Source of the DNA: a virus
Reading direction: 5' to 3' (one strand)
DNA length: 64,000 nt
IMG/VR virus record: IMGVR_UViG_3300048577_000559
Shown: one piece after another, positions 1-64,000 of the stretch
Layout of the letters: each line of letters opens with the position of its first letter
How positions within the stretch are numbered: the first letter of the stretch is position 1
Position numbers and translations under genes: made by a program
Notes under the pieces: generated by a model
What the model saw: only the letters and a program-made list of their open reading frames with translations
What the model was told of the DNA's origin: nothing
The model's database searches: none

Positions 1-612
1 ATGTTCCCGTTCAAGCGGAAACTCGTGCTGCCCGGCGAGGCCGGGGTCCAGGCCGGTGACATCATTGGATTCAGCGGGCGAAGCTGGCTAAGCGCAGGCA
101 TCAACATCGCCACTTATGGGATTCCCCTGTGGGGACTCAGCCATGTTGGACTCATGGCCAACACCCCGGACGGTCGGCTGCTGATTTTCGAGAGCACATC
201 CCTCGACGGCGACATCCCGTGTGAAATCACCGGCAAGGCGATCTGCGGCACGCAAGCCCACGCCCTGGACTTCATCCTGCAACACTATCAGGGCAAGGCG
301 TACCACTATCCGCTTTATCGGCCGCTCTATCGGAACGAAGACGAGCGGCTGACCGAGTTCCTGATGGAGACGATTCACGTCCCCTACGACGCAATGGGGG
401 CGTTCCGCTCAGCCGGCGTCGGCCTGTCATGGATTGAGTCGTGGTTTCATCCGTCGAGTCTTCACACGATCTTCTGTTCCGAGTGGGTTGCGGCGGCGTA
501 TGCGGTGACTGGACTGCACCCGACCGACAACGTGAGCCGTTGGAATCCGAACCGGCTCTGCCGTCACTTACGCTGGCATCGCATCCTCTGCAAACCCCGG
601 AGGCTCAAATGA
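1..612 (+). CDS. Permuted papain-fold (C92/NlpC-P60-like) amidase, putative peptidoglycan hydrolase. It may be 5'-truncated at the window edge.
   Basis: ORF with GDIIGFSG..SHVGLM and C-terminal CSEWVAAAY Cys motif typical of YaeF/YiiX-type permuted papain amidases. Its stop overlaps the next start (ATGA). Confidence 0.45.
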   Translation: MFPFKRKLVLPGEAGVQAGDIIGFSGRSWLSAGINIATYGIPLWGLSHVGLMANTPDGRLLIFESTSLDGDIPCEITGKAICGTQAHALDFILQHYQGKAYHYPLYRPLYRNEDERLTEFLMETIHVPYDAMGAFRSAGVGLSWIESWFHPSSLHTIFCSEWVAAAYAVTGLHPTDNVSRWNPNRLCRHLRWHRILCKPRRLK

Positions 613-1166
613 AACGAATTCTCTTCGCGCTGATCCTGCTGGTCGTGGTCGCAGGCTGCGAAGTCGTCGAGAACGCCGGAAACCGCGTAATCAAGAAGGA
701 GCGCCCGGTCGTCAACGTCCCGCTGGCGCTGCGGCAAAGCAACTGGCTGGGCAGCAACCGCGAAGGTTCGTGCGTCCATGCCTCCATGATTTCGCTCTTC
801 CGTTGGCAAGGCCGTTACAAGACGGCCGACTACTGGCGAAAGACTTTCGGCAACGGCGAGTGGCCGGAGGACATGGCCGCCAAGTTCGACCGCGAGGGCA
901 TCCGTTACGCATACGTCGAGAATGGAGACGTGCGGTTCCTGGAATGGGCTTGCCGCACGCGGCGCGGCTGCGGCATCACGGTGATGGGTGGTGCCCACAT
1001 GGTTGCCCTCGTCCATCTGGACGAGAAGTGGGCCGCGCTCTTGGACAACAACAACGTCTCCAAGTTTATCTGGGTTCCCCGCGAGACACTGATCGCGGAG
1101 TGGAAAGCCAGTTACGGGTGGGCGGTGACGCCGATCTACACCCCGGCGGCCCCGCTGCCCCAGTAA
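609..1166 (+). CDS. Lipoprotein with papain-like (C39-like) peptidase features.
   Basis: Signal peptide MKRILFALILLVVVAGC (lipobox). A Cys in GSCVHASM and a His in GGAHMVALVHLD..LLDNNN resemble a C39-like fold. Start chosen at ATG 609, which overlaps the upstream stop. Confidence 0.45.
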   Translation: MKRILFALILLVVVAGCEVVENAGNRVIKKERPVVNVPLALRQSNWLGSNREGSCVHASMISLFRWQGRYKTADYWRKTFGNGEWPEDMAAKFDREGIRYAYVENGDVRFLEWACRTRRGCGITVMGGAHMVALVHLDEKWAALLDNNNVSKFIWVPRETLIAEWKASYGWAVTPIYTPAAPLPQ

Positions 1167-1198
1167 GTCACCGAGTCGCTAACCCTGTGAGGAAACCA

Positions 1199-1900
1199 AT
1201 GAATCGAGTCCTTTTGAGCGTCTGTCTGTTGCTCGCTGTGTTGGCGGCTCCGTGCTTCGCGGACACCGCCACGGCCAATGGCGTGCTGGCCGAACAGCGC
1301 GTCGTCAACCTGCCCAACGATCAGGGCAAATGGTACATCAGCGTGGTCGGCAATGCCAACGACACCGCGTATCTCCGCGTGCTTGGCTGGTTCGACGCGA
1401 ACGCCGGCCTGAAGAGCCTGAAGAACAAGGTCCATTTCTGCCCGGTCTCGGCCGGCACCCCGATCTATCAGGAACGGTACGCCGCGAACGTGAAGGGCCT
1501 GCCGACTGTGCGGGTCCAGAAGCCGGATGGCACGGTGGTCTACGAGGCGTCCGGCAAGAATCTCCCGATGACGGCCGAGGGTCTTTACGGCGCGATCGCC
1601 GGTGCGGTCAACACGGCCCAAGGCATCCGACCGATTCTTCCGTGGCGGCGCGACATGGAGAGGCGCTGCCCCGGACCTGGGCCATGCCCGACGCCCAATC
1701 CGCAGCCGAACCCTGGTCCGCAACCTGATCCCGAGCCGCAGCCGATTGACGACGGCGGGGCACCCGATATGGACCCGCAGCCGGCGGCCGAAGATTGGCC
1801 GCTCTGGGGCTTGGCCTTGCTCGTCAATGGCGGCTTCCTGGTCGGCTTGGCGGCAGGTTACGGCCGCAAGCTGGCGGCGAAGCTGCGTGGCGTGAAGTAG
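1199..1900 (+). CDS. Secreted proline-rich protein with C-terminal transmembrane anchor (unimolecular-spanin-like topology).
   Basis: N-terminal signal peptide MNRVLLSVCLLLAVLAAPCFA, then a PGPGPCPTPNPQPNPGPQPDPEPQP linker and a C-terminal hydrophobic helix LALLVNGGFLVGLAAGYG. RBS GAGGAAACC upstream. Confidence 0.45.
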   Translation: MNRVLLSVCLLLAVLAAPCFADTATANGVLAEQRVVNLPNDQGKWYISVVGNANDTAYLRVLGWFDANAGLKSLKNKVHFCPVSAGTPIYQERYAANVKGLPTVRVQKPDGTVVYEASGKNLPMTAEGLYGAIAGAVNTAQGIRPILPWRRDMERRCPGPGPCPTPNPQPNPGPQPDPEPQPIDDGGAPDMDPQPAAEDWPLWGLALLVNGGFLVGLAAGYGRKLAAKLRGVK

Positions 1901-1981
1901 TTGCGCGTGCGTTTCGTGTCCTCTGTCCCCTGACCATCCGGCCGCCCAAGCGGCCACACTCGAACACCTGGAGAAGAAAAG

Positions 1982-2404
1982 ATGAACCCCACCGTTGTGA
2001 TCTGGATTCTGGCCGTTGCGGTTGCCGTGCTGGTTGGCCGTGAAGTCGGCAAGTGGCTCTTCGGCGAGAACGCCAAGCTGATGCAGAAGAAGCGCGCCGC
2101 CCAGAAATTGGCCGGTATCCTCCGCGACAACGGCCTGCGGCTGTTGCCTGCCGTGCTCGAAGACTTTGCCGTGGGCGACGTGCAGGACATGGTGGAGAAA
2201 ATCCACGATGTCTGCAAGATCGTCGATGCCGGCAGCGATGCCATCCTCAAGGAACTGGAGCAGACCTACGAGAATGTGCTGGCCAAGAAGCTCGCCACTC
2301 CCGAGGGTCTGGCCTACATCAAGGCGCGGATCGCCGAAGTCGAGGCTGCGCCGGCACCCGCTGCCGAGGCCCCGAAGTCCACTGCGGCCCCGGCCAAGTC
2401 GTAA
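1982..2404 (+). CDS. Membrane-anchored hypothetical protein, with a single N-terminal TM and an Ala/Pro-rich C-terminus.
   Basis: ORF with VVIWILAVAVAVLVG TM helix and plausible codon usage (GC3-rich). Confidence 0.4.
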   Translation: MNPTVVIWILAVAVAVLVGREVGKWLFGENAKLMQKKRAAQKLAGILRDNGLRLLPAVLEDFAVGDVQDMVEKIHDVCKIVDAGSDAILKELEQTYENVLAKKLATPEGLAYIKARIAEVEAAPAPAAEAPKSTAAPAKS

Positions 2405-2505
2405 CCGACTGATTCACCGCGCCCGGCTGCGGTCATACGCTCACCGGGCCGGTTTTCCGATGGCTCTCGACACCTTGTCGCGAGCCACCCGAGAACCGGA
2501 GATCA

Positions 2506-2850
2506 ATGATGAATCGTCGAAGTTTCCTGACCGCCACGGTGTTACTCGCGCTGATTGCAGGTTGCGAGGTGCCGCAGCAACAACAGCAAGGCGGTTGCCG
2601 CCGCCCCAAGGTGCTGGCCTTCACCGCTTCCTGGTGTGCCCCGTGTCAACGGGCAAAGCCCGCCCTGGTCCAGATTCAGGCCGCTGGCGTGGACGTGGAG
2701 ATCATCGACATCGACGCCCATCCCGATCTGGCGAAGAAATACGGTGTCACCAGCGTGCCGACTTTCATCGTCTACGTCTGCGGGAAAGCGCCGGTACGAA
2801 CCAACGACATCCTGGTGGTCGTCTCCTTGACTCGTTTTGGGTGCAAGTAA
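2506..2850 (+). CDS. Thioredoxin-like lipoprotein.
   Basis: Lipobox LALIAGC, followed by a WCAPC (CxxC) active-site motif and a thioredoxin-like SVPTF segment. Confidence 0.6.
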   Translation: MMNRRSFLTATVLLALIAGCEVPQQQQQGGCRRPKVLAFTASWCAPCQRAKPALVQIQAAGVDVEIIDIDAHPDLAKKYGVTSVPTFIVYVCGKAPVRTNDILVVVSLTRFGCK

Positions 2851-3056
2851 TGGCTCGCCGCCGCTGTCGCAACTGCCCGGACGAGCCGCGGCCAACACCG
2901 GAACCCAAGGTGACAAGGACGGTTGGCTCCCGTCGTCGCCGCGAACGAAACACGAGGTTGCACCGGGCCGAACGCCGAAGCAACCAGCGAGCCGCACTTG
3001 CCGCTGTCCCACGCGAACCTGAGATGCAACCTCAATTAAACCAATGATGCCGCTCC

Positions 3057-4730
3057 ATGAATTTTGTGGACGAGTTGCGACAAGCACTAGGGGAGGGATT
3101 GCGGAGCAGCAACCTGCGGTCGTGCAGCCGGTGGGCCGAACATCGACGGGTGATGGGGGCACCTTTTAACGGTCCTTATGGTTTCGCGCGACATCCCTGG
3201 TGCCGCGCAATTCACGACAGCAAGGCGGCCTGGACGGTCGCCATGAAGGCGGCCCAACTGGGCGTGACAGAGACCGGGATCAACCGGGCCTTCTTCACGC
3301 TCGACCAGTCGAAGCGCGACGTGCTTTACGTCCTGCCGACGGCGCTGAACGCGAGCGACTTTTCCAAGGCCCGTTTCGCCACCGCCTTGAAGCTCAGCCC
3401 GTACCTGAAAGACCTGTTCGTCGATACGAACACCGTGGGGTTGAAATCGACCGGCACGAACGTTCTGTACATTCGTGGCAGCCGTGGCGATAGCAACCTG
3501 AAGTCCATCCCGGTGTCCGAGTTGGTCTTGGACGAATTGGACGAGATGGACACCCATGCGGTGTGGCTGGCCTTGGAGCGGTTGTCGGGACAGATCGAGA
3601 AGCACATCCTGGCGATCTCGACGCCGACCGTTCCCAAGTACGGCATCCACAAGCTGTACTTGACCAGCACCCAGGAGCATTTTTGCTTCGAGTGTCCGCA
3701 TTGCGGCCGATGGACCGAGTTGGTTTGGCCCGATTGCGTAGAGATCATCGGCGAGTCGGTCAACGACCCCCGCTGCCAGGAATCGTTCATCAAGTGCAAG
3801 GAATGCAAGCATAAGCTGGACCACGAGGCCAAACCGGAGTTCCTGGCCGGCGGCGAGTGGCAGGCGACGGAAACGAACGTCTCGGCGGAGGAATCGCGTG
3901 GCTTTTACATCAATCAGCTTTACTCGTCTACGGTAACGCCTGGCGAGTTGGTGATCGCCTACCATCGCGGGCTGGGCGACGAAGCGGCGAACACGGAGTT
4001 CCATTGCAGCAAGCTGGGCGTGCCCTTCATCGGCGAGGGCGCTCAAGTCACGGACGAGATGATCGAAGCCTGCGTCAAGGCGCACTCGATCAACGACAAA
4101 CGCCCGCAGATCGGCGGCGACCGCCTGATAACGATGGGCGTGGACCAGGGCAAGACGGGTTACATTTCGGTCGTGGACTGGTTGTTCGATCAGCACCCCG
4201 GCAAGGACATCAATGCGGCAGCCATTGGCAAGTTGCTTTGGTTCGGCAAATTCTCCGGCGAGGAGTGGAGTTACCTGGAGGAGTTGATGCGGGAGTGGCA
4301 GGTCTTGGCCTGCGTGGTGGACGCCGACCCGTTCACCAACGACGCCCGCCGCTTCGCCAAGAAGTTTCACGGCTACGTATGGCTGACGCGATACCGGCGG
4401 GGGCAGACGGCCAAGGAAATCGCCATCAGCGAGGAAGACACGGGGGCACCCTTCGCCACGGTGGACCGCACCAACTGGCTCAGTTGCACGCTGGGGCGGT
4501 TCAAGACGACGCCGCCCCGTATCCTCTTGCCACGCGACATTTCATTCGAGTACCGGGAACACGTCAAGAACCTGGTCCGCACCTACAAGAAGGACGACAC
4601 GGGCAATCTGGCCGCCGAGTACGTGAACACGGGGGCCGACCACTTTGCGCACTCCCTGTGCTACGCCGACATCGGCCTGGCGCTGGCCCCGATTGGTGGC
4701 AATGGGGAAAACGTCGGCAAGGTCACTTAG
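3057..4730 (+). CDS. terL: Terminase large subunit (GpA-like).
   Basis: 557-aa protein with Walker-B-like LVLDELDEMD and a Cys4 cluster CFECPHCG..CKECKH as in GpA-family terminases. It sits immediately upstream of the portal gene. Confidence 0.65.
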   Translation: MNFVDELRQALGEGLRSSNLRSCSRWAEHRRVMGAPFNGPYGFARHPWCRAIHDSKAAWTVAMKAAQLGVTETGINRAFFTLDQSKRDVLYVLPTALNASDFSKARFATALKLSPYLKDLFVDTNTVGLKSTGTNVLYIRGSRGDSNLKSIPVSELVLDELDEMDTHAVWLALERLSGQIEKHILAISTPTVPKYGIHKLYLTSTQEHFCFECPHCGRWTELVWPDCVEIIGESVNDPRCQESFIKCKECKHKLDHEAKPEFLAGGEWQATETNVSAEESRGFYINQLYSSTVTPGELVIAYHRGLGDEAANTEFHCSKLGVPFIGEGAQVTDEMIEACVKAHSINDKRPQIGGDRLITMGVDQGKTGYISVVDWLFDQHPGKDINAAAIGKLLWFGKFSGEEWSYLEELMREWQVLACVVDADPFTNDARRFAKKFHGYVWLTRYRRGQTAKEIAISEEDTGAPFATVDRTNWLSCTLGRFKTTPPRILLPRDISFEYREHVKNLVRTYKKDDTGNLAAEYVNTGADHFAHSLCYADIGLALAPIGGNGENVGKVT

Positions 4731-4743
4731 CGAGAGGTTCGTC

Positions 4744-6537
4744 ATGGCCGAAAGTCAAACGCTCAGCCTGATCGACAGCCGACATCCCGGCTACCTCTCC
4801 GGCATGACGGATTGGGAAAAGTGGCGGTGGACCTACGAGGGCGGCGACAGCTTTCGTGACTCCTACTTGGAGCGGTTTTCGACCCGCGAAGATCAGGCGG
4901 ACTTTGCCACCCGTAAGGCCGTCACGCCGGTGCCGGCGTTTGCCAAGGCGGCCATCAACGACATTCGCAACGCCATCTACCAGCGCCTGCGGGACGTGAT
5001 GCGCAAGGGCGGCAGCGAGGTCTACCAGGCCGCTGTCAATGGCAACAACCTGGGCGTGGACCATCGTGGCTCGACCATGAACGCCTTTCTGGGCGTGAAG
5101 GTCTTGACCGAGTTGCTGGTCATGGGACGGGTGGGCGTGTTCGTGGATCATCCGTTGATCCCGGCCGGCGCGACCTTGGCCAACGTCAGCCGGCCCGCGC
5201 CGTACCTCTACAAATACGACATCGAAGACATCCTTTCGTGGACCTGCTCGAAGCCTGATGCCCCGTCCGAGTTTCAGGCGATTCTGCTTCGTGACACGAC
5301 GATGCAGTACGACCAGTCCACGTTGCTGCCGACGCTTACGGTGCAGCGCTATCGCTACCTGCGGATCGACCCACACACGGGCAAGGTCCAGTTGCAGTTT
5401 TACAACATCAAGAAGGAGCCGGTCGATCAGTTCGGTCTGCCCGGCGGCGAAATCCAGTTGGAACTGGATCGCATCCCCTTCGTCATGTTGGACATCGGCG
5501 GCAGCTTGATAAAGGACGTGTGCCAGCAGCAGATCGCGCTGTTGAACCTCGGTTCCAGCGACGTGAACTACGCCTTGCGGTCCAACTTCCCCTTCTACAT
5601 CGAACAAAAGGACATGCGGGCGGTCGGTGCCCACCTGAAGCACGCCGCCACAGAAGACGGTACGGCCACCAGCGGAGGCCAGGGCGCGGCGGACGCGAGC
5701 ATCAAAGTCGGTGCAACGCATGGCCGCACCTATGACAAAGGGATGAATCCGCCAGCCTTCATCAATCCTTCGGCTGAGCCGCTGCGGGCAAGTCTGGAAT
5801 TGCAGGACCGGCTCAAGCGGGACATCCGCGAGTTGGTGAACCTGGCCGTGTCGAGCCTGGCGGTGCGGGTCTCGGCTGAGTCGAAAGCGATGGACAACCA
5901 GGGCCTCGAAGCGGGGTTGTCGTACATCGGGCTGCTCTTGGAAAGCGCTGAGCGGCAGATCGCCGAGTTTTGGGCCGCCTATGAACAGCGGAACGTCTCG
6001 AAGCGTGAAGTGGCGACGATCAAGTACCCGGAACGGTACAGCCTGAAGTCGGACGCCGACCGTATCAAGGAGGCGCAGGACTTGGAGAAGCTGATGGCAA
6101 AGGTGCCTGGCCGCAAGGTCAAGCGCGAACTGGCTAAGGGCATCGTCCAGACGCTCTTGGGCGGCAAGATCAGTATGGATGATCTCAATGCGATCAACCG
6201 TGAGATCGACACCGCCAATTACACCACGAGCGACCCGGAGACGATCATCCAGGCCGTGGCTGGCGGCCTCTGTGGCGAGAAGACCGGCTCGATCGCCTTG
6301 GGGTTCGACGACGACGAATACGAGAAGGCCCGCGAGGATCATGCGGCGCGCGTCGAGCGGATCGCCGAGTCCCAGGGCGTCACGAAGGGCGGCAGCGACC
6401 CGGCGGCGCGGGGTCTGAAAGACCTGTCCGCAAACCCGAACGCCGGGAGGGACGAGAAGGCGGCCAGCCGCAGTACCGATCTGCAAGACACCACGGCCCC
6501 GCGTGTGCGCGGCAAGGGCCGCTTCGCAGGAGAATGA
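4744..6537 (+). CDS. Portal protein.
   Basis: 597-aa ORF directly downstream of terminase with RBS GAGAGG. The size and position fit a portal. No specific motif recognised. Confidence 0.5.
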   Translation: MAESQTLSLIDSRHPGYLSGMTDWEKWRWTYEGGDSFRDSYLERFSTREDQADFATRKAVTPVPAFAKAAINDIRNAIYQRLRDVMRKGGSEVYQAAVNGNNLGVDHRGSTMNAFLGVKVLTELLVMGRVGVFVDHPLIPAGATLANVSRPAPYLYKYDIEDILSWTCSKPDAPSEFQAILLRDTTMQYDQSTLLPTLTVQRYRYLRIDPHTGKVQLQFYNIKKEPVDQFGLPGGEIQLELDRIPFVMLDIGGSLIKDVCQQQIALLNLGSSDVNYALRSNFPFYIEQKDMRAVGAHLKHAATEDGTATSGGQGAADASIKVGATHGRTYDKGMNPPAFINPSAEPLRASLELQDRLKRDIRELVNLAVSSLAVRVSAESKAMDNQGLEAGLSYIGLLLESAERQIAEFWAAYEQRNVSKREVATIKYPERYSLKSDADRIKEAQDLEKLMAKVPGRKVKRELAKGIVQTLLGGKISMDDLNAINREIDTANYTTSDPETIIQAVAGGLCGEKTGSIALGFDDDEYEKAREDHAARVERIAESQGVTKGGSDPAARGLKDLSANPNAGRDEKAASRSTDLQDTTAPRVRGKGRFAGE

Positions 6538-6540
6538 CCC

Positions 6541-7137
6541 ATGCTGGTTGACATTGTGCAGGAGTCCCGGCCGGAGTTTCGCACCGGCAGCGGCACCGTG
6601 GGCACCGACGTGGTGCGCCTCGGCTCCGCCAGTGCGAGGCAGACCGTGACGCTCACCGACGTGACGGCCGGCACCTTCAAGCTGGGCGTCGGGGGCGTGG
6701 AAACGGCCGCCATCGCTTTTGATGCGGCTGCTGCCGCCGTGCAGGCGGCCTTGGCGGCGGTCGTCGGTGCGGGCAACGTCGCTGTCTCTGGCGATCCCGG
6801 TGCGTGGGTCGTGGACTTCACAGGCGCACTGCGGTGGCAACTTATCGCCGCCATGACGGCAGTTGACGTGGACCTGGAAGGGGAAGGGCACGCCATCGCA
6901 ATCACGGTCAACGAGCGCGGCCACGCGGTCGGCTGGCCTGTGAAGAAACACGTCATGCTTCGCGCCAACGGGGCCAATACCAGCGTCATCATGGTCGGCC
7001 ACACGGCCGCCGAGGCGGGCGACGGCTTCATCCTGTCCGCCAGCCAGCAAAGCCCGCCAATCTACGTGAACGACCTGAACAAGTTGTACGTCGTCGGTGG
7101 GGCGGCGGACCAGGGCTACTCGTGGATTGCCTGCTAA
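6541..7137 (+). CDS. Hypothetical head protein, Ala/Gly/Val-rich.
   Basis: ORF in the structural module between portal and scaffold. Confidence 0.35.
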   Translation: MLVDIVQESRPEFRTGSGTVGTDVVRLGSASARQTVTLTDVTAGTFKLGVGGVETAAIAFDAAAAAVQAALAAVVGAGNVAVSGDPGAWVVDFTGALRWQLIAAMTAVDVDLEGEGHAIAITVNERGHAVGWPVKKHVMLRANGANTSVIMVGHTAAEAGDGFILSASQQSPPIYVNDLNKLYVVGGAADQGYSWIAC

Positions 7138-7149
7138 GGGAGGCGTTTC

Positions 7150-7671
7150 ATGGCAATCGACGCCACCTTCTACGGCACGCTGGACGAGGCCGACGCATAC
7201 TTCGCCAACCGGCTCCACGAAACGGCGTGGACCAACGCCTCGGCGAATGACCGGCGGAAGGCGCTCGTGGCGGCGCGGGGCATCATCGACTCCTTGAGCT
7301 ACAAGGGCAACAAGGCGAGCGTTTATACGCTCTTGCTGGCGAACCCATCCGCTACGCAAGAGCAGATTAGGGCAGCAGTGGCGACCCAGGCGTTGGAGTT
7401 TCCGCGCGGGGCCGACACGAACGTGCCCGAGGCGATCCGCGTGGCTTCCTACGAGATCGCTTATGCCCTGTTGGATGGCAAAGACCCTGAGTTGGAATTG
7501 GAGAACCTGGCCGTCAACTCGATGGGGTACGGGGCGGTGAAGACCAGCTATGAGCGGTCGCAACTGCCCATCGAGCACATCATCAACCTGGTGCCGAGTT
7601 CCGTCGCCTGGCGATTGTTGAAGCCTTTTCTGCGCGACTCGGATACCTTGAAGTTATTGCGACTGAGCTAG
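7150..7671 (+). CDS. Head-tail connector (gp6-like) family protein.
   Basis: N-terminal region ATFYGTLDEADAYFANRLHETAWTNASANDRRKALVAA resembles Phage_connect_1 proteins. Confidence 0.4.
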   Translation: MAIDATFYGTLDEADAYFANRLHETAWTNASANDRRKALVAARGIIDSLSYKGNKASVYTLLLANPSATQEQIRAAVATQALEFPRGADTNVPEAIRVASYEIAYALLDGKDPELELENLAVNSMGYGAVKTSYERSQLPIEHIINLVPSSVAWRLLKPFLRDSDTLKLLRLS

Positions 7672-7779
7672 GCGTGTGTCCTGGCTCCCTTTCACCGGCC
7701 CACTGCCGGGTCAGACCCGCGAAACCGGGCTACGCGGAATCGTCTGTCACAAGTCCTGTCCGGGTGTAAGGAAGTTTTC

Positions 7780-8634
7780 ATGTCCGTCTCTCTGTACCTG
7801 GCGCGTCCGTGGTTGTCTTGTTTCGAGGGTGAGGATGACGCTACGAAGGCCGCCGCTGAGAAGGCCGCAGCCGAGGCTGCCGCCGCTGCCGCTGCCGCAG
7901 GCAAGTCGTTCACCCAGGAAGACGTGAATCGCATCGTGGCGGCCGACCGGCGCAAGCTGGAAGAGGCGCTGAGGAAGAGCGAGAAACAGTACCAAGACCT
8001 GCTGGCTGGCCAGAGTCTCACCGAGCAAGAGCGGAAGGCCCTGCAAGCGAACCTGGAAATGGTGCAAGGCCAACTGCGGTCGAAGGAAGAACAGCTTCTT
8101 CTGGAAAAGAAGCAGGTCGAAGAGGTCTACGCCGGTAAGCTGCAAGAGTTAGAAAAGAAGGCAGCGTTCTTTGAGACGCTGTTCCGTGATTCCACCATCG
8201 AGCGGGCGCTCCAAGACGCCGCTGTCAAGCACGAGGCGTGGAGTCCCTCGCAAGTCGTCACCCTGCTTCGCGGGCAGACGAAGATGTTGGAAGAGACGGA
8301 CCCCAAGACCGGCAAATTGATGGGCAAGTTTCGGCCGATGGTCGAGATGCAGGCCGTCAATACGGCGACCGGCGAAGTGGAGACCAAGGCGTACACGCCC
8401 GACGACGCCGTAAAGAAGATGAAGGACACGCCCGACACCTGGGGCAATCTCTTCCGCAGCGGCGTGGTTTCGGGCATCGGCGCGGGAACGGCTACCGGCG
8501 GCCTCACGCCGGGTCAAGGCAGCAAACTGGATGCGGCGGCAATTCGCAAGCTGACGCAAGAGCAGTTCCGCGAGATTCGGGCCAACCACCCTGAATGGCT
8601 CGGACTCGACCCTTTGCCTAAGAAGAGCCGCTAG
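7780..8634 (+). CDS. Scaffolding protein.
   Basis: Coiled-coil-rich, Ala/Glu/Lys/Leu-rich protein immediately upstream of the major capsid gene. RBS AAGGAAG. Confidence 0.55.
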   Translation: MSVSLYLARPWLSCFEGEDDATKAAAEKAAAEAAAAAAAAGKSFTQEDVNRIVAADRRKLEEALRKSEKQYQDLLAGQSLTEQERKALQANLEMVQGQLRSKEEQLLLEKKQVEEVYAGKLQELEKKAAFFETLFRDSTIERALQDAAVKHEAWSPSQVVTLLRGQTKMLEETDPKTGKLMGKFRPMVEMQAVNTATGEVETKAYTPDDAVKKMKDTPDTWGNLFRSGVVSGIGAGTATGGLTPGQGSKLDAAAIRKLTQEQFREIRANHPEWLGLDPLPKKSR

Positions 8635-8737
8635 CCGTTCGGGGGTCGGCAAACCAAAGCTCTGCTCGGAGCCGGCGCGCGTCATGGTGACGAGGCGCGG
8701 CGCGCAGAGGTCACACGAGAAACTTCGGAGAGTTGCG

Positions 8738-10132
8738 ATGAACCGTTTGTACCTCAGCCGGCCGTTCACGGCTTGCTACGAAAACCAACTGGATGCCTTC
8801 ATCCCCGAGTTGTGGGCGGACGAGGGCCTGCGCATGTTGGAAGCCAATCTGGTGATGGCCAACATGGTCCACAGGGACTTCGAGGACCAGATCGCCAAGT
8901 TCGGCGATGTGGTCAACACCCGCCGCCCCGGCGAGTTCAAGATTCGCCGCAAGAAGGACGGCACCACCCTGGTGCAGCAGGACGCCGTGGCCACCAATGT
9001 GCAAGTGCCGTTGAATCAGTGGCTCTACTCGTCCTTCGTGATCCGCGACGGCGAGGGGAGCAAGTCCTTCAAGGAGTTGAGCCAAATCTATCTCCAGCCC
9101 GCGATGCAAACCATCGCCCTTGGCGTCGATCGCGCCCTGTTGGGCCAAGTCCACGCCTACCTCGGCGCACCGGCCGACCGCGTGGGCAAGCTGGGCGGGC
9201 TTTCGCCCAGCACGGCCAAGGACTACGTGCTGGATGCCCGCGAGCGGCTGAACATCAACAAGGCCCCCGTGGACGGCCGCAAGCTGGTCATGGCCCCGAC
9301 GAGCGAGACGGCCATGCTCAAGACCGACCTGTTCGTCAAGGCCAACGAGCGCGGCGACGGTGGCTCGGCACTGGAGAACGCGATTCTTGGCCGCATCCTC
9401 GGCTTCGACACCTACATGGACCAGAACGTCAACTGCGTCCTGTCCGGGTCGGACACCGACAGCGATCCGGTCACGGAGCCGTATGCGGCGGGCGCGACGG
9501 GCGATCTGGCGAGCGTCTTGGCTCCCACGGTCGGTGAGTTTGTGGTCGTGGCCGGCAACGACCAGCCCACTTGGGCAGTGACGGGTTCGGACGCGGATGC
9601 CATCGTCCTCAACGAACCCCTCAAGTACGCCACGCTGGACAACGCCGTGGCCACGCGCTGGGTGAAGTGCGTGACCGCTGCCGCTTACGCGGCCGGCTAC
9701 AGCGAGGGCATTGCCATGACCGTCACCGAGGGGAAGGCCCCGCAGGTCGGCCAGTTGCTCGCCTTCGGCGCGACCCCCGCCACGCGGCACACCTACACAG
9801 TGATCGAGTCCGAGGGGAGCGGCACCTCCTGTACCGTCTACCTGGATCGGCCGCTGGTGGCCGCCGTGGGCAACGGTGCCGATGCGTTCCCCGGCCCCTA
9901 TGGCGCGATGAATCTGGCCTTCCACCGGGACGCCCTGGCCCTCGTCACCCGCCCCTTGGCCCTGCCGGACACCCGCGCGGGTGTCATGGCCGGACACGCC
10001 GCCTACAACGGCATCACCATGCGGGTTTTGGCCCAGTACGACATCAACGCGGGCGGCCTGATCGTCAACTGCGACATCCTCGCGGGTGTGGCGGTGCTGA
10101 ACAGCGGCCTCCTGGTTCCCGTGCTCGGCTAA
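8738..10132 (+). CDS. Major capsid protein.
   Basis: 465-aa protein following the scaffold. A GC-rich hairpin lies downstream. Position and size are typical, with a P22-coat-like length. Confidence 0.6.
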   Translation: MNRLYLSRPFTACYENQLDAFIPELWADEGLRMLEANLVMANMVHRDFEDQIAKFGDVVNTRRPGEFKIRRKKDGTTLVQQDAVATNVQVPLNQWLYSSFVIRDGEGSKSFKELSQIYLQPAMQTIALGVDRALLGQVHAYLGAPADRVGKLGGLSPSTAKDYVLDARERLNINKAPVDGRKLVMAPTSETAMLKTDLFVKANERGDGGSALENAILGRILGFDTYMDQNVNCVLSGSDTDSDPVTEPYAAGATGDLASVLAPTVGEFVVVAGNDQPTWAVTGSDADAIVLNEPLKYATLDNAVATRWVKCVTAAAYAAGYSEGIAMTVTEGKAPQVGQLLAFGATPATRHTYTVIESEGSGTSCTVYLDRPLVAAVGNGADAFPGPYGAMNLAFHRDALALVTRPLALPDTRAGVMAGHAAYNGITMRVLAQYDINAGGLIVNCDILAGVAVLNSGLLVPVLG

Positions 10133-10236
10133 GGGTGATCTCCGTCGAGCGAGTCAAAGGTCGCCCGGCCCGGTCAACACCGGGTCGGGCGGCCCCTCTA
10201 CCATCAACTGCCCTGCGGGCTTGCCGGAGATGCCTC

Positions 10237-10488
10237 ATGGAATTGCTCTTTGCCCAAGCCGACACGTTTGCCGATGCGATTGCCCTCTTGAAACAGTACG
10301 GGCCGTTGGTCCTGGTGACTGCCATTCTTCTCTGGCAAAGCTGGGTCCGGGAATGTCGCATGAACAAACGGATCGTGAAGCTCGAAGACGAGCAGCGCAG
10401 CGTGCTGATGCCGCTCGTCGAACGGTGTGCGGACGTAATCGCCCAGAACACCTTGATGATGGAGCGGCTGGAGAAGGCCCTAGAGTGA
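10237..10488 (+). CDS. Small membrane protein.
   Basis: 84 aa with a hydrophobic segment LVLVTAILLWQSW. Confidence 0.35.
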   Translation: MELLFAQADTFADAIALLKQYGPLVLVTAILLWQSWVRECRMNKRIVKLEDEQRSVLMPLVERCADVIAQNTLMMERLEKALE

Positions 10489-10494
10489 ATCGTG

Positions 10495-11007
10495 ATGCCC
10501 ATGACGTATCCTGCCAACCACGGATTGAATCAGCAGATTCGGCGCGTGCTCTATGCGCTGAAGCGTCAATACGGCGGCACGGTCACTATTTACCAGAATG
10601 GCTCGGTGACTACGGATACGAAGACCGGCGAAACGACCCGGACCAAGACGGCGACCCGGATTCAGCGGGCCGTCGTCCTGCCCGAGACCATTAGCCGCGA
10701 AGTGAAGCAGTCGATCTCGCTGATCTCCGCGAACAAGCAGATGGTCACGGGCGGCGGATACGAGGCGGGCAAACGGCTGTTCATCGTCGAGCGCCGCGAC
10801 TGCCCCAACCTGGTCTTGAAGCAAAGCGATTGGCTCGCCTACCACGGTCGCAAGTACGCCATCGAGAACTTCGAGGAGTACGAGTTCGATGCAGCCTACA
10901 TCATCCACGGCAAGGAACTGGTGGGCGAGTCGATTGGCGGCGGGGCGACGGTGATGGAAGCCGACAATTCCTTGACGCTTGCCGCTCAAGCCGAGGGGGA
11001 GGTGTAG
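10495..11007 (+). CDS. Head-tail joining or head-closure protein (hypothetical).
   Basis: ORF in the structural block between capsid and tail genes. Start at ATG 10495, or GTG 10492. Confidence 0.35.
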   Translation: MPMTYPANHGLNQQIRRVLYALKRQYGGTVTIYQNGSVTTDTKTGETTRTKTATRIQRAVVLPETISREVKQSISLISANKQMVTGGGYEAGKRLFIVERRDCPNLVLKQSDWLAYHGRKYAIENFEEYEFDAAYIIHGKELVGESIGGGATVMEADNSLTLAAQAEGEV

Positions 11008-11009
11008 TC

Positions 11010-11504
11010 ATGCCCGCCAATCCCAACTGGGCGCGCTGGGTGTTCGCCTCCGTAGCCACCTACTTGAAGCAAGTGGCCGAAGGCCAGCAGCTTCCCGTCC
11101 TGATCGAAGGCTTGGACGAGCGGACCACGGAGTTTATGAGCGCCACGGATCGGTGCGAGGTCCGCATCACGGGGCCGTTCACCAGGGAAGTGAGCCACGA
11201 CTGGTATCAGATCGAAGTCGTGGCGAACGTCCTGTTCGTGAGCCGCTACGAAGAGCAGAAGAACCAATACGCCATCATTCAGAAGACGGGCGTATTCCAG
11301 GAGGCAATGGACGCCAGCATCGCCGTCTACAAGTACGGAAGCGGGGCGGACGACGACGAGCATGTTCTTGTCGGCTGCCTCTCGCCGATCCAGGGCCGCA
11401 GTGACGCCATCCGCGTGATGCACTTCGGCCAGATCAATTCGACCGACCGCCTGAAACAGTCAATGGTAGACGCTCGCTACCGCATGGAGATTTCCACCAA
11501 CTAA
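11010..11504 (+). CDS. Neck or tail-completion protein (hypothetical).
   Basis: 164-aa ORF with a strong RBS GAGGGGGAGG upstream of ATG 11010. Confidence 0.35.
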   Translation: MPANPNWARWVFASVATYLKQVAEGQQLPVLIEGLDERTTEFMSATDRCEVRITGPFTREVSHDWYQIEVVANVLFVSRYEEQKNQYAIIQKTGVFQEAMDASIAVYKYGSGADDDEHVLVGCLSPIQGRSDAIRVMHFGQINSTDRLKQSMVDARYRMEISTN

Positions 11505-11523
11505 GTAAACGGAGAAACCGAAC

Positions 11524-12270
11524 ATGGCACGCATCGAATTGCGAGACTGCGATGTCATTTTGCAGGACGGCCTCGCGGGCACGGCGGCGGTCAACGAATC
11601 CGTCACCCCGCCCGAAGCGACCGACACCGACTTTGACATCGACACGATTGTCCTGAACACGGCCGACACCGATAAGGTGCCCGTGGGGGCGCGTTTCAAG
11701 ATTGTGGGCGAGACGACCCCCGTGTACCACACCGTCACGGCCCGCACCCCGGCCGACGCCGGCCCGACGACCAACATCGAGTTCGCGCCGGCCCTCGGCG
11801 CGGGCACGTATGCGGACGGCGCGGTGGTGACGTTCTATCCCCAGAATCTCGAAATCAAGATCGGGGAAGGAAACATCACCTACACCGAGCACAACGAGTA
11901 CGAGTACCTCAAGGACCGGGGCGACTTGGACACGGTGAAGGAAGGCGACGAAGTGCCGATGGACGTGAAGCTGGAGGCCGTCTTCGAGCACATCACCCAG
12001 GGCACGAGCGAGCCGGTCAGCCCGATGGACGCCCTGAAGGGCATCGGCGGGGCGGACGAGTGGGTGAGCGCGTCGAGCGACCTGTGCGAGCCGTACTGCG
12101 TGGACGTGGTGGTTCTGCACACGCCGCCCTGTGGCACGGCCCAGCTTGAGCGCGTGACCTTCCCCGACTTCCGCTCGGAGCAACGGGAGATCAACTACAA
12201 GGAGTCCACGATCTCGATTACGGGCAAGTGCAAGGCCACGGAACCCATCGTCGCGCGTGAGACGGCGTAG
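11524..12270 (+). CDS. Putative major tail (tube) protein.
   Basis: 248-aa ORF followed by a rho-independent terminator, directly upstream of the chaperone/tape-measure genes. Confidence 0.4.
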   Translation: MARIELRDCDVILQDGLAGTAAVNESVTPPEATDTDFDIDTIVLNTADTDKVPVGARFKIVGETTPVYHTVTARTPADAGPTTNIEFAPALGAGTYADGAVVTFYPQNLEIKIGEGNITYTEHNEYEYLKDRGDLDTVKEGDEVPMDVKLEAVFEHITQGTSEPVSPMDALKGIGGADEWVSASSDLCEPYCVDVVVLHTPPCGTAQLERVTFPDFRSEQREINYKESTISITGKCKATEPIVARETA

Positions 12271-12283
12271 TAGTGACAATTCC

Positions 12284-12308
12284 CCGGCCCTCTGAGGCCG
12301 GTTTCTCT
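12284..12308 (+). terminator. Rho-independent terminator after the putative major tail gene.
   Basis: CCGGCC-ctctga-GGCCGG stem-loop followed by TTTCTCT. Confidence 0.45.
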
Positions 12309-12335
12309 GGCCTCTTTCTCAAGAAGACCAGATAT

Positions 12336-12363
12336 GCGGTGCCGGCAGCGGTGCCGGCACCGC
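12336..12363. promoter_or_regulatory. Direct repeat plus a 16-bp perfect palindrome GCGGTGCCGGCACCGC upstream of the chaperone gene.
   Basis: gcggtgccggca repeated twice. The second copy forms the perfect palindrome 12348-12363. Confidence 0.3.
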
Positions 12364-12395
12364 AACTCTCTCATTCCTTTTAGCGAGGGAACAAC

Positions 12396-12923
12396 ATGAA
12401 GATTGCCGGTATCGACCCCAAATCGCTTTCCAACGAGGTGCTCCTCGTGCTGCCGCGCGGCGAGAGCGAGATTATCTTCCGCGCCAAGGGCTTGCCCGAC
12501 ATGGCGGAGTTCGAGGCCGTGTGCCCGAACCCCAAGCCGCCGGGCAAGTTCACCAAGGACGGATGGATTCCCAACCTCACCGATCCCACCTATCAGCAAG
12601 TGCTCAGTGAGTGGGCCAAGAAGCGGCTGGGCTACATGGTCGTCAAGTCGTTGGCCCCGTCCGAAATCGAGTGGGATACCGTCAAGGAGAGCGATCCCCG
12701 CACCTGGGCCAAGTGGGAAGAAGACTTGAAGAGCGCCGGCCTGACCCAGGTGGAGTGCAATCGCGTGCTGGCCCTGGTCCTGGAGGCGAACGCCCTGGAC
12801 GACGCCAAGCTGCAACGGGCGCGCGAGGTTTTTCTGCGTGGTCAGGGACCGATGCCCGAAGAGTTCTCTTCGCCCCTTATCGCACCGCCGAGTTCGCCGT
12901 CTGGCGAGCCTGCGAACGGCTAG
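12396..12923 (+). CDS. Tail assembly chaperone (gpG-like).
   Basis: 175-aa ORF between the major tail and tape measure genes. RBS GAGGGA. Confidence 0.45.
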   Translation: MKIAGIDPKSLSNEVLLVLPRGESEIIFRAKGLPDMAEFEAVCPNPKPPGKFTKDGWIPNLTDPTYQQVLSEWAKKRLGYMVVKSLAPSEIEWDTVKESDPRTWAKWEEDLKSAGLTQVECNRVLALVLEANALDDAKLQRAREVFLRGQGPMPEEFSSPLIAPPSSPSGEPANG

Positions 12924-13099
12924 GCATCCGGCCGCCGGGCGTCAAGCCGTCTTGGGACGAGTGCGGCGTTGAGACCCAGGCTTTGATCGTCGCCTTTGAC
13001 CAACTGCGAGGTTACGACGAAGCCGAGCGGGAGGCTCAACTGGCCGGGGCAAGGATGCCCTTCGCGGCGGCCCGGCCGGCGAAAGGGGAAGGTTCCTGA
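12396..13099 (+). CDS. Putative -1 frameshift-extended chaperone (gpGT-like fusion product).
   Basis: The overlapping -1 frame stays open to 13099 and encodes a protein-like C-terminal extension with no start codon of its own. A GGTTTTTC T-run at 12828-12834 is a candidate slip site. Confidence 0.35.
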
Positions 13100-13101
13100 C
13101 C

Positions 13102-13620
13102 ATGAAGTTCACGGCCCAGTTCTCCATTCCGCGCATCGACGTGGCGGCCTACCGTAATGCCCTCGATGGGCACATGAAGCACGCGATTGCCCAGGCGCTC
13201 ACGGAATGGCTGGAAGCGGTCTTGGGGGAGATTCCGGTGTGGAGCGGGGCATCGCGGGCGACCTTCGTGAAGCTCGCCCAGCAGATCGGCTACGGTCTGC
13301 CCGTCGCGCCGGCGGCGACCGCAACCGGCGAGCGGATCGACCGGACTTGGATGGGGACGGCACAGGGCGACGGCAAGCTGACGGCGGACAAGGACACCGG
13401 CGAGTACACGTTCAGCTACACGACGACGCTGCCGTGGTTGATCTGGAACGAGTACCACAACGCCAACGTCGAGCCGGACCCGACCCTCTTTCATCGTCTG
13501 ATTGAACCCGGTCCCTACAACTTCCAAGTCGTGGGTGCCAACGCCTTCTTACGGTTTGCGGAGAACGTGGACCTTCCCAAGGTCAAGCCTCATGTGCGTG
13601 TTGTGCGCGTGAAGTCTTAG
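13102..13620 (+). CDS. Hypothetical tail-associated protein.
   Basis: 172-aa ORF with RBS GGGGAAGG, between the chaperone and the tape measure. Confidence 0.4.
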   Translation: MKFTAQFSIPRIDVAAYRNALDGHMKHAIAQALTEWLEAVLGEIPVWSGASRATFVKLAQQIGYGLPVAPAATATGERIDRTWMGTAQGDGKLTADKDTGEYTFSYTTTLPWLIWNEYHNANVEPDPTLFHRLIEPGPYNFQVVGANAFLRFAENVDLPKVKPHVRVVRVKS

Positions 13621-13632
13621 CAAGGTGTTTCA

Positions 13633-16600
13633 ATGGCTGACGAAACCATTGTCAATAAACTCGGTTTCAGCGTCGAGGATGCTCTCAAGCAGCTTCAGCG
13701 ATTGGACTCCGCGCTGCAATCCTCGGGCACGGCCTTCCAGACGTTCGGCGAGCGGATGAACGCTTGGAACAGCCAGGCGGAGGGCGCGCTGAACCGGATG
13801 AAGGACATGGCCTCGGCCGCCTCGCGGCTGGCCAATTCGTTGGCGAAGATGGGCAACGGGCCGGCAACGCCGGCTGCCCCGACCGCTGCGCCCACCTCGA
13901 AGTTCTGGCTGCCGCCCGGCGTGGCAGAGGAGGTCCAGAAGGCCAACCAGACGATGGATCAGCTTGGCAACACGGCGGCCGAGGCTGGAAATAAGATGCG
14001 GGAGGCGGGAGCAAAGGGCAAGAATGCCGGCTCGGATGCCGGCGGCGCGGCGAAAGAAGCCGCTGAGAAGACCAAGGCGTGGACCGTCACTTGGGAGACC
14101 CTGACGCGGGTGGTAATGACCCAGGCCATCGTCCGCGTCTTGAGCCAGATTCGGAATCTGCTCCGTGAATCGGTGGACGAGGCGCTGAAGTTCTCCACGA
14201 AAATCTCGGAAATCCAGACCATTGCCCCGAGGATCGACCAGAGCTTCCAGGGGTTGAGCAAGGAAGTCGCCGACATCTCGCGGCAGTTCAACTTCCCGCT
14301 GCCCGACGTGGCCGAGGCGGTGTATCAAACGCTGTCCAACCAGTTTACCTCGGCGCAGCAACGTGCGGACATTATGACGGCCTCCGCCAAGCTGGCTAAG
14401 GTCGGCGTCATGGACTTGAATGAGGCCGTGCTCCTGATTACGGGCACACTCAACGGCTACGGCATGGCATCCAACCAGGCCGAGACGGTGGCCGCCAAGT
14501 TCTTTAAGACCATCGAGTTGGGCCGCACCCGTGGTGCCGAGTTGACGCCGGTGATTGGCCGCCTCGTGCCGATTGCCAGCGAGTTGGGCGTCAACCTGGA
14601 TGAAGTCAATTCCTCGATGGTCGCCTTGACCATCGGTTCGATGCGCGTCCCCGAGGCGGCGACCAGCTTCCGGTCGGCGATGGCAGCCCTTATCAAGCCC
14701 TCCGAAGACTTGAAGAAGGAGTTGCGCGCCCTGGGCTACGAGACGGGCCAGCAGATGATTCATGCCCTGGGCCTCCAAGGGGCGTTCCTAGCCCTGCGGG
14801 AGAGCGCGAACGAAGACGTGGCGGCCACCGCCAAGATGTTCCGCAACATCCGCGCCTTGAACGCCGAATTGCGATTGACCGGCTCGGGCGCGGAACAAGC
14901 GGCCGAGGCCATGAAGAAAATGACCGATGGCACGCTCACGGACAGCTTCAACGAGGTCTTCAAGACGTTCACCTCCACCGACGCCCAGCAGTACATGGCG
15001 GAGTTGAACAAGTTCAAGGTCTCTTTGGCCACGGAGGTGGGACCGGAACTGGTCAAGTTCCTTAGCACCCTCTTGAAGACGGCGGGCGGGGCGGAAGGAT
15101 TGGCCGCCGCGCTAAAAGGCATTGCGATGACGGCAAGCCAGTTGGCCGAGCCGCTGGCGATTGCCGGCGGGGCGCTGGCGGCGTTCTCGCTCCGCGCCAA
15201 GCTGGCGGGATTCACCGGCCTCGGAGGCGTCCTTTTCAACAACGTCGTTGCGCCGCTGAGCATGGCGGTGTGGACTACCGAATTCCTCGATCAGCGCATG
15301 GCGTCGATGCTTGACAATGCCAACGCGAACTTCCGTGCGAAGGTCGAGGAGACGGTACTGGCGCAGAGGAAGGCCGCCCAAGAGCGGCTGGACGCCGAGA
15401 TGAAGGTCTACGACGAAGCCGGCCGCCGCCTGGAACAGTACACGGCAGAGGTCCGCAAGGCGTACAACGCCCAGGTGGACCAGGCGCGGAAGACCAATGA
15501 GCAGTTGGTTGTCTCGTCGCGGACCACGATGCAGGCGATGATCTCGGCCCGCGAAAAGGTCGTGCAGCAGTTCCGCGCGGCCGCCCAGGACGCCAACAAG
15601 GCGGCCGAAGACTCCGTGAAGCGTCAGGCGGACTCGCAAGCCAAGCTGGACGACCTGCTCTTCAAGCGACGACTCGAAGAGCGGCAGAAGTACGACAGCT
15701 ACTACAAGAAGCCCGAAGTCACGTCGGATATGTACGGCCGGCGTGCGCTCGAACTAGCGCAGCAAGCTGCGGGCCTCTTGGCCAAGGCCGAGACCCCGGA
15801 CCAGGAGCGGACGGCCCAGGCGATCTTCCAGCGGGCGACGGCCTACGCCCAGGAAGCCGAGCAGATCGCCAAGGGGACGGAGAACGAGTGGCTGCGGAAA
15901 GACGCCGCGAACACCGTGGAGTCGATTATTCGCAAGGAGATCGACGCGGAAAAGGAACTTCAGCGCAACAGCGATTCCCGCGCCTCGGCGGCGGCCCAAG
16001 CGGCGGCCAAAGAGCAAGAGCGCGTGGACCGGATGAAGGTCTTGATGAAGGGTATCCTCACGGACCTGGACCTGTTCGATAAGCGTGGTCCGGTGGACCC
16101 CAAGAAGACGGCCGCCATGTCGGAAGACTTGAAGCAGAAGATGGCTTCCTTCAAGAAGGAATGGATGGACGGCACGGCTGATCTCAGCCTGGACGAGATG
16201 CTGAAGTTCGACGCCCTCAGCCAACGGGTCAAGACGGCCTTGGAGGGTGGCGTCTCGGAGGCAGAGGTCCAGAAGCTCTTGGCTGCGCCGAATGCGATTG
16301 ACGACTTGCGCAGCCAGATCGAGGCGGGCCTGAAGCCGGTGGATGTCTCCGTCCTGCTGCCCGTCGCCTCCCCCGACCTTGCCAAGAGACTGTTGGCGGA
16401 AATGCCTTTGCCCGACAAGGAGGCGTACCTCGCGCAGCAGAACGCTGCCTTCCAGAAGCAGACGGAACTGGTCAAGAAGCTCACGACCGAGCAGATCGCG
16501 CTTACGGAGGCCACGACTCGGCAGAAGGCGGCCGTGGGTGCCCTGGGCGCGAACAACGCAATCTACCAGGAAGGCATGGAGGAGACTTCGACCTTCTTGA

Positions 16601-17445
16601 TGCAAGCGGCGGCCAAGGCCAAAGGCGCGATCCTCGGCGGCGGGGACATCCAGAAGGAGACGAAGGCCCTGGCGGAGTTGGTCGGGCAGTTCCGGCAGTT
16701 GTCCGAGACTGGCGGCAAAGGTTTTGGCCTGAAAGAGTTTGAGGAATTGCAGAAGAAGGCCACCGCCGCGATGGCCATGCCCACTGTGACGGGATGGGAC
16801 CAAACCTTCATCACGAACCAGATGGCCAACTTAAAGTTCCTGGCCGAGCAGACGGAGGCGATGAAGAGGTTGCAGACGCCGCAGGGTCAGACCCGCGACG
16901 TGGAGGCGGAGTTGCTGAAAGCTCGGCAAGAGGCCGACCGCCTCAAGGAATTGATCGACAAGTTGAAGCCCCAGGCGGCGACCGAGATGGGTGAAGGCGC
17001 GAAGGCGGCACAAACGTCACTAAGCGCAATCCCGAGCATGGCGGGCCTGGTCGGCGACATCCAATCGGCAGCCACGGCTATGTGGGACTTGGCTGCCGCC
17101 TCGTGGAGCGTGCAAGCCCCGCCATCGGCCCTGACCGCTGCCAAGGGCCGGATCGCGTGGAACTTCTTGTCCCTTGGCGGCCCGGCCCAGGGCACAGACG
17201 TGATTCCGGCGATGCTCTCGCCGGGCGAGGTGGTGATTAACGCCGCCTCGGCGCGGCGGTTCGCCGCACAACTGACCGCCATCAATGCCGGCGTGCAGCC
17301 GGTCTACCGCAGCGAAGGCGGCAGCGTCACCAACATCGGTGACATCAACGTGAACGTAACCGGCGGCGGATCGAGCCGCCAAACGGCTCGGGAAATCGCC
17401 GCCGAGATTCGACGCGAATTGCGGCGCGGCACGGCGACCCTGTAA
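13633..17445 (+). CDS. Tail tape measure protein.
   Basis: 1270-aa Ala/Gln/Glu/Lys-rich, largely alpha-helical protein in the canonical position. Confidence 0.75.
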   Translation: MADETIVNKLGFSVEDALKQLQRLDSALQSSGTAFQTFGERMNAWNSQAEGALNRMKDMASAASRLANSLAKMGNGPATPAAPTAAPTSKFWLPPGVAEEVQKANQTMDQLGNTAAEAGNKMREAGAKGKNAGSDAGGAAKEAAEKTKAWTVTWETLTRVVMTQAIVRVLSQIRNLLRESVDEALKFSTKISEIQTIAPRIDQSFQGLSKEVADISRQFNFPLPDVAEAVYQTLSNQFTSAQQRADIMTASAKLAKVGVMDLNEAVLLITGTLNGYGMASNQAETVAAKFFKTIELGRTRGAELTPVIGRLVPIASELGVNLDEVNSSMVALTIGSMRVPEAATSFRSAMAALIKPSEDLKKELRALGYETGQQMIHALGLQGAFLALRESANEDVAATAKMFRNIRALNAELRLTGSGAEQAAEAMKKMTDGTLTDSFNEVFKTFTSTDAQQYMAELNKFKVSLATEVGPELVKFLSTLLKTAGGAEGLAAALKGIAMTASQLAEPLAIAGGALAAFSLRAKLAGFTGLGGVLFNNVVAPLSMAVWTTEFLDQRMASMLDNANANFRAKVEETVLAQRKAAQERLDAEMKVYDEAGRRLEQYTAEVRKAYNAQVDQARKTNEQLVVSSRTTMQAMISAREKVVQQFRAAAQDANKAAEDSVKRQADSQAKLDDLLFKRRLEERQKYDSYYKKPEVTSDMYGRRALELAQQAAGLLAKAETPDQERTAQAIFQRATAYAQEAEQIAKGTENEWLRKDAANTVESIIRKEIDAEKELQRNSDSRASAAAQAAAKEQERVDRMKVLMKGILTDLDLFDKRGPVDPKKTAAMSEDLKQKMASFKKEWMDGTADLSLDEMLKFDALSQRVKTALEGGVSEAEVQKLLAAPNAIDDLRSQIEAGLKPVDVSVLLPVASPDLAKRLLAEMPLPDKEAYLAQQNAAFQKQTELVKKLTTEQIALTEATTRQKAAVGALGANNAIYQEGMEETSTFLMQAAAKAKGAILGGGDIQKETKALAELVGQFRQLSETGGKGFGLKEFEELQKKATAAMAMPTVTGWDQTFITNQMANLKFLAEQTEAMKRLQTPQGQTRDVEAELLKARQEADRLKELIDKLKPQAATEMGEGAKAAQTSLSAIPSMAGLVGDIQSAATAMWDLAAASWSVQAPPSALTAAKGRIAWNFLSLGGPAQGTDVIPAMLSPGEVVINAASARRFAAQLTAINAGVQPVYRSEGGSVTNIGDINVNVTGGGSSRQTAREIAAEIRRELRRGTATL

Positions 17446-17474
17446 CCCCTTTTGTGAAGAAGAGAGGAAAACCC

Positions 17475-18083
17475 ATGAGCATCAGTCGAATGAGTGTTGG
17501 CCAGAACGCGGGTTGCAGCATGGTCCGCACCCGCAAGAGCGAAGATCAATTGCAGCCGCGCGGCCGGTTCGTGGTCGAGCATTTCCGCAAGGGAGAAAAG
17601 ATCGGCCACTACGAGTTCCCCAACGGGATCGCCAACGAGGGCAAGAACAAGCTCTTGGACGTGATGTTCCACGGCGTCTCGGCCATCACAACCTGGTGGC
17701 TGGGCCTGATCGACAACAGCGGCTACAGCGCGCTGGCTGCTGGGGACACCTACGCCAACATCGACCAGGCCGGCAACGGCTGGGACGAGTTCACCGACTA
17801 CACGGACCCGGCCAACGCCGGCAGCGCCAGTACCCGGCCCGAGTGGACGGAAGGCGCGGCCTCCGGCCAGGCGATCACCAACGGCGGCCCCGTGGTTTTC
17901 GACATCACCGACAGCGGGACGGTCAAGGGTCTGTTCCTAGTGGGCGGGGCTGCCAACGCCCAGAACAAGGGCGACTATCAAGCGGCCGGGGCCGTGCTCT
18001 GGGCCACCGCCCTGTTTGGCACCGGCGACGTGCCGGTCAACGCCGAGGACCAGTTGAAGGTGACGTACACCGTCAGCGCGTAA
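17475..18083 (+). CDS. Distal tail protein (hypothetical).
   Basis: 203-aa ORF with RBS AGAGGAAA, immediately after the tape measure. Confidence 0.4.
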   Translation: MSISRMSVGQNAGCSMVRTRKSEDQLQPRGRFVVEHFRKGEKIGHYEFPNGIANEGKNKLLDVMFHGVSAITTWWLGLIDNSGYSALAAGDTYANIDQAGNGWDEFTDYTDPANAGSASTRPEWTEGAASGQAITNGGPVVFDITDSGTVKGLFLVGGAANAQNKGDYQAAGAVLWATALFGTGDVPVNAEDQLKVTYTVSA

Positions 18084-18170
18084 CGGGACTCCCTCGCCAC
18101 AGGTCGGGCGGGGTCTTCGCTAAGAAGCCCCGCTCGGCCTTTCTTCGCCCTTTCTCTGTGAGGAATCACG

Positions 18171-19139
18171 ATGGCCTACGAACGATTCACAAACGGCGGC
18201 CTCTCTTCGCTGGACGCCGCCATCGACAACGATGATCTCGCCTTGACGGTGAAGTCGGCTGTCGGATTCCCCACCGGCGGCAACTTCCGCATCATCATCG
18301 ACAACGAGATCATGCTGGTCACGGACGTGCAAGGCAAGACCTTCACCGTCACGCGGGCGCAAGAGGGGACCAGCGCCGCCAGCCACGATGCCGACGCCGC
18401 TGTCTTTCATGTCCTGACCGCTGGTGCCTTGGCGCAGCGAGACATCGAGCAGTTCGCCAGCGGCGCGATCGCCAACCGCGATGCGGCTGGGCAGGCAGGA
18501 CGGCTCTATCTGCCGACCGAGGGCCTTGTCGGTCAAGACAACGGCATGGCCTGGGACATGATGCCTTACTGGCGCATGACGCCTCCAGCCAGCGGCGACT
18601 TCACCTGGATCAACCAGGGCAGTGCCACGGTAGCCGACACGAAGGGCATGATGGTCCTCTCGACCCCGAGTGTGGCGTCGGGCGAGAACATCCGGTGCCT
18701 CGTCAAGTCCGCGCCGGCGACTCCCTATGAGATTACCGTCGCCATGCTGGCCCAGAGTCCGGGCTACACCACGACGAATGTTTCGCAGTTCGGCATCTGC
18801 TGGCGCGAGAGCGGTTCGGGCAAGCTGCTCACCTACGGCTTTGGCACGCAGAACTATCCGCAGGGCTTCTTCTACACTCAATGGGCGAACCCCACGACAC
18901 CCACCAACCAGTTCGTCTACACCGCGCCGTGGAGTTGGCCGTTCTGGATTCGTTTCTCTGACGACGGCACGAACCGGATGGTGAAAATCTCGGCGGACGG
19001 GATTACGTTCCAGCCCGTCCAAGCTACGCAGGGCCGCACCGTGTATCTCACGGCCGATCAGGTCGGGGTGTTCGCCAATAGCTGGAAGAACACCCTCGCG
19101 GCGCGCGTCATTTCGTTCTTGCATTGGAGGGAAGCATAA
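18171..19139 (+). CDS. Tail fibre or receptor-binding-like protein, paralog 1.
   Basis: Shares a conserved N-terminal domain (GGNFRI.ID.EI..VT..QEGT..HD..A.V.HVLT.GAL, GRL.LPT.G) and the C-terminal motif FLHW with the next two genes. Confidence 0.5.
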   Translation: MAYERFTNGGLSSLDAAIDNDDLALTVKSAVGFPTGGNFRIIIDNEIMLVTDVQGKTFTVTRAQEGTSAASHDADAAVFHVLTAGALAQRDIEQFASGAIANRDAAGQAGRLYLPTEGLVGQDNGMAWDMMPYWRMTPPASGDFTWINQGSATVADTKGMMVLSTPSVASGENIRCLVKSAPATPYEITVAMLAQSPGYTTTNVSQFGICWRESGSGKLLTYGFGTQNYPQGFFYTQWANPTTPTNQFVYTAPWSWPFWIRFSDDGTNRMVKISADGITFQPVQATQGRTVYLTADQVGVFANSWKNTLAARVISFLHWREA

Positions 19140-20128
19140 TGGCGGAGCAATTCAAGAACCTCGCCAGCACCACGCTCAACGGAGCCATCAACGATACCGT
19201 TGAAACGATTACGGTGGTCAGTGCGATGGGCTTCACGGGCGGTAACTTCCGTATCCTGATCGACAGCGAGATTGTGAAGGTCACGGCCGTGAGCGGCCTA
19301 GACCTGACGGTCGTGCGAGGCCAGGAGGGGACCAATCCTACGGCCCACGACAACGCCGCCGCTGTTCGCCACGTCTTGACGGTCGGGGCACTGGACGCCC
19401 ACGACCAGGACGACTTGGCGGCCTACGACGCCTGCGCCAGCAAGCCGGCGGCCGGCGTGCCGGGGCGCATCTTCCTGCCGACCGATGGCATCTTCTTCGA
19501 GCGCGACAATGGCTCGATCTGGGAGAGGTTTGGCCCTTTGTGGCCCATGACTCCGCCGCAAGCCTCCGACTTCCCGACTTGGGTGAACCAGGGGACCGCG
19601 ACTATTGCGGACAACAAGGGGGCGGTCTGGCTCTACGCCCCTTATACCAGCAATACCCAAGTCCGTATGCGGGTGAAGGATTATCCCACCCCACCGTTCA
19701 CCGTAGAGGCGGCGTTCATTCCCTGTGTGTTTCCTAATACCGGCAGCGGAACGGGAGGCATCGGCATCCGGGACTCGTCCAGCGGTAAGCTCCAAGTTTA
19801 CGGGGTGACGAGTGCCTACATGGAGATTTGCGGCTACCGACTTGACAGTCCTACGGCGAGTTTCAACGGCATGACGGGCTGGCCAAATTCGGGTTCCCTT
19901 CACCTGCCCGAGTCGAACCTGATCTGGGTCAAGTACGAAGACGACAACACGAACCGCAAGATTTCGGTCTCCGTGGACGGCTATACCTGGACGCAGATGG
20001 TCAGCGTCGTCCGAACCGACCACCTGACTCCCAATCAGATCGGGATATGGACGAACGGCTATCCCGGCGGCGGTGCCAGCGGCTACGTGGACACGGGCGT
20101 CACCTTTCTTCACTGGAAGCAATACTAA
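19139..20128 (+). CDS. Tail fibre or receptor-binding-like protein, paralog 2.
   Basis: Paralogous to 18171-19139 and 20128-21117, with the same N-terminal domain and C-terminal HWKQY. Start at ATG 19139 after GGAGGGA. Confidence 0.5.
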   Translation: MAEQFKNLASTTLNGAINDTVETITVVSAMGFTGGNFRILIDSEIVKVTAVSGLDLTVVRGQEGTNPTAHDNAAAVRHVLTVGALDAHDQDDLAAYDACASKPAAGVPGRIFLPTDGIFFERDNGSIWERFGPLWPMTPPQASDFPTWVNQGTATIADNKGAVWLYAPYTSNTQVRMRVKDYPTPPFTVEAAFIPCVFPNTGSGTGGIGIRDSSSGKLQVYGVTSAYMEICGYRLDSPTASFNGMTGWPNSGSLHLPESNLIWVKYEDDNTNRKISVSVDGYTWTQMVSVVRTDHLTPNQIGIWTNGYPGGGASGYVDTGVTFLHWKQY

Positions 20129-21117
20129 TGGAAACCTTCGCCAATCAGGCCGTTACCACGCTGTCGGCCGCCATTACCAGCGTGACCGCCACGAGTTGCA
20201 CGGTCATTGATGCCACGGCGTTCCCGGACACCGGGAACTTTCGCATCAAGATCGACAGTGAAATCCTCATTGTCACTAGCGTTGCAGGCAATACCTTCAT
20301 CATCACGCGCGGGACCGAGGGCACTACGGCGGCCACGCACGCCAGCGGCGCGAGCGTCATTCACCTCTTGACCAAAGGCAGCCTGGACGCGCGGGTCGCC
20401 AACCGCTTCATCTCCGACATCTACGACAACAAGCCTGCGGCTGGCGTCAAAGGACGACTCTTCCTGCCCACGGACGGGCTGTTCCTGGAGTACGACGACG
20501 GGGCGGCTTGGCACAAGTACGGGCCGTACCGGCGGCTCAAAGCGCCACCCCAGACCGGCTGGTCGTGGGTCAACCAGGGCAACGCCACGGTGACGTACAC
20601 CGGCAGCGCGTTGGTGCTCGAAGACCCCGATCTTGATACCACCGCTCCGCAGATTCGTTTGCTCGTCCGGCCAGTAGGCGTGGTCAACGGGGTCACAGCG
20701 GCCTTTCTGTGGAATGGGCTAGCAAACGATGTCCCCTGCATGGGCGTCTGTGCCAGGCAGGTGGGCGGGGACGCATCCTATGACGGGCACTTCTGGACCT
20801 TCGGCACCCGGCCGTCAAGTGGCGCTGGCAATCAGATGGTTTTTCACGAGCGGTATTACACTTCTCCGACCGTGCTTCAATCGACCCCGACAGAGGATGG
20901 GAAAGCCTATTACTCGCAACGGCTCTTCTGGGTTCGGTACGAATGGACCGGGTACAACAAGCGTTTCTATCATTCGGCCGATGGCGTGAACTGGATCAGG
21001 GTGGACGACGAGGGAATGACTTCTTATGCCGGACCCAACCAGTTGGGCATCTTCATCGACCCGACGAACAATGTCCAGAAGATTTCCATGACCTTGGTTC
21101 ACTGGGAAGAGAGCTAA
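20128..21117 (+). CDS. Tail fibre or receptor-binding-like protein, paralog 3.
   Basis: Same N-terminal domain (GNFRIKIDSEILIVTSV..TRGTEGTT..H) and C-terminal LVHWEES. Confidence 0.5.
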   Translation: METFANQAVTTLSAAITSVTATSCTVIDATAFPDTGNFRIKIDSEILIVTSVAGNTFIITRGTEGTTAATHASGASVIHLLTKGSLDARVANRFISDIYDNKPAAGVKGRLFLPTDGLFLEYDDGAAWHKYGPYRRLKAPPQTGWSWVNQGNATVTYTGSALVLEDPDLDTTAPQIRLLVRPVGVVNGVTAAFLWNGLANDVPCMGVCARQVGGDASYDGHFWTFGTRPSSGAGNQMVFHERYYTSPTVLQSTPTEDGKAYYSQRLFWVRYEWTGYNKRFYHSADGVNWIRVDDEGMTSYAGPNQLGIFIDPTNNVQKISMTLVHWEES

Positions 21118-21120
21118 GCG

Positions 21121-23625
21121 ATGGCGCAGACCGGCAAGCTGGGCACCGTCGATTCCCAACTGGCGAATCTGCAACCGGCATTTGCTGGTGCGGACCCGTC
21201 GCCGCCCTCGGTCACGACGGAGAGCGGCCGGCTCGGCGAGCAGTTGGGAGACATGGTTCTCGCCCTCGGCGGGGTGATTGGCGCAAGCGTCATTCACCTC
21301 TCGGCCGAGAGCGTGCTTGCCGCTGCGCAGACGACGGCTTGTGAGCCGGAGTATGTGGCTCACGAGTCCCCCATCTGGGCCTTGGGCGGTCAAGACTCCC
21401 GGCTGGGCGACACCCAACTGGCTTTTTCCGGCGCAGACGTGCCGCTGCCGGCGATTACTACCCAAAGCGGCCGGCTCGGCGGGCAACTGGGCGATCTGGT
21501 CCCCGGCCTCGGCGGGCTGCTTAGTCCTGGCGTCATTCACCTGTCGGCCGAGAGCGTGCTGGCGATCGCGCAGACGGCGGACCCCGCGCCGACGTTCGCA
21601 CCTCACCTGTCTCCGGCCTGGGCGTGGGGCGGGCGAGACGCTCAGCTTGGCGTTGTGCAGCCGGCGTTTGCTGGTGCCGAGGAGGCGCGGCCGGAGACCG
21701 GCGACCGCACGGGTCAACTTGGCACGCTCAATTCGCTGCTGGGCAACATGCGGCCTGCCCTCGGCGAGCAAGAGGGTGGCGGCGGGGCCAACATCGTCTA
21801 TGCCAGTGCCCAGAGTGACTTGTCGCTGACGGCCGAGGCGGCGGTGGCCGGCGTCGTGCGGGCCTGTGCCGCCTCTAGCGCGCTTGTCCTGTCGGATGTC
21901 GCCGGGCGCAACGATCTTTTGAGCGGGGCTGCCGAATCGGCGGTCAGCCTGAACACGGTGGCGGAGTTCTCGGTCGCGCGGGCGGCGGCGGCTGAGAGCG
22001 CGTTGGCGCTGCTGGATTCCGCCGGGCGCAACAATTTGCTCAGCGGAGAGGCCGAATCCGCGATCAGCTTGGACATGGCAGCGGACTTCACCGCCGCGCG
22101 AGCGGTGGCAGCCGAGAGCACGCTGGCGCTCGTGGATGCGGCAGCTAACATCGGGGGCGAACTTATTGAGGCGGCGGCAGAGTCCACGCTTGTCTTGGAC
22201 GTGGCGGCCGACTTCACAGTTGCACGAGCGGCGACGGCCGAGAGCACGCTGGCCCTGGTGGATGCGGCGACCCGCAATAACCTGCTCAGCGGCAGCGCTG
22301 AGTCCGCGATCAGCCTGGGGACCACGGCGGACTTCACCGTCGCACGGGCGGTAGCAGCCGAGAGCGTGCTGGCGATCTCCGTCGAAGCGGCGCGCGTCTT
22401 GCCGGCTGTTATCGACGTGGCGGCCGAGTCCGCGATCAGCCTGACCGTGGCGGCCGGGCGCAACAACATCGTGACCGCTGCTGCCACGAGCGTGCTTGAC
22501 CAGACAACTGCGGCGACGTGCGTTCACGTCGTCCCCACGCCGGTCAGCGCTGAATCGACGATCAGCCCGGACACGGCGGCGGCCTGTTCGGTCGCGCGGC
22601 CGGCAGGGGCCTGGGACGAACTATGGAACCTGTGGCACGAGGCATCCGTCGTCGTCGTGCGGAAGGTGGCTGCCGAAAGCCCCCTGGCATTAGCGCAGAC
22701 GGAACTGACGGCCCGGCCGTGGTACTTGTCGGCCGAGTCCCCGCTCCAGGCCGTCACTGAGGAGTACGATCCCGAGCTTGACGCGATGGTCGAGCGGATC
22801 GAGGGCCTGCAAGATGCCGCGAGGGTTGCCCGTCCGCTGCCGCTGGCGGTCCAGCAGTCGATCTCCCTCGGGCAATCGGCCTCGGTCGTCAAGGTCAAGC
22901 CCAACGCCATCAACGTCGCGGCCGAAAGCGTCTTGGAACTGCTGGGCGAAGTCCGGCCCAACAGGACCGGGGACGTAGGCCATTGGTTGGCGTTCACGCA
23001 GACTGCCACGATTGATAAGTGCAAGCCGGCCAGGTCGGCGTTGGAGTTGGCGGCCGAAGCGGCGGCTGTTTGGACCGGCCCGCGCGACGCGGACTCGGCG
23101 CTCGATCTGCGCCAGTCGGCGACGTACTATCTGGTTTCGGCCGGCGTCCTTCAGCGGTATCACCCGTTTGTCGGAGCAGGGGCACCGAATGCGCCAACGC
23201 CCCCGCCGCCGGTCCTTGAGGGTCCGCGTCCTGGCGTCACGGTCGCGTTCCAGTTGGTCTATCCGGCGACGGGCAGCGTCACCGATTCGGTGACGCTGCG
23301 AACGCCCAATTTCGGCAACAAGGATCGGCTCGGCTTCAACCGCGTCTTGCGGGAGACTCGCGGCGGCACGCTGATCGTCTTCGCCGATCCGATCTGGCCG
23401 AAGATTCAGACCCTCGTTCTGAACTTCTCCGGCCTCACTCGCGACCAGGCCCAAGCATTGCTCACCTTCCTGGACGCCCATCTGGGCGAGGAAGTAGGCG
23501 TGTACGACTGGGAGCATCGCTATTGGACTGGCGTGATTACCACGCCAACCGACCCTATGGTCCAGGACGGCCGGGCCAGCTTCTCGGCCAGCTTCGAGTT
23601 CGAGGGTGAGTTGGTTCCGGCATAA
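21121..23625 (+). CDS. Large tail or fibre-associated protein with internal tandem repeats.
   Basis: 834 aa. It has two copies of a unit of about 80 aa (SGRLG.QLGD.V..LGG....SVIHLSAESVLA.AQT) and at least five copies of a unit of about 40 aa (AESxLALxDxAxRNNLLSGxAESAISLxxxADFTVARAVA), also visible as roughly 120-bp DNA repeats. Confidence 0.5.
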   Translation: MAQTGKLGTVDSQLANLQPAFAGADPSPPSVTTESGRLGEQLGDMVLALGGVIGASVIHLSAESVLAAAQTTACEPEYVAHESPIWALGGQDSRLGDTQLAFSGADVPLPAITTQSGRLGGQLGDLVPGLGGLLSPGVIHLSAESVLAIAQTADPAPTFAPHLSPAWAWGGRDAQLGVVQPAFAGAEEARPETGDRTGQLGTLNSLLGNMRPALGEQEGGGGANIVYASAQSDLSLTAEAAVAGVVRACAASSALVLSDVAGRNDLLSGAAESAVSLNTVAEFSVARAAAAESALALLDSAGRNNLLSGEAESAISLDMAADFTAARAVAAESTLALVDAAANIGGELIEAAAESTLVLDVAADFTVARAATAESTLALVDAATRNNLLSGSAESAISLGTTADFTVARAVAAESVLAISVEAARVLPAVIDVAAESAISLTVAAGRNNIVTAAATSVLDQTTAATCVHVVPTPVSAESTISPDTAAACSVARPAGAWDELWNLWHEASVVVVRKVAAESPLALAQTELTARPWYLSAESPLQAVTEEYDPELDAMVERIEGLQDAARVARPLPLAVQQSISLGQSASVVKVKPNAINVAAESVLELLGEVRPNRTGDVGHWLAFTQTATIDKCKPARSALELAAEAAAVWTGPRDADSALDLRQSATYYLVSAGVLQRYHPFVGAGAPNAPTPPPPVLEGPRPGVTVAFQLVYPATGSVTDSVTLRTPNFGNKDRLGFNRVLRETRGGTLIVFADPIWPKIQTLVLNFSGLTRDQAQALLTFLDAHLGEEVGVYDWEHRYWTGVITTPTDPMVQDGRASFSASFEFEGELVPA

Positions 23626-23647
23626 CACCTCTGGCGAGGACAAGCCC

Positions 23648-24046
23648 ATGTTCACGCTTCAAGCCCCTTATCCGCTCTTGCAGACCACGACGCTCTTGCC
23701 CAATCCGCAATTCAGCGACCAGGAGAGCTTGACGGCGACCGTGACCCGCAAGACGGCGATGGACGGCACGCGCTACACCTACGTCAAGCGCAAGGGCGAC
23801 CGGCGGAAGCTGAAGTGGTCCTTCCGCCTCATGCGGAACAAGGGCCTCGAATTGCGGGCCTTTCTCTTCGCCTACTTCGCCTCGCCGGTGCGCGTCGTTG
23901 ACCACAACGGGCGGATGTGGGTCGGCAATTTCACGAACAATCCGTTCGAGTTTGACACTGCCCAGAAGGCCGGGCCGGCGATTGCGCCCATGCCGCGCGG
24001 CGAGGCCCAGATGATCGAATTGGAATTTGAGGGAGTCGAGCAGTGA
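23648..24046 (+). CDS. Small tail protein (hypothetical).
   Basis: 133-aa ORF between the repeat protein and the large tail protein. Confidence 0.35.
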   Translation: MFTLQAPYPLLQTTTLLPNPQFSDQESLTATVTRKTAMDGTRYTYVKRKGDRRKLKWSFRLMRNKGLELRAFLFAYFASPVRVVDHNGRMWVGNFTNNPFEFDTAQKAGPAIAPMPRGEAQMIELEFEGVEQ

Positions 24047-26946
24047 GGAACATCTCCGCAGCCGGATTGGCGAAACTGGCGACCCGCTACGGCACCGAAC
24101 CCATCACCATCATCGAGGTGGATTGGGTTGACGGGAGCACCGCGCGATACGCCGACCGCACCATAGGAACGATTCCCGGCCGGATCGTGGAGGTTGGCGA
24201 CCTGGATAACGTCGTCAACGTGAGCAACAACAGCGGCTCGCAGGAATTGGCCGTCACGCTGGACGATACGGACGGCACCATCAAGGCCATCTTCGACGCC
24301 CATGACATTCACAAACGGACGGCGCGGGTGTATCAGTATTTCACCGGCCTGGCGCTGTCCGACAAGTTCCTGCTCTTCAGCGGCAAGGTCAGTTCGCCCA
24401 TTACTTGGAGCGAGCGGGACCGCACGGTCAAGTTCTCGATCCTCTCGCAACTTGAAGACAAGGAGATCGGCTTCAGCGCGGAAGAGGGCCAGTTTCCTTA
24501 TCTACCGGCGGACATGGTGGGCAAGGCGTGGCCGATGATCTTCGGCAAGGTCGTCAATTGCCCAACGCTCCAGGTCAACAAGGCGGTCACGGGCACGACG
24601 CTCACCAGCGCGGGCATCCTCAGCGGCATGGACCTTTGGGCGTCGATGTCGGACGGGGCCGACGACTCGCAGCATACCATGAGCCTGCTGCAAATGCTCA
24701 TTCAGATCAACCACCTTCAGAAAGTGAAGGAGTGCTGGGCACCGCATTGGCACCCGCCGGTGGACGCTGCCAAGGCGGCCGAGCTTCAGAAGCAGATCGA
24801 CTCGCTCAACGCGCAAATCCGTGAGGCGGTGGGGCGGCGGGACAAGCAGCGGGCCTGCGCCCTGGCCCGCCGGCAGCAGCAGATCGCCGAGGCCAATGCC
24901 CAAGGAGAGGGCGAGAATCCCATCCGCATCCTGGGCGGCGAGGATTTTCCCCAGGGGCGGACCCTGACGCTCAACATCAATGGCGGACTGTTCACCGGGC
25001 ATTTCGAGGGCGAGTTGTTCCACGTCCAGAGCCGCCAACATCCGGCGGACGACGCCACGGCCGCTGATGCGTATGCCGAGAAGACCGAGGAGCCGGCCAT
25101 CTGCCTGGAACCGACGCAGATCAGCTACTATCGCTATGAGGACGAGGTCCCTAACGGCTGTGGCGATGGGTTCCCCAAGGGAAACAAGATCATCGACCAG
25201 GGGGCGGTGATTACCAACACCAATGCCACCGTGAGTCAGATGGACACCGAGCCGGTGGCCCAGCACTTCTGGGTCGATCCCGGCGCGTCGGTGACGATTG
25301 CCAGCGACGAGCCGATTACCTACATCGCCTCCATCGTGCCCGGCACGGTCTTGGCGGTGAAAGCCTACAAGCAACTCACTGGCGAGCGGCGGCTGGTGGA
25401 TGTGCCGACCGACTTGTATACGGTCACGAGCCAGACCTACGGGTCCGTAACGGCCATTGAGATCGTCGTCAACAAACCCTTGAGCACCATCACCGATCAG
25501 GGCTGGAGCGATGATCTCTACGTGACGTTTCAGTCGAGCGTCGGCCCGGACACCGTGAACATCCTCAAGTACCTGATAACCAATTACACGGACCTGACTT
25601 GGGATGCCACGTCGTTCAACCACGTCCAGGAGAAACTCCAGCCATTTCCGGCCAACTTTCCGATCCTGGAGCGGAAAAACACGATTCAGGCGTTGGAGGA
25701 GATCGCCTTCCAGGCCCGCTGCGCCATTTGGCTTAACAATGGGGTGTTCTACTTGAAGTATCTCCCCGAGGAGCCGACACCGGCTGGCACGATTACGGCA
25801 AGCGACATCGACGCCGAAAAGGGCATCGAGGTGGAACTTACCAGCACGGAAGACATTGTGACCAAGATGAAGGTCAACTGGCGGCTGAGTTGGGCCGACG
25901 TTTCCGATCAGCCGAAGGACAAGGCCGAGAAGACGATCCTCTTGCGGCACAACGTCGCCAAGTACGGCACCCAGGAGCAGCAGTACGACTGGTACATCTA
26001 CAACCAGCCGGACACCGTGTACAAGTGCGCGACGTTCTGGCTAATCCGCAAGTCGAACACCTGGAAGCGGATCAGTTTCAAGACCTTCTTGAACAAGCTG
26101 AACCTGGAGACCTTCGACGCCGTGACGCTGGATTTCGACCAGCCTTACGTGGCCAACGGCCCAGTGTTGGCGATTGTCGAGAAGGCCAATTACAACTCGG
26201 CGGAGAATTGCGTGGACTTCGAGTGCCTGGTGCCGGTGGCGGCGGGCACGATGGAGAAATACCACTTCTTCTGGCCGGCGGCGTTGCCGCAGACGGACAC
26301 CTGGCCGCCTGCCAACGAGATTGCGGCTGGTTATGCCGGTGGCAACGGGATCGGCACGGGAGCCACCGGCAACCTGCCGGTGGGCGACACCACGACGATC
26401 CCGGACGGGAGCGTGATTTTCGTCGGCGGCCCCAATGTCGTCTTTCGGGCGCACAGCGATTGGGGCGACTCCACGCCTACGGACGTGGGCTTCTCGGCCC
26501 AGCCCGTCGTGGATACGGCGACCTACATCAACCTCTCGCCCGGTTCTCGCCCGCGCTTGAATTTGCGGACGTATCCTCGGCGGAGCCTGCCGGCCATCAC
26601 GCCGGCAGCCACCTCGTCGAGCCAGATTACGGTCGATCTGCACAAGACCAAGATTCTCGACACTTCAGGCGATGAAACCAAGTTTGCCTACCTGTCGTCC
26701 ATTCTCCACGGCATCACCGAGGATGGCGACTTGACGATTGATCGCGGGGCACTGGTGGCGGACGAGGAGCATGAGGATGGGCAACCGTTGTCCGACGTGT
26801 TGAAGAACGGCGACGAGTATCTGGCGATCCGCACGGACGTTTCCATCTGGGACCAGGATTACGGAGAGCACGAATTCGACTTCGCCTTCGACTTTATGAG
26901 CGAGAAGTTTGGAGCAGGGACCGCGTTCCTGCAAAGCGAGGATTAA
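24043..26946 (+). CDS. Large tail protein (tip or host-specificity-like).
   Basis: 967-aa ORF with a GTG start overlapping the upstream stop. Size and position resemble phage tail tip or J-like proteins. Confidence 0.45.
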   Translation: MRNISAAGLAKLATRYGTEPITIIEVDWVDGSTARYADRTIGTIPGRIVEVGDLDNVVNVSNNSGSQELAVTLDDTDGTIKAIFDAHDIHKRTARVYQYFTGLALSDKFLLFSGKVSSPITWSERDRTVKFSILSQLEDKEIGFSAEEGQFPYLPADMVGKAWPMIFGKVVNCPTLQVNKAVTGTTLTSAGILSGMDLWASMSDGADDSQHTMSLLQMLIQINHLQKVKECWAPHWHPPVDAAKAAELQKQIDSLNAQIREAVGRRDKQRACALARRQQQIAEANAQGEGENPIRILGGEDFPQGRTLTLNINGGLFTGHFEGELFHVQSRQHPADDATAADAYAEKTEEPAICLEPTQISYYRYEDEVPNGCGDGFPKGNKIIDQGAVITNTNATVSQMDTEPVAQHFWVDPGASVTIASDEPITYIASIVPGTVLAVKAYKQLTGERRLVDVPTDLYTVTSQTYGSVTAIEIVVNKPLSTITDQGWSDDLYVTFQSSVGPDTVNILKYLITNYTDLTWDATSFNHVQEKLQPFPANFPILERKNTIQALEEIAFQARCAIWLNNGVFYLKYLPEEPTPAGTITASDIDAEKGIEVELTSTEDIVTKMKVNWRLSWADVSDQPKDKAEKTILLRHNVAKYGTQEQQYDWYIYNQPDTVYKCATFWLIRKSNTWKRISFKTFLNKLNLETFDAVTLDFDQPYVANGPVLAIVEKANYNSAENCVDFECLVPVAAGTMEKYHFFWPAALPQTDTWPPANEIAAGYAGGNGIGTGATGNLPVGDTTTIPDGSVIFVGGPNVVFRAHSDWGDSTPTDVGFSAQPVVDTATYINLSPGSRPRLNLRTYPRRSLPAITPAATSSSQITVDLHKTKILDTSGDETKFAYLSSILHGITEDGDLTIDRGALVADEEHEDGQPLSDVLKNGDEYLAIRTDVSIWDQDYGEHEFDFAFDFMSEKFGAGTAFLQSED

Positions 26947-26949
26947 GTC

Positions 26950-27768
26950 ATGGCCGCACTGTATCCCCTGACGCTCGACGCCTGGAACAGTCTGCTCGGG
27001 CGGATCAACAACCTAGCCTCGTGGCCTCCCGAAGGCTGCGATCCCATCGCTCAACTACCGCTTGTCACTGCGCCGCACAAGTGGACGGTCCAGGACATCG
27101 CGGCGGCGCAGGACAAGCTCCGGGAGATTTGTTCCGACAACACCTTCACCAGCCCTTCGCCTTCGGACAAATGGCGGAAGCTCTACATCGACGAGCTTGA
27201 CGAGGCCATCGACAACGGCTGGTGCAACTGCGAACCGCCGATACCGTGCTGCATACCTTATGGAGAGGGGACGGTCTGGATCGAAGGCCCCGGCGGCGGC
27301 TACTGGGTGACGATACCCTACTGGCAAGTGATCGAGCAGTACCTTTACGGAAACATCAGCTATGGGGCGGCTGAAGCGGCTCTTCCCGAAGGGGTCATGG
27401 CGCATCTGGTGCAGTGCTACGCTAGCGGCCAGGGCTACATTGCGCACAGCTTCCATCACGGGCATTGGGTGAACTGCGTCTACCAAGACTACTGGGTGGA
27501 GGGTGGTAAACGGGGTGAGGAGCATTGGAGTACGTGCCAGATCGACCCGGACGAGATTACTTACTTGGGACGGGTGCCCGCCCTCACTTCAAGCTACGAG
27601 AGCAGCACAATCGTTGGACCGACCAACTCTATTGATCCGTTCTGCGGGGCTTATCAGTACGACTATATCGAGCATCGGTGGTATCAGTCCTGCCAGATCG
27701 GGTACTTCGAGGTAAATGCGTATTGGTATTACTTCTCTTATTGGTCGCTGTTCCAGTGTCCAGCGTGA
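26950..27768 (+). CDS. Cys/Trp/Tyr-rich hypothetical protein.
   Basis: 272 aa with many C, W and Y (WCNCEPPIPCCIPYGEG, YWYYFSYWSLFQCPA). Last gene of the structural block. Confidence 0.4.
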   Translation: MAALYPLTLDAWNSLLGRINNLASWPPEGCDPIAQLPLVTAPHKWTVQDIAAAQDKLREICSDNTFTSPSPSDKWRKLYIDELDEAIDNGWCNCEPPIPCCIPYGEGTVWIEGPGGGYWVTIPYWQVIEQYLYGNISYGAAEAALPEGVMAHLVQCYASGQGYIAHSFHHGHWVNCVYQDYWVEGGKRGEEHWSTCQIDPDEITYLGRVPALTSSYESSTIVGPTNSIDPFCGAYQYDYIEHRWYQSCQIGYFEVNAYWYYFSYWSLFQCPA

Positions 27769-27807
27769 GCTTCCATCGCGGCAAGTAGACAAAGGCAAGT
27801 GCGGTTG

Positions 27808-27845
27808 GACAAGTGCCCAGGTGGATAACCACCTGGGCACTTGTC
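27808..27845 (+). terminator. Perfect 17-bp stem-loop (GACAAGTGCCCAGGTGG-ataa-CCACCTGGGCACTTGTC), likely a terminator or regulatory hairpin.
   Basis: Exact inverted repeat read directly from the sequence, followed by TCATTTCTT. Confidence 0.5.
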
Positions 27846-27866
27846 ATTTCTTGAGAGGAGCATCTT

Positions 27867-28442
27867 ATGGAAAGCGCGTTTGCTTGGCTGAATCAGTTGT
27901 TCCAGGCCATCTATCAACTGTTCCCTCGCATCCTGATCGTGCGGGCCACGCACGGCGGCGTTGCTTGGGTACGGGGCAAGCACGTCAAGTTGCTCGTGCC
28001 GGGGCTGCATATCTACTGGCCCTTGACGACCGACGTGGAGGTCGTTGTGACCGCTCGGCAGACGCTCGCCATCCCGGACCAAGTGATGGCCACGAAGGAC
28101 GGCAAGAAGGTCGTGGTCAAGACCTTGGTGGTCTACAAGATTCCCGATCCCGTGCGGGCCATCGGCAAGCTCAATTGGGACGTGGACACCACGATCAACG
28201 ACCTGACGCAATCCGCCGTGGTCCGCGTTATTGCCACGCACACCTACGACGAGATCATGGCGGGGATCAGGGATGAGAGCCTGACGAAGACCTTGACCAC
28301 AGAGACCCGCCGCGAGTTGCGGCAGTTCGGCGTCCACGTCACGCGCTCGAAGCTGGTGGACTTCGCCGACTGCAAGGTCTTCAAGCTGCTCACGTCCCAG
28401 GCGGACAGGGCGGGGATGGCCACGCACCAGTTCTACCAGTAG
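27867..28442 (+). CDS. SPFH/band-7 (stomatin/prohibitin-like) domain protein.
   Basis: Match to the SPFH core: GGVAWVRGKHVKLLVPGLHIYWPL..DVEVVVTARQTLAIPDQVMATKDGKKVVVKTLVVYKIPDP. RBS GAGAGGAG. Confidence 0.6.
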   Translation: MESAFAWLNQLFQAIYQLFPRILIVRATHGGVAWVRGKHVKLLVPGLHIYWPLTTDVEVVVTARQTLAIPDQVMATKDGKKVVVKTLVVYKIPDPVRAIGKLNWDVDTTINDLTQSAVVRVIATHTYDEIMAGIRDESLTKTLTTETRRELRQFGVHVTRSKLVDFADCKVFKLLTSQADRAGMATHQFYQ

Positions 28443-28841
28443 TCAGGACCGGCGCACCGGGCAGTTCTGGCATTGCTCCAGCGCGGCCTCGCCACTGAAC
28501 GGCTCGGCGTCGGGATTACCGCAGAGTCCGGCAACGCCCAGCACGCCGTCAATCACCTGGACCCGGAGCATCCGCAGCAGGCAGTGCGGCCAGGCGGGAT
28601 AGAGCCGCGAGCCATCTTGCCGATAGCCGGACAAGGCTGGTGGAGGTCCGCTGAATTCCAGCGACCCGTCTGGGTGGACCGTGGGACGGCCGTGGACCAG
28701 TTCCACGTCGGGGATGGCCTGCTCGACGAGGCGATAGAAGCTCGCCAGCGGGCCGCCGGAGTAGGTCAGATAGTTGCAGCCGCCGGCCGCCACGGGGCGA
28801 GGCTGGTCTTCGGGGCAATTGCAGGGCGTGGATTCTACCAT
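28443..28841 (-). CDS. Cys-containing hypothetical protein.
   Basis: Start chosen at MVESTPCNCPEDQ (ATG at 28841) to avoid a long overlap with the upstream gene. 133 aa. Confidence 0.35.
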   Translation of the reverse strand: MVESTPCNCPEDQPRPVAAGGCNYLTYSGGPLASFYRLVEQAIPDVELVHGRPTVHPDGSLEFSGPPPALSGYRQDGSRLYPAWPHCLLRMLRVQVIDGVLGVAGLCGNPDAEPFSGEAALEQCQNCPVRRS

Positions 28842-29317
28842 AGTTCTCGCGGGCAGTGTTCCGTGGCCATCTTGATCTTGTTCAGCACGGCGTAGCCGTT
28901 CTCGGCGACGCGGCAGCCGCATCCTCGGCAGATTTGCCGCTCGCCGTCGAACCATTTGCAGGGCTTGCACTGCTGGTGGAATATCCGCTCGACTTCCTTG
29001 TCCGGGCGCACGGGCTGCCCGGCGGCTGTCCATCGGGCAAGGGCCTCGGCATAGGAGTACGCGCGGCGCACCAGCCCCGGCGGCGCGGGCGACTCCGATG
29101 ATGGTGGCGCGGGTGGCGGGGTCGGGGGTAGCGGTGGCGGCGACGATTCCGGGGCAGCTATTTCGGTCGGTTCAAGCCCAAGGCAACGGCGACAGTCAAC
29201 GGGTCGAACCGGCCGCTGAAAGTAGCCCTTTGAGGGGTCGTTGCACGTCGGGTGCCTCTCCGTGCCGGTGAGGCGCTTCGGGCATGGCGGGTTTTCGCGC
29301 TCTTCATCCGTTGACAT
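28835..29317 (-). CDS. Hypothetical protein with a proline-rich linker and a C-terminal Cys-rich (zinc-binding-like) domain.
   Basis: Start MSTDEERENPPCPK with RBS GAGGAAG. C-terminus CKPCKWFDGERQICRGCGCR. Confidence 0.4.
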   Translation of the reverse strand: MSTDEERENPPCPKRLTGTERHPTCNDPSKGYFQRPVRPVDCRRCLGLEPTEIAAPESSPPPLPPTPPPAPPSSESPAPPGLVRRAYSYAEALARWTAAGQPVRPDKEVERIFHQQCKPCKWFDGERQICRGCGCRVAENGYAVLNKIKMATEHCPRELW

Positions 29318-29327
29318 GACGACTTCC

Positions 29328-29948
29328 TCAGAACATCCGCAGCATGGCGTGGTAGACTTCGGCCTCGGCAATGCAGTCGGCCAGGGCGTCATGCGGATTG
29401 GTATTCGTGATGCCCAGCTTCTTGCACATCGCCCCCAGGCCGACGAAGGGGAACGGGACCGGCTCGCCCGCAAAAGCGGCCTTGTCGTTGAGCGAGATTG
29501 CGTAGAGCATCCCGTCGCGGGCGTGGCTGTGAAACAAGAGGTCCATCTCCTCCACGCCCAGCCACGCCTTGAGGAATGACGACTCGAAGGCCCAGTTGTG
29601 GGCCAGCGGCACGAGGCACTTCTTGAAGGGCAGCTTCAAGTTCAAGAACCAGTCATGGAGCCAATCGGCCACCTGCTCGGCCTCGGGGGCGTGGAGCAAG
29701 AGTTCCGTCATGGGAATCTTGTGCTTGTGCTTCGCGCCGAGCGACTCCCGCTCCGGGTGTTTTGGCTTGACGCGGGTGTAGAACGGCCGCACGCTGGCAA
29801 GGGGCCTGAAGTCCGAGTCCAGCGGCACCACGGCGATCTGGATGATTTCGTGATAGCCGGGCCGCGTGCCGGTGGTCTCCAGGTCTACAGCCGCCATGAG
29901 ACAGCCGTTGAGGTGGACCAGGCCGGGATAGACGATGGAATCAGCCAC
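29328..29948 (-). CDS. DnaQ-like 3'-5' exonuclease (DEDDh).
   Basis: Motifs VDLETTG (Exo I), HNWAFE (Exo II) and HDALADC (Exo III). GTG start preceded by GGGGAGGAAG. Confidence 0.7.
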   Translation of the reverse strand: MADSIVYPGLVHLNGCLMAAVDLETTGTRPGYHEIIQIAVVPLDSDFRPLASVRPFYTRVKPKHPERESLGAKHKHKIPMTELLLHAPEAEQVADWLHDWFLNLKLPFKKCLVPLAHNWAFESSFLKAWLGVEEMDLLFHSHARDGMLYAISLNDKAAFAGEPVPFPFVGLGAMCKKLGITNTNPHDALADCIAEAEVYHAMLRMF

Positions 29949-30378
29949 GGCGGGTCTTCCTCCCCTTCTTGGCAGGCTTGCGGGGTGACTGGCGGGGCGA
30001 CTTGCGGACGACGGGCTGGTAGCACGGCATGTCGTTCAATTCCGCCGGGAGCAGCCCGCGCTCGATCATCTCCTCGTAATGGATCAAGGCCATCGAGTTG
30101 AACATGATCGCGGCAAGATGATCCTCGTCTCGCTTGCCCTGCTGGTACTTCATTACGTGCCGCTTGAGCGAGGCCACGCAACGCGAGAACGGCATCCCCT
30201 TTTCCCAGTTCCGCTCGGCGTACTTGGCCGCGCCCATGCGGAGCCAGTGGCCCTGCCGCTCTTCGGCGAACGGGGAGATCAGGTCGGGCCGGGGCTTGTC
30301 GTCCGCCGTGTCGCGGATCGCCATACCTTTGCCGAAGGATTGCCGTTTGCCGCTGTCGGTCATGCCGTACTTGCTCAT
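29941..30378 (-). CDS. Phage protein with a putative dATP/dGTP-diphosphohydrolase-like domain.
   Basis: RMGAAKYAERNWEKG..SLKRHVMKY..EDHLAAIMFNSMALIHYEE. Recalled as a phage nucleotide-pyrophosphohydrolase-associated domain, with low certainty. RBS GGAGAAG. Confidence 0.35.
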   Translation of the reverse strand: MSKYGMTDSGKRQSFGKGMAIRDTADDKPRPDLISPFAEERQGHWLRMGAAKYAERNWEKGMPFSRCVASLKRHVMKYQQGKRDEDHLAAIMFNSMALIHYEEMIERGLLPAELNDMPCYQPVVRKSPRQSPRKPAKKGRKTRRG

Positions 30379-30557
30379 TGATCTTCTCCGGGGTTCTCTG
30401 AATCAGTGGGTGCAACTTCAATGATGTCGCCGCCGTGCTCGTCGGCGAAGGCCGCTTCGTCTTCCGGCCGCTGGTCTACTTCAACTTCGGCGACCAACTC
30501 AGCCCGTAGCACGGAGCGAGAGAGGAAACCGGCGGAACGGTAGATGCGAAAGGTCAT
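30375..30557 (-). CDS. Small acidic hypothetical protein.
   Basis: 60 aa with RBS AAGGAAGGGG. Its stop overlaps the upstream gene's stop and start (ATGA). Confidence 0.35.
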   Translation of the reverse strand: MTFRIYRSAGFLSRSVLRAELVAEVEVDQRPEDEAAFADEHGGDIIEVAPTDSENPGEDQ

Positions 30558-33220
30558 TTGCGGTCCCCTTCCTTGGCTGGCTTCAGAGTCAGATGGGAAA
30601 CGTATTTCTGGTTGGCGTATCCGACCGTCGTTGAGTGGCGGACGGGCAGTTCCTTGCTGACTCGCTTCTTGGACCAGGCGTGTTTTTCGTTGGGCGGGAG
30701 CCATTGCTGGAAGCGGTCGTAGAATTCCGCAAACGGCGTATGCGCGTCGGGCATCTTTTCGCAACACTCGGCAATGAACTGTTCCAATTCCGTTTGATTG
30801 GCTTCTTCGGCGGACAGTTTGCTGGCGGTCGTGACCACCGGCAGTCGGAGCCGGTCAATCATGGGCGGCAATTCCAGGTGCATCAGCGTGTGAAGGAAAT
30901 GCGGGGCCTCTTGTTCAAGGAACGCCTCCATCTTCGGCTTGGCGATGCGTTGCTCGTCCAACAGATCGGCGACGTAGATGGCCGTGATGCGGGTGTCGCC
31001 GGGGAAGATCGGACAATTCTCTTGGCTGTTGGCCGTATGCACCCAATGGGTTGCATTGGGCTGCTCGAAACTGTCCTGGCGCAGCTTGCGGATGGAGATG
31101 GTCCGGCCCGTCACCCATGCCTTGAGTCGTTCACGGGCACCAGGGCACTTCGAGATGTCCACTTCTTCCACAGCACAGATGATTGCCCCGGAGAGTTCGC
31201 CATTGAAGCCATCGCGTCCCTCAAGCGGCCGTTTGGCCTGGACCACGCCCTTGGTCACTAAGAGTTGCAGCGATTCGTGGAAGATGCTCTTGCCGCTGTT
31301 CTCGGGGCCGAAGAAGAAAAGGTATGGTGTGGGTTGAAACGGATCGCGGAAGGCACACGCCACCCAGGCACGGAGATAGTCGGCCCCGGTCCTAATTCCG
31401 GCGTCAATGGCCCAGGGCAATTCCCGCAGCCTGGGCGTTAGCTCGTGGCCGATGTGGTCGAAGATCAAGTCCCAATGCGGATGGCAGGGAATCTCGTCGT
31501 CGGCCAACTCGGCGGGCTTGTACTTGAACTGGGCGGCGTCCATGTTCCATTGCCGGCCGCCGGGGTACTCTTCGCGGAAGGGGAGGTTGACCAAGCGCCA
31601 GCCACGGGCAACGGCCCCGCCCATGATGGCCTCGGCGTCGGCCTTGGCCTGCCCCAGGTTTTGCAGGATCATTTTCACGTTGGCGGCCGGCTGCCGGACC
31701 CATTCCTTGTTCTTCTTCACGACCCAGCCGGCGTGCTCGACGGCGGCGGTCTCCAACGCGCGGATGATTCCGTCAAATTCATTGAAATCCAGGTCGTTCT
31801 CTTCCTTGGGGTCCGTCTTGATCTGGAAAATCTTGACGTACTTCCCCTTCTTCTCTTCCCAGCCTTTCAACGGCTCTTCGTCTTTCCTCTTCCGCTCGAT
31901 CTCCACTACCAATCGGCCGTCCTTGTGGGCCTTGAGCGTCACCTTGCGGTCCATGACGCTCGGGTCCAGCTTGAGGTCTTCGCCCAGGCTTTTCGCGGCC
32001 TGGATGGCGGCGTCTGCCGACGCAAAGACATAGCCGCCTTGCTCACGCTCCACGCCGCCAAGTAGCGTGCAAGCAATCTTCAGGTCCGGGTAGCGGTTGA
32101 AGTAGCAGGTGGTCCAGCCTTGACCGTCCTGAGTCCAGGTGTCGGCCTCGGCGATGCCGGGCGAGAAGCGATAGACCCGCCAAGCCCCGTTGGGCAGCGG
32201 AAAGAGGAAACAGTTGGGCGTGCCAGGGTCGCGGCCCTCCGAGATCGTCTTGAAGATGCCCACTAGCTTCAGGGCTTTTCCTTCGGGGCCATTCAAGAGT
32301 TCGCGGAGCGCTGTGGTGTGACTTTGCAGGAGATGGTGGTCAGCCACCCAGAGCGTGGTGGCCCCGGAGCGCATCAGGGCCTCGATCTGCGCCTTGTGGC
32401 TGTCGTCCAGGGGAATGATCTTCCGGCTGGAGGCGAGGGCCTCGAAAGGGTCCGTATCGTCTTCGGCTACCTCGTTGATGCGGACCTTCGTGCGGCGACC
32501 CCTGACCACTTCGATATGGTCCCGCCAGTTGGCCGGCAGATCGGCGAGTGAGAGGCGCTTCTCAGCGGGCTTGATGATCTCCAGCCCGTGGTTCTCGACC
32601 GACATCTTGCGGTGCCAAATCCACATGACGTGGCCGCAAGCGTCGATCGCGCTGGCGAAGTCGAAGCCCACCTCGGCCGACATCATCCCCAGGATGCAGC
32701 GGGCCAGGGCAGCGTGCTCGGTGTGGTTGGCGGTCGGCACGCCAGCATCGTCGAGATAGACATAGAGGTGGATGCCGCCGCCGCCCGTGCTGCGGCGAAC
32801 TTCGACGTAAGGCAGGGCGCAAGCCGCCTGTTTGACTTTCTCTAATTGGGCCTCGTCGATGCCAATGCCTTGGGCGTGTCCGGTCAGGGCATCGAAATCA
32901 TAGCCGAAGTGACGGGATAAGCGGGCCTGCCAATCCCAGCCTGTCATGCCGATCCCTTCGGCGTACAGGTCGAAGGGATAGCCGATCTTGTAATCTTCCC
33001 ACGTCGGGTCCGTGGCCGCGTTCTTCGGGATGCGGATGGAGTGCCAAGTGTCGCTGCCGTTCGTCCAAGTGGACTTCTTCCCGGCCACCGGCTCGCCGTC
33101 GCCGGCCATTACGTTGACCTGCGTTTCCATTGCTGCGGACCAGCGATCCACCAGGTCGGCGTTGGCCGGCGTCTTCCGGGCATGAAGGAAGTCGTAGAGC
33201 GATTCGCTGACTAAGGGCAT
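30554..33220 (-). CDS. DNA primase / SF3 helicase (P4/D5-like primase-helicase).
   Basis: 888 aa. N-terminal primase-like region with STGGGGIHLYVYLD, and a C-terminal Walker A FFFGPENSGKS as in D5/P4 SF3 NTPases. Start MPLVSESL at 33220. The longer ORF to 33562 is rejected. Confidence 0.65.
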   Translation of the reverse strand: MPLVSESLYDFLHARKTPANADLVDRWSAAMETQVNVMAGDGEPVAGKKSTWTNGSDTWHSIRIPKNAATDPTWEDYKIGYPFDLYAEGIGMTGWDWQARLSRHFGYDFDALTGHAQGIGIDEAQLEKVKQAACALPYVEVRRSTGGGGIHLYVYLDDAGVPTANHTEHAALARCILGMMSAEVGFDFASAIDACGHVMWIWHRKMSVENHGLEIIKPAEKRLSLADLPANWRDHIEVVRGRRTKVRINEVAEDDTDPFEALASSRKIIPLDDSHKAQIEALMRSGATTLWVADHHLLQSHTTALRELLNGPEGKALKLVGIFKTISEGRDPGTPNCFLFPLPNGAWRVYRFSPGIAEADTWTQDGQGWTTCYFNRYPDLKIACTLLGGVEREQGGYVFASADAAIQAAKSLGEDLKLDPSVMDRKVTLKAHKDGRLVVEIERKRKDEEPLKGWEEKKGKYVKIFQIKTDPKEENDLDFNEFDGIIRALETAAVEHAGWVVKKNKEWVRQPAANVKMILQNLGQAKADAEAIMGGAVARGWRLVNLPFREEYPGGRQWNMDAAQFKYKPAELADDEIPCHPHWDLIFDHIGHELTPRLRELPWAIDAGIRTGADYLRAWVACAFRDPFQPTPYLFFFGPENSGKSIFHESLQLLVTKGVVQAKRPLEGRDGFNGELSGAIICAVEEVDISKCPGARERLKAWVTGRTISIRKLRQDSFEQPNATHWVHTANSQENCPIFPGDTRITAIYVADLLDEQRIAKPKMEAFLEQEAPHFLHTLMHLELPPMIDRLRLPVVTTASKLSAEEANQTELEQFIAECCEKMPDAHTPFAEFYDRFQQWLPPNEKHAWSKKRVSKELPVRHSTTVGYANQKYVSHLTLKPAKEGDRK

Positions 33221-33304
33221 GACATCTCTCTGAAAGGCCGCGTCGGTCGATCCGTAGTGAGCGTATAAACGCGCATGGCATCGGGCCTCGAATAGCGGGC
33301 CGCG

Positions 33305-33393
33305 TAGACACCTATACAAGACTGCCAAAAGCTCGCAGTTTCCCAGAAATGTTGGGAAAAAACGGGACTTTGGCAGTCTTGTATAGGTGTCTA
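33305..33393. promoter_or_regulatory. 25-bp perfect inverted repeat (TAGACACCTATACAAGACTGCCAAA ... TTTGGCAGTCTTGTATAGGTGTCTA) in a divergent intergenic region.
   Basis: Arms at 33305-33329 and 33369-33393 separated by about 39 bp, between the divergent primase-helicase and ParB-like genes. Confidence 0.55.
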
Positions 33394-33413
33394 CGTATGA
33401 CGCGGATGCACCG

Positions 33414-34343
33414 ATGCCTGAGCAACTGCCCGACGAGTTCCGACTAATTTCCCTGGACCAGATTATCGAGCCGTGGGTCGTCCTGCGGGTCGTGAACCGG
33501 GAGTCCATTGAGTACCTGGAACTGCGTGATTCGTTGGCGGCAGTCGGCCCGCTGAATTCCATCTGTGTGCGACCGTCCGAGCGGCGGCCCGGCTGTTACG
33601 AAGTCGTGGACGGCCTCTATCGGTACACGGCTGCCGTGGAATTACGGCTGCCAGCGCTGCCCTGCATCGTGAAGCACAACCTCACCGACGACGACGTACT
33701 GGCGCTTCAGATTCAGGCCAATGCCTTGCGGCCCGAAACGACGGCCGTGGAGTACGCGCGGCAGATCAAGCGGATCATGGACGCTCTCACGACTCGGCAG
33801 GGCATGGACGCAACGCTGGCTGACGTGAGCAATCTGATCCACAAAGGGACGGCCTGGATCGGCGATCAACTGAGGCTGCTGAGTCTGCGGCCGGACATCC
33901 AAAAGGCCGTGGAGCGTGGCGAGATACCGCTGAAGTCGGCCTACATGCTCGCCAAGCTGCCGCGCATCCATCAGGCGCAGTTAGTGGAACTGGCGAAGAC
34001 GGTCCCGGCACGGGAGTTCGTTCCCGTGGCGGCTCGTCTGGTCAAGCAGATTCAAGAGGCCGCCCGTCAAGGGAAGCTGCATGATCTCTGCAAGGACTTC
34101 GAGCCGGTGCCTCACTTGCGGCCCTTGAAGGACCTATTGGCCGAGTACCGCGAGCATCAGCTTGGCGGTTTGGCACTCACGATGGCTGACTGCAAGACGC
34201 CGGTGGATGGCTGGTATCTGGCCCTAGAGTGGGCGCTGAACCTGGATCAGGAGAGCATCCGCGAACAACGAGAGAGAGTCCTGGCGCGGAGCCGCGCGAA
34301 TCTCTTGGAACGGAGGGTAGAGCCATGTGACGACAACGAGTGA
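33414..34343 (+). CDS. ParB/Srx-like N-terminal domain protein.
   Basis: ParB-N-like segments LELRDSLAAVGPLNSICVRP..YEVVDGLYRYTAA. Start at ATG 33414, or GTG 33387. Confidence 0.5.
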   Translation: MPEQLPDEFRLISLDQIIEPWVVLRVVNRESIEYLELRDSLAAVGPLNSICVRPSERRPGCYEVVDGLYRYTAAVELRLPALPCIVKHNLTDDDVLALQIQANALRPETTAVEYARQIKRIMDALTTRQGMDATLADVSNLIHKGTAWIGDQLRLLSLRPDIQKAVERGEIPLKSAYMLAKLPRIHQAQLVELAKTVPAREFVPVAARLVKQIQEAARQGKLHDLCKDFEPVPHLRPLKDLLAEYREHQLGGLALTMADCKTPVDGWYLALEWALNLDQESIREQRERVLARSRANLLERRVEPCDDNE

Positions 34344-34360
34344 CCCACCTTCTCGACGCT

Positions 34361-34406
34361 TGAACCCTGAATCCTGAACCTTGAATCCTGAACCTGAACC
34401 CTGAAA
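34361..34406. repeat. Six tandem 7-bp repeats TGAA(C/T)CC, iteron-like.
   Basis: tgaaccc tgaatcc tgaacct tgaatcc tgaacc tgaaccc, immediately upstream of the 34415 start. Confidence 0.6.
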
Positions 34407-34414
34407 GAACAGCC

Positions 34415-35152
34415 ATGTCCGACACCGCTTTGGTTCCCATCAATCTCGACCAGCTTCCCTCCACCCAGATCGGCACCGACGATCAGTTCGCCGAACTGGC
34501 GAAGGGCGGCGACTACATCGGCCGGATGCAACTCTACACGAAGTCGAAGGCCAACATGAAGGGCCTCATTCCGCAAGGCCACTACGGCATCCCCGAGTCC
34601 GATGAAGAGATCATCGACTTGGGGACTGCCGTGGACCTGCTCCCGCTGGCCCGCCGGCCCAAAGCCATTGACATGACCGACATGGAGGCCCTGGTCATCT
34701 CCTACGACATGGAATCAGAGGAGTTCAAGCGGATCGCCGCTAAGTCTACCGAGTCCGATTCGCACTGCCAGTACGGCCCCAGCTTCTTGGTCTACGAGCG
34801 GAGCACCGGCCGGTTCCTGGAATTCTTCTGCGGCAACAAGTCGAGCCGCATTGAGGCCAAGAAGCTCTTTCCTTTCCTGCCGCTCACCCAGGCGGACATC
34901 AATGCCAAGGCGGCAGCCGGCAATGCGGTCGGCGATCTCAAGCCACACGGCCCGATCCCCGTCACCTTGAAGGTCAAGGTGGCCGAGAACCGCAAGGGCA
35001 CTTGGCACGTTCCCGTCGTGGTGATGTGCTCTACGCCATTCACCCGGTTGCCTTCCGATGACGTAATCGTGCGGGAGATCAACAAGTTCCTCACGATCAA
35101 GGACAACGGCGTCGAGAAGGTCCAGGACAGCAAGCCGGCCCGTGCCCGGTAG
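34415..35152 (+). CDS. Hypothetical protein, a candidate replication or recombination factor.
   Basis: 245-aa ORF preceded by the heptamer repeats and followed by a terminator. Confidence 0.4.
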   Translation: MSDTALVPINLDQLPSTQIGTDDQFAELAKGGDYIGRMQLYTKSKANMKGLIPQGHYGIPESDEEIIDLGTAVDLLPLARRPKAIDMTDMEALVISYDMESEEFKRIAAKSTESDSHCQYGPSFLVYERSTGRFLEFFCGNKSSRIEAKKLFPFLPLTQADINAKAAAGNAVGDLKPHGPIPVTLKVKVAENRKGTWHVPVVVMCSTPFTRLPSDDVIVREINKFLTIKDNGVEKVQDSKPARAR

Positions 35153-35163
35153 TCTCCTCTTCC

Positions 35164-35209
35164 GCCGAGGGCGGCGATGGCGACCGCCCTCGGCCTCTCT
35201 TTCTCTTCC
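35164..35209 (+). terminator. Rho-independent terminator.
   Basis: 11-bp stem GCCGAGGGCGG/CCGCCCTCGGC with a 9-nt loop, followed by CTCTCTTTCTCTTCC. Confidence 0.55.
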
Positions 35210-35322
35210 GCTTGGCCTCGGCCTAAGCGCGGCCTGACCGTGGGAAGCTGGAACAGGTGTGCCACGGCCTCAACCGGATTGTCGGTGAAGGGGATTCCAG
35301 CAAGCGGAGCCACTGTAAGACC

Positions 35323-35850
35323 ATGATGCCTGACGCCGTATTGATCCAAGTCCCCAGCATTGACTTCCGCACCTTCATTGGCCTCAGCCATAAGGTGTTG
35401 GGCCGCTCGCCGGCTGCGCCTTCAGATGCTTGCCGGCGGCAGTTATCGGATGCCGAGCGATTCCTAAGCTGCCTAGCGGCGATGCGCGACGAGCGGGCAC
35501 CTGTGGGGCTGTCGCCCCATCTACTGAAGCATGTCTCGTTCAGCGCCTTCATTGGGGCTGATGAACGGGACATGCTCGACATCCTCCAGCTTTGCGCGGG
35601 AATGTCGTTTGTAGTGGTGGAGACTCTGGTGCGGGGCGTCCAGGCGGCCGTCGTCACCGGCACCCTCTCCCAGTGGCGGGATGCCGTTGTCTCGGGATGC
35701 AGCAAAGGCATCCCAACGCCCGTCCGGCACTGCTTCAACAAGTTGCACGGCCTCTTCATGGCCGCCGGCCTGTACGTCTGGGGCGACTACTCGCCCCGCA
35801 GTGCCCCGGACCAAACTTTTCTGCTCCTGGAAGACAAAAGGGGCCGGTAG
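35323..35850 (+). CDS. Hypothetical protein.
   Basis: ORF running 35257-35850. Start taken at MMPDAVLIQ. Confidence 0.3.
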   Translation: MMPDAVLIQVPSIDFRTFIGLSHKVLGRSPAAPSDACRRQLSDAERFLSCLAAMRDERAPVGLSPHLLKHVSFSAFIGADERDMLDILQLCAGMSFVVVETLVRGVQAAVVTGTLSQWRDAVVSGCSKGIPTPVRHCFNKLHGLFMAAGLYVWGDYSPRSAPDQTFLLLEDKRGR

Positions 35851-35852
35851 CA

Positions 35853-35890
35853 CTCCAGATTCACGGCCGGTTTACGATCTCCCAGCGGAG
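35853..35890 (+). promoter_or_regulatory. Bipartite motif copy A: CTCCAGA-N16-GATCTCCCAGCGGAG.
   Basis: Exact match of both half-sites with a 16-nt spacer, 33 nt upstream of the ATG of the 35923 gene. Confidence 0.5.
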
Positions 35891-35922
35891 TGACTGTCAT
35901 TGCTTTCGTGTAAGAACCTATC

Positions 35923-37617
35923 ATGCAGCCCTTCTTCGAGCAGAACAACCTGAGCCTGTATTGCGGCAACTGCCTCGACGTGCTCGCCACGCTCCCCGAG
36001 GCGTCCGTGGATTACGTCGTGACAGACCCACCCTACCTTCTCAACTTTATGGAGAAGGATTGGGACGCTGCTGGCGGCGACATCCCAACAAGCGAGTTGG
36101 TATTTCGGTCCTGGTTCGCCGGTTTGGTTGCCGGGGAGGCGTGCTTCCGAATCCACCGTGAAAAGGACGGAACCTACTACGCTTGTGAGTTCAACATCAA
36201 GATGCGTGCCGATGAAGGCCCGCTGCTGCGGGCGTTAGCTCGGCGCATCGAAGCAGGGAATGTGCAGGACATTCCGGCTGAGTCGCGCGCTGTGAATAGT
36301 GGACCAGCCGTGAAGTGGGTTGTCCACTCCCGCGAGGATTGCTGGAAGATCGCCCGCTTGTTGGACGGCACGCCACTCTATGCGAAGAAGCAACGTGAAT
36401 ACGATCTGTGGCGCAGAGCCCTGAACGTCTGGACGACAACGCCGCGTGGCAACCGTTGGTGTGGTCCGCGCGACAATTCGGCAATGGAATCCTTGTGGGA
36501 GGAGATGAAGACGCTGCGGCCGTTCGATCAGGACTTGGCTGATGGCGACTTCGATCCGCTGCGGCAACCGGATTACCTCTTCCACAATCGTTGGGCGAAA
36601 GCCTGCCTGCGCGTTGTGAAACCCGGCGGCCTCCTGCTGGCGTTTGGCGGTACACGCACCTATCACCGGCTGACTTGCGCAATCGAGGACGCCGGGTGGG
36701 AGATTCGGGACGCGCTGATGTGGCTCTATGGGCAGGGGATGCCCAAGTGCGGCGACATCGGCAAACTGATCGACAAGTCGAAAGGCGCGAAGCGCGAAAT
36801 CATCGGCGACAAGTTGGATCGTCCCGGCTACCACTTGCACGAAGGCAAGGGAAACGGGTGCTACGGCGGCGGCAACGGACTTCATGCCCCTGGCACGGAT
36901 GCTCGGCTTCGCGCCGCGCAGATAACGGCACCGGCGACTCCCGAGGGCGCGAAGTGGACCGGCTGGGCGATGGCGTTGAAGCCGGCCTGGGAGCCAATCG
37001 TCCTGGCGATGAAGCCGCTGGACGGCACGATTGCCCACAACGCCCTGACCTGGGGCGTGGCCGGCATGAACATTCAGGCTTCCCGCATCGGCAACGAGAG
37101 CACGATACGCACTCGCGGGGACAGCTTGACGGACGCCGGCTGGGCCAGCACGAACCGCTCGCCTCTGGGCGGGTCGGAATGCGGGCGATGGCCGGCGAAC
37201 TTACTGCTGGACGAGGAAGCGGCTGTTCAACTGGACACTCAAGCGGGCACGCTTACGAGCGGCACCAACTGCGTCCGCACGAAATCCGGCGACGGCTACC
37301 ACGGCCGTCTCGGTAAGGCGGGCGATGTGCAGATCAGCTACGGCGACTCCGGCGGAGCGAGCCGGTTTTTCTACTGTGCTAAAGCGACACGCACGGAGCG
37401 CGGGCCGGGCAACGACCATCCGACCGTTAAGCCCCTGGCCCTCATGGAGTACCTGTTGACGCTGCTCTCGACCCCGGATGGCGGCGTGATTCTGGACCCC
37501 TTCGCCGGCAGCGGCACCACGCTCTTGGCCGCCAAAAGCCTTGGCCGCCGTTGCATCGGCGTCGAGTTGACCGCACACAACTGCGAGATCGCCCGAGGGA
37601 GATTGCATGTCGCTTGA
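35923..37617 (+). CDS. DNA methyltransferase (N6A/N4C, beta class) with an embedded LAGLIDADG-like domain.
   Basis: Motif IV DPPY near the N-terminus, RVVKPGG downstream, and motif I DPFAGSGTT at the C-terminus. An insertion of about 180 aa contains WFAGLVAGEACF...GPLLRALARRIEAGNV...WKIARLLDGTPLYAKKQREYDLWRRAL, matching the LAGLIDADG homing-endonuclease pattern. Confidence 0.65.
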   Translation: MQPFFEQNNLSLYCGNCLDVLATLPEASVDYVVTDPPYLLNFMEKDWDAAGGDIPTSELVFRSWFAGLVAGEACFRIHREKDGTYYACEFNIKMRADEGPLLRALARRIEAGNVQDIPAESRAVNSGPAVKWVVHSREDCWKIARLLDGTPLYAKKQREYDLWRRALNVWTTTPRGNRWCGPRDNSAMESLWEEMKTLRPFDQDLADGDFDPLRQPDYLFHNRWAKACLRVVKPGGLLLAFGGTRTYHRLTCAIEDAGWEIRDALMWLYGQGMPKCGDIGKLIDKSKGAKREIIGDKLDRPGYHLHEGKGNGCYGGGNGLHAPGTDARLRAAQITAPATPEGAKWTGWAMALKPAWEPIVLAMKPLDGTIAHNALTWGVAGMNIQASRIGNESTIRTRGDSLTDAGWASTNRSPLGGSECGRWPANLLLDEEAAVQLDTQAGTLTSGTNCVRTKSGDGYHGRLGKAGDVQISYGDSGGASRFFYCAKATRTERGPGNDHPTVKPLALMEYLLTLLSTPDGGVILDPFAGSGTTLLAAKSLGRRCIGVELTAHNCEIARGRLHVA

Positions 37618-39643
37618 GTCCGTGAAAATCGAAGCCCAGACATCCAGCGGCACGCGGATTCGTGTGCCTGTGCTGTTGGAGAAGAAGGATGGCCGCATCT
37701 ACTTCTGGGACGGCAAGGTCGGCACGAAGACCCGCTACGGATTGATGTCGGAAGTCAAGGCCATGCGCGGCGCGCATTTCCACGGCTACGACGATGAGGG
37801 CGAGTACGCCAAGATCAAAGTGTGGTCCGTGGACGACTGCCAGCGCAACCGTTTCCAGATCGGCTATCTCTGCGGCGAGGATGTCTACGCCTGGTTTGAC
37901 CGCCCGCTTCTGCGTCACGAGTACCGGTCGCTGACGCGCGGCGGCGTACCGCAGACCTTCATGCCGCATCAGGCAGACCTGGCCGACGCCGGCCTGACGT
38001 ACCACTACCAGATATTCGGTGCCGAAATGGGCACCGGCAAGACCCTGGCCGCCCAGATGGTGATTGAGAAGTCGGGCGTCGATCTGGTGTGGTGGGCAGG
38101 CCCAAAGACCAGCATCCCAAACATCAAGCGCGAGTTCAAGCTGTGGGGCTTCCCCTTCGACCGCATCCAGGTCGAGTTCTTCACCTACGAGGGGCTAGTC
38201 CGCGTGATGGACGAGTGGGACGGTTCGCAGACCTTGCCTCGGTGCTTCGTGGCCGATGAATCGAGCCGGTGCAAGAACGACACCTCGCAACGCTCCAAAG
38301 CCTGCCAGAAGCTCGCGGACCTGATCCGCGCAGAGTATGGCCACGAGGGCTACGTGATCGAGATGTCTGGCACGCCGTCGCCGAAGACGCCATGCGACTG
38401 GTGGAGCCAGTGCGAGATTGCCTGGCCGGGCTTCTTGAAAGAGGGCAGCCGCAGGGCGATGGAAGAACGGCTGGCCTTCATGGTCGAGCAGCAGTTCGAT
38501 GCCGGCAAGTTCAAGAAGCGGATCGGCTGGAAGGACGACGAACGGAAATGCGCCCAGTGCGGAGAGGCATTCGAGGAGGGACCGCACGAGTTGGATGGCC
38601 TAACGGAACCTGATGACTACCACAAGTTCGTCCCGAGCACGAACGAAGTTGCCTATCTCTACGACCGGCTCAAAGGGCTGGTCGTCATCAAACACAAGAA
38701 GGACTGCCTGCAACTGCCCGAGAAGCGATACCGCAAGATCGTCTGCAAACCGACCGCCAGCACCTTGCGCGTAGCCGAGGCCCTTGTCAGCGCCGCCCCC
38801 AATGCCGTCACCGGCATGACTCTGCTGCGGGAATTGAGCGACGGATTCCAGTACCGCGAACAGCAGGATGGTGTAACGAAATGCACGCATTGCACGGACG
38901 GCACGGCAGCGGAATGGGTGGACCCGGACGATCCCGAGGCCGCCTACCAGGCCATCGACCTGCTAGACCCAGAGTTGAAGGCCCGGTTAGTCAAGCAGAC
39001 CGTTCCTTGCCCGGCGTGCGGCGGCAAGCGGGAAGTACCGAGGATGGTCCGCGTGACACGGGAAGTCCCGTGCCCGAAGGACGCCGCCCTGAAGATGCTT
39101 CTGGACGAGAACGAGGAAGTCGGGCGGCTGGTGATTTTCGCCGGCTTCACGGGTTCCGTGGATCGCATCATCAGGCTGTGCCTCAAGGAAAAGTGGGACG
39201 TGGTGCGGTGCGACCAGGGGAACTTCCAAGTGTTCCGTGCCAAGAGCGACAGCCCGGATGGCACGCTGGCGACCGAGGAAGAGCCGCTGGATTACTGGGC
39301 AAATGTGGAGGGCCACGGAAAGGTTGCCTTCGTGGCCAACCCCGAGTCGGGCGGAATGAGCTTGACGTTGGTGGAGGCCCGTATGGCGGTGTACTGGTCC
39401 AACAGTTGGAAGCCCGAATACCGCGTGCAAAGCGAGGACCGCATCCATCGCAAGGGCATGGACGAGAACCTGGGATGCACCATTGTGGACCTTATCCATC
39501 TGCCGAGCGACAGCCGCGTGCTCGACGTGATTCGCGCCAACCGGAAGTTGGAGCTAATGACGATGGGCGAAATCCTTGAGGGCGTCGATTGGAAGGACGC
39601 TGGCGACGACGGCGAAATGTCGGTGGAGGAAGTGACGCCGTGA
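37607..39643 (+). CDS. SNF2-family helicase.
   Basis: Walker A GAEMGTGKT, DExx box FVADESSRCKN, and C-terminal helicase motifs (SGGMSLTL, QSEDRIHRKG). A Cys-rich insertion is also present. Confidence 0.7.
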   Translation: MSLESVKIEAQTSSGTRIRVPVLLEKKDGRIYFWDGKVGTKTRYGLMSEVKAMRGAHFHGYDDEGEYAKIKVWSVDDCQRNRFQIGYLCGEDVYAWFDRPLLRHEYRSLTRGGVPQTFMPHQADLADAGLTYHYQIFGAEMGTGKTLAAQMVIEKSGVDLVWWAGPKTSIPNIKREFKLWGFPFDRIQVEFFTYEGLVRVMDEWDGSQTLPRCFVADESSRCKNDTSQRSKACQKLADLIRAEYGHEGYVIEMSGTPSPKTPCDWWSQCEIAWPGFLKEGSRRAMEERLAFMVEQQFDAGKFKKRIGWKDDERKCAQCGEAFEEGPHELDGLTEPDDYHKFVPSTNEVAYLYDRLKGLVVIKHKKDCLQLPEKRYRKIVCKPTASTLRVAEALVSAAPNAVTGMTLLRELSDGFQYREQQDGVTKCTHCTDGTAAEWVDPDDPEAAYQAIDLLDPELKARLVKQTVPCPACGGKREVPRMVRVTREVPCPKDAALKMLLDENEEVGRLVIFAGFTGSVDRIIRLCLKEKWDVVRCDQGNFQVFRAKSDSPDGTLATEEEPLDYWANVEGHGKVAFVANPESGGMSLTLVEARMAVYWSNSWKPEYRVQSEDRIHRKGMDENLGCTIVDLIHLPSDSRVLDVIRANRKLELMTMGEILEGVDWKDAGDDGEMSVEEVTP

Positions 39644-40005
39644 GTTTTGTTGCGTGCGAGATTGTGTTGTCCAAAGGGCGATGGAACTATCCTCCGTCTT
39701 CCCAGCGGGTACGGCGAAAGTTATGGCGACTCTTCGAGGACTCGTTGCTTGCCGTGACCTTCCGTGATCCCGGCGACGACAACGTAATTGAAGCGGAAGT
39801 CAGTGTGGACGGCTGGGAGACGTGTGAACGGGCCTGCGACATCATCTCCCGAGCCTTCCTGGAATGGAAGCCTGAGTACGAGAGCATGATCGAAGTCGAA
39901 ATCCTCCGCGTGCCGGAAGGGCCTTTCGACGATCCGTTCGAGTACGTCCCGGACGAGTTCGATGACTGGGACGACCTCGGCGGAGTGCAACGAGTCTGGC
40001 ATTGA
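39642..40005 (+). CDS. Small acidic hypothetical protein.
   Basis: GTG start overlapping the upstream stop. Acidic C-terminus DDPFEYVPDEFDDWDDLGG. Confidence 0.3.
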
Positions 40006-40041
40006 TCTGCAAGACCTTTTCTAACCCCTGGAGTTGCAACG

Positions 40042-41004
40042 ATGAAGTACGTGCTGTTGGCCCTGACTCTGATCGCCTTGGCGGTCGCTCCGGCGGTCGC
40101 CGGTGTGCCCGATGATTTGCAGCGTGTGAGCGTCACCATCAAGGCCGGCCGCGCCCAAGGCTCCGGCACCCTCGTAACTCGGCAGGTGGGCGACGATACC
40201 GTGACCTTCATCTGGACGGCCGCGCATGTCGTCGATGGCCTTCGCACCACGCGCACCGTGGTCACACCGCAAGGAACCCCGAAAATTCTCGTCGAGTACA
40301 AGGACGCCGAGATCGTCCAGGAGCGGCAGCAAGACGGCCGCCGCGTGGGCGAAGTCAAATACGACTGCAAGATCATCAAGGTCAGCGATGCCGACTACGG
40401 TGAAGACTTGGCGGTGCTCATGGTCCGCTGCAAAGGGGCGTACCCCCTGAACGTCTGCGCCAAGTTCCGCAAAGACCCGAACTACATCCCGCCCATCGGC
40501 GTCGATCTGAGTCATTGCGGCAGTCTCCTGGGCCAGTTCGGGGCCAACAGCTACACAACCGGCGTGCTCTCCCAAGTAGGACGCACATTGCCCATGAGGG
40601 GTGCCAACGTCAAGGTCTTCGATCAGGTCACGACCGTCTCGTTTCCCGGCTCGTCCGGCGGCGGCATGTACTTGAAGGACGACGGCCTGTACATCGGCAT
40701 GTTGACCCAGGGCGTCATGCAGTTGCAGGGCTTCAACTTCATTGTCCCGGTGCGGCGCATCCATGCCTGGGCGAAGCAGTCGAAGATCGAGTGGGCTATC
40801 GACCCCACGGTGCCAATGCCCAGCTTGAAGGAGATCGACGCGATCCCCGTGGAAGACGCCGGCCAGTCGCCGGGCGGCTATCCCGACCGCAACCCGGTCG
40901 CCGGCCCCGACGAGCCGCCCGCTTTCAAGCCGCCATTCAACTTCGACAACGCTATCAACTGGGTCGAGCGACTGTTCAACCGCGCGGGCCGTCGGTCCTC
41001 TTGA
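40042..41004 (+). CDS. Secreted trypsin-like (S1) serine protease.
   Basis: Signal peptide MKYVLLALTLIALAVAPAVAG. His motif TAAHVV, Ser motif GSSGGGM, and a plausible Asp. Confidence 0.65.
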   Translation: MKYVLLALTLIALAVAPAVAGVPDDLQRVSVTIKAGRAQGSGTLVTRQVGDDTVTFIWTAAHVVDGLRTTRTVVTPQGTPKILVEYKDAEIVQERQQDGRRVGEVKYDCKIIKVSDADYGEDLAVLMVRCKGAYPLNVCAKFRKDPNYIPPIGVDLSHCGSLLGQFGANSYTTGVLSQVGRTLPMRGANVKVFDQVTTVSFPGSSGGGMYLKDDGLYIGMLTQGVMQLQGFNFIVPVRRIHAWAKQSKIEWAIDPTVPMPSLKEIDAIPVEDAGQSPGGYPDRNPVAGPDEPPAFKPPFNFDNAINWVERLFNRAGRRSS

Positions 41005-41131
41005 GGCCGTCCCTCTTGTTCTGCCCCTTGCTTTGCCTCTTGTGACCGACAGCACTTGAGCCGGGTGGCGGCGGGCAGCGCCACCCGGCCTCTCTTACAC
41101 CACCAACCGGCGAGGGCGATACGGAGAGACC

Positions 41132-42448
41132 ATGAAGCTGACAAAGAAGAAGGTTGAGAAGATCAAGACCGCCATCGTCGAAGGCGTCACGCAACCCGAG
41201 ATCGCCAAACGGTTCAAGATCAGCCGTTCCGTGGTTTCAGACATTGCAACGGGCCGGGTCCACAAAGACGTGGACTGGCCGGGCGGCCAGCCGCCGACGC
41301 CCAGGCGGGCCGGCGGCCAGCATAAGAACCTCCCAGACTACGACCCGACCGACAAGCGGGTCTTGGAGTTGGAGGCCGAGATCGTCCACCTGACCGAGGA
41401 GCGGAACCGTGAACGGCAAAAGGTCAAGGCCGGGGCGAAGATCGCGGGCCTGTTCAAGGCCGTCGTTGCGGAAATGGAACAACGCATCAAGCCGGTTGAG
41501 CCGTTGCCGCCGGCCTTTGAGTACCGCCGCAAGGCGCAGATCGTCGAGCACTGTGTCATGCACCTTTCGGACGGCCACCACGATCAGGTCGTGGTTCCCG
41601 ATCAGGTCGGCGGGCTGGAAGACTACGACTTTCCTGTCTCGTGTTGTCGTGCCGAGCGGTACGTCAACACGGTCGTGGAATGGACCCAGGACACCCTGGC
41701 CCCGACGTTCTATTTCCCCGTTCTGTGGGTGCTGGCCTACGGCGACTTCACCAGCGGCGAAATCCACAAGGCGTGCGAGCGGTCGTACTACCGCAACCAG
41801 TTCAAGAATTGCCTCGCCATCGGCCAGTTGCACGCCTTGATGTACCGCGACCTGGCCGCGCACTTCGAGGAGGTCCACGTCTTGTATTTGGCCGGCAACC
41901 ACGGCCGACGGACTCCCAAGAAGGATTATCTCGGCGCGCACGACAACTGGGATTACCTGGTCGGTGAGGTCGCTCGTCTGCATTGCCGTGGCGTGGAGAA
42001 CGTCCACTTTACGATTCCCGATGCGTGGAGCGCCAACGTCAACATCAACGGCGTCGGTTTCAACATCGCGCACGGCGACGACGTTCGCTCCAACCTGGGC
42101 ATCCCGTGGTACGGCATGGTCCGGCGGCAAAAGGGCCTGATCGCCCTGGGCGCGGCGGCCGGTGCCCAGCGTTGCCGCTATTTCTGTGTCGGCCATCATC
42201 ATGCCGCCAGCGTCTTGTCCGACGTGGATGGCGAACTGCTGGTCAACGGGTCATGGGTGGGCACCGACGCCTTCGCCTACAACTCCTTGTCCGGCTACCG
42301 CGAGCCGTCTCAGTGGCTTCATGGCGTCAATCCGAAGCACGGCATCACTTGGCGGATGAACTGCAAGCTGCGCCACGAGAACGAGAAGAACGGCCCCACG
42401 CGCTATTTGATCGACGGTGGCCGCGATGTGGGGCCACTGAAGATCTGA
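41132..42448 (+). CDS. HTH-domain protein fused to a calcineurin-like metallophosphatase.
   Basis: N-terminal HTH (TQPEIAKRFKISRSVVSDIATGRV). Phosphoesterase motifs VMHLSDGHHD, GNHG, GHHH. Confidence 0.55.
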   Translation: MKLTKKKVEKIKTAIVEGVTQPEIAKRFKISRSVVSDIATGRVHKDVDWPGGQPPTPRRAGGQHKNLPDYDPTDKRVLELEAEIVHLTEERNRERQKVKAGAKIAGLFKAVVAEMEQRIKPVEPLPPAFEYRRKAQIVEHCVMHLSDGHHDQVVVPDQVGGLEDYDFPVSCCRAERYVNTVVEWTQDTLAPTFYFPVLWVLAYGDFTSGEIHKACERSYYRNQFKNCLAIGQLHALMYRDLAAHFEEVHVLYLAGNHGRRTPKKDYLGAHDNWDYLVGEVARLHCRGVENVHFTIPDAWSANVNINGVGFNIAHGDDVRSNLGIPWYGMVRRQKGLIALGAAAGAQRCRYFCVGHHHAASVLSDVDGELLVNGSWVGTDAFAYNSLSGYREPSQWLHGVNPKHGITWRMNCKLRHENEKNGPTRYLIDGGRDVGPLKI

Positions 42449-42460
42449 CCCGGAGTAGAT

Positions 42461-42636
42461 CATGCCGATCCATCGCACAACGAAGAACGGGACGCCTGCG
42501 TTTCAATACGGCACAACGGGTGCCAAGTACACCTACACGCCCGGCAATGCCGCGAGCAGTGAGGCCGCCAAGAAGAAAGCCATCAAGCAGTCCCTCGCCA
42601 TTGCACGCCGCTCTGGGAAGCCTGCTCACCTGTAGA
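42461..42636 (+). CDS. Small hypothetical protein (58 aa).
   Basis: Short ORF MPIHRTTKNGTPAFQYGTTGAKYTYTPGN, not in the supplied track. Good coding look, lysine-rich C-terminus. Confidence 0.3.
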
Positions 42637-42650
42637 CCTGCGAGACGCTT

Positions 42651-42851
42651 ATGACCACATGCACCATCGAGCATCACCGGGACGGCGAGTGCGTCGAGAA
42701 GTGGAACGTCACGGAGGAAATGATCCAACGTGACGGTGACATGGCACGAGTCGTCTTCCCAGTAGGGCAGATCGTCATGGCCAGCTTTGACGAACTGCAC
42801 TTTTGCCTGAGTGACGGGCTGGACGTTTTGAGCGAGGTCCAGCAACGGTGA
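42651..42851 (+). CDS. Small hypothetical protein.
   Basis: 66-aa ORF in a run of small genes. Confidence 0.3.
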   Translation: MTTCTIEHHRDGECVEKWNVTEEMIQRDGDMARVVFPVGQIVMASFDELHFCLSDGLDVLSEVQQR

Positions 42852-43066
42852 GATACCGAGCACTGTTCATCGGCGGTCCTGTGGACGGGCAAGAGCGAGT
42901 CCTGGCGCATCGCAATCGCTACATCGGGATGCGCGACCAGCCGCAATGCGTCTACCGTCTGCTGTTTGCCTTCGGCGAGCCGCACACGCTGGTCTACTCG
43001 CTCTATGGCGTCGAGGAGACCTTGAACCGATTGTGGCACCGCTATGCGGGAGAAGACCATGCGTAA
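42848..43066 (+). CDS. Small hypothetical protein.
   Basis: 72-aa ORF with start overlapping the upstream stop. Confidence 0.3.
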   Translation: MRYRALFIGGPVDGQERVLAHRNRYIGMRDQPQCVYRLLFAFGEPHTLVYSLYGVEETLNRLWHRYAGEDHA

Positions 43067-43397
43067 GCTGGACCAGTTTTACGACCTGCTGCGGCTTGTC
43101 GCGCACAAAGACCCGTGGAGCGAGCAGGTGGAGTTCATGCTGCTTCACCACGTCAGCGGCAAGCCGCGAGCAGTCTGCGGCCCGCTGCAATTCGTCGAGA
43201 TTCCTGAAGGTGCGCAGGTCAACCCGACTTTCTGCCTCCACGGCCCCGAGGCCCAGGAACTAATGGACATGCTCTGGAACTGCGGGCTGCGCCCCACCCA
43301 GGGCGAGAGCAGCGCCGGGCAACTGGATGCCGTGGAACGTCACTTGGCCGATATGCGGGCCATCGCCTTCAACAAGCTGGAGATCCAACCGTGCTGA
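43059..43397 (+). CDS. Hypothetical protein.
   Basis: 112-aa ORF MRKLDQFYDLLRLVAHKDPW. Confidence 0.35.
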   Translation: MRKLDQFYDLLRLVAHKDPWSEQVEFMLLHHVSGKPRAVCGPLQFVEIPEGAQVNPTFCLHGPEAQELMDMLWNCGLRPTQGESSAGQLDAVERHLADMRAIAFNKLEIQPC

Positions 43398-43636
43398 GCA
43401 AATTGTGCTGGTGTTTCTGGCAACTTTTCCCTTGCACCTACCGGACCTTCTACGGCGACGAGTACGGCCGAATCCACTTTGCCGTGTGGAAGATGTGGTT
43501 CGGCCGGTGCTACCGGGTCAACGACGTGATCGTGGACACCTTCACCGCTGCATTGGACAGCACCCTGCGTCTCTTGGACGCGCTGTGTGCGGCCAACCGA
43601 ACCCGCGAGTGCTGCGGAGAGTGCCGCAGCAAATAG
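43391..43636 (+). CDS. Small Cys-rich protein.
   Basis: 81 aa with a GTG start. CWCFWQLFPC and C-terminal CCGECRSK. Confidence 0.3.
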   Translation: MLSKLCWCFWQLFPCTYRTFYGDEYGRIHFAVWKMWFGRCYRVNDVIVDTFTAALDSTLRLLDALCAANRTRECCGECRSK

Positions 43637-43660
43637 CCCCTTCATCAACAGGAAACACCC

Positions 43661-43888
43661 ATGCCCGCCGACAACCTGCGCTACCCTGAGTTGCCCGAGG
43701 ATCGGGATGACGACTTCGAGGGTGAAGACGATGAGTGGGACGACGACTTCGCGGACGAAGACGACCTCGACGAAGACGATCCGTACTTTGACGACGACGA
43801 TGATCTCGATGACGACGAGTGGGAGGACGAAGACGACGACTGGGACGACGAAGACGAGGAGGACGAGGAGGACGAGTACGGAGCATAG
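43661..43888 (+). CDS. Hyperacidic small protein (DNA-mimic-like, candidate anti-restriction).
   Basis: 75 aa, almost entirely D/E with interspersed W/F/Y (DDEWDDDFADEDDLDEDDPYFDDDDDLDDDEWEDEDDDWDDEDEEDEEDEY). Confidence 0.5.
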   Translation: MPADNLRYPELPEDRDDDFEGEDDEWDDDFADEDDLDEDDPYFDDDDDLDDDEWEDEDDDWDDEDEEDEEDEYGA

Positions 43889-43916
43889 TCGAGCCACCAT
43901 GCGTGGCAACGATACC

Positions 43917-43944
43917 CTCACCGTGGCCTCGCGGCCACGGTGAG
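43917..43944 (+). other. 12-bp perfect hairpin CTCACCGTGGCC-tcgc-GGCCACGGTGAG.
   Basis: Read directly from the sequence. No T-run follows. It lies between the acidic-protein gene and the tRNA. Confidence 0.4.
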
Positions 43945-43950
43945 AGCCGT

Positions 43951-44023
43951 TGTGGCGTAGTTCAGTTGGCAGAGCGGGTGCCTGTTGAGCACCGGGTCGC
44001 TGGTTCGAGTCCAGCCGCTACAG
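43951..44023 (+). tRNA. tRNA-Asn (anticodon GTT).
   Basis: Manual cloverleaf: acceptor TGTGGCG/CGCTACA, D-stem GTTC/GAGC, anticodon stem GGTGC/GCACC with loop CTGTTGA, T-arm GCTGG-TTCGAGT-CCAGC, discriminator G. Confidence 0.75.
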
Positions 44024-44044
44024 CCTCAATCTTGGAGACAGCCA

Positions 44045-44845
44045 ATGCCTATCTTCTGTGTGAGTGACCTGCATCTGTGCGACCGAGGCTACCGCGACAA
44101 CTTCGCCGTGGAAGGCCGCGAGGCCCGCTTCCACAGGTTCCTGGACTACGTGGAGGCCGAAGGCGGCCTACTGTATGTCCTGGGCGACCTGTTCGATTGG
44201 TGGCAAGTGAACCTGAGTCGGTCGATTCGTGCCTATCAAGACCTGCTGGCACGCTTGGCTCACCTCGGATCGCTGGGGGCCTTGTGGGTGGTCGGCAACC
44301 ACGATAACGCTTTGACCGATTTCGTCGGCAGCAACATCAAATTGCAGGGCCTCACTTTGCCCGCAATGTCCAGGGCCTTCGAGGCGACCATCGGCGGCCG
44401 GCAGTTCGCCTTTCTCCACGGCCACGAGTCCGACCCGTATTGCCGCGACGCCAACCCTGGCACCGGCGAGATTACGGCAATCATTTCCGGGCTGCTGGAA
44501 GACCGCAACCGTGGGCCGTTTTCGACGAATCATCATGCCGTGGAAGACCAGTTCGTCGGCACGTTGGAAGGGGCCTTGATCCTCTGGCGGAAGTTGACCC
44601 TCCAGCACGGCCGCATGGATGAAATGCTCGACGGCGTGGAAGCGTATCGCAAGGAGGCCGGGGCCGACGTGGTGGTCTACGGTCACACGCACGAGCCGGG
44701 CTGCATCGGCGACTACCACTTCAACACCGGCACCTGGGCAAGGACGAACGATACCTTCGTGCGGATCAACGACGACGGCGATGCAGCCGTCTGGGAGTGG
44801 CGGCACGATAACCGGCCTGTGTTGTTCTCCCGTGTATTGCGATGA
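44045..44845 (+). CDS. Calcineurin-like metallophosphoesterase.
   Basis: Motifs VSDLHL, GDLFD, GNHD, GHTH. Confidence 0.7.
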   Translation: MPIFCVSDLHLCDRGYRDNFAVEGREARFHRFLDYVEAEGGLLYVLGDLFDWWQVNLSRSIRAYQDLLARLAHLGSLGALWVVGNHDNALTDFVGSNIKLQGLTLPAMSRAFEATIGGRQFAFLHGHESDPYCRDANPGTGEITAIISGLLEDRNRGPFSTNHHAVEDQFVGTLEGALILWRKLTLQHGRMDEMLDGVEAYRKEAGADVVVYGHTHEPGCIGDYHFNTGTWARTNDTFVRINDDGDAAVWEWRHDNRPVLFSRVLR

Positions 44846-45666
44846 AGCCGCTGGAACAGTACCAGGCGTATCCCGTCCCGGCGGCGACCATCTACTGTGA
44901 TGCCACCTTCAACTGTCGTGGCGAGTTCACGCTGCAATCCGTCAAAGAACTGGCTGAGAGCATCGCCCAGGCAGGGCGGCTGATCTGCCCGGTCGCCGTG
45001 CAACCCTGGGCGCAAGAATCTGGCTGCCAATACCGCCTGATCGTTGGGCACCGCCGCTTCCGGGCCGTGACCGAGTTCCTGCGATGGATGGAGATACCGG
45101 CCTACGTCTGCGAGGGTTTGAGCGACCATGAAGCCCGGATGCTGAACCTGGTCGAGAACCTGCACCGCAAGAGCCTGAACATCCTGGAAGAGGCCCGTGC
45201 GATTCAGAACCTTTATCCCAACGGTGCGAGCGTGCGGGAGGCGGCCCGCGAGCTAAAGCGGGACACGCGATGGGTCTGGGTCCGCGTGCGGCTGTTGCGG
45301 ATGCCCGAGGCCATTCAGCAGAAGGCCGCCGCTGGCCTGCTCTCGCAGTGGAACCTGGACACGCTGGCTGGCATCGAGTCACTCGACGAGCAGATCGCGG
45401 CTGCCGACAAGATCGCGGAAGCACGGCAGCGCGGCAAGGGAAAGTTCCTGCCGGGTCTTGCCAGGACGTATAAACGCCGCCGAAGTGTCCGTCCGCGCGA
45501 AGAGATCAACCGCATGATCGAACGGATGTTGGCCGTTGGTATCAACGGCTTGCCGCCCCGCGTGGCCGCGTGGTGCGCGGGTCAGGTCTCCGACGAGGTA
45601 TTGCTGAAAGAAATCGAGGCGGCGACTCCAGAAAGCACGACAAATCCCGATCTCCCAGCGGAGTGA
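44842..45666 (+). CDS. ParB-like nuclease domain protein.
   Basis: LIVGHRRFRA (ParB box II GxRR) and a helix-rich C-terminus. Confidence 0.6.
   Translation: MKPLEQYQAYPVPAATIYCDATFNCRGEFTLQSVKELAESIAQAGRLICPVAVQPWAQESGCQYRLIVGHRRFRAVTEFLRWMEIPAYVCEGLSDHEARMLNLVENLHRKSLNILEEARAIQNLYPNGASVREAARELKRDTRWVWVRVRLLRMPEAIQQKAAAGLLSQWNLDTLAGIESLDEQIAAADKIAEARQRGKGKFLPGLARTYKRRRSVRPREEINRMIERMLAVGINGLPPRVAAWCAGQVSDEVLLKEIEAATPESTTNPDLPAE
45626..45663 (+). promoter_or_regulatory. Bipartite motif copy B: CTCCAGA-N16-GATCTCCCAGCGGAG.
   Basis: Exact half-sites with a 16-nt spacer. Located within the 3' end of the ParB-like gene, 9 nt before the 45673 ATG. Confidence 0.45.
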
Positions 45667-45672
45667 CATCTG

Positions 45673-46032
45673 ATGAACACGCCGATCAAGCCGCCGGCTG
45701 AGCCAGGGATCGACATACGAAAACTGAAAGCGGATACCACCATCCTCTTGGAGGCTGACCCTTATCTCTATGAAATGCGGGTCATGTACCCGGTCCACGG
45801 CATTGTGGAGATCAGTTCGAGCGATCCCGCGCTGCGGGTTGCCACCGTGGGGCAAGTGCTCCACAGCTTCCATTGGTCGAGTCCGGCAGCGCCGATCCCT
45901 TCCTGGATCGGCAAGGGCCTCACCCTGGAAATCCGGTTCCGCAACGGCCTCTACCGCACGAAGCCGGTCACGGCCGCCAGCATCCAGGGAAAGCGCGAAG
46001 ACGGCAGCCGTTGGTCCTACGAGGTTTTGTAA
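45673..46032 (+). CDS. Hypothetical protein.
   Basis: 119-aa ORF upstream of the DNA polymerase. Confidence 0.35.
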   Translation: MNTPIKPPAEPGIDIRKLKADTTILLEADPYLYEMRVMYPVHGIVEISSSDPALRVATVGQVLHSFHWSSPAAPIPSWIGKGLTLEIRFRNGLYRTKPVTAASIQGKREDGSRWSYEVL

Positions 46033-48528
46033 ATGAGCAAGCATCCGCCGAAACTCTACCTCGATACGGAGACATGCGGGCTGCACAGCATGATGGTGCT
46101 GTTGCAGTACGCCGTGGAAGACGGCCTCATTGTCCTGTACGAGGTTTGGCGGCGGCCCGTCCGCGAGACGCTGGCGCTGATCGAGTGGATATGCCAGCAT
46201 ACGGTTGTGGGCTTCAATCTGTCCTTCGACTGGTTCCACGTCTGCAAAATCTACACCGTCTTCCGCCTATGCGACCCGGACTGGATACCCGAAGAGCACA
46301 TCCACGAGATCGCCATGTTGGAGCCGCAGGGGCAGGACGGCCCGTGCATCAAGCCGGCGGCGGTCCTGGACCTGATGCTCCACAGCCGCAAAGGCCCTTA
46401 CCAGTCGCTAATGGCCCGCGAGGATGTCAGGATCAAGCGGGTTCCCACGGCCCTCGCCTACGCCCTGGCCCGCGAGCTAGAGGCCCGTGTCCAGTTCGAC
46501 AACATCTACTTCGCCAAGTCGGCCGACCCGGAAGCGCCCAAGTGGCAGGTCTTCGACCGGCACGATTCTTTCGGCGATCTGGATACCGAGTTCAAGGATG
46601 TCGTCTTGAAGTTCAACCCGGCTGGCGGCCTCAAGTTCCTCGCCGAGCACGCCCTGAAGCTCAAGCCCAAGTATCACTACAAGGACGTGGAGCCGCCCCC
46701 GGCGTGGCGGCCTTACGAGTTGGGCTATGCGCCCACGGCCCTGGCCGTGTCGAGTCCCGAAAAGGACTGGGCAATCGAGGCTGACGAAGACGGCGGCAAG
46801 AAAGTCACGAAGTACGCTTGGCCAGCCGTGATTCGCCAATTCATCCACCACTGGGCCACCCGTGAAGATGCCCGCGACTATGCCAACGACGACATCGTTT
46901 ATACGCGCGAGTTGGACAAACACTTCGGCTGCCCGGAGCCGGGTGACAACGACTCCACCTTGACCTGCATGGTGGCGGCCGTCCGCTGGCACGGTTTTAC
47001 AATCAACCGCGAAGGGATCGAAGCCCTGAAGGCGAAGGCCGAGGCGGCAGTGGCGGCCAGCCCGGTGAACATTAACAAGCCGAGCGAGGTCCGCGCCTAC
47101 GTCATGGCCGCGATGGACGGCACCGAGCACCTGATTCTCGACACCTCCACGAAGAAGGCCAACCTCGAAGCGATCAGCAGGTGGGGCATCGGCCAAATGT
47201 GCCCGGCGTGCAAGGGCAAGGGCCACCTGGACAAGGAAACGGACATTTGCCCGCAGTGTAACGGTGTCTGCTACGTCGGCGAGCCGGAGCCGTGCGGCAA
47301 GTGCCAGGGCGACGACCCGCACTGCGCACGCTGCGGCGGTACGGGCTTCCTGAAGGTCGGCCGGCACCCGGCCGGTGCCCGTGCCAAGGAGATCCTCGGC
47401 GTCAAGTTCGCCGCCAAGGAAATCGAGCTATACGACAAGTTGCTCTTGGCCGGCAAGTTCCATGCCTCGTTTGTCGTGATTGGTGCCCTCTCGTCCCGCA
47501 TGGCCGGGGCGGATGGCCTCAATGCCCAGGGGATCAAGCACACCAAGGAAGTCCGGCAGACGTTCCCCTTGGCCTGGAATGGGTATCTGCTCTGCGGCGG
47601 CGACTTCAGTTCCTTCGAGGTGACAATCGCTGACGCTGTGTGCGACGACGAGGCGCTGCGCGCCGAGTTGATTGCTGGCCGGAAGATTCACGCCCTGTTC
47701 GGCATGGCGATCTTCCCCGGCACGACCTACGAAGAGGTCAAGTCGAGCGACGGCAGCACGACCAACGATATGTACACGAAGGGCAAGCAAGGCTTCTTCG
47801 GTACGATGCTTTATGGCGGCGACCATAGCACGCTGGTCAACCGTCTGGGCATCAGCGAAGAAGTCGCCAAGCACGCCATCGAGAGCTTCGGCAGCCGCTT
47901 CGTGGGCGTCAAGAAGTGGCGGAAGCGGGTCGCCGATTCGTTCTGCTCCATGACCCAGCCGGGCGGCATCGGCACCAAGGTCGTTTGGAAAGACCCGGCC
48001 GATTACGCCGAGACGATGCTGGGGTTCCGTCGCTACTTCACGCTCGAAAACCGCATTTCACGCGCGATCTTCGATCTGGCCCGCAACACGCCCAAGCACT
48101 GGAAGGACTGCAAGGTCAAGGTGGTCCGCCGTGACCGCGTGCAGACTGCCGGCGGCGCGGTCTCGTCGGCCCTCTACGGGGCGGCGTTCTCGATGCAGGC
48201 GGCCAACATGCGGGCGGCGGCGAACCATGAAATCCAGTCGCCTGGTGCCGAAATCACCAAGCACGTCCAGCGGCAGATTTGGGACTTGCAGCCGGTCGGT
48301 GTGAACGATTGGCACGTCGCCCCCATGAACATTCACGACGAGATCATGTGCGTCACCCGCCCGGACATGGTTCCAAGCGTCACCGAGGTTGTCCGCGAGT
48401 CCGTCGAGCACTTCCGTCCCTACGTGCCGTTGATCGGTATGGATTGGTGCGAGGGCATGAACAACTGGGCGGAAAAGAAATCGGGAGCCACGCAGGTCAA
48501 GATCAGAGCGCCGGAGATGATGAAGTAG
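46033..48528 (+). CDS. Family A DNA polymerase with 3'-5' exonuclease domain and a DnaJ-type zinc-finger insertion.
   Basis: Exo I YLDTETCGL. Pol motif A GGDFSSFE, motif B K..GFFGTMLYGG, motif C NIHDEIM. Inserted (CxxCxGxG)x4 module CPACKGKG, CPQCNGVC, CGKCQGDD, CARCGGTG at 47199-47345. Confidence 0.8.
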   Translation: MSKHPPKLYLDTETCGLHSMMVLLQYAVEDGLIVLYEVWRRPVRETLALIEWICQHTVVGFNLSFDWFHVCKIYTVFRLCDPDWIPEEHIHEIAMLEPQGQDGPCIKPAAVLDLMLHSRKGPYQSLMAREDVRIKRVPTALAYALARELEARVQFDNIYFAKSADPEAPKWQVFDRHDSFGDLDTEFKDVVLKFNPAGGLKFLAEHALKLKPKYHYKDVEPPPAWRPYELGYAPTALAVSSPEKDWAIEADEDGGKKVTKYAWPAVIRQFIHHWATREDARDYANDDIVYTRELDKHFGCPEPGDNDSTLTCMVAAVRWHGFTINREGIEALKAKAEAAVAASPVNINKPSEVRAYVMAAMDGTEHLILDTSTKKANLEAISRWGIGQMCPACKGKGHLDKETDICPQCNGVCYVGEPEPCGKCQGDDPHCARCGGTGFLKVGRHPAGARAKEILGVKFAAKEIELYDKLLLAGKFHASFVVIGALSSRMAGADGLNAQGIKHTKEVRQTFPLAWNGYLLCGGDFSSFEVTIADAVCDDEALRAELIAGRKIHALFGMAIFPGTTYEEVKSSDGSTTNDMYTKGKQGFFGTMLYGGDHSTLVNRLGISEEVAKHAIESFGSRFVGVKKWRKRVADSFCSMTQPGGIGTKVVWKDPADYAETMLGFRRYFTLENRISRAIFDLARNTPKHWKDCKVKVVRRDRVQTAGGAVSSALYGAAFSMQAANMRAAANHEIQSPGAEITKHVQRQIWDLQPVGVNDWHVAPMNIHDEIMCVTRPDMVPSVTEVVRESVEHFRPYVPLIGMDWCEGMNNWAEKKSGATQVKIRAPEMMK

Positions 48529-48926
48529 TGGGCGACATCCGGCGGCCAAAACACAGCCAAGAGTGGCACATCCAGCAAGCGCTGATTGCCTTCCTCAAGA
48601 TTCGAGGCTGGCACGTCGAGCGGATGATCGGCAATGCCTTTCAAATGGGCGTGCCCGATCTGTTCATCGCACACCCGAAATGGGGACAGCGTTGGATCGA
48701 CGTGAAGCGACCAGGCAAGAACTACAGCTTCACCAAGGCCCAAAAGCTGAAATGGCCCGTGTGGGAAGCCTTCGGCATCGGCATCTGGATACTCACTGCC
48801 GCCACACAAGAAGAATATGACAAGCTGTTCGCGCCACCCAACTGGCGCGCCTACTGGAAAGCGTCGTGGGGTCAGGTTCCTGACATCGACGCCCTGCTGG
48901 ACGAGCTAGACCGCGAAGGCTGGTAG
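48528..48926 (+). CDS. VRR-NUC (PD-(D/E)xK) nuclease domain protein.
   Basis: GVPDLFIAH..WIDVKRPG..FTKAQ matches the VRR-NUC signature. GTG start overlapping the polymerase stop. Confidence 0.55.
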   Translation: MGDIRRPKHSQEWHIQQALIAFLKIRGWHVERMIGNAFQMGVPDLFIAHPKWGQRWIDVKRPGKNYSFTKAQKLKWPVWEAFGIGIWILTAATQEEYDKLFAPPNWRAYWKASWGQVPDIDALLDELDREGW

Positions 48927-48979
48927 CTCGCCTCTTTCAACCCGCTAAGAACCGCCAACTGCGGAGAGACCCTGCGCCT

Positions 48980-49477
48980 ATGGAACTGCAACAACGCCCC
49001 GAACCGTGGATGTGTATGCCTCTGGCCTTCGCAATGGCCTTGGACACGCCCGTCGCCGACCTGCTCGCGGCCATCGGCCATGACGGCAGCGAGATCGTCT
49101 TCCCCAATCTGCCCGAGCCGCTGTGCCGACGCTGTTTCCACATCCAAGAGCTAATCCAAGTCGCCCTGGCTCGCGCCTTTGCCGTCACGCCGGTGGAACT
49201 GTTCCCCGTCCTACAACCCACGGAAGGCGGGCCACATAAGGCGGTGCTCTATGCGGACAACAACTGGCGACGGTTCGAGGAGACGATCCGGGCGAGTCGC
49301 GGCGTGATTGACGGCACCGGCGCACGCTTCGGCCACACAGTCGCCTACGACCACGGCCACATCTACGACCCCAAGGGGTCGGCCTACGACTACTCCCGCC
49401 TCGCCTGCGAGGCCCACCAGTTCTACACCCGCTGTGCCTGGCGGATTGATCCCGTTGGAGAACGCACCTGTGAGTAA
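48980..49477 (+). CDS. Putative papain-like cysteine peptidase (C39-like).
   Basis: Cys in EPWMCMPLAFAMAL and His in GHTVAYDHGHIYDP. Confidence 0.3.
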   Translation: MELQQRPEPWMCMPLAFAMALDTPVADLLAAIGHDGSEIVFPNLPEPLCRRCFHIQELIQVALARAFAVTPVELFPVLQPTEGGPHKAVLYADNNWRRFEETIRASRGVIDGTGARFGHTVAYDHGHIYDPKGSAYDYSRLACEAHQFYTRCAWRIDPVGERTCE

Positions 49478-50153
49478 CCAGTACAACGAGAAGCTAGTTG
49501 CCGGTCTGCACCATGCGACCAACGACGAGACATGGACTGCTGAGAAGAACGCCGACTTGCATCCGCTCGTTGCGGCGGGCGACAAGGAAGCTCGTGAGAC
49601 CATGATTAACGGCAACATGCCGTTAGTGCTCTCGAAGGTGGAAGCCTTCATCCGTTCGTTCCCAAGTATCGCACATCTCCGCGATGATTTGGTCAGTGCT
49701 GGATGCGTCGGCCTGGTCAAAGCTGTCAACAAAATGGCTCGCGGCGAGGGGCCGCGCAACACCGATCCCGTTGCGCCAACTGATTTCATTGGCATGTGGA
49801 TCAATCGTGAACTTGGGGAATTGGTTGAGGCAGAACATACCATTCGATTGCCTCCTCGTTCCAAGTATCGCGCCCGTGCGAATGGACAAGAGCTAGAAGC
49901 GCCCGAGGTCTGCAACGTCATTCCCGAACGGTTCGCGGTTCCCTCCTGCGAAGAGGAACTGGAAATCCGCGATCTGATCGACTCGTGTTGCGTCTGTGAA
50001 GACGAGCGGACGTTTGTTGCCATGCGGGAAGCGGGCTACACCCTCGTCGAGATTGGGGCCGCCATTGGCAAATCGCGCATGGCCACACAACGCATGGCCA
50101 AGCAGATTGACGCCCGCGTGCAGCGCAAACTGGAGGCCCTGCGCAACGCATGA
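49470..50153 (+). CDS. Sigma-70-family sigma factor (phage-encoded, ECF-like size).
   Basis: A region-2-like segment, and a region-4 HTH YTLVEIGAAIGKSRMATQRMAKQI near the C-terminus. GTG start, 227 aa. Confidence 0.5.
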   Translation: MSNQYNEKLVAGLHHATNDETWTAEKNADLHPLVAAGDKEARETMINGNMPLVLSKVEAFIRSFPSIAHLRDDLVSAGCVGLVKAVNKMARGEGPRNTDPVAPTDFIGMWINRELGELVEAEHTIRLPPRSKYRARANGQELEAPEVCNVIPERFAVPSCEEELEIRDLIDSCCVCEDERTFVAMREAGYTLVEIGAAIGKSRMATQRMAKQIDARVQRKLEALRNA

Positions 50154-50758
50154 TCCGACGCATCTTCTTAGACCTGGACGACGTGTGCAATACGCTGGCA
50201 CCTTTCGTGCTGCACTCGGTCGGTTGCGGCATCGGTCCAAGCGACTACGCTCGCTACCCGCGTGAACACGGCTTCAACATCTCGGCCGCCGCCAACGCCA
50301 TGTTGGGTGAGCCGCGCTACACCCCGGCCACGCTCTGGGCGTCAATCCCGCGTTCCCTGTGGGTCAAGGTGCCCGAATCGGACTTCTTCGCTTGGCTGTT
50401 GGACACCTGCGCTCAAGCCGTTGGCCGCGAGAACGTGTGCATCGCCACCTCGCCCACGAAAGACCCCGATTGCCTGGCGGGAAAGCTGGAGTGGATTCAC
50501 GACCACTTTCCCGAGTGGATGCACCGGCAGTACGCCATCACGCCCCGGAAGCATCTTCTCGCTCGTCCTGACTCCCTGCTGATCGACGACTACAGCGAAA
50601 ACATCGAGCGGTTCGAGGCCCACGGCGGCTACGCCATCACCGTCCCAAGGCCCTGGAATGAACATTGGGCTTCAGACCCTCGCGGGTACTTGGAAGAAAA
50701 ACTCGCGGTGGCACTCCAGAAGTCACCCGGATTTACGATCTCCCAGCGGAGAGACTGA
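50150..50758 (+). CDS. 5'(3')-deoxyribonucleotidase-like HAD hydrolase (NT5C family).
   Basis: N-terminal DxD motif IFLDLDDV, as in NT5C and phage dNMP nucleotidases. Confidence 0.5.
   Translation: MIRRIFLDLDDVCNTLAPFVLHSVGCGIGPSDYARYPREHGFNISAAANAMLGEPRYTPATLWASIPRSLWVKVPESDFFAWLLDTCAQAVGRENVCIATSPTKDPDCLAGKLEWIHDHFPEWMHRQYAITPRKHLLARPDSLLIDDYSENIERFEAHGGYAITVPRPWNEHWASDPRGYLEEKLAVALQKSPGFTISQRRD
50714..50751 (+). promoter_or_regulatory. Bipartite motif copy C: CTCCAGA-N16-GATCTCCCAGCGGAG.
   Basis: Exact half-sites with a 16-nt spacer, within the 3' end of the NT5C-like gene and 31 nt before ATG 50783. Confidence 0.45.
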
Positions 50759-50782
50759 CAAATCTTTTGAGGTGACACGTAC

Positions 50783-50949
50783 ATGCACGTCGTCGAGTTC
50801 ATTCCGGCCGATTGGTTGGAGCGGGCCGCTTGCTGGCCCGGCCTGACGGTCTACAGCCGGCCGGTGGCAGTCGAGCGACGGGTCCGCACGCGGCGGACAG
50901 CCGACGTGGAATTGCTGCTCCGATCCCTGCTTTCGGTACAGGTGCAATG
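50783..50949 (+). CDS. Small ORF (55 aa) downstream of motif copy C, possibly a leader peptide.
   Basis: ATG 50783, MHVVEFIPADWLERAACWPGL. Not in the supplied track. Confidence 0.2.
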
Positions 50950-52092
50950 ATGGCGCGACGCGAGTTTCTGCAATTGGCCGATCACTACGACCCGCGCAAG
51001 CATAGCGTGGCGGGTTGGTTTGTATCGGAAAAGCTAGATGGCACTCGCTGCTTTTGGGACGGCGGACTGACCCGTGGCCTGCCCACTGAGGAGGTGCCCT
51101 GGGCCTCGATCATCGACCCCAAGACCGGCCAGAGGAAGGCCAAGATCAAGCCCGTAGCGACCGGCCTGTGGAGCCGCTACGGCAATCCAATCATGGCCCC
51201 CGACTGGTGGCTCAATCGGCTGCCGGCTTGCCCACTGGACGGCGAGTTGTGGGCTGGACGGGGCAAGTTCCAACTTTGCCGGAGCATCTGCGGCGGCGAC
51301 ACCCCGGACGAGCGATTCAGCCAGATCGTCTTCGCGGTGTACTCCACACCGCCGCTCGCCGCGATCTTTAGCACCGGCGAGATCAAGAACGCCAACATGG
51401 TCTGCAACGTCGATTACCTCACGATTGAAGCGTGGATCAGACAGCGCCTCAATTCCCGAGGCGAGCGATTCGAGGGCGTCCCTGTTCCCAAGCGCTGCCT
51501 GGGCGACCATTTCAAGTTCCTGACCGCCGGCCAGACATTCGGCAAGGAAGTGGCCGTGCTCAGCGAGGCCCTGGAGAACACGGATGCCTCGATTTGCTAC
51601 CTCCACCGGCAAACAAAGTTGATCGACATTCCGGCCGAGGCCAACGACCAGGTGGAATCCTACTTGCAACGGGTGCTCGACCAGGGCGGCGAGGGCGTTG
51701 TGATTCGCAGCCCCGACGCCATTTGGATGCCGAAGCGCCACCGCAGCATCCTCAAGTACAAACCGTTCCAGGACGCCGAGGCCCGTGTGGTTGGCTTCAC
51801 CAGCGGCCGTGAGACGAACAAGGGCAGCCGGCTCTTGGGCAAGATCGGTGCCCTGATCGTGGACTACTGCGGCAAGCGATTGGAGCTAGCGGGCCTGACC
51901 GACACCGAGCGGGAATTCGCTGATCCGATGGCCCGCGATTGGGCCACCAACAACCCTGGCATCGACACTCCCTACTGGGTTGAAGGCAAGCAATTCAAGA
52001 AGGGCCAGATGGTCACGTTCAAGTACCGCGAACTGACCGACGACGGCGTTCCCAAAGAGGCGCGCTACTGGCGGCGGAGGGATTCCGAGTGA
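50947..52092 (+). CDS. ATP-dependent DNA ligase.
   Basis: Adenylation motif I SEKLDGTRC (KxDG). The length of about 381 aa fits a minimal phage ligase with OB domain. Confidence 0.75.
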   Translation: MMARREFLQLADHYDPRKHSVAGWFVSEKLDGTRCFWDGGLTRGLPTEEVPWASIIDPKTGQRKAKIKPVATGLWSRYGNPIMAPDWWLNRLPACPLDGELWAGRGKFQLCRSICGGDTPDERFSQIVFAVYSTPPLAAIFSTGEIKNANMVCNVDYLTIEAWIRQRLNSRGERFEGVPVPKRCLGDHFKFLTAGQTFGKEVAVLSEALENTDASICYLHRQTKLIDIPAEANDQVESYLQRVLDQGGEGVVIRSPDAIWMPKRHRSILKYKPFQDAEARVVGFTSGRETNKGSRLLGKIGALIVDYCGKRLELAGLTDTEREFADPMARDWATNNPGIDTPYWVEGKQFKKGQMVTFKYRELTDDGVPKEARYWRRRDSE

Positions 52093-52189
52093 CTGCAATG
52101 CCCAAGATCGCCTATCGCCAGTACGGCGGCACACCGAAGTCCGATTCACCAATTTTTGAGCGATTGATCCGACCAATGAGGTTCGCACC

Positions 52190-53212
52190 GTGAGTCAAGC
52201 CGCAGAACTATCGCGTGTTCAAGCCAACATCGGCAGTCTCGTGGAAACGTTCGTGCGGGACCGCTGGCAAACTGCGCAGCCGCGTTTCTACATCCAGGAC
52301 TTGCACGACTACATCGCCGCCCGGACACAGATTGCCCCGGCCTCCCCGGATCGCATCCTCCGGCAGCTTCGGCTGGAAGGCAAGTTCGACTACAAGATCG
52401 TCAACCGCTCGGACTCCTGCTACGAGATCACGGCAGTCAATTCCGGCCCGAAAGGCAAGCCAGCGAAAGCCTCGGCACTCAAACGCAACCCGAAACAGGA
52501 AGGCACGCCGTTCTTCGACTGCATCCCGCAGATCGGGCCTTGCCCCATCGGCTGCAACCAGTGCTTCTACAACCGGCCGGGGGCCTACTACGTGCCCATC
52601 GACCGCCCACACGTCCCGACGCCCGAAGAAGTGGGCGACGGCATCGTGCGGATGAACTGCGGAAACGACAGCAACAACCAGCGCGACCTGGTGATCGAGA
52701 CCGCCAAGCGGTATCGGCGCTATTTCTTCAACACGTCGATCCTCCGCTTCGATTTTCCCGGCCCGGTCGTGCTGACGGCCAATCCCAAGGAGGAGCAAGA
52801 GGGCAGCTACGCCATGCCGAACCGGCACGGCGACGACTGGCACTCGCCGGACGCCAACCTGATGTTCGTGCGCCTTCGCACGTCGGCAACCAATCTGCGG
52901 CTGGTGGATCAGGCCGTGGCTGCCTGGACCGCCGCCCAGGTGCCGGTGGTGATTACCTTCATGGCCTACTACGACCATGAGCCGCAGGTGCCCGCCGACC
53001 TGCTCTTCAAGGGCGAGTGCTACCAGTGGCGTGTGCGGCACATCAATTCCTACTGGTGTCCGACCAAGGAGTTCATGCGCTGGGTCATGTACCGTTACGC
53101 CGGCAATCGGCTGGTGAGCATGTGCAGCAGCATCAACTCGGCCTACTGCCGGGACTGCCGCAACTGCGAGAGCCACTATCTGCAAACCATCAAACGCTTG
53201 AAGGGTGAATAA
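52190..53212 (+). CDS. Hypothetical protein with CxxxCxxC motif (possible radical-SAM-like or Fe-S protein).
   Basis: GPCPIGCNQCFYN C-x3-C-x2-C motif. GTG start, 340 aa. Confidence 0.3.
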   Translation: MSQAAELSRVQANIGSLVETFVRDRWQTAQPRFYIQDLHDYIAARTQIAPASPDRILRQLRLEGKFDYKIVNRSDSCYEITAVNSGPKGKPAKASALKRNPKQEGTPFFDCIPQIGPCPIGCNQCFYNRPGAYYVPIDRPHVPTPEEVGDGIVRMNCGNDSNNQRDLVIETAKRYRRYFFNTSILRFDFPGPVVLTANPKEEQEGSYAMPNRHGDDWHSPDANLMFVRLRTSATNLRLVDQAVAAWTAAQVPVVITFMAYYDHEPQVPADLLFKGECYQWRVRHINSYWCPTKEFMRWVMYRYAGNRLVSMCSSINSAYCRDCRNCESHYLQTIKRLKGE

Positions 53213-53213
53213 C

Positions 53214-53360
53214 ATGGCCGGACTCGTGACCCTCGTGATTTCTCTCTTGGCCGGTGCTGTGGTCGTGACCATGACGTGCCCGCCGGTCGTGGCCGTTATC
53301 ACGGTCTGTTGCATTTGCTTCATCGGGGCGATCGTCGCCAAAGCAATGGGGAAAATCTGA
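53214..53360 (+). CDS. Small hydrophobic membrane protein (48 aa).
   Basis: MAGLVTLVISLLAGAVVVTMTCPPVVAVITVCCICFIGAIVA. Not in the supplied track. Confidence 0.25.
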   Translation: MAGLVTLVISLLAGAVVVTMTCPPVVAVITVCCICFIGAIVAKAMGKI

Positions 53361-53638
53361 TGGCAACCGCGCAGCAGAATCGGGACTTCGCCGACGAAAT
53401 GCTCGTCCAGTATCCGCTGGACCAGGCCATCGAATGGATCAAGGCCAATCTCTCCCCAGGCGACGTGTTCGACGAGGACCGGCTTACCGAGCACACACGC
53501 AACAACATCGAAATCGACGACGTGTACTCGGAACGGAACATTCTCGATTTCGTCCGGGGAACCTACAACCCGGCTGAGGTCTTCGGCACCGGCGAGCTAG
53601 AAGGCTGGGCCGAAGGCGAAGGCTACGTGAAGGAGTAG
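53360..53638 (+). CDS. Hypothetical acidic protein.
   Basis: 92-aa ORF. Confidence 0.3.
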   Translation: MATAQQNRDFADEMLVQYPLDQAIEWIKANLSPGDVFDEDRLTEHTRNNIEIDDVYSERNILDFVRGTYNPAEVFGTGELEGWAEGEGYVKE

Positions 53639-53684
53639 CCAGTCACTTTGCTATCAACCATCAACTGTTTCGCACTGCGCGCCG

Positions 53685-54188
53685 ATGAAACTGCGACTTC
53701 GCCACTGGGTAAGGCTGACGCTGAGGGTGGCTCTCTACTCGCTCATCGTGCAACTCAGCATCCCGATCATTGGCGGCATGTACTACAGCATGACCGGCGA
53801 CCACCGCGGCGAGCAGAGGTATCTCGACCGCTCCGTCGCCCACCTGAAACGGATGCGGGCCTTCTGCGACGACCCCGATCTGCAAAGCGTCTTGGATTAC
53901 ACGATTCGGCGCTACCACAAGGTCGGCGCGTGGGACGTGATGTTCATGCCGCTGACCGGGCCAGTGATTAACCCCGGTGGCGAGGCGGGCAAGTCCATTG
54001 GCTGCAACTGCCCCTGGTGTCCGGGCGTGACGCTCGACACCTGCCTCTTGATCGACTTCGCGCCCGAGGAAACCGCCATCGTGCTGGCGCACGAGGCCCT
54101 GCACGACTACTGGCCCTTCTTCGGCCACGACCATATCAACGCCCGCGAAAAGAGACTCCAAGAGCTAAGTGATGCCGTCCGCCGGTAA
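53685..54188 (+). CDS. Putative zinc metallopeptidase-like protein (HExxH).
   Basis: HEALHD motif and N-terminal hydrophobic segment. Confidence 0.35.
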   Translation: MKLRLRHWVRLTLRVALYSLIVQLSIPIIGGMYYSMTGDHRGEQRYLDRSVAHLKRMRAFCDDPDLQSVLDYTIRRYHKVGAWDVMFMPLTGPVINPGGEAGKSIGCNCPWCPGVTLDTCLLIDFAPEETAIVLAHEALHDYWPFFGHDHINAREKRLQELSDAVRR

Positions 54189-54696
54189 GTACCGCACGAT
54201 CATCGCCGATCCGCCGTGGACCCCGACGCTCAACGCGGGGCACCCGTCCTTCAAGGCGGGGCCGCAGCGGCAGTACCGGACCATGAGCGTGCGGGACATT
54301 TGCAGCCTGAAGGTGCCGGCCGCCAAGCAAGCCCACTTGTGGCTGTGGGTGGTGAACCAGCACGTCGATTGGGGCTACGAGGTGGCGCGGGCCTGGGGCT
54401 TCGAGCCGTGGAACGTGCTCACTTGGGCCAAGCCTGGCCTGGGCGTGGGCCGCTTCCAGTGCAATAGCGAGCACGTCCTGGTCTGCCGCAAGGGGCCACG
54501 CCACGGCAACCCCTTCGGCCCGACCGGCGGAACGTGGTTCGCATGGCCGCGAGGCCGTCACAGCGAGAAGCCCGAGGAGTTCTACCGGCTCGTGGAGTCG
54601 GCGTCTCCCGGCCCTTACCTGGAAATGTTCGCCCGCACCCGCCGATCTGGCTGGGACGCCTTCGGCAACGAAGTGGAAGGTTCGATCTGCTTATGA
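54169..54696 (+). CDS. MT-A70-family N6-adenine DNA methyltransferase.
   Basis: DPPW catalytic motif (IIADPPWTP) and MT-A70-like length. Confidence 0.7.
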   Translation: MMPSAGKYRTIIADPPWTPTLNAGHPSFKAGPQRQYRTMSVRDICSLKVPAAKQAHLWLWVVNQHVDWGYEVARAWGFEPWNVLTWAKPGLGVGRFQCNSEHVLVCRKGPRHGNPFGPTGGTWFAWPRGRHSEKPEEFYRLVESASPGPYLEMFARTRRSGWDAFGNEVEGSICL

Positions 54697-55340
54697 GCTA
54701 CACCCGCGAACAGATTGCCGCTGCCCTGGACTTGGCCGTCTTGAAGCCGACCGCCACGGCCGCCGACGTGCGCGCCGCTTGTGCCCTGGCCGTCGCCCGG
54801 CAGATCAAGTCGGTCTGCGTTGCCCCAGTCTGGGTGCCGATGGCGAGCGACTTGTACGGCAACGTGTGCGCCATCATTGCCTTTCCCCACGGAAACACGC
54901 TGCCCGAGGCCAAGTACGCCGAGGCCCTAGCGGCAATGGACTGTGGGGCGAAGGAACTTGACGTGGCGGTCAACTACGGCCGGTTTCTCGACAGCGGCCA
55001 CCACGACGCCTTCTGGGACATCGCCGCAATCGTCAAGGCGGCCCACCCACGCGGCGTGCTCGTCAAGGCGATTCTGGAAACCTGCTATTACACGCCGGAC
55101 CAAATCCGCGAAGCCTGCCGCCTGTGTGTCAAGAGTGGTGTGGACTTCGTGAAGACATCGACCGGCTTCGGACCCGGCGGGGCCACGCCCGAAGCCGTCA
55201 AGACCATGTTGGAAGCCGTCAATGGCGAGGCCCAAGTGAAGGCCAGCGGCGGCATCAAGACCTACTCCGACGCCGCCCGCTACCTGGACCTGGGCTGCAC
55301 TCGCCTCGGCTCGTCCCGCTACTTGGAGCTGCTGCCGTGA
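54693..55340 (+). CDS. deoC: Deoxyribose-phosphate aldolase.
   Basis: DLAVLKPTAT, SVCVAP, Schiff-base Lys context DFVKTSTGF and VKASGGI, typical of DeoC. Confidence 0.75.
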   Translation: MSYTREQIAAALDLAVLKPTATAADVRAACALAVARQIKSVCVAPVWVPMASDLYGNVCAIIAFPHGNTLPEAKYAEALAAMDCGAKELDVAVNYGRFLDSGHHDAFWDIAAIVKAAHPRGVLVKAILETCYYTPDQIREACRLCVKSGVDFVKTSTGFGPGGATPEAVKTMLEAVNGEAQVKASGGIKTYSDAARYLDLGCTRLGSSRYLELLP

Positions 55341-55351
55341 AGAAGTCCAAG

Positions 55352-55951
55352 ATGAACCGACTGGCCTGGAACCGGGGCTACCTCTGCGGCGCAATGGACC
55401 GCGTGACCGATGGCGGCGTCGGCTGGCGTCAAGACCTGATCGAGAGCCTGAAGGACTTGAACATTCTCTGGCTCGACCCGACGCGCAAGCCAATCGACAT
55501 AGGCGTGGAAGACCTGGAGAACCGCGCCCTGCGCCACAAGGCAAAGCGGGCCGGCGACTTCGAGTTCGTCCGCAACCAGATGAAGCAGATTCGTCCCGTC
55601 GATCTGCGGATGGTGGACATCTGCGACTTCCTCGTGGTGAACCTCGATCTGCAAGTCCACGCCACGGGGACATACGAAGAACTGTTCTGGGCGAACCGGA
55701 TGAAGAAGCCGGTCCTGGTGCGCGTGGAGCAGGGAATCGAACACACCCCGGACTGGCTCTTCGGCACGTTGCCCTTCGAGATGATCTTCTCGACGTGGGA
55801 CGAAGTGAAGACCTATCTGCGGCACGTCGCCCACGATCCGGTGATCGACCGGCTCAACCGCTGGTACTTCTTCAACTGGATGGGCGAGAACTGCATCGAG
55901 TCAGCCAATCATGGCGTCGGCCGCAAGATCGTCAGGAGGGTGAAGAAGTGA
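55352..55951 (+). CDS. Nucleoside 2-deoxyribosyltransferase / dNMP N-glycosidase-like protein (NDT/DNPH1 family).
   Basis: N-terminal GYLCGAMD resembles the NDT-family YLAGP motif. About 200 aa. Confidence 0.45.
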   Translation: MNRLAWNRGYLCGAMDRVTDGGVGWRQDLIESLKDLNILWLDPTRKPIDIGVEDLENRALRHKAKRAGDFEFVRNQMKQIRPVDLRMVDICDFLVVNLDLQVHATGTYEELFWANRMKKPVLVRVEQGIEHTPDWLFGTLPFEMIFSTWDEVKTYLRHVAHDPVIDRLNRWYFFNWMGENCIESANHGVGRKIVRRVKK

Positions 55952-56163
55952 AGCCCGACCCGAGCACGCCCAGGCGGTCCTTCGTCAAGGCCGTCTCGTG
56001 GGAAACCTTCTCGAATCTTGTTTGCTTTGCCCTGGCCTACGCCACGTTCGGCAACTTGGGCGGGTGTGCGGTGTTCACGCTGATCTGCTTCATCGTGAAG
56101 TTGATCCTTTTCTACTACCACGAACGAATCTGGCACCAGATTCCGTTCGGCAAGCAAGTCTAA
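55948..56163 (+). CDS. Small membrane protein.
   Basis: 71 aa, hydrophobic, GTG start. Confidence 0.3.
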   Translation: MKPDPSTPRRSFVKAVSWETFSNLVCFALAYATFGNLGGCAVFTLICFIVKLILFYYHERIWHQIPFGKQV

Positions 56164-56297
56164 GCCGGGGAGGGAAGCCAGCGAGATTTCGGTAGTAGCT
56201 GGCCGTGGGTGGCGATCAAGGGCGCGTGGAGTACGGGCGATTATACCGACGACACGGAAACGCGCAGTACCCGGCTTTGGAAATCTTGGAGAACGAC

Positions 56298-56483
56298 ATG
56301 GAACCCTATCGGAAAGAAAAGCTGCCTTGCCGCAACGACAAGTGCCCTTGCGGCAGCGGCAAGAAGGCCAAGAAGTGCTGCCTGCACAAGATCAAGGCCC
56401 TGGCCGCTCTGCCACCGCGCTTGCGCGAAGAGGTCGTGGTCGCCAAGATTCTCGGCCGCCCCGTCACCACCACCGGAGTCTGA
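56298..56483 (+). CDS. SEC-C motif metal-binding protein.
   Basis: CPCGSGKKAKKCC SEC-C signature. Confidence 0.5.
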   Translation: MEPYRKEKLPCRNDKCPCGSGKKAKKCCLHKIKALAALPPRLREEVVVAKILGRPVTTTGV

Positions 56484-56484
56484 C

Positions 56485-57489
56485 ATGCGCATTCCCAAGT
56501 TTCTCAGCTACTCGTCCATGTCTCTCTGGTACAAGGACCAGGACGAATTCTACATCCGCTATCTGGCCGACCACCCCGCGCCTCGCCTGCCGCAAGAGCA
56601 GCCGGCCGCCGTGGGCAGCGCCTTCGACGCCTATGTCAAGTCGATGCTGGCCTACGCTCTGTTCGGCCGCGACATGCCGGCCCAATTCGAGTTCGGCGCG
56701 ATCTTCGAGAGTCAGGTTGAGCCTCACAACCGCGACTTCGCCTTGACGGCCGGCAAGCGGGTCTTCAAGGCATACAAGCTGGCTGGGGCCTACGACGACC
56801 TGCTCGACTTGCTTCGCAGGTCGATAGAGCCGCCGCGCTTCGAGTTCAAGGTGGACGGCCTGATCGAAGGGGTGCCTTTCACCGGCAAACCCGATTGTCG
56901 CTTCGTTTTGGACCTGGGCCAAGGCCGCGTGTCGTGCGTCTTCGACTGGAAGGTTCGGGGCTATTGCTCCAAGTACGGGTCCAGCCCGTCGAAGGGCTAC
57001 GCCGTCTGTCTGGACGGTTTTCGGTCGGAAAAGCCCAGCCGGAGCCAAGGCAAAGAGCACACCATGTACAAGGCGATGGACTTCCGGGGCCTCACGATCA
57101 ATTCCGGCTATATGGAGTTCTGCAACGACGAGTATGCCGATCAACTCTGCCTCTACGGCTGGCTTTTGGGCGAGAAGATCGGCGACGAGAACGTCGTGCT
57201 GGGGATCGAAGAGTTGTGCGCTAAGTTCATGGGCGAGGGGAACCCGCCCACGCTCCGCTACGCCCGCCATCGCGGCCGGGTCAAGGCCGACTATCAGCAG
57301 AAGCTCGCCGCAAAGGTGGCGACCTGCTGGCAGGCCATTACCAGTGGCCACGTCTTCTCCAGCCTTAGCCGCGAAGACAGCGATGCCCGCTGCCGAGTCC
57401 TGGAAGAAATGTCTGTGGGCCTAGTTTCCAGTGGCTCGGCCCTGGACGACTGGTTCAACGATGTCACCCGTCCCAAGTTCTTCCACTAA
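56485..57489 (+). CDS. PD-(D/E)xK nuclease-superfamily protein (Cas4/RecB-like fold).
   Basis: N-terminal YSSMSLWYKDQDEFY and core FVLDLGQGRVSCVFDWKV (D...D/ExK). Confidence 0.4.
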   Translation: MRIPKFLSYSSMSLWYKDQDEFYIRYLADHPAPRLPQEQPAAVGSAFDAYVKSMLAYALFGRDMPAQFEFGAIFESQVEPHNRDFALTAGKRVFKAYKLAGAYDDLLDLLRRSIEPPRFEFKVDGLIEGVPFTGKPDCRFVLDLGQGRVSCVFDWKVRGYCSKYGSSPSKGYAVCLDGFRSEKPSRSQGKEHTMYKAMDFRGLTINSGYMEFCNDEYADQLCLYGWLLGEKIGDENVVLGIEELCAKFMGEGNPPTLRYARHRGRVKADYQQKLAAKVATCWQAITSGHVFSSLSREDSDARCRVLEEMSVGLVSSGSALDDWFNDVTRPKFFH

Positions 57490-57492
57490 GCC

Positions 57493-57753
57493 ATGCCCAT
57501 TCCGCTGTTTCTACTCGACCGCATCAAGGCATCGGCTATGAGCGGCGAGCAGGTGGCCGATGCCCTCGTCAAGCTGGCGCAGGTGGCCGACAAATCCGGG
57601 ATCGACGCCTGCGCCGTCAACCTCGAATACGTTACGGACGACGACAAGCTGGTCGCCGGCGACCTGATCCCGACCATCACATTCTCCCTGAAGCGACAGG
57701 AGAGCGCCGTGGAGCCGGTGCCGGCGGAGTCAATCGACGTGGAGCCGCAATGA
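57493..57753 (+). CDS. Hypothetical protein.
   Basis: 86-aa ORF. Confidence 0.3.
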   Translation: MPIPLFLLDRIKASAMSGEQVADALVKLAQVADKSGIDACAVNLEYVTDDDKLVAGDLIPTITFSLKRQESAVEPVPAESIDVEPQ

Positions 57754-58037
57754 ACCTCTTGCTTTTCACTCTCGGCGTCGTGGGCATGACCCACATCATC
57801 GTGGACGGTGAGATCAGTGAGCCGGTCTACGAATGGATCGAGCCGCGCCTGCCCGTGGTGGCTCGCGTCATGGATTGCTACCAGTGCGCCGGCTTCTGGT
57901 GCGGCCTTGCCTTGGGACTGGCTCTGCTGAGCTACCGGCCCTGTATCGTGTTTGCGGCCGGCTGTGCCGGCAGCTTCCTCGCGCAACTCGGCTGGCTCGT
58001 GCTCGACTCACTGGAACGCTACGCGAAGGGCAAGTGA
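57750..58037 (+). CDS. Membrane protein.
   Basis: 95 aa with two hydrophobic helices and a CYQC motif. Confidence 0.35.
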   Translation: MNLLLFTLGVVGMTHIIVDGEISEPVYEWIEPRLPVVARVMDCYQCAGFWCGLALGLALLSYRPCIVFAAGCAGSFLAQLGWLVLDSLERYAKGK

Positions 58038-58039
58038 TG

Positions 58040-58183
58040 GATGACCAAGAAGGCTGGATTACCGGATTCGCTTCATGCCGAGTATGCAGCCACACCTGGG
58101 TCGCCGTGGTGCCCGCGGACGGAGAGCTATCGAACCTTGAGTGCCCGGAATGCCATAGCATGTCGGGCGAACTGACGGAGTGA
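58040..58183 (+). CDS. Zinc-ribbon protein (48 aa).
   Basis: CRVC...CPEC pairs. Confidence 0.3.
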   Translation, partial: DDQEGWITGFASCRVCSHTWVAVVPADGELSNLECPECHSMSGELTE

Positions 58184-58186
58184 TGT

Positions 58187-58435
58187 ATGCCGTGGTTGAT
58201 CGTCGTCATCTTTGCGTTTCTCTGCGGGTTCCTCATGGACATCGTATGGACGCTGTGTGTCGATGCCGTGACCTGTAGAAAGCCGCTGACGGCGGCCAAC
58301 TTCAGCGCCTTGCTCTACCTTTGCACCATCGTCTCAACGGTCTTGATTGTGGAGAAGTGCATTGCCGCCGTGGTGGCCTACATCATCGGCGGCTGGATCG
58401 GCACCTATGTGGTCGTCAAGCGAAGGCGGCCATGA
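58187..58435 (+). CDS. Small membrane protein (2-3 TM).
   Basis: Hydrophobic 82-aa ORF. Confidence 0.35.
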   Translation: MPWLIVVIFAFLCGFLMDIVWTLCVDAVTCRKPLTAANFSALLYLCTIVSTVLIVEKCIAAVVAYIIGGWIGTYVVVKRRRP

Positions 58436-58686
58436 AGATTCTCGTCTACCACGGCAGACATGGCGACGACTATTTCCTCGTCGATACGCCCGAACGACTG
58501 CAAGCAGCCATGCGTCAGTTGTTCAAGCAACTGGACGACTGGCACTGCTACGACCGCGATGAAGAAGGCGTGATCGAGGCGCGAGCCGGCGACGCGCGTG
58601 CAATCCGTTGGCTGCTCGACCGCCATAACGGCTACGAGTACGAAGGCTGGAACATCATCGAGGCCATTGATCCATGCACACCCTGA
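58432..58686 (+). CDS. Hypothetical protein.
   Basis: 84-aa ORF starting MKILVYHGRHGDD. Confidence 0.3.
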   Translation: MKILVYHGRHGDDYFLVDTPERLQAAMRQLFKQLDDWHCYDRDEEGVIEARAGDARAIRWLLDRHNGYEYEGWNIIEAIDPCTP

Positions 58687-59426
58687 TTAACGCCGACTGT
58701 CTCGATTACCTCAACGGCAACCGCCAGACTTGGACCACGATCTTGGCGGACCCGCCGGACAACATCGGCCTGAGCTACCAGAGCTACAAGGACAGACTGC
58801 CCGACCACCAATACGTGGACCTGCTGGAGACCTGGTTGCACCTGTTTGTTCACAGGGCCAAGACCGTTTGGTTCAGCTTCAACGCGAAGTGGACCTTCGA
58901 GGTTGGCCGCATCGTCGCCGAGATCGTCCGGCGGACCAGCGGCTTGGAAGCCAAGCCCTGCGTCCAGACTTTCACCTTCGGGCAACATTGCCACCACGAC
59001 CTGGGCAACAACCACCGGCCGCTCTGGCGGCTGCGGTGGTGTGACGCCCCGCTGCGTCCCGATGCGATCCGCGTGCCGAGTTGGCGGCAGGAGAACGGCG
59101 ACAAGCGGGCTGACCCGCGCGGGCGGGTGCCCGGCGACGTGTTCGACTTCACTCGCGTCGTGGGCAACAGCAAGCAGCGCCGTCCGTGGCACCCGACGCA
59201 ACTCAACGAGGGGCTGGTCGAGCGGTGCGTGAAGTTCACCACGCCAGAAGGCGAGTCAGTCCTAGACCCCTTCGGCGGCACGGGCACGACGCTCCGCGTT
59301 TGCCGGCCGCTGGGCTACCCCTGCACCCTAATCGAGATCGACCGGGGCTACTGCGACAAGATCGTCGAAGAGCACGGCATGAAGCGGTCGGAGTACATCC
59401 ATCGCGCCTTGTGGGAGGTCGAATGA
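58674..59426 (+). CDS. DNA methyltransferase (beta class, variant motif IV DPPD).
   Basis: ILADPPDN near the N-terminus, and motif I DPFGGTGTT near the C-terminus. Confidence 0.6.
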   Translation: MHTLINADCLDYLNGNRQTWTTILADPPDNIGLSYQSYKDRLPDHQYVDLLETWLHLFVHRAKTVWFSFNAKWTFEVGRIVAEIVRRTSGLEAKPCVQTFTFGQHCHHDLGNNHRPLWRLRWCDAPLRPDAIRVPSWRQENGDKRADPRGRVPGDVFDFTRVVGNSKQRRPWHPTQLNEGLVERCVKFTTPEGESVLDPFGGTGTTLRVCRPLGYPCTLIEIDRGYCDKIVEEHGMKRSEYIHRALWEVE

Positions 59427-59662
59427 GCGTCCATTGCACCCGTTGCGACGGCACCGGCTTCCTCAACCTCCATCAGGTGGACGAGAGGGCGCTAGACCGT
59501 TTCGACGAAACCGGCGACCACCAGGTCATCCTCGATTGGATCGCGGCCAACTCCTGCCACGACGTTTCTGTGTGCGACTGCTGCGGCGACGGAGAGGCGT
59601 GGCACGGCACGCCTGGAGAACACCACCCCGAAGACGCTGAACCGTGGCCGGAGTGCTACTGA
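59423..59662 (+). CDS. Small Cys-rich protein.
   Basis: CTRCDGTG..CHDVSVCDCCGDGEAWHG. Confidence 0.35.
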   Translation: MSVHCTRCDGTGFLNLHQVDERALDRFDETGDHQVILDWIAANSCHDVSVCDCCGDGEAWHGTPGEHHPEDAEPWPECY

Positions 59663-60294
59663 TGCTCCGCATCACCATCGAGCTAGCACCCTGGGGCGAC
59701 GAGTCCTGCGCCAAGGTTATCGCCACCGGCAAGATCGTCAACACCGGCACCGGCAGTCCCACCCAGGGCAGCTACCGCATCGAACTGTGCGATGCCGCCG
59801 GCCGCAAGTGGAGAAGCGGAACCATCGCCGGTTTCCCCGAAAGCGGCTGCTCGCGTGGGACTTGCTCAATCGGGCCTTGGGAAAACTTGTCGGCAGCCAA
59901 AATCCCACTCCAGATTCACGGGCGTTTTGCGATCTCCCAGCGGAGAGGCAACACCAACCGACATAGGGAGCCACCCATGAGAACGCTAGTGCCCAATCTG
60001 AACGCCATCCTCAAGCGCCATGAGATTCACCCGAAGTTCTGGCCGGAGTTTCACAGCATGGTGGAAGACCGGCAACTGCCCAGTAAAGAACTGTGGACCC
60101 GCATGAACTACGTGGCCAACTACCGGGCCGCCCGCAGCGAGATAGCGGCCGAGTTGTCCAAAGGGTGGGAAAAGCAATTTCCGCCCGACGACTACGAGGT
60201 GCCCGAAGGCTACGACTTCGACATGCCGGCCGAGTACGAATCGTTGACTCCCGAAGACATCGCACTGGCGACATCGGGCGGGTGCGCCGTCTGA
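59662..60294 (+). CDS. Hypothetical protein. The ORF carries bipartite motif copy D in-frame, so it may be two genes (second start at 59977).
   Basis: Continuous ORF of 210 aa. An internal ATG at 59977 follows GGGAG, 31 nt after the motif. Confidence 0.3.
   Translation: MLRITIELAPWGDESCAKVIATGKIVNTGTGSPTQGSYRIELCDAAGRKWRSGTIAGFPESGCSRGTCSIGPWENLSAAKIPLQIHGRFAISQRRGNTNRHREPPMRTLVPNLNAILKRHEIHPKFWPEFHSMVEDRQLPSKELWTRMNYVANYRAARSEIAAELSKGWEKQFPPDDYEVPEGYDFDMPAEYESLTPEDIALATSGGCAV
59908..59945 (+). promoter_or_regulatory. Bipartite motif copy D: CTCCAGA-N16-GATCTCCCAGCGGAG.
   Basis: Exact half-sites with a 16-nt spacer. The extended similarity to copy A covers ATTCACGG.CG.TTT.CGATCTCCCAGCGGAG. 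Confidence 0.45.
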
Positions 60295-60412
60295 AGCCCG
60301 TCAAACAACCAGACCCTTCGCCTCCTGAAACGGGTTGGAATCGGCCTACGGTGCGGGGCGCGTTGATCGACGGTCGCACCACCTTTTCTTCCTCTTCCTC
60401 GAAAGGACAACG

Positions 60413-60631
60413 ATGAACCCGAGCGATTTCCTGGGCCGCGAAATACACCCCGGCGACCTGATCGTCTACCCGTGGCGGCGCGGCTCCGCGATGGGGCTCA
60501 ACAAAATGAACGTCATTCGCGTAACGCCGGATTCCGTTGGCGGCTACAGCAACACCGGCCGCCCGGTGAAGATCACCAACCTCAAGAACGTGGTGGTCGT
60601 CGAGCGTCCGAAGACCGAACCGGAAAACTGA
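60413..60631 (+). CDS. Hypothetical protein.
   Basis: 72 aa with RBS GAAAGGACAA. Confidence 0.35.
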   Translation: MNPSDFLGREIHPGDLIVYPWRRGSAMGLNKMNVIRVTPDSVGGYSNTGRPVKITNLKNVVVVERPKTEPEN

Positions 60632-60632
60632 C

Positions 60633-60824
60633 ATGCCGCTGTATGACCTTCAGTGCAGCGCGTGCGGCCATACGTTCGAGGCATTCCAGGCAATGGACGC
60701 CAAGCAGCCCACGCGCTGCGAGAAATGCGGCCGGAAGAAGGTTCGCCGTGTGCTCGTGACGCCGCCCAGGGGGCACAACAAGTACGAAGATGGGCACCCG
60801 CGTAAGAGCCGAGGAAGAGGCTGA
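60633..60824 (+). CDS. FmdB-family zinc-ribbon protein.
   Basis: MPLYDLQCSACGHTFE...CEKCG matches the FmdB/CxxC-x17-CxxC ribbon family. Confidence 0.6.
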   Translation: MPLYDLQCSACGHTFEAFQAMDAKQPTRCEKCGRKKVRRVLVTPPRGHNKYEDGHPRKSRGRG

Positions 60825-61633
60825 TGGAATTCCACCGCAAGAAGAAGCGTGGTCAGAACCAAAAGGTCCGGCGAACGTGGTTCTCGGAAGAGGGCTACCG
60901 GATCGTTTGGCGCAAGGAGGTCTATGGTGTCCGCGTGCCCGCTCGCTTCCAGGCGTGCGTGCGAACGTTGATCCCCTACAGCGATGGAACGCTGCATCCG
61001 ATGTGGGACTTCGTGAATGTTCACCGCCGCCTGATGAAGACGTTGAAGGCGGCCGAGGAGGAGTGCGAGAAGCACAATCGCCTCTGGGCAAAGGCGTGCG
61101 AGGCCACGGGCATCCGGGCCTTGAAGGAACTGTTCGGCGGCAAGCTGCCGAGCGGCTTGCCCTTGTGGGCGAGAAAGAAACTGGACCGCCGGCTGTATGC
61201 CATCCTGACCGACAACCGGCCGGGCAAGTACGACACCGACGAAGAAGAAGACGAGTCATGCACCGAGAGTTCACAACCGGCTTCCGACGCGCCCGGCCCC
61301 GGCGGTCCTACAAAAACTTCGGACTCTTCTGCCTTGCCCACGGAAGCGACTTCGGAAACCGTTACCCCTGCCTCGCCTGCCGAGGGCAAGGACGGATCGA
61401 CGACCCGGCGGACCCGCCATGCCCGGTCGAAGGATACGGAAACGTCCGACGCATCGACTGCCCCGAGTGTCGAGGGAGCGGCAAAGGCACCAAAGAAGCC
61501 TGCCGCCAAGCGTACCAGGCGAGCCTCGAAGCGTACCGCCAAGAGAAAGATGAGTACGACCGACTCCACCGGCTCCGGCGCGAAACGCTCCAGAGGCCCA
61601 CGAAAGACGAAATCCACGCCTTCCGCGAGCTAG
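60824..61633 (+). CDS. Hypothetical protein. The N-terminal 145 aa are well-formed. The long S/T/P/K/R-rich tail is uncertain because it overlaps another ORF.
   Basis: ORF open to 61633. The region 61258-61633 is also open in the -1 frame, which carries a more convincing protein. Confidence 0.35.
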   Translation: MEFHRKKKRGQNQKVRRTWFSEEGYRIVWRKEVYGVRVPARFQACVRTLIPYSDGTLHPMWDFVNVHRRLMKTLKAAEEECEKHNRLWAKACEATGIRALKELFGGKLPSGLPLWARKKLDRRLYAILTDNRPGKYDTDEEEDESCTESSQPASDAPGPGGPTKTSDSSALPTEATSETVTPASPAEGKDGSTTRRTRHARSKDTETSDASTAPSVEGAAKAPKKPAAKRTRRASKRTAKRKMSTTDSTGSGAKRSRGPRKTKSTPSAS

Positions 61634-61641
61634 GACTGTGA
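61258..61641 (+). CDS. Cys-rich protein with DnaJ-type CxxCxGxG zinc-finger motifs.
   Basis: CLACRGQG and CPECRGSG, plus a helical C-terminus. ATG 61258. Confidence 0.4.
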   Translation: MHREFTTGFRRARPRRSYKNFGLFCLAHGSDFGNRYPCLACRGQGRIDDPADPPCPVEGYGNVRRIDCPECRGSGKGTKEACRQAYQASLEAYRQEKDEYDRLHRLRRETLQRPTKDEIHAFRELGL

Positions 61642-61838
61642 GCGAGACCTTACGCGAAGTACGGCAGCGGATCAAGCGAGAAGCCCCTTACGTGGGCAAG
61701 CGGCCATATTCGCACAACATCATCCGATTCGCGCTGGCCGAGATCGACCGGAGGTTCGGACGGCCGGCAGCCAACAAAGTGGTTGTGGACTTCAAGCTGG
61801 AAAGTAAGGGCTTCAACGAGGAACCGGAAAATGGCTGA
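61638..61838 (+). CDS. Small hypothetical protein.
   Basis: 66 aa with a GTG start overlapping the upstream stop. Confidence 0.3.
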   Translation: MSETLREVRQRIKREAPYVGKRPYSHNIIRFALAEIDRRFGRPAANKVVVDFKLESKGFNEEPENG

Positions 61839-62349
61839 GTTCTGTCCTCGTTGCACGGCACCCCTGGAAAGCAGTCGAGACGCCGACCGCTTGTGCAAGG
61901 TCTGCGGCTGGTGGGGAGATCAGCAGGAAGTCCTGCTGGTGCCGCCGGAGAGCGACATATTCAACCCCGTGCTAGCCGCCGCGCAGACCCTCGAACTGTA
62001 CCGCGACGTGTGCCGCAAGGAATTGCTCGCCGAGCAGATTTATGACGCCGGCAACGCCACCGAGGCCGACCTGCAACGGGTCCGCCTTGCCCGGCGGCAC
62101 GCCGTCCACTCGATCATCGAAATGCTGGTCTCGCTACGGAGCCGCGCCATGCGACAGCATCTACGCCGTATAAACGGCGCGGTTCCGTGGCCGGCAAACT
62201 GGACCGACCGCCACTACAACGGCGGCCAGCCGTGCGACACGCTGATCGGCCCTTGCTCGTGTGGGGCTTGGCACATGGAGAGCGAAGACTGGGTTCAAGC
62301 CATGCTCTTCAAGCACAACGCCGAGATCATTGACGGAGATCAGCCGTGA
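61831..62349 (+). CDS. Zinc-ribbon-containing hypothetical protein.
   Basis: N-terminal CPRC...CKVCG. 172 aa. Confidence 0.35.
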   Translation: MAEFCPRCTAPLESSRDADRLCKVCGWWGDQQEVLLVPPESDIFNPVLAAAQTLELYRDVCRKELLAEQIYDAGNATEADLQRVRLARRHAVHSIIEMLVSLRSRAMRQHLRRINGAVPWPANWTDRHYNGGQPCDTLIGPCSCGAWHMESEDWVQAMLFKHNAEIIDGDQP

Positions 62350-63050
62350 AGAAACTCTGCCCGAACTGCGAAGAGCTTTTGAGGCCGACCGGCAATCCAG
62401 AGGTTGGCCAGTGCTCGGGCTGTGGTTGGAGCGGTTACTACTGGCGGGCCGTCAAGGAGCCGGCGCTGCCAGCCACGCCGCCCAAAATGCCCTACGTCAG
62501 CATCGACATCGAAACCACAGGGCTCGATCCGGCCGCCTGCCAGGCGCTCGAAGTTGGAGCCGTGATAGACGATTGGAAGACGCCTATCGACCAGCTTCAG
62601 CGATTCCGGCGGGTACTGACCTACGAGACAGTCACGGGCAGCCCGTATGCGATGGCGCTGAACGCCGGTCTGCTGAAGCAGATCGCCAATCCGCCGCAGA
62701 CGTGTGAGTTCTGCAAGCCGGAGGAATTGGGCGTGCAACTGGCCCAGTGGGTCAAGGCCAACGGCCTGGACCCAATGCACTTGCAGGCGGCCGGCAAGAA
62801 CTTCGCCAGCTTCGACATGCCGTTTCTTTACCGGCTGCCGGGATTCACGCGCGTCGTGAAGTTTCGGCACCGCGTCCTGGACCCCGCCATCCTCTACTGG
62901 CGGCCTCTCGACGACAAAAAGCTGCCGGACAGCAAGACCTGCTACGAGCGGGCTGGGTTGGACGGCAAGGTAGCCCACACCGCCGTGGAAGATGCCCTGG
63001 CGGTTGTGCGGCTGGTTCGACTGGGCATCAAACGACTGAAAGGAACGTGA
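62346..63050 (+). CDS. Zn-ribbon plus DEDD 3'-5' exonuclease (DnaQ/oligoribonuclease-like).
   Basis: N-terminal CPNC..CSGCG. Exo I SIDIETTGL, Exo II FDMPFL, Exo III HTAVEDA. Confidence 0.65.
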   Translation: MKKLCPNCEELLRPTGNPEVGQCSGCGWSGYYWRAVKEPALPATPPKMPYVSIDIETTGLDPAACQALEVGAVIDDWKTPIDQLQRFRRVLTYETVTGSPYAMALNAGLLKQIANPPQTCEFCKPEELGVQLAQWVKANGLDPMHLQAAGKNFASFDMPFLYRLPGFTRVVKFRHRVLDPAILYWRPLDDKKLPDSKTCYERAGLDGKVAHTAVEDALAVVRLVRLGIKRLKGT

Positions 63051-63350
63051 ATGAACAGCGACATCCGTGAGAGCCTCGGCCGTCTCAAACAACTCCGCAT
63101 CGCCGACCTGGCCGCGACCGACAACGAGTTGGCCGTTCTGGTAACGGCCCTTCGCAAGGAGGTCGAGACGCAGACCGGCGTAGTCAACTCTGCCGATCCG
63201 ACCGACCCGGCCTACAGTACCGCCGCCAGCGATCTCGTCGGCCTGCTGCAACTGACCCAGGCCGCCGTGGATGCCAAGACCGAACTGGGCAAGCTGACGG
63301 CAGCCGCCAGCAAGGCCGTTGGGCGAGTGCTGAAGAAAGAACCAAAGTGA
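63051..63350 (+). CDS. Hypothetical protein.
   Basis: 99-aa ORF. Confidence 0.3.
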   Translation: MNSDIRESLGRLKQLRIADLAATDNELAVLVTALRKEVETQTGVVNSADPTDPAYSTAASDLVGLLQLTQAAVDAKTELGKLTAAASKAVGRVLKKEPK

Positions 63351-63356
63351 ACCGCA

Positions 63357-63430
63357 GGCCCCGACATTTCTAACTGGACAAGATAAGGCCCTTCAAGCCT
63401 GGGATGCGGGTTCGAGTCCCGCCGGGGCTA
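63357..63430 (+). other. tRNA-like element (good acceptor and T-arm, poor D and anticodon arms). Possibly a partial tRNA or attP core.
   Basis: T-arm GCGGG-TTCGAGT-CCCGC and acceptor 3' CGGGGCT pairing with upstream GGCCCCG. The D-arm does not fold canonically. Confidence 0.3.
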
Positions 63431-63441
63431 CTGGAGAACGA

Positions 63442-63615
63442 ATGATGCCCAGCACCGACATCGACGGCAGCGCGATTGTGATTCTCTCGACGGCCGAGGC
63501 ACGCCGAGTCTACGAGCACCTACGCGAAATCGCTGGTGGACCCGGCCTCGATGCCCTCGAACACAAGCTGGCCGCAAAGATCGCCCGTGACCTGAGACTG
63601 CCGCCGCTGGAGTGA
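63442..63615 (+). CDS. Small hypothetical protein (57 aa).
   Basis: MMPSTDIDGSAIVILSTAEARRVYEHLREI. Not in the supplied track. Confidence 0.25.
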   Translation: MMPSTDIDGSAIVILSTAEARRVYEHLREIAGGPGLDALEHKLAAKIARDLRLPPLE

Positions 63616-63620
63616 CACCG

Positions 63621-63821
63621 ATGCCACTGCCACTACTAACCAAGACTTGTCCCGATTGCGGAGCAACGTTCCGCACGATCCGCACGGCCCAGGGCAGCCA
63701 TCGCTACTGTTGGCAGTGTCGCAAGAAGCAATGGAAGCTGATCCACAGCAACGGCTACCTGACGCCGCGCCCGTGCTTTCGCCCGCCTGCGCGGCCGGAT
63801 GAACGAGGAACGATCCAGTGA
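63621..63821 (+). CDS. Zinc-ribbon protein.
   Basis: CPDCG...CWQC. Confidence 0.3.
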   Translation: MPLPLLTKTCPDCGATFRTIRTAQGSHRYCWQCRKKQWKLIHSNGYLTPRPCFRPPARPDERGTIQ

Positions 63822-63985
63822 GCCGCACAAAGAAGGGTGCCAAGGGGCCGGGCTACGAATACTGGTCCCGCCGGCCGACGAAGGGCTGCGTCGATCCGGG
63901 CAAGAAGAACAAGAACGTCACTCACCGGCTGGAGCGGGCTGCCACCAAACGCGAACTCGCCAAGGAGCATGAACCCCGTGACTGA
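63818..63985 (+). CDS. Small basic protein (55 aa).
   Basis: GTG start. Lys/Arg-rich KKGAKGPGYEYWSRRPTKG. Confidence 0.2.
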   Translation: MSRTKKGAKGPGYEYWSRRPTKGCVDPGKKNKNVTHRLERAATKRELAKEHEPRD

Positions 63986-64000
63986 GTGGGAAGAAAAGTG

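Follow-up and report, generated by a model that had tools for sequence, protein, structure and literature searches.

Three abutting, similar genes at positions 18171-21117 of IMGVR_UViG_3300048577_000559, a 64,000-nucleotide stretch of viral DNA (hereafter the window), raise the question of what a phage tail gains from three versions of one protein. The window derives from a siphophage-type phage or prophage of Planctomycetota (Thermoguttaceae/Pirellulales), and its relatives are prophages in Thermoguttaceae/Pirellulales genomes. Planctomycetota phages are almost unstudied, and the three genes, here termed A, B and C, are the clearest candidate for their host recognition. The original prediction of three open reading frames, abutting or overlapping by one nucleotide, was borne out. 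Genes A (18171..19139, 322 aa), B (19139..20128, 329 aa) and C (20128..21117, 329 aa) lie on the plus strand just after the tape-measure gene, in the tail module. The ATG of B shares one base with the TAA of A (TAATG at 19137-19141), with GGAGGG 8 nt upstream of the B ATG, and the ATG of C overlaps the TAA of B in the same way (TAATG at 20126-20130). The array is immediately preceded, in close and distant relatives alike, by the gene for a small, beta-rich protein, p209 (17454..18083, plus strand), a candidate adaptor or 'arm' joining the A, B and C units to the tail tip. Downstream of C lies the gene for the repeat-rich p834 (21121..23625, plus strand), and a strong terminator-like hairpin with a 17-bp stem (27808..27845, plus strand) closes the tail operon; no comparable hairpin was found inside A, B or C or at their junctions. 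Located in a late tail operon and translationally coupled, the three genes would be expressed in roughly equal amounts.

The original prediction proposed pairwise and profile alignment as a check, and the similarity proved significant over the full length of all three pairs by BLASTP (A/B 40% identity, E 8e-64; A/C 35%, E 1e-51; B/C 33%, E 9e-48). This likeness is far above chance, and A, B and C are full-length paralogs. The predicted shared N-terminal domain is present at 49-55% identity, but sharing is not limited to the N-terminus, as the neck that follows retains 38-50% identity and the C-terminal domain 24-32%. The central regions are diverged, as had been proposed, yet they are homologous and have one common fold. 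Conserved columns were judged on the three-way alignment and on a 57-sequence alignment, in which the N-terminal motifs of the original prediction (GNFRI.ID.EI..VT.V.G, R..EGT, H..T.G.L and GR...LPT.G) are invariant or nearly so. Markers common to all three continue to the end of the proteins (W-x-N-Q-G at A residues 146-150, R175, R212, G277 and W319). The predicted C-terminal (F/L)HW held in part: HW is invariant, but the preceding residue is L in A and B and V in C.

Each protein consists of an N-terminal anchor domain, a short neck and a ConA-like lectin head. In A these are residues 1-88 (18171-18434), residues 89-140 comprising the neck helix and an 'AAG..GRLYLPTEG' hairpin (18435-18590), and residues 141-322 (18591-19136); B and C have the same layout. 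An hmmsearch of PDB with the A/B/C profile matched chain 8jov_1 (E 6.8e-5, query 2-106 against chain residues 2-116), which is Fibre III of the Ralstonia phage GP4, a 439-aa 'putative tail fiber protein' (PDB 8jov) whose N-domain is homologous to those of A, B and C. The PHROG 'tail fiber protein' families 8469, 38058, 11439 and 9851 were also matched (E 1e-7 to 1e-3), and the fold of the N-domain is that of the GP4-type tail-fibre anchor domain. By homology, the ~88-aa N-domain belongs to the type through which the trimeric GP4 fibre is joined to its tail, and it is predicted to dock here as well. GP4 is a podophage with one fibre gene and a long shaft after the anchor, whereas in the siphophage-type phage of the window there are three genes and the lectin head directly follows the short neck. 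Residues 88-118 of the neck have pLDDT below 55 in the monomer prediction, as is expected of a segment ordered only in an oligomer. The C-terminal domain is a beta-sandwich jelly-roll of the ConA-like superfamily, a lectin or carbohydrate-binding fold, in agreement with the proposed receptor- or glycan-type distal head. Its best matches are non-catalytic, including 3mep/3o12, GH43 C-terminal domains, CBM66 and L-type lectins. This fold, together with the phage analogues Douge BppU (carbohydrate-binding module) and TM4 gp23 (receptor-binding domain), suggests that the C-domains bind carbohydrate.

Comparison with a near-identical phage, L019, showed that the heads evolve apart from the rest of the tail. 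Five flanking tail proteins share 96-100% amino acid identity with those of the window (tape-measure protein 96, p209 97, p146 100, p967 100 and p272 99.6%), but A, B and C share only 76, 66 and 66% as whole proteins, and therefore the cassette varies independently of the backbone. The lectin domains alone share 66, 59 and 50%, and in A the N-domain is 98% identical while the C-domain is 66% identical. At the nucleotide level, identity falls to 51-80% over 18.5-21.2 kb, is 84-86% at 21.2-22.1 kb and returns to 96-100% past 22.4 kb; in sliding 300-nt windows it is 51-86% inside an exchanged block at approximately 18450..22300 (no strand assigned) and 95-100% in most flanking windows. The left edge of this block lies in gene A past the N-domain, at the boundary of anchor and head, and the right edge lies in p834, the first ~1 kb of which falls in the low-identity block with A, B and C. 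In a comparison of 19 relatives, identity in the backbone proteins follows that in p967 (Spearman 0.81-0.93). The lectin domains, by contrast, hold at 39-70% identity (rho 0.11-0.52 against p967), a range that head identity keeps at any backbone distance. In L006, A and B are near-identical to those of the window (93-94%) on a more diverged backbone (tape-measure protein 79%). Variation in the three C-domains is correlated (rho 0.56-0.74, Mantel p 0.001). Within the structural module of close relatives, variation is greatest in the distal domains, and the alignments indicate that the heads diversify and are swapped as one block between otherwise near-identical phages. This is consistent with the predicted host-range or specificity cassette. 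In the distant relatives L001 and L003, A, B and C are 56-70% identical against 51-58% for the capsid protein and 41-42% for p967, which is unusual for receptor-binding proteins and points to a bounded pool of alleles or strong structural constraint. A view based on these two phages, that A, B and C rank with the most conserved structural proteins and are hence unlikely to be receptor-binding, was reversed by the near-identical backbone of L019.

The copy number of the unit varies from 1 to 6 among related phages, a variation that the original prediction had proposed to look for. Complete arrays in close relatives are A-B-C (25/30) or A-B-C-A'-B'-C' (5/30), with the A-B-C order constant in all 30 and junctions that are mostly 1- or 4-nt overlaps. 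In the doubled arrays the identities are 66-70% for A/A', 60-67% for B/B' and 67-69% for C/C', and a single inherited event accounts for the doubling to six. More distant phages carry the same tail module with 1, 2, 4 or 5 units (L039, L059/L060/L064, L061 and L070), which rules out a universal rule of multiples of three. The units of distant arrays are mostly nearest kin of one another within an array; these arrays therefore arose by independent duplications, and their units are not positional orthologs of A, B and C. In three distant lineages two of the three units are fused, as [1][2-3] in L089/L090 and as [1-2][3] in L091 and L092. In fused proteins the C-terminal HW of one unit is ~8-10 residues before the N-terminus of the next. 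Neither the length of p834 nor the number of its N-terminal repeats tracks the number of A/B/C sets: p834 is 790-829 aa in six-copy phages and has one to three repeats in three-copy phages. The original interpretation was supported on each point that these analyses addressed. Because close relatives are fixed at A-B-C or doubled whole, the three proteins may be parts of one device and not freely 'alternative' receptor-binding proteins.

Taken together, A, B and C are probably three paralogous short tail appendages, each with a GP4-type anchor, a neck and a lectin head, with a putative role in host recognition, and from sequence the set is probably a multi-paralog, glycan-binding receptor-binding cassette. 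As virion components they would form oligomers that dock on the tail tip by their conserved N-domains, possibly through the adjacent adaptor-like p209. The three different lectin heads would then bind host surface glycans in a first, reversible adsorption step, with specificity set by the heads. It is improbable that the C-domains are instead enzymes, that is, polysaccharide lyase or glycosidase 'depolymerases', given their non-catalytic top matches; the GH16 ExDxxE and PL7 QIH and YFKAG motifs are absent from A, B and C by regular-expression scan, and conserved polar residues across the family are few in the C-domain (N148, R212, D264 and R289). Another reading treats A, B and C as structural baseplate accessories that stabilise the tail tip, with no receptor role or an incidental one, for example in a ring around the distal tail protein like that of BppU, the baseplate upper protein of mycobacteriophage Douge (gp23, PDB 8zdo). 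[quoted passage not shown] No sequence similarity between BppU and A, B or C was detected, and the likeness is one of layout and size; BppU is the product of one gene, present in 12 copies as a hexamer of homodimers ringing the distal tail protein. We consider such a structural role improbable, as near-identical phages differ most in the lectin heads, which is not how a purely structural part should behave, and even Douge BppU binds host glycans.

If A, B and C are receptor-binding appendages, they may be separate homo-oligomers, probably homotrimers, at equivalent or neighbouring docking sites, giving three independent lectin fibres. This arrangement, which we favour only tentatively, is consistent with the presence of 1 to 6 copies on the same tail module after repeated independent duplications, as single units must be able to assemble alone in relatives with 1, 2, 4 or 5 units. 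It also agrees with the homologous GP4 fibre, of which 8jov contains 18 identical chains, reportedly six homotrimers on the nozzle. In a variant, the units would be arranged head-to-tail in a beaded side fibre; the N-domain recurs as a generic bead, in 9-33 copies, within giant proteins, and the short gap between units in the fused proteins is compatible with such a chain. Separate oligomers do not account for why close relatives never have 1, 2, 4 or 5 copies, nor for the strict order and tight coupling. These features would be explained by an obligate 1:1:1 heterotrimer, a pseudo-threefold fibre with one anchor and one different lectin head per chain and several copies around the tail tip, in which the three-gene set is the functional receptor-binding protein. 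The restriction of close relatives to 3 or 6 copies in constant order, the retention of this order in doubled arrays, stop/start overlaps that favour equal dosage, and the three units retained in lineages L089/L090, L091 and L092 though two are fused are in agreement with this arrangement at the gene level. So is the neck, which is 66-88% conserved inside each orthogroup against 38-50% between orthogroups; the B neck is acidic and the C neck basic. There is a precedent in mycobacteriophage Mysterious, in which the similarly folded gp35, gp36 and gp37 form a heterotrimer, six per baseplate (PMC13252515). However, the family also has 1, 2, 4 and 5 units on the same tail module, arising by independent duplications, and A-B-C stoichiometry is therefore not obligatory for the family; the six-copy doubling counts as one event; the GP4 homolog has identical chains; and the lectin heads are inherited together, but so are tandem genes anyway. 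We therefore regard the heterotrimer as rather unlikely.

The two arrangements differ in what they would mean. Three independent short fibres would make an ordinary, though neat, multi-RBP cassette. Tandem cassettes of several receptor-binding proteins or tailspikes, in which the N-terminal anchor is conserved and the C-terminal head varies, are a general principle in phages. The A/B/C cassette is like these in having its breakpoint at a domain boundary (98% against 66% in gene A) and heads that evolve apart from the backbone, and unlike them in consisting of three paralogs of one uncharacterised family, in a fixed ordered set that is duplicated whole and sometimes part-fused. If the heterotrimer is true, the receptor-binding unit would be a three-gene product with three different glycan-binding heads on one stalk, and swapping, doubling (A-B-C-A'-B'-C') and partial fusion would all act on the whole unit. 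Such a receptor-binding protein would be heteromeric and drawn from a widespread family for which neither Pfam nor NCBIfam has a model. It would extend what was found very recently in a single mycobacteriophage, and would offer a guide to interpreting tandem 'minor tail' paralogs of metagenomic phages. The three Mysterious beta-sandwich proteins form one baseplate accessory unit and, as their numbers suggest, are encoded by neighbouring genes; they have ~205 aa and a beta-hairpin arm but lack a GP4-type anchor, and their likeness to A, B and C is by description (PMC13252515).

Seven tail proteins (A, B, C, p209, p834, p146 and p967) had no match in Pfam and NCBIfam, p272 also had no NCBIfam match, and p967, p834 and the p146 profile retrieved nothing beyond chance matches from PDB sequences. 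Megablast of 17400-21200 against 50,697 GenBank phages and tblastn with p967 gave no match, and by these searches no isolated phage close to this one was found among those GenBank phages. The A/B/C profile itself retrieved 28,106 clusters (50% identity) at E <= 1e-3 and 2,343 at E <= 1e-30, such that proteins pairing the GP4-type anchor with a ConA-like head make up a very large family that is modelled in neither Pfam nor NCBIfam. The unit has been multiplied in tandem many times independently, and is thereby a natural system for studying the construction of multivalent or heteromeric glycan readers by phages. A more distant likeness is to PHROG 19068 and the gp38-type proteins of cluster J mycobacteriophages (e.g. 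Thibault gp38, 267 aa), which match A residues ~97-316 (E 3e-21); by tblastn, the neck hairpin and lectin domain of A are 28-31% identical to gp38-type proteins. These are single-copy proteins without a GP4-type N-domain and annotated as hypothetical, in contrast to the anchored and three-copy A, B and C, and Thibault gp38 is sited among minor tail protein genes. The ConA-like fold also serves enzymes (PL7 lyases and GH16) and purely structural domains.

Genes A (18171-19139), B (19139-20128) and C (20128-21117) lie on the + strand within a siphophage-type structural module of the same strand, which includes a gpA-type large terminase (3057-4730), a portal (4645-6537), a P22-like coat protein (8684-10132) and a tape-measure protein of 1270 aa (13633-17445). 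The order 3' of the tape-measure gene is p209 (209 aa), A, B, C, and then the 834-, 146-, 967- and 272-aa proteins p834, p146, p967 and p272, with a strong terminator-like hairpin (27808-27845) closing the tail gene series. Both the A/B and the B/C junction read TAATG, and one base is therefore common to the stop codon and the next start codon. BLASTP shows A, B and C to be paralogous end to end (40%, 35% and 33% identity; E 8e-64, 1e-51 and 9e-48), and the shared N-terminal motifs of the original prediction are real and conserved in the A/B/C alignment. Its C-terminal '(F/L)HW' end is also a conserved motif, the sole slip in the motifs quoted being that C has VHW. Judged from sequence, A, B and C are probably translated together as short fibres or baseplate accessory proteins; the conserved N-domains would provide anchoring, and three different lectin heads would bind host glycans in primary adsorption and act as the exchangeable specificity determinants.

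None of the three proteins has a Pfam or NCBIfam match. In a PHROGs search, residues ~1-90 resembled the N-terminal ends of several families named 'tail fiber protein', and residues ~97-316 resembled phrog_19068, of unknown function in PHROGs. In the PDB, an A/B/C profile matched a 'putative tail fiber protein' of Ralstonia podophage GP4 at its N-terminus (E 6.8e-5); the portal-tail complex 8jov contains 18 chains of it. Modelled with AlphaFold2 on an alignment of 57 sequences (pLDDT 81), A has a predicted beta-rich N-domain ending near residue 85, then a short helix (84-95), a linker of low model confidence (88-118) and a beta-sandwich (about 120-322), this C-domain having L-type lectins among its structural likenesses. 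A seemingly similar layout occurs in BppU of mycobacteriophage Douge, where a linker joins the N-domain (1-100) to a carbohydrate-binding module (116-311) for which mycobacterial glycan binding has been shown by experiment (PMC13033339). The N-domain (~70 aa) shared by A, B and C also occurs as 9-33 tandem copies in giant metagenomic proteins, for example P0121 (4059 aa), P0122 (7472 aa) and P0188 (805 aa), and is therefore a generic bead-like module besides an N-terminal anchor. Three tandem genes at locus L062 (5012-7476) encode the neck and lectin part alone (HMM positions 95-324) and lack the GP4-type N-domain; the C-domain is also C-terminal in long proteins of 972-1385 aa (L040, L058, L071).

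Against relatives L001 and L003, the three proteins look unusually conserved, but comparison with L019, a locus of near-identical backbone, gives another picture. Identity to L019 is 96% for the tape measure, 97% for p209, 100% for both p146 and p967 and 99.6% for p272, but 76, 66 and 66% for A, B and C, with N-domain and C-domain values of 98% and 66% in A, 70% and 59% in B, and 85% and 50% in C. Nucleotide identity to this locus, taken over windows of 300 nt, is 95-100% for most of the tape-measure gene and past 22.4 kb, 51-80% at 18.5-21.2 kb and 84-86% in the first kilobase of p834. Across 19 relatives, p209, p834, p146 and the tape measure follow p967 identity (Spearman 0.81-0.93), whereas the lectin domains, 39-70% identical, give rho of 0.11-0.52 against p967. 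L006 is the converse case, with A and B near-identical (93-94%) and a more divergent backbone. The three heads co-vary (rho 0.56-0.74, Mantel p 0.001), and thus behave as a linked, exchangeable specificity block, with the breakpoint in gene A where anchor and head meet.

GenBank phage searches by nucleotide and with p967 found no close sequenced isolate. Metagenomic relatives are many, and the best 120 matches split cleanly among the orthogroups A (63), B (12) and C (45). The wider family is very large: at E ≤ 1e-3 a profile search gave 28,106 clusters (50% identity), and at E ≤ 1e-30 it gave 2,343. The triplet is found in Planctomycetota prophages, among them those of two Thermoguttaceae chromosomes (OY762224.2, OY780964.2) and of Pirellulales/'Planctomycetaceae' genome bins, and relatives keep the order tape measure, p209, units, p834-like, p146-like, p967-like. 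Complete arrays of close relatives have three copies (25) or six (5) and no other number, with junctions that are nearly always 1-nt or 4-nt overlaps. Six-copy arrays run A-B-C-A'-B'-C'; A and A' are 66-70% identical, B and B' 60-67% and C and C' 67-69%, while any other pair is 29-43% identical. Their second sets form one clade and thus go back to a single duplication or acquisition, kept since. In three lineages further removed, which share this tail module, there are also three units, but two are joined in one polypeptide, as [1][2-3] in L089/L090 and as [1-2][3] in L091 and again in L092. More distant relatives with this module also have 1, 2, 4 or 5 units, and since the nearest relative of a unit in distant arrays is usually another unit of the same array, tandem multiplication has been repeated and independent. 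The uncultured 595-kb phage LR756511.1 (L004) has two adjacent full-length units (10934-15082) and a C-domain-only protein two genes beyond, with four matching places in the whole record.

How the units assemble admits several readings. An obligate ABC heterotrimer would fit the three-or-six copy rule, fixed order and coupled translation, the neck conserved inside each orthogroup and different between orthogroups, the two-unit fusions, and the precedent of mycobacteriophage Mysterious gp35/36/37 (PMC13252515). However, unit number varies and duplications are independent in other lineages, which makes such an obligate complex doubtful. The GP4 fibre, moreover, is reportedly a homotrimer. Independent homotrimers or a head-to-tail chain, which would fit both the variable unit numbers and the occurrence of the N-domain as a bead, are a serious possibility, if short of probable. 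Of function, the less likely readings are an enzymatic role, which we consider improbable, and a purely structural one, about as improbable. The C-domain is more likely a lectin than an enzyme because GH16 and PL7 catalytic motifs are absent from A, B and C and few of its polar residues are conserved across the family.

In near relatives and many distant ones, the p209 gene immediately precedes the array. Its product shows likenesses to the 'tail wing arm' gp31 of Bxb1, part of a dispensable peripheral appendage (PMC12646305), to a chain (8jou_a) from the GP4 entry 'fiber I and fiber-tail-adaptor' and to baseplate proteins. These likenesses and its position make p209 a plausible candidate adaptor for the units, though they are only suggestive. 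Some relatives (L035, 7540-9860; L033, 8788-9860) have two p209 paralogs and/or, in the gap between p209 and gene A, an extra ORF of ~350 aa not detected by the family HMM.

Conserved anchors with variable heads, and tandem receptor-binding protein genes, are already known. New here are a protein family outside Pfam and NCBIfam, the host phylum, a three-paralog set that is one unit for inheritance, duplication and partial fusion, and the repeated, independent tandem expansion of the same unit.

Elsewhere in the tail module, p834 (21121-23625) has three ~85-aa N-terminal repeats (one to three in relatives), after which come Ala-rich repeats (~40 aa, motif 'AAES.L.L'), a tandem repeat of period 120 nt in the DNA at 21900-22137. 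In L092, a p834-like protein (10696-12144) is similar in its C-terminal part to p146 (28% identity, E 8e-6). No integrase was found among the window ORFs scanned, though close relatives sit integrated in Thermoguttaceae chromosomes. The replication and nucleotide-metabolism region (28-64 kb) encodes a DUF5906 primase-like protein, ParB, family A DNA polymerase, ligase, NT5C, DeoC, two methylases and a tRNA-Asn (43951-44025). An N6_N4_Mtase DNA methylase (35923-37617) has at aa 66-166 a LAGLIDADG endonuclease domain, possibly a homing endonuclease insertion or an intein. A 248-aa protein, single-copy in the window (11524-12270), may be the tail tube protein, and L001 has two adjoining paralogs of it (347 and 247 aa; 2211-4023).

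Follow-up and report, generated by a model that had tools for sequence, protein, structure and literature searches.

A gene for an SPFH (band-7) protein that lies behind the tail genes of a phage, with a perfect palindrome directly upstream of it, raises two questions. What might such a protein do for the phage, and does the palindrome belong to the gene or to the operon that precedes it? We addressed both in the 64-kb stretch of DNA that carries the locus (from here on, the window), which is best explained as a siphovirus-type phage or prophage of Planctomycetes. Pfam and PHROG scans placed the genes for terminase, portal, capsid, tape measure (13633-17445), and three tail-fibre-like paralogues (18171-21117) on the plus strand. 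They are followed on the same strand by the large, unassigned genes g834, g146, g967 (24043-26946), and g272 (26950-27768), and then by the hairpin and the SPFH gene (27867-28442), which encodes 191 aa. The large conserved late gene g967, the upstream anchor of the locus, keeps its place in nearly all relatives, with 31-99% identity, and, judged by its position, is probably a tail hub or central fibre. Between it and the hairpin lies g272, a variable gene that is present, absent, or relocated among relatives. Neither g967 nor g272 had a Pfam or PHROG match, g272 had none in NCBIfam or PADLOC either, and the structural label that we give both genes comes from synteny. Thus, the preliminary description of the SPFH gene as encoded directly after the tail genes holds for its place downstream of the tape-measure and tail-fibre-like genes, but the two genes that adjoin it upstream match no Pfam or PHROG family.

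On its other side, the SPFH gene meets a converging minus-strand module whose first gene, g196m (28443-29033), is conserved in relatives. The stop codons of the two genes abut, so that no terminator lies downstream of the SPFH gene. Beyond g196m the module continues with g212m, an RNase_T exonuclease, a MazZ-like domain protein, and a primase/helicase; g196m and g212m are two small genes without a named family. The remainder of the window encodes DNA polymerase A, helicase, ligase, exonucleases, nucleotide enzymes, ParB, and several methylases. When ∼45 open reading frames of the window were scanned with Pfam and PHROG, no integrase, repressor, holin, or endolysin was recognised, and therefore no link from the SPFH gene to lysis or lysogeny. 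Related loci were found on IMG/VR contigs and on four metagenome-assembled genome (MAG) contigs named Planctomycetaceae, Pirellulales, or Planctomycetales, which makes a planctomycete host probable. Two of these four MAG contigs are 0.7 and 1.07 Mb long, and some of the relatives may be integrated.

Is the protein a genuine member of the SPFH superfamily? The Pfam Band_7 profile (PF01145) matched aa 24 to 166 with an E value of 2.9e-19 and 70.2 bits against a cutoff of 23.6, and these residues (nt 27936-28364, plus strand) comprise SPFH1 and SPFH2. An AF2 model based on 36 homologues had a pLDDT of 78, rising to over 88 across aa 71-170, and consisted of an N-terminal helix, the SPFH1 strands, the SPFH2 alpha/beta unit, and a short C-terminal helix of low confidence. 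Foldseek matched this model to stomatin, HflK, prohibitin, and erlin, all with a probability of 1.0. Together with a family profile that leads to stomatin, these data bear out the assignment to the SPFH/stomatin-prohibitin core that had been made from the translation. A closer identity with HflK or HflC was rejected. HflK was the best match in NCBIfam (TIGR01933), with 45.5 bits against an equivalog cutoff of 159.4, and the HflC equivalog (TIGR01932) scored 29.9 against 134.4 bits, both far under their cutoffs.

We then asked which parts of an SPFH scaffold the protein carries. No transmembrane segment was found in the 191 residues, where the maximum Kyte-Doolittle value of any 19-residue window was 1.03. 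The model and the hydrophobic moment instead mark an amphipathic N-terminal helix (aa 4-18; nt 27876-27920, plus strand), which is more amphipathic than any other part of the protein (muH of 0.34-0.70 across the family). This conserved helix of 16-18 residues, modelled with a pLDDT of ∼64, is aligned with one of the arms of the stomatin hairpin. The membrane-association segment expected of an SPFH protein is thus present only as a predicted amphipathic helix and not as a transmembrane segment. At the other end, the C-terminal coiled coil (CC1/CC2) and the cap are absent from the model, in which ∼25 residues with a low-confidence 10-residue helix follow SPFH2. No NfeD or protease partner was detected among the neighbours g272, g196m, and g212m by Pfam, NCBIfam, or PADLOC. 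The SPFH protein and these three neighbours also had no match to the PADLOC-DB defence models at an E value of ≤0.01, and we rejected identity with a known defence system on this result.

The short form is not peculiar to this phage. At least 209 proteins belong to its close family, nearly all of them of 186-193 aa, and an exhaustive profile search returned 198 clusters at an E value of ≤1e-30 and 908 at ≤1e-10. Among the best 150 clusters, almost all are 170-195 aa long and align from residue 1. Members at 31-45% identity share the N-terminal helix with an invariant W7 and P20, share a PGxHxYWP motif, and end shortly past SPFH2. The family profile matched stomatin best (E value of 1.3e-16), followed by QmcA (1.7e-15) and then HflK. 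Its positions 5-165 correspond to stomatin residues 31-191; the aligned region opens with the second hairpin arm, covers SPFH2 to its end, and stops at the start of the coiled coil. A tblastn search of INPHARED found no relatives in isolated phages. Distant members occur in phages of 31-64% GC and in several gene settings. The one in L112 follows a g967-like tail gene, those in L113 and L115 have polymerase/exonuclease genes on one side and a converging module on the other, and the neighbours of the one in L119 are a ‘virion structural protein’ and a protein of 1516 aa. These other module contexts suggest that late timing may not be general in the family.

We next turned to the palindrome. A perfect 17-bp inverted repeat with an ATAA loop had been reported at 27808-27845, and this was confirmed: the two arms (27808-27824 and 27829-27845) are complementary at 17 of 17 bases, 11 of the 17 pairs are G-C, and the loop has 4 nt. 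No other perfect short-range inverted repeat in the window is as long. Folded as RNA, the region 27790-27875 reached −44.4 kcal/mol, compared to −22.0 ± 2.9 kcal/mol for shuffled sequences (z = −7.65), and 0 of 200 shuffles folded as well. A short T-rich tail, ATTTCTT (27846-27852, plus strand), lies directly 3′ of the stem and is kept in relatives as a TTTCT-type tail. The locus therefore has both a GC-rich stem-loop and a U-rich tail, ATTTCTTG, with a weak U tract of 5 T in 8 positions, and the two together form the sole strong terminator-like site across 20-36 kb. The tail is adjoined by the Shine-Dalgarno sequence of the SPFH gene, GAGAGGAG (27853-27860, plus strand), and the gap from the stem to the ATG at 27867 is 21 nt.

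The sequence 5′ of the hairpin has features of its own. A linear motif, GGCAAGTGCG (27794-27803, plus strand), lies directly 5′ of the hairpin; it is nearly invariant in an alignment of 25 sequences, occurs in tandem in many relatives, and is kept in loci that have no SPFH gene. Direct repeats of CAAGTGC adjoin the hairpin, and neither these repeats nor GGCAAGTGCG were specifically enriched elsewhere in the window. The conserved motif GGCAAGTGCGG 5′ of the hairpin could be regulatory. Still further upstream, GCTTCCATCGCGGCAAGTAG (27769-27788, plus strand) matches the ends of a small gene, gX (MAKKWIQGAIKHPGALT...SFHRGK*), which is intact in relatives (L002, L058, and L062). This segment is probably a remnant of the 3′ end of gX. 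Within 26.5-29.5 kb, an Rfam search at an E value of ≤1 gave a single sub-threshold, unrelated match and no RNA family. No sigma-70-like promoter was found in the 98-nt spacer (27769-27866), a scan whose consensus may not fit the promoters of Planctomycetes or of phages.

Is the palindrome read as DNA or as RNA? Of 40 relatives with the SPFH gene, ∼30 have a stem-loop 19-26 nt upstream of its start codon. When 25 near relatives were aligned, 92% of the stem cells were paired, compared to 35-43% when the partner columns were slid, and 7 of the 17 stem pairs were altered on both sides in a compensatory manner. Stem cells that departed from Watson-Crick pairing were G·U in 19 cases and A·C in 6 (16:3 in the upper stem). 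This excess of G·U over A·C points to a helix in plus-strand RNA; neither a symmetric DNA operator nor a minus-strand RNA would be expected to show it. The loop and the spacing vary among relatives, and six distant relatives (L018, L021, L024, L026, L028, and L030) have unrelated stem sequences of a like shape with clearer T tracts.

The hairpin was also retained in relatives that lack the SPFH gene. In two of these, L045 and L046, the 5′ motif, the hairpin, and the T-rich tail are all present, as is the Shine-Dalgarno sequence, now an orphan, after which the DNA continues directly into the converging gene. L059 and L062 retain the hairpin behind a small upstream gene, and L072 has a textbook A-tract/stem/T-tract terminator at the equivalent junction. 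These data indicate that the hairpin marks the end of the late operon and does not belong to the SPFH gene. Strong tetraloop hairpins also follow the capsid gene (10159-10194) and the gene at 11524-12270 (12335-12364), both inside the late operon. Structural genes continue beyond these two hairpins, which indicates that such hairpins are leaky, and the hairpins of this phage are probably attenuators or stabilisers of mRNA ends rather than absolute stops.

Phage late operons carry intrinsic terminators and intercistronic hairpins, for example, T-phi of T7 after gene 10. The element described here resembles them in its GC-rich stem-loop, its U-rich tail, and the genes that lie beyond it and imply partial read-through. 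It differs from them in that its stem is unusually long and perfect (17 bp), its U tract is weak, and it has an additional conserved motif on the 5′ side. With a structure that is conserved over sequence, on the transcribed strand, and at the end of an operon, the hairpin is an ordinary terminator-type element. The best reading of the element at 27808-27845, drawn from comparison of sequences, is that of a leaky intrinsic terminator of the late operon or an mRNA 3′-end stabiliser, not an operator. Of the two roles that the preliminary description had offered for the hairpin, the data thus favour the terminator over an operator that gates expression.

Is the SPFH gene itself a constant part of this junction? 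Our first sampling was based on the SPFH protein and made the gene appear universal. We therefore resampled the lineage through the neighbouring gene g146, which yielded 71 loci. The SPFH gene was present in 32 of them, always at this site, and absent from 24 in which both flanks were found; the other 15 were uninformative. By this sample, the gene occurs in about 57% of the lineage relatives (32 present versus 24 absent). The absences were borne out by a six-frame HMM search, in which every positive control was detected. The apparent universality was thus an ascertainment bias, and we rejected the SPFH gene as a core gene. Compared to the near-identical L045 and L046, the gene is a clean indel. 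Absences are scattered over close and distant relatives, which suggests repeated loss or gain. The slot is variable in its other contents as well, as it holds gX, an IS110-like transposase, or host-type genes in relatives and a second, partial SPFH copy in L002. Where the SPFH gene is present, its dN/dS values of 0.07-0.27 indicate purifying selection, and its GC3 of 0.89 is comparable to that of the major structural genes. As judged from these alignments, the gene is accessory yet maintained by selection.

How is the gene likely to be expressed? In five relatives (L016, L022, L034, L035, and L112), the SPFH gene abuts or overlaps the preceding gene on the same strand with no spacer, which implies cotranscription. 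The 21-nt gap in the window leaves no room for a promoter of its own, and late expression by read-through is therefore probable. Together with the lack of a promoter-like site, these observations favour read-through from the late genes.

Our proposed explanation for the locus, in which we place middling confidence, is that a hairpin at the end of the late operon is followed by an accessory, truncated SPFH gene that is expressed by read-through and encodes a peripheral membrane protein that perturbs host SPFH assemblies or membrane order. The plus-strand late operon, from terminase to the tail genes, would be closed by a strong RNA hairpin that carries a short U-rich tail, and this hairpin would be a property of the operon end, where the late operon meets the minus-strand replication module. 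The accessory gene would fit into the small space that the hairpin and the converging genes leave between them, with its ribosome-binding site against the hairpin tail. The protein would be made late in infection from transcripts that pass the leaky hairpin, at a level below that of the tail proteins. Its N-terminal amphipathic helix is predicted to anchor it peripherally on the cytoplasmic membrane and may take the place of the membrane-hairpin arm of stomatin or of the transmembrane anchor of HflK and QmcA. Because the protein has no cage-closing coiled coil, we infer that it could not form a canonical cage alone. Most plausibly, it would act as a small oligomer, or it would join or perturb protease-scaffold assemblies of host SPFH proteins (of the stomatin/QmcA or HflKC type) or perturb local membrane order. 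Such an activity would raise fitness under some conditions and would not be essential to the virion or to lysis. Our best guess for the function is that of a late-expressed peripheral membrane protein that may act on the host membrane or on SPFH-protease assemblies.

Several other explanations have to be weighed against this one. The gene might be a moron for lysogenic conversion, with its own promoter near or overlapping the hairpin, expressed from the prophage and acting at the membrane, for example, by blocking the entry of DNA from a superinfecting phage. It does sit downstream of an operon terminator and is variably present at a fixed site, in a variable region where relatives have an IS110-like transposase, host-type genes, and the partial second SPFH copy. 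The conserved motif 5′ of the hairpin would suit such a promoter, the SPFH protein of Stenotrophomonas phage DLP5 has been termed a moron (PMC5834331), and the 0.7- to 1.07-Mb Planctomycete MAG contigs that carry relatives make expression from a prophage possible. However, the gap between stem and ATG is just 21 nt, with no promoter-like match in a scan for the sigma-70 consensus alone, and the 5′ motif persists in SPFH-less genomes and is thus not specific to the gene. In the five relatives in which the SPFH gene directly follows a late gene, there is no intergenic space for a promoter. The absence of a terminator downstream, of an integrase or repressor found in the window, and of a PADLOC match also speaks against a moron, and we regard this explanation as rather unlikely. 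The gene likewise resembles lambdoid and HK97-like morons as an optional gene at a fixed site between modules that is present or absent among close relatives, but it differs from them in that no promoter (by the sigma-70 consensus scan) or terminator of its own was detected, its codon usage is like that of the resident genes, and it is an old and widespread gene of the lineage, not a sporadic one. To a reading of the palindrome as a DNA operator or recombination site, at which a dimeric protein gates SPFH expression, we give hardly any credence. Its perfect dyad symmetry, the core GTGCCCAGG that is conserved among near relatives, and the adjacent CAAGTGC direct repeats would fit such a site. 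They are outweighed by the strand-biased wobbles and compensatory double changes in the stem, the variable loop and spacing, the unrelated stems with T tracts in distant relatives, and the persistence of the hairpin where the SPFH gene is gone. In addition, neither the arm motif GCCCAGGTGG nor GGCAAGTGCG or CAAGTGC is specifically repeated elsewhere in the window, and we rejected a repeated regulatory site.

Two further explanations would tie the protein to functions common to tailed phages. It could set the timing of lysis by scaffolding or restraining a holin or another lysis effector in the membrane, as the position behind the tail genes is the usual one for the lysis cassette of a siphovirus. 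Probable late expression, a helix that is predicted to be membrane directed, and the lack of a recognised endolysin or holin elsewhere in the window agree with this. We nevertheless consider it improbable. The gene is cleanly absent from the near-identical L045 and L046 and from ∼40% of the lineage, and this dispensability in close relatives argues against a core lysis role; moreover, no holin-like or endolysin gene adjoins it, and distant family members have genes for DNA polymerase and exonuclease as neighbours. Alternatively, as the last gene of the structural operon, it could encode a virion assembly or structural protein. It shares the strand and the operon of the tail genes and has a GC3 similar to that of the major structural genes, and the family member in L119 is the one that adjoins a ‘virion structural protein’ and the 1516-aa protein. 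This explanation is very improbable, given that the gene is dispensable in close relatives and sits after the operon hairpin and that other family members are found at the boundaries of replication modules. SPFH folds are membrane scaffolds, and we know of none from tailed-phage virions. The operator, core-lysis, and virion roles are thus the least compatible with our data.

The proposed explanation of a late, read-through-expressed protein that perturbs host assemblies also has a more specific form, which we find quite improbable. The short proteins of 170-195 aa would form a phage-borne class of capless SPFH subunits, in which the membrane-proximal SPFH domains and a half-hairpin anchor remain but the cage-closing coiled coil has been lost. 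As decoy or poison subunits, they would insert into host cages of the stomatin/QmcA or HflKC type. If this were true, cages would be opened or disabled and host membrane proteases (FtsH and NfeD) would be retuned during late infection, as a viral counterpart of lambda CIII that acts on the Hfl pathway.

How does the short protein compare with known SPFH proteins? With stomatin-type proteins (human stomatin, Escherichia coli QmcA, and Pyrococcus PH1511) it shares the SPFH1 plus SPFH2 fold and the best profile match, and its N-terminal helix corresponds to the second arm of their intramembrane hairpin, directly before a conserved beta-strand motif. These proteins have ∼250-310 aa, whereas the phage protein has 191 aa, ends at the boundary between SPFH2 and the coiled coil, and lacks CC1/CC2, the C-terminal cap, a transmembrane segment, the full hairpin, and a nearby NfeD gene. 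HflK and HflC are modulators of FtsH and are the classical SPFH proteins of relevance to phages, through the stability of lambda CII. The phage protein resembles them in its SPFH domain, with HflK as its best NCBIfam match, but has neither their transmembrane anchor nor their coiled-coil wall.

What would such a locus offer beyond this phage? For twenty years, genome papers have recorded phage SPFH genes as annotations only. Because L045 and L046 lack the open reading frame alone, they provide natural isogenic pairs. The locus also defines a large and compact family, with hundreds of clusters at 50% identity, that is without the cage-building parts of SPFH proteins. Should its members target host SPFH-protease scaffolds, they would serve as simple probes of cage assembly and would represent a new phage route to membrane proteostasis. 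Three points are moderately new in our view: that these truncated, short-form proteins make up a large family, that the gene is optional cargo with a fixed place at a module junction, and that natural isogenic pairs with and without it exist. The locus also holds a caution, as a striking palindrome beside an interesting gene belonged to the operon and not to the gene.

Finally, we compared the protein with SPFH proteins of other viruses. The statement that SPFH proteins are unusual in phages was overstated. They were listed in the T4-like phages 44RR, RB43, and Aeh1 in 2006 (PMC1524935), and they are encoded by Stenotrophomonas phage DLP5 (PMC5834331) and Schitoviridae phage GIB1 (PMC13239085). 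BFVD holds many viral SPFH entries, including those of Streptomyces phage StarPlatinum and Rhizobium phage Pasto. Our search of the literature returned nothing functional on phage band-7/SPFH proteins or on SPFH proteins in an anti-phage context. Like the protein described here, the annotated SPFH proteins of phages and giant viruses are virus-encoded accessory proteins with an SPFH domain, but they mostly have 260-340 aa and longer C-terminal regions, from which the present protein differs as a distinct short form. The closest structural match among viral proteins was a 173-aa ‘HflK’ of an uncultured phage. The relatives of the SPFH protein carry the automatic JGI name ‘HflC’.

Directly 5' of the hairpin that ends the late operon, we found a linear motif, GGCAAGTGCGG (window 27794-27807), that is conserved among relatives. 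The equivalent position in the related loci L001-L039, L045, L046, L058 and L062 also carries this motif, frequently in the tandem form GGCAAGTGCGGCAAGTGCG, and its CAAGTGC recurs in the 5' arm of the hairpin itself. The motif is kept in loci that have no SPFH ORF, and it is still there in L058, from which the hairpin has been lost. A search for enrichment of the motif across the rest of the window revealed none. The motif could be a processing site, a regulator site or a recombination boundary.

Slightly further upstream, window 27769-27788 looks like the residual 3' end (..SFHRGK and stop) of a small conserved gene (MAKKWIQGAIKHPGALT...) encoding about 60 to 85 aa in relatives. Many of these relatives carry the gene intact, behind the tail genes and ahead of the hairpin (e.g., L002 5716-5910, L062 and L094); it seems to have been deleted from the window genome.

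On the other side of the hairpin, the stop codon of the SPFH gene (TAG) immediately adjoins that of g196m, the first gene of the converging minus-strand module (TCA on the plus strand; window 28440-28445). We found no terminator between the two convergent units, so minus-strand transcripts would cross the SPFH gene in antisense, up to the hairpin. The slot 3' of the SPFH gene is a cargo hotspot. In L002 (6803-8710) it holds a 2.1-kb insertion with a prepilin/DUF1559-like host-type gene, 3' of which lies a recombination scar, a partial second SPFH copy that belongs to another lineage; the slot in L009 (9604-10821) is occupied by an IS110-like transposase.

Can any neighboring gene be linked to SPFH function? 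The Cys-rich protein g212m (window 28835-29473, minus strand) is encoded two genes from SPFH, on the opposite strand. Its counterparts in the distant relatives L034 (5465-6001) and L035 (5759-5989) lie on the same strand as SPFH and overlap it upstream, and the counterpart in L112 (8495-8857) also overlaps SPFH on its strand, possibly downstream. A functional link between g212m and SPFH is possible. Two distant mini-SPFH loci contain a gene (L113 11018-11617 and L115 10937-11578, both minus strand) for a protease-like protein of secreted or membrane-anchored type (phrog_9683), about 2.5 to 3 kb from the mini-SPFH gene and on the opposite strand; we do not call a partnership, because the distance is too great and the cases are too sparse.

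Signs of lifestyle are contrasting. The relatives L037 (CAWBLA010000006.1, 1.07 Mb) and L040 (CAWJKP010000005.1, 0.70 Mb) lie on very long Planctomycete MAG contigs, about 30 kb or less from the contig ends, a placement that suggests integrated prophages. The 64-kb window, in contrast, shows no recognisable integrase and carries a complete replication module and ParB.

Elsewhere in the window, a minus-strand gene (29941-30378) adjoining an RNase_T exonuclease gene matched PF18909, the N-terminal domain of MazZ-like dATP/dGTP diphosphohydrolase, an enzyme known in 2-aminoadenine "Z-genome" phages. No PurZ-like gene was found among the scanned window ORFs. The Pfam match of an N6/N4 DNA methylase (35923-37617, plus strand) falls in two separate stretches, and residues 66-166 form a LAGLIDADG endonuclease domain, possibly an intein or homing-endonuclease insertion. 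Additional methylases are encoded at 54169-54696 (MT-A70) and 58674-59426. Internal to the late operon are two strong GC-rich tetraloop hairpins, one of 16 bp directly 3' of the major capsid gene (10159-10194) and one of 13 bp (12335-12364) 3' of gene 11524-12270, which probably encodes the major tail protein; both look like the usual punctuation behind highly expressed structural genes. Three tail-fibre-like paralogues (phrog_19068 and tail-fibre PHROGs) follow one another in tandem at 18171-19139, 19124-20128 and 20047-21117.

Follow-up and report, generated by a model that had tools for sequence, protein, structure and literature searches.

In the 64,000-nt stretch of viral DNA analyzed here (IMG/VR record IMGVR_UViG_3300048577_000559, hereafter the window), a 93-bp near-palindrome lies upstream of a ParB-like gene. 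We tentatively favor, with a probability somewhat short of even, its interpretation as a stem-loop in the 5' leader RNA of the plus strand, which would serve as an RNase III-type substrate and gate translation of the ParB-like operon. Compensatory changes between the arms, a plus-strand bias of G·T pairs and a basal helix covering the Shine-Dalgarno (SD) region together favor a single-stranded hairpin, most simply of RNA, in the ParB leader. A previous sequence-only reading had proposed an operator for two divergent promoters, a parS-like centromere or a replication origin element at this position; its assignment of a selected cis element and of the flanking genes was retained, while the evidence now points partly elsewhere, to the ParB-leader hairpin. 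In addition, two elements merged in that reading are separated, a structure-constrained hairpin and a sequence-constrained, dispersed 12-mer. The coordinates of all features are compiled in Table 1.

The 25-bp inverted repeat from which the element was first recognized (TAGACACCTATACAAGACTGCCAAA at 33305-33329, its reverse complement at 33369-33393 and a 39-bp spacer) is exact, but its length was understated: the perfect arms extend over 27 bp (33303-33329 and 33369-33395), and imperfect extension yields 43-nt arms that are 86% complementary around a centre of 7 nt. A repeat of this kind was found in none of 100 shuffled sequences, so that chance does not explain the palindrome, which is the longest among the local inverted repeats of the window. 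The search for further half-sites proposed earlier returned no other copy in the 64-kb window at up to three mismatches. Folded as RNA, the palindrome reaches -72 kcal/mol on the plus strand (z = -11.3) and -66 kcal/mol on the minus strand (z = -11.9), and DNA parameters give a z of about -10 on either strand. It is centred in a local GC trough (43-50% vs. ~62% for the genome), with a C/A-rich left arm and a G/T-rich right arm. The outer box of the right arm is better conserved than its partner in the left arm, the inner part of the left arm (AAGACTGCCAAA) varies between relatives with compensation, and the inner arms retain their T-run (5' side) and A-run (3' side) in a conserved orientation. 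The apical stem co-varies and is 97% paired. At the base, the left flank and the SD-like CGCGGA are predicted to form the basal helix P0, which leaves a 7-nt bulge on the 3' side. A protelomerase tel site was dropped as a candidate, given the asymmetric and variable centre and the lack of a protelomerase-like gene among the ORFs scanned.

Table 1. Features of the ParB-like leader region and copies of the dispersed 12-mer in the window.
Feature	Coordinates	Strand	Remarks
Primase/SF3-helicase-like gene	30554..33220	-	DUF5906 SF3-type helicase region; PHROG 'DNA primase'
12-mer GCGTATAAACGC	33261..33272	+	Most conserved intergenic element
Left-flank segment (G)CCGCG, putative anti-SD	33299..33304	+	(A/G)TCCGCG in most relatives
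Left perfect arm, P1 5' side, 27 nt	33303..33329	+	Outer box GACACCTAYACA sequence-conserved
Inner imperfect arms and apical stem-loop	33330..33368	+	
Apical stem-loop parts	33339-33345; 33346-33352; 33353-33359	+	TTTCCCA; loop GAAATGT; TGGGAAA
Right perfect arm, P1 3' side, 27 nt	33369..33395	+	Box TGTRTAGGTGTC
CGCGGAT, SD-like, 3' side of basal helix P0	33401..33407	+	7 nt before ParB ATG
ParB-like gene	33414..34343	+	Pfam ParB_N and HTH_ParB
12-mer copy 2, ACGTATAAACGC	45466..45477	+	Inside second ParB-like gene (44842-45666); position conserved in relatives
12-mer copy 3, GCGTATAAACGA on minus strand	46895..46906	-	Inside PolA gene; conserved in relatives
12-mer copy 4, exact	7319..7330	-	Structural region

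The window has a single divergent junction, occupied by the element, and the genes on either side are those named previously, a minus-strand primase-helicase gene that starts at 33220 and a plus-strand ParB-like gene that starts at 33414. The former heads the leftward block, and the latter is followed in the rightward operon by two unknown genes, a methyltransferase, an SNF2-type helicase and further genes. Profiles of the ParB-like protein match the structures of Spo0J, ParB, Noc and KorB, with homology over the N-terminal and HTH domains. A GGAG-type SD precedes 32 of the 55 genes, indicating that the phage uses SD sequences. An in-frame GTG at 33387 was rejected as the ParB start, as 1-nt indels in the interval from this GTG to the ATG break the frame in 8 of 42 relatives. 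Likewise, the GGTGT box found for a third time close to where the primase gene starts was discarded as a clade-specific ribosome-binding context that is not conserved.

A collection of 50,697 phage records contained no DNA match and no primase match for this phage, and its best ParB matches were at most 34% identical over only part of the length. The palindrome architecture recurs in ~55 distinct relatives, all of them metagenomic phages or prophages of Planctomycetota and none cultured. Their shared layout consists of a minus-strand gene start, the 12-mer GCGTRTAAACGC, a long hairpin, the SD-like CGCGGA and the ParB ATG. In 57 distinct sequences, the hairpin spans 70-145 nt and lies 1-37 nt 5' of the ParB start; among these relatives ParB identity falls from 95% to ~50%, and the hairpin position is kept even where the arm sequence is unrelated (e.g. 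L054, L083 and L084). An extra gene inserted in some relatives parts the primase gene from the palindrome, which remains with ParB. Since relative loci sit on 0.19-1.07-Mb contigs of Planctomycetota MAGs, the phage is probably temperate. A single relative, L060, seemingly requires an upstream ParB start, its ATG being replaced by ACG. Scanning IMG/VR for CACCTAYA-N50-75-TRTAGGTGT without requiring a ParB gene gave, among the matches listed, mostly chance hits and only one member of the family (L112).

Comparison of the relatives revealed extensive compensatory change. RNAalifold predicts 24 pairs, with double-sided changes in 19 of these. For the combined P0, P1 and P3 structure, 91% of cells are paired (79% in shuffles), double-change cells number 177 (54 in shuffles) and the covariation score of 0.379 (0.168 in shuffles) was reached by none of 500 shuffles, with slid controls at 0.03-0.12; these statistics, like those on strand bias and SD pairing below, treat the relatives as independent and ignore kinship. 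The cells of the variable stem comprise 613 Watson-Crick pairs (97%), 12 plus-strand wobbles, 2 minus-strand wobbles and 3 other combinations. Covariation of a palindrome alone is no proof of RNA, because template switching or arm-to-arm conversion can keep DNA arms identical. A functionless palindrome that maintains itself and owes its symmetry to template switching would be in line with the high homoplasy of the pair states, each of which changes 3-15 times on the ParB tree, and with the weak correlation between arm sequence and flanking phylogeny. However, long palindromes are normally lost without selection, and the palindrome keeps its position and length class, its AT-rich apex and outer boxes and its distance to the start codon down to ~50% ParB identity, sequence-unrelated versions included, so that a lack of function appears highly improbable.

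Two further observations distinguish the strands and the ends of the element. The more stable RNA fold is found on the plus strand in 38 sequences and on the minus strand in 14, with 5 ties (Wilcoxon 2e-5), and a strand-neutral count of mismatches gives 86 G·T on the plus strand vs. 38 on the minus strand (binomial 2e-5). Given the C/A-rich left and G/T-rich right arms, this bias is equivalent to a left arm that drifts more than the right one, and it could instead stem from sequence constraint on the right arm. The SD region was assessed from MFE pair tables: the predicted pairing of positions -14 to -4 with the left flank averages 6.1 of 11 nt, compared to 4.1 for shuffled left flanks, and exceeds the shuffled control in 45 of 57 sequences (Wilcoxon 7e-7, for predicted pairs). 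The predicted P0 helix is AUCCGCG:CGCGGAU in the main clade, CUCC:GGAG in L053 and L054, CUUCU:AGGAG in L073 and GCACUC:GAGUGC in L050, and it reads CUGCG:CGCGG in L056 vs. UUGCG:CGCGA in L058. GGCATCGG (33277-33284) could also pair over a longer distance with the start of ParB, but this potential is limited to the closest relatives of the window and was rejected as chance.

According to the favored leader-RNA model, the palindrome in the DNA reflects a long stem-loop whose single-stranded form, on the plus strand, would be the active one, most simply as part of the leader RNA at the 5' end of the rightward operon. In the basal helix, the left flank (A/G)UCCGCG would pair with the SD-like CGCGGA(U/A) located 7 nt before the ParB AUG, leaving a 7-nt bulge; upon it would stand an almost perfect duplex of 25-30 bp, followed by internal loops and an AU-rich apical stem. 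As the ribosome-binding site would be locked within a helix of very high stability in this fold, the first gene would by default not be translated. The uninterrupted 27-bp duplex would represent a natural target for the host double-strand RNase (RNase III), and cleavage would either part the anti-SD from the SD or trigger decay, thereby setting the level and timing of operon expression. The model presumes that a promoter lies to the left of the hairpin, possibly at the TATAAA inside the 12-mer, and that transcription passes through the hairpin to generate a leader RNA targeted by RNase III or another factor. Features of a leader hairpin that were found comprise an uninterrupted duplex (27 bp perfect, compared to the 20 bp or more expected of such leaders), compensatory pairs with G·U tolerated on the plus strand, which arm conversion at the DNA level and the biased composition of the arms could mimic, and predicted pairing of the ribosome-binding site.

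Precedents for this arrangement exist. Hairpins processed by RNase III include the lambda N leader and T7 R0.3. They are also established for the leaders of Escherichia coli rnc and pnp, in which the gene that opens an early or autoregulated operon is preceded by a long, near-unbroken 5'-leader duplex with an influence on mRNA stability or on how accessible the ribosome-binding site is, as proposed here for the phage hairpin (PMC3997798). In contrast to these leaders, to which it has no sequence or Rfam relationship, the phage stem is longer (27 bp perfect, ~40 bp in total), its transcription and cleavage are postulated, and its outer box and the orientation of its T-run and A-run have no counterpart in RNase III leader sites. 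The conserved ACACCTA/TAGGTGT outer box and the run orientation are more typical of protein recognition and argue against a leader RNA. The same applies to two distant relatives, L070 and L078, in which a 10-13-bp box is repeated in operator- or iteron-like arrays, and to L051, L059 and L061, in which the SD region is unpaired. Between the 12-mer and the hairpin there is no significant structure (mean z = -0.6) and no strand bias; a second small hairpin in this interval was dropped as RNA evidence for this reason, and support for a plus-strand RNA is confined to the hairpin itself.

Scans for known signals returned little at the locus. No sigma-70-like promoter was detected in 32900-33800 with a consensus that may not apply to the inferred Planctomycetota hosts. 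Upon inspection, the arms were also read as promoters of the sigma-54, ECF, Bacteroidetes and extended -10 types, all of which were rejected because of wrong spacing. In the distant relative L078, a plus-strand TGGACA-N18-TATAGT located 5' of the proximal hairpins hints at a promoter, and CCGTATAGT there matches the core of the 12-mer. No intrinsic terminator was identified at the locus on either strand, neither arm being followed by a T-run. In Rfam searches, no family reached its gathering score at the locus, with sub-threshold look-alikes of miRNA precursors scoring 14-34 bits against thresholds of 70-196; tRNA-Asn was the sole family to reach threshold in the whole window. A hairpin can itself serve as a promoter: the ParB-like gene herB/yfjB of the F plasmid is controlled by Frpo2, a hairpin promoter that is silent in duplex DNA, and the Frpo single-strand promoters, which belong to the leading regions of conjugative plasmids, likewise include a long imperfect palindrome right before an early, ParB-like gene carried by a mobile element (PMC13370423). 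When single-stranded, the folded plus strand of the phage could mimic a duplex promoter and drive leftward transcription or primer synthesis, and it is indeed the plus strand, the better folder, that is the template for the primase block. This strand is nevertheless the wrong one for ParB, to which the palindrome is tied and whose template strand folds less well. Moreover, the stem contains no -35/-10-like hexamers at sigma-70 spacing (by scan and by inspection of 33352-33395), and entry in single-stranded form is not an obvious stage for a tailed dsDNA phage, which renders a promoter of the Frpo type the least probable of all readings considered.

Recognition of the palindrome as duplex DNA represents a different class of explanation. 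A dimeric or tetrameric regulator, either the ParB-like HTH protein or a prophage repressor, could bind the symmetric boxes and/or the apical repeat and repress one or both divergent operons, which suits a sole divergent junction in a phage that is probably temperate as well as the conservation of the outer boxes, stronger in the right arm. In L070 and L078, identical 27-bp palindromes on either side of a TATAAT-like site display a classic operator layout. KorB is described as a ParB-family repressor at palindromic operators (PMC11790492), and the apical TTTC(A/C)N resembles the ParB/Noc half-sites TTTCAC/TTTCCC (PMC7383237). The residue aligned with the ParB specificity residue R173 is proline in 16 of 21 TTTCA types but in 6 of 20 TTTCC types (Fisher 0.005); as evidence for specificity this association is weak, since it largely follows clade structure, and it was kept as a lead only. 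Co-variation with the arms was not outstanding for any neighbouring protein (primase, ParB, g34415, g35257, helicase, exonuclease and MazZ; maximum Spearman r = 0.49), and changes in the ParB helix and arms are uncoupled both ways, as identical recognition helices occur with arms that differ at five or more positions and, conversely, different helices accompany identical arms. Variable arm positions without a protein partner are as expected if pairing alone matters there. An operator would also not need the ~75 bp between the boxes, a filler that is perfectly paired yet variable, and duplex binding predicts neither the plus-strand G·T bias nor the SD pairing. The sigma-70 scan gave no promoter-like hexamers and no second copy was found; we regard a duplex operator, as proposed earlier for the divergent promoters, as unlikely, although the conserved outer box may still have such a role.

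A parS-type centromere, at which the adjacent ParB-like protein would nucleate for partition or DNA condensation, shares part of this evidence. A genuine homologue of ParB, Spo0J and Noc is encoded directly downstream, as cognate-type proteins are next to parS, NBS and KorB OB sites, and the apical half-sites TTTCCCA, TTTTCAG and GTTTCAC recall TTTCCC of the NBS and TTTCAC of parS (PMC7383237). The parS consensus, however, is a 16-bp palindrome of abutting TGTTNCAC/GTGNAACA-type half-sites (PMC7383237), and known sites of these systems measure 13-16 bp, have abutting half-sites and usually occur in several copies, whereas the phage half-sites are 7 nt apart here (5-10 nt in relatives) and occur once, within 93 bp. 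The GERRxR box of the phage protein is degenerate (DGLYRY), its canonical base-contacting residues S172, R173 and N178 are replaced and variable, and no ParA/CbiA-type match was obtained among the 29 ORFs scanned with Pfam. As the site is unique and its arms vary fast between phages with identical ParB recognition helices, the centromere proposed at first is considered very improbable. For binding by a ParB-type protein or a regulator, the dispersed, highly conserved 12-mer is a better candidate than the palindrome: four copies occur in the window compared to 0.29 expected. In relatives it is always positioned 31-50 nt left of the hairpin. It may be a protein-binding box and/or provide a -10-like TATAAA, which here lies 34 nt 5' of the hairpin; its flipped orientation in two distant relatives (L084 and L085) argues against a plain -10 element.

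The remaining explanation connects the palindrome to replication. An origin or initiation hairpin would present inverted boxes, GACACCTA and TAGGTGTC, around an AT-rich centre to a phage initiator, plausibly the adjacent SF3-type primase-helicase, and the unwound strand would fold into a loading or priming structure. In herpes simplex virus, OriL of HSV-1 sits between divergently transcribed replication genes. OriS combines a palindrome, inverted recognition boxes and an AT-rich spacer with a functional one-strand hairpin, the OriS* intermediate (PMC12543377). Inverted boxes flanking a spacer that is AT-rich relative to the genome were likewise found in the phage, in a palindrome that is unique in 64 kb, adjoins the primase/helicase gene between divergent replication genes and coincides with the GC trough. 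The outer boxes at the stem base keep their inverted arrangement and the remaining stem requires pairing only, the strand bias would suit a hairpin formed by one strand, as in OriS*, and distant relatives carry iteron-like box arrays. Differences between the systems are nonetheless evident: the HSV-1 initiator UL9 belongs to SF2 and its phage counterpart is SF3-like, the phage palindrome has one box per arm, with the main clade devoid of iterons, and OriS lacks the tight coupling to a start codon and SD that the phage palindrome exhibits. An origin explains neither why the ParB start follows at a constant, short distance nor why the basal helix covers the SD in lineages with different SD sequences, and where an extra gene is inserted, the palindrome stays with ParB instead of the primase. 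Co-variation with the arms was found for none of the primase segments (best r = 0.44, 17 loci), and GC skew shows no inflection at the site, a measure that is uninformative here because nearly all phage genes run in one orientation. An origin hairpin is thus regarded as doubtful. A strand-specific variant, in which a DNA hairpin (cruciform arm) loads the SF3-type primase-helicase and the ParB-family neighbour may read the TTTC(A/C) half-sites at its tip, is decidedly unlikely.

The palindrome, which all relatives share at the sole divergent junction of the replication and early region, constitutes the most accessible handle on the early-gene switch or the start of replication in these phages. 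If the favored leader-RNA reading is true, it would define a new and well-supported leader motif that is absent from Rfam and represented by ~55 sequences with strong covariation. If, on the other hand, the element acts as DNA, a tailed phage would possess an origin hairpin linked to an SF3 helicase, and a strand-specific loading hairpin would represent, in a tailed Planctomycetota phage, the bacterial-virus equivalent of the OriS* hairpin of herpesviruses.

The sequence-only reading had described two exactly inverted 25-nt copies around a 39-bp spacer in the divergent region upstream of the ParB-like gene, and both lie where it placed them, within a perfect inverted repeat of 27 bp. Imperfect 43-nt arms (86% complementary) and a 7-nt centre expand this repeat into a 93-bp near-palindrome, the longest among the local inverted repeats of the window. 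The hairpin folds far better than shuffled controls, both as RNA (plus strand, z = -11.3; minus strand, z = -11.9) and with DNA parameters (z of about -10). The palindrome occupies a local GC trough (43-50% vs ~62%) and the sole divergent junction of the window, in a genome that is otherwise nearly all plus-strand. To its left, the minus strand encodes a primase/SF3-helicase-like protein (888 aa; DUF5906; PHROG 'DNA primase') and, beyond this gene, a MazZ-like pyrophosphohydrolase followed by an exonuclease. To its right, on the plus strand, the gene for a ParB_N + HTH_ParB protein is followed by two unknown genes and by those for a DNA methyltransferase and a helicase of the SNF2 type, with a second ParB-like gene, PolA and ligase further on. 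Rfam contains no family for the hairpin and no described relatives were found.

Features of the window and of related loci
Locus	Coordinates	Strand	Feature
Window	12330-12369		18-bp hairpin, 89% complementarity, 4-nt loop, between ORFs 11524-12270 and 12396-12923
Window	27808-27845		17-bp perfect hairpin, 4-nt loop, between ORFs 26950-27768 and 27867-28442
Window	29941-30378		MazZ-like dATP/dGTP diphosphohydrolase N-domain
Window	30554-33220	-	Primase gene
Window	33261-33272	+	12-mer left of the hairpin
Window	7319-7330		12-mer copy
Window	45466-45477		12-mer copy in second ParB-like gene
Window	46895-46906		12-mer copy in PolA
Window	33303-33329 / 33369-33395		27-bp perfect inverted repeat
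Window	33414-34343	+	ParB-like gene
Window	35923-37617	+	DNA methyltransferase gene; in-frame insertion of a LAGLIDADG endonuclease (Pfam LAGLIDADG_1, aa 66-166)
Window	43951-44025	+	tRNA-Asn (GTT), between early and replication genes
Window	43985-44845		Metallophosphatase (ORF as listed)
Window	44842-45666		Second ParB-like gene (ParB_N + HTH_ParB), 11 kb downstream, overlapping the metallophosphatase gene end
Window	50150-50758		NT5C 5'-nucleotidase
Window	55124-55951		Nucleoside 2-deoxyribosyltransferase-like (weak match)
L007	5680-5850	-	Extra small gene
L014	3390-3900	-	Extra small gene
L012	3825-4070		Divergence from all relatives exactly at ParB start; palindrome absent
L016	1-70		Divergence from all relatives exactly at outer edge of left arm; 12-mer absent
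L060 (102-kb contig)	2964-3010		Conserved ParB ATG replaced by ACG; in-frame ATG at right-arm end (ATGTCTGAC...)
L070	2699-2995		~8 copies of a 10-13-bp box, GGTGACTTTT(CAC) or GGTGCCTTTTCAC, as nested palindromes
L078	2705-2990		Box array as in L070
L078	2842-2871		Sigma-70-like promoter, 10/12 match

No cultured phage was found to be related to the window phage; its relatives were found among IMG/VR and metagenome contigs and at loci on MAG contigs of 0.14-1.07 Mb whose host MAGs belong to Thermoguttaceae, Planctomycetaceae and Pirellulales. This location points to an integrated prophage and a Planctomycetota host, and the phage is probably temperate. Among the MAG-contig loci L081, L082, L084, L085 and L086, all but the last lie within ~40 kb of a contig end, and no integrase was seen among the scanned ORFs of the window. 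Most relatives (L001, L002, L005, L006, L017 and others) lack aa ~49-199/225 of the methyltransferase, which L004 and L013 keep; the insert resembles a mobile element, either an intein or an inserted homing endonuclease. The MazZ-like, metallophosphatase, NT5C and weakly matched 2-deoxyribosyltransferase-like genes make up a nucleotide-metabolism cluster that may hint at modified DNA; no PurZ-like match occurred among the ORFs tested. Since the metallophosphatase ORF overlaps tRNA-Asn, its true start is probably further downstream. Both short, strong hairpins of the structural block are probably terminators or attenuators.

Gene order around the palindrome is kept in relatives, and 57 distinct sequences, spanning ParB identities from 95% down to ~50%, carry a hairpin of 70-145 nt that precedes the ParB start by 1-37 nt. 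The arrangement is constant: the minus-strand gene start, a 12-mer (GCGTRTAAACGC), a 31-50-nt spacer, the hairpin, (T)GACGCGGA(W)GCAcc and the ATG. Arm sequences in L054, L083 and L084 are unrelated to the others and a long palindrome is still present; in L062 and L064 the palindrome is longer and composite. In the most distant relatives, L070 and L078 (ParB ~41-44% identical), 10-13-bp boxes form inverted pairs that flank a TATAAT-like site. The right-arm ATG of L060 could serve as a start codon, which would then sit at the hairpin base. The breaks in L012 and L016 reflect either recombination at the element or chimeric assembly across the inverted repeat.

Covariation indicates that the symmetry is under selection. 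RNAalifold, applied to 42 sequences, returned 24 pairs, and in 19 of these both sides change. For a test structure composed of basal helix, main stem and apical stem, 91% of cells are paired vs 79% in shuffled controls, double-change cells number 177 vs 54, and the covariation score is 0.379 vs 0.168, a value reached by 0 of 500 shuffles (slid controls, 0.03-0.12). At the variable main-stem positions, 613 cells are Watson-Crick, 12 are wobble on the plus strand, 2 are wobble on the minus strand and 3 are of other kinds; on a ParB tree, each pair state switches 3-15 times. Long DNA palindromes may homogenise their arms via template switching; covariation therefore shows that pairing or symmetry is kept, and not which molecule pairs. 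A palindrome that maintains itself without function is considered highly improbable.

A GGAG-type Shine-Dalgarno (SD) sequence is found in 32 of 55 phage genes, and ParB has the SD-like sequence CGCGGA(T/A)G 7 nt before its ATG. When flank, hairpin and leader are folded together at minimum energy, positions -14..-4 are paired to the left flank over 6.1 of 11 nt on average vs 4.1 with a shuffled left flank, and pairing is higher than shuffled in 45 of the 57 sequences (Wilcoxon 7e-7). The predicted pairing (left flank : SD region) recurs with different sequences in different lineages: AUCCGCG : CGCGGAU in the main clade, CUCC : GGAG in L053 and L054, CUUCU : AGGAG in L073, GCACUC : GAGUGC in L050, CUGCG : CGCGG in L056 and UUGCG : CGCGA in L058. 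The basal helix, formed across a 7-nt bulge, is also found when the window is folded with DNA parameters. A DNA-only role leaves this coverage of the ribosome-binding site unexplained each time, which is the chief reason to favour an RNA leader. Our tentative preference is that the palindrome encodes a leader stem-loop of the plus strand. The basal helix of this stem-loop would hide the ParB SD, and its 27-bp perfect duplex would be a substrate for an RNase III-type nuclease, thereby setting how the rightward operon is expressed; the model presumes a promoter, a transcript and its cleavage. The lambda N leader and T7 R0.3 are analogues for an RNase III-processed leader hairpin. The rnc and pnp leaders are further analogues, the likeness residing in the proposed RNase III-type leader stem-loop (PMC3997798).

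Strand asymmetry bears on the alternatives. The RNA fold is more stable on the plus strand in 38 sequences and on the minus strand in 14 (Wilcoxon 2e-5), and comparison of the left arm with the reverse complement of the right arm in a strand-neutral alignment gave 86 transition mismatches that are G·T on the plus strand vs 38 on the minus strand. Left arms are C/A-rich and right arms G/T-rich, so the G·T bias equals a left arm drifting more than the right and could reflect extra sequence constraint on the right arm. Such a bias is expected of a plus-strand hairpin, whether RNA or ssDNA, and is not expected of a duplex-binding protein or a symmetric cruciform. A DNA operator, as the sequence-only reading had offered, is a minority possibility. 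Of similar weight is the possibility that the hairpin is an origin for the SF3-type primase-helicase, for which HSV OriS* is the analogue (PMC12543377) and which accommodates the bias as ssDNA; where an extra HNH-like gene splits the primase gene from the 12-mer, the 12-mer and hairpin remain with ParB. A Frpo-type single-strand promoter, with a precedent in herB/Frpo2 (PMC13370423), is the most improbable reading considered. The extra gene, a small minus-strand gene with an N-terminal MxKTKPIP... and a CWxWxG motif, is probably a homing endonuclease; it also occurs in the upstream regions of L029, L031, L037, L046, L064 and L066.

The ParB-like protein is, by its N-terminal and HTH domain matches, a true homologue of Spo0J/ParB/Noc/KorB, with DGLYRY as its GERRxR box and with the canonical base contacts S172/R173/N178 replaced and variable. 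Half-sites TTTCCCA, TTTTCAG or GTTTCAC, each with its complement, make up the apical stem and recall those of NBS (TTTCCC) and parS (TTTCAC) (PMC7383237). A parS site, also suggested by the earlier reading, is very unlikely: the palindrome has no further copy in the window at <=3 mismatches, identical ParB recognition helices accompany arms differing at >=5 positions (window vs L027; L046 vs L081), and identical arms accompany different helices (L006 vs L031). Among 30-aa windows of primase, ParB, the neighbouring genes g34415 and g35257, helicase, exonuclease and MazZ, none tracks arm similarity (r <= 0.49). The residue aligned to R173 is proline in 16/21 TTTCA types vs 6/20 TTTCC types (Fisher 0.005), an association that mostly follows clades in tree order and may serve as a lead only.

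The better candidate for a ParB-type or regulator binding site is the 12-mer, the most conserved intergenic element. In the window, GCGTATAAACGC has 4 copies at <=1 mismatch vs 0.29 expected, and in 20 relatives from IMG/VR those in ParB2 and PolA keep their positions, for which coding constraint could account. The TATAAA core matches the -10 of the promoter-like TGGACA-N18-TATAGT site in L078; in L084 and L085 the 12-mer lies in the opposite orientation, more in keeping with a symmetric protein site than with a -10 box.

For the palindrome itself, a leader hairpin would belong to a class of mechanism that is already known, while the origin-hairpin reading would be the more novel.
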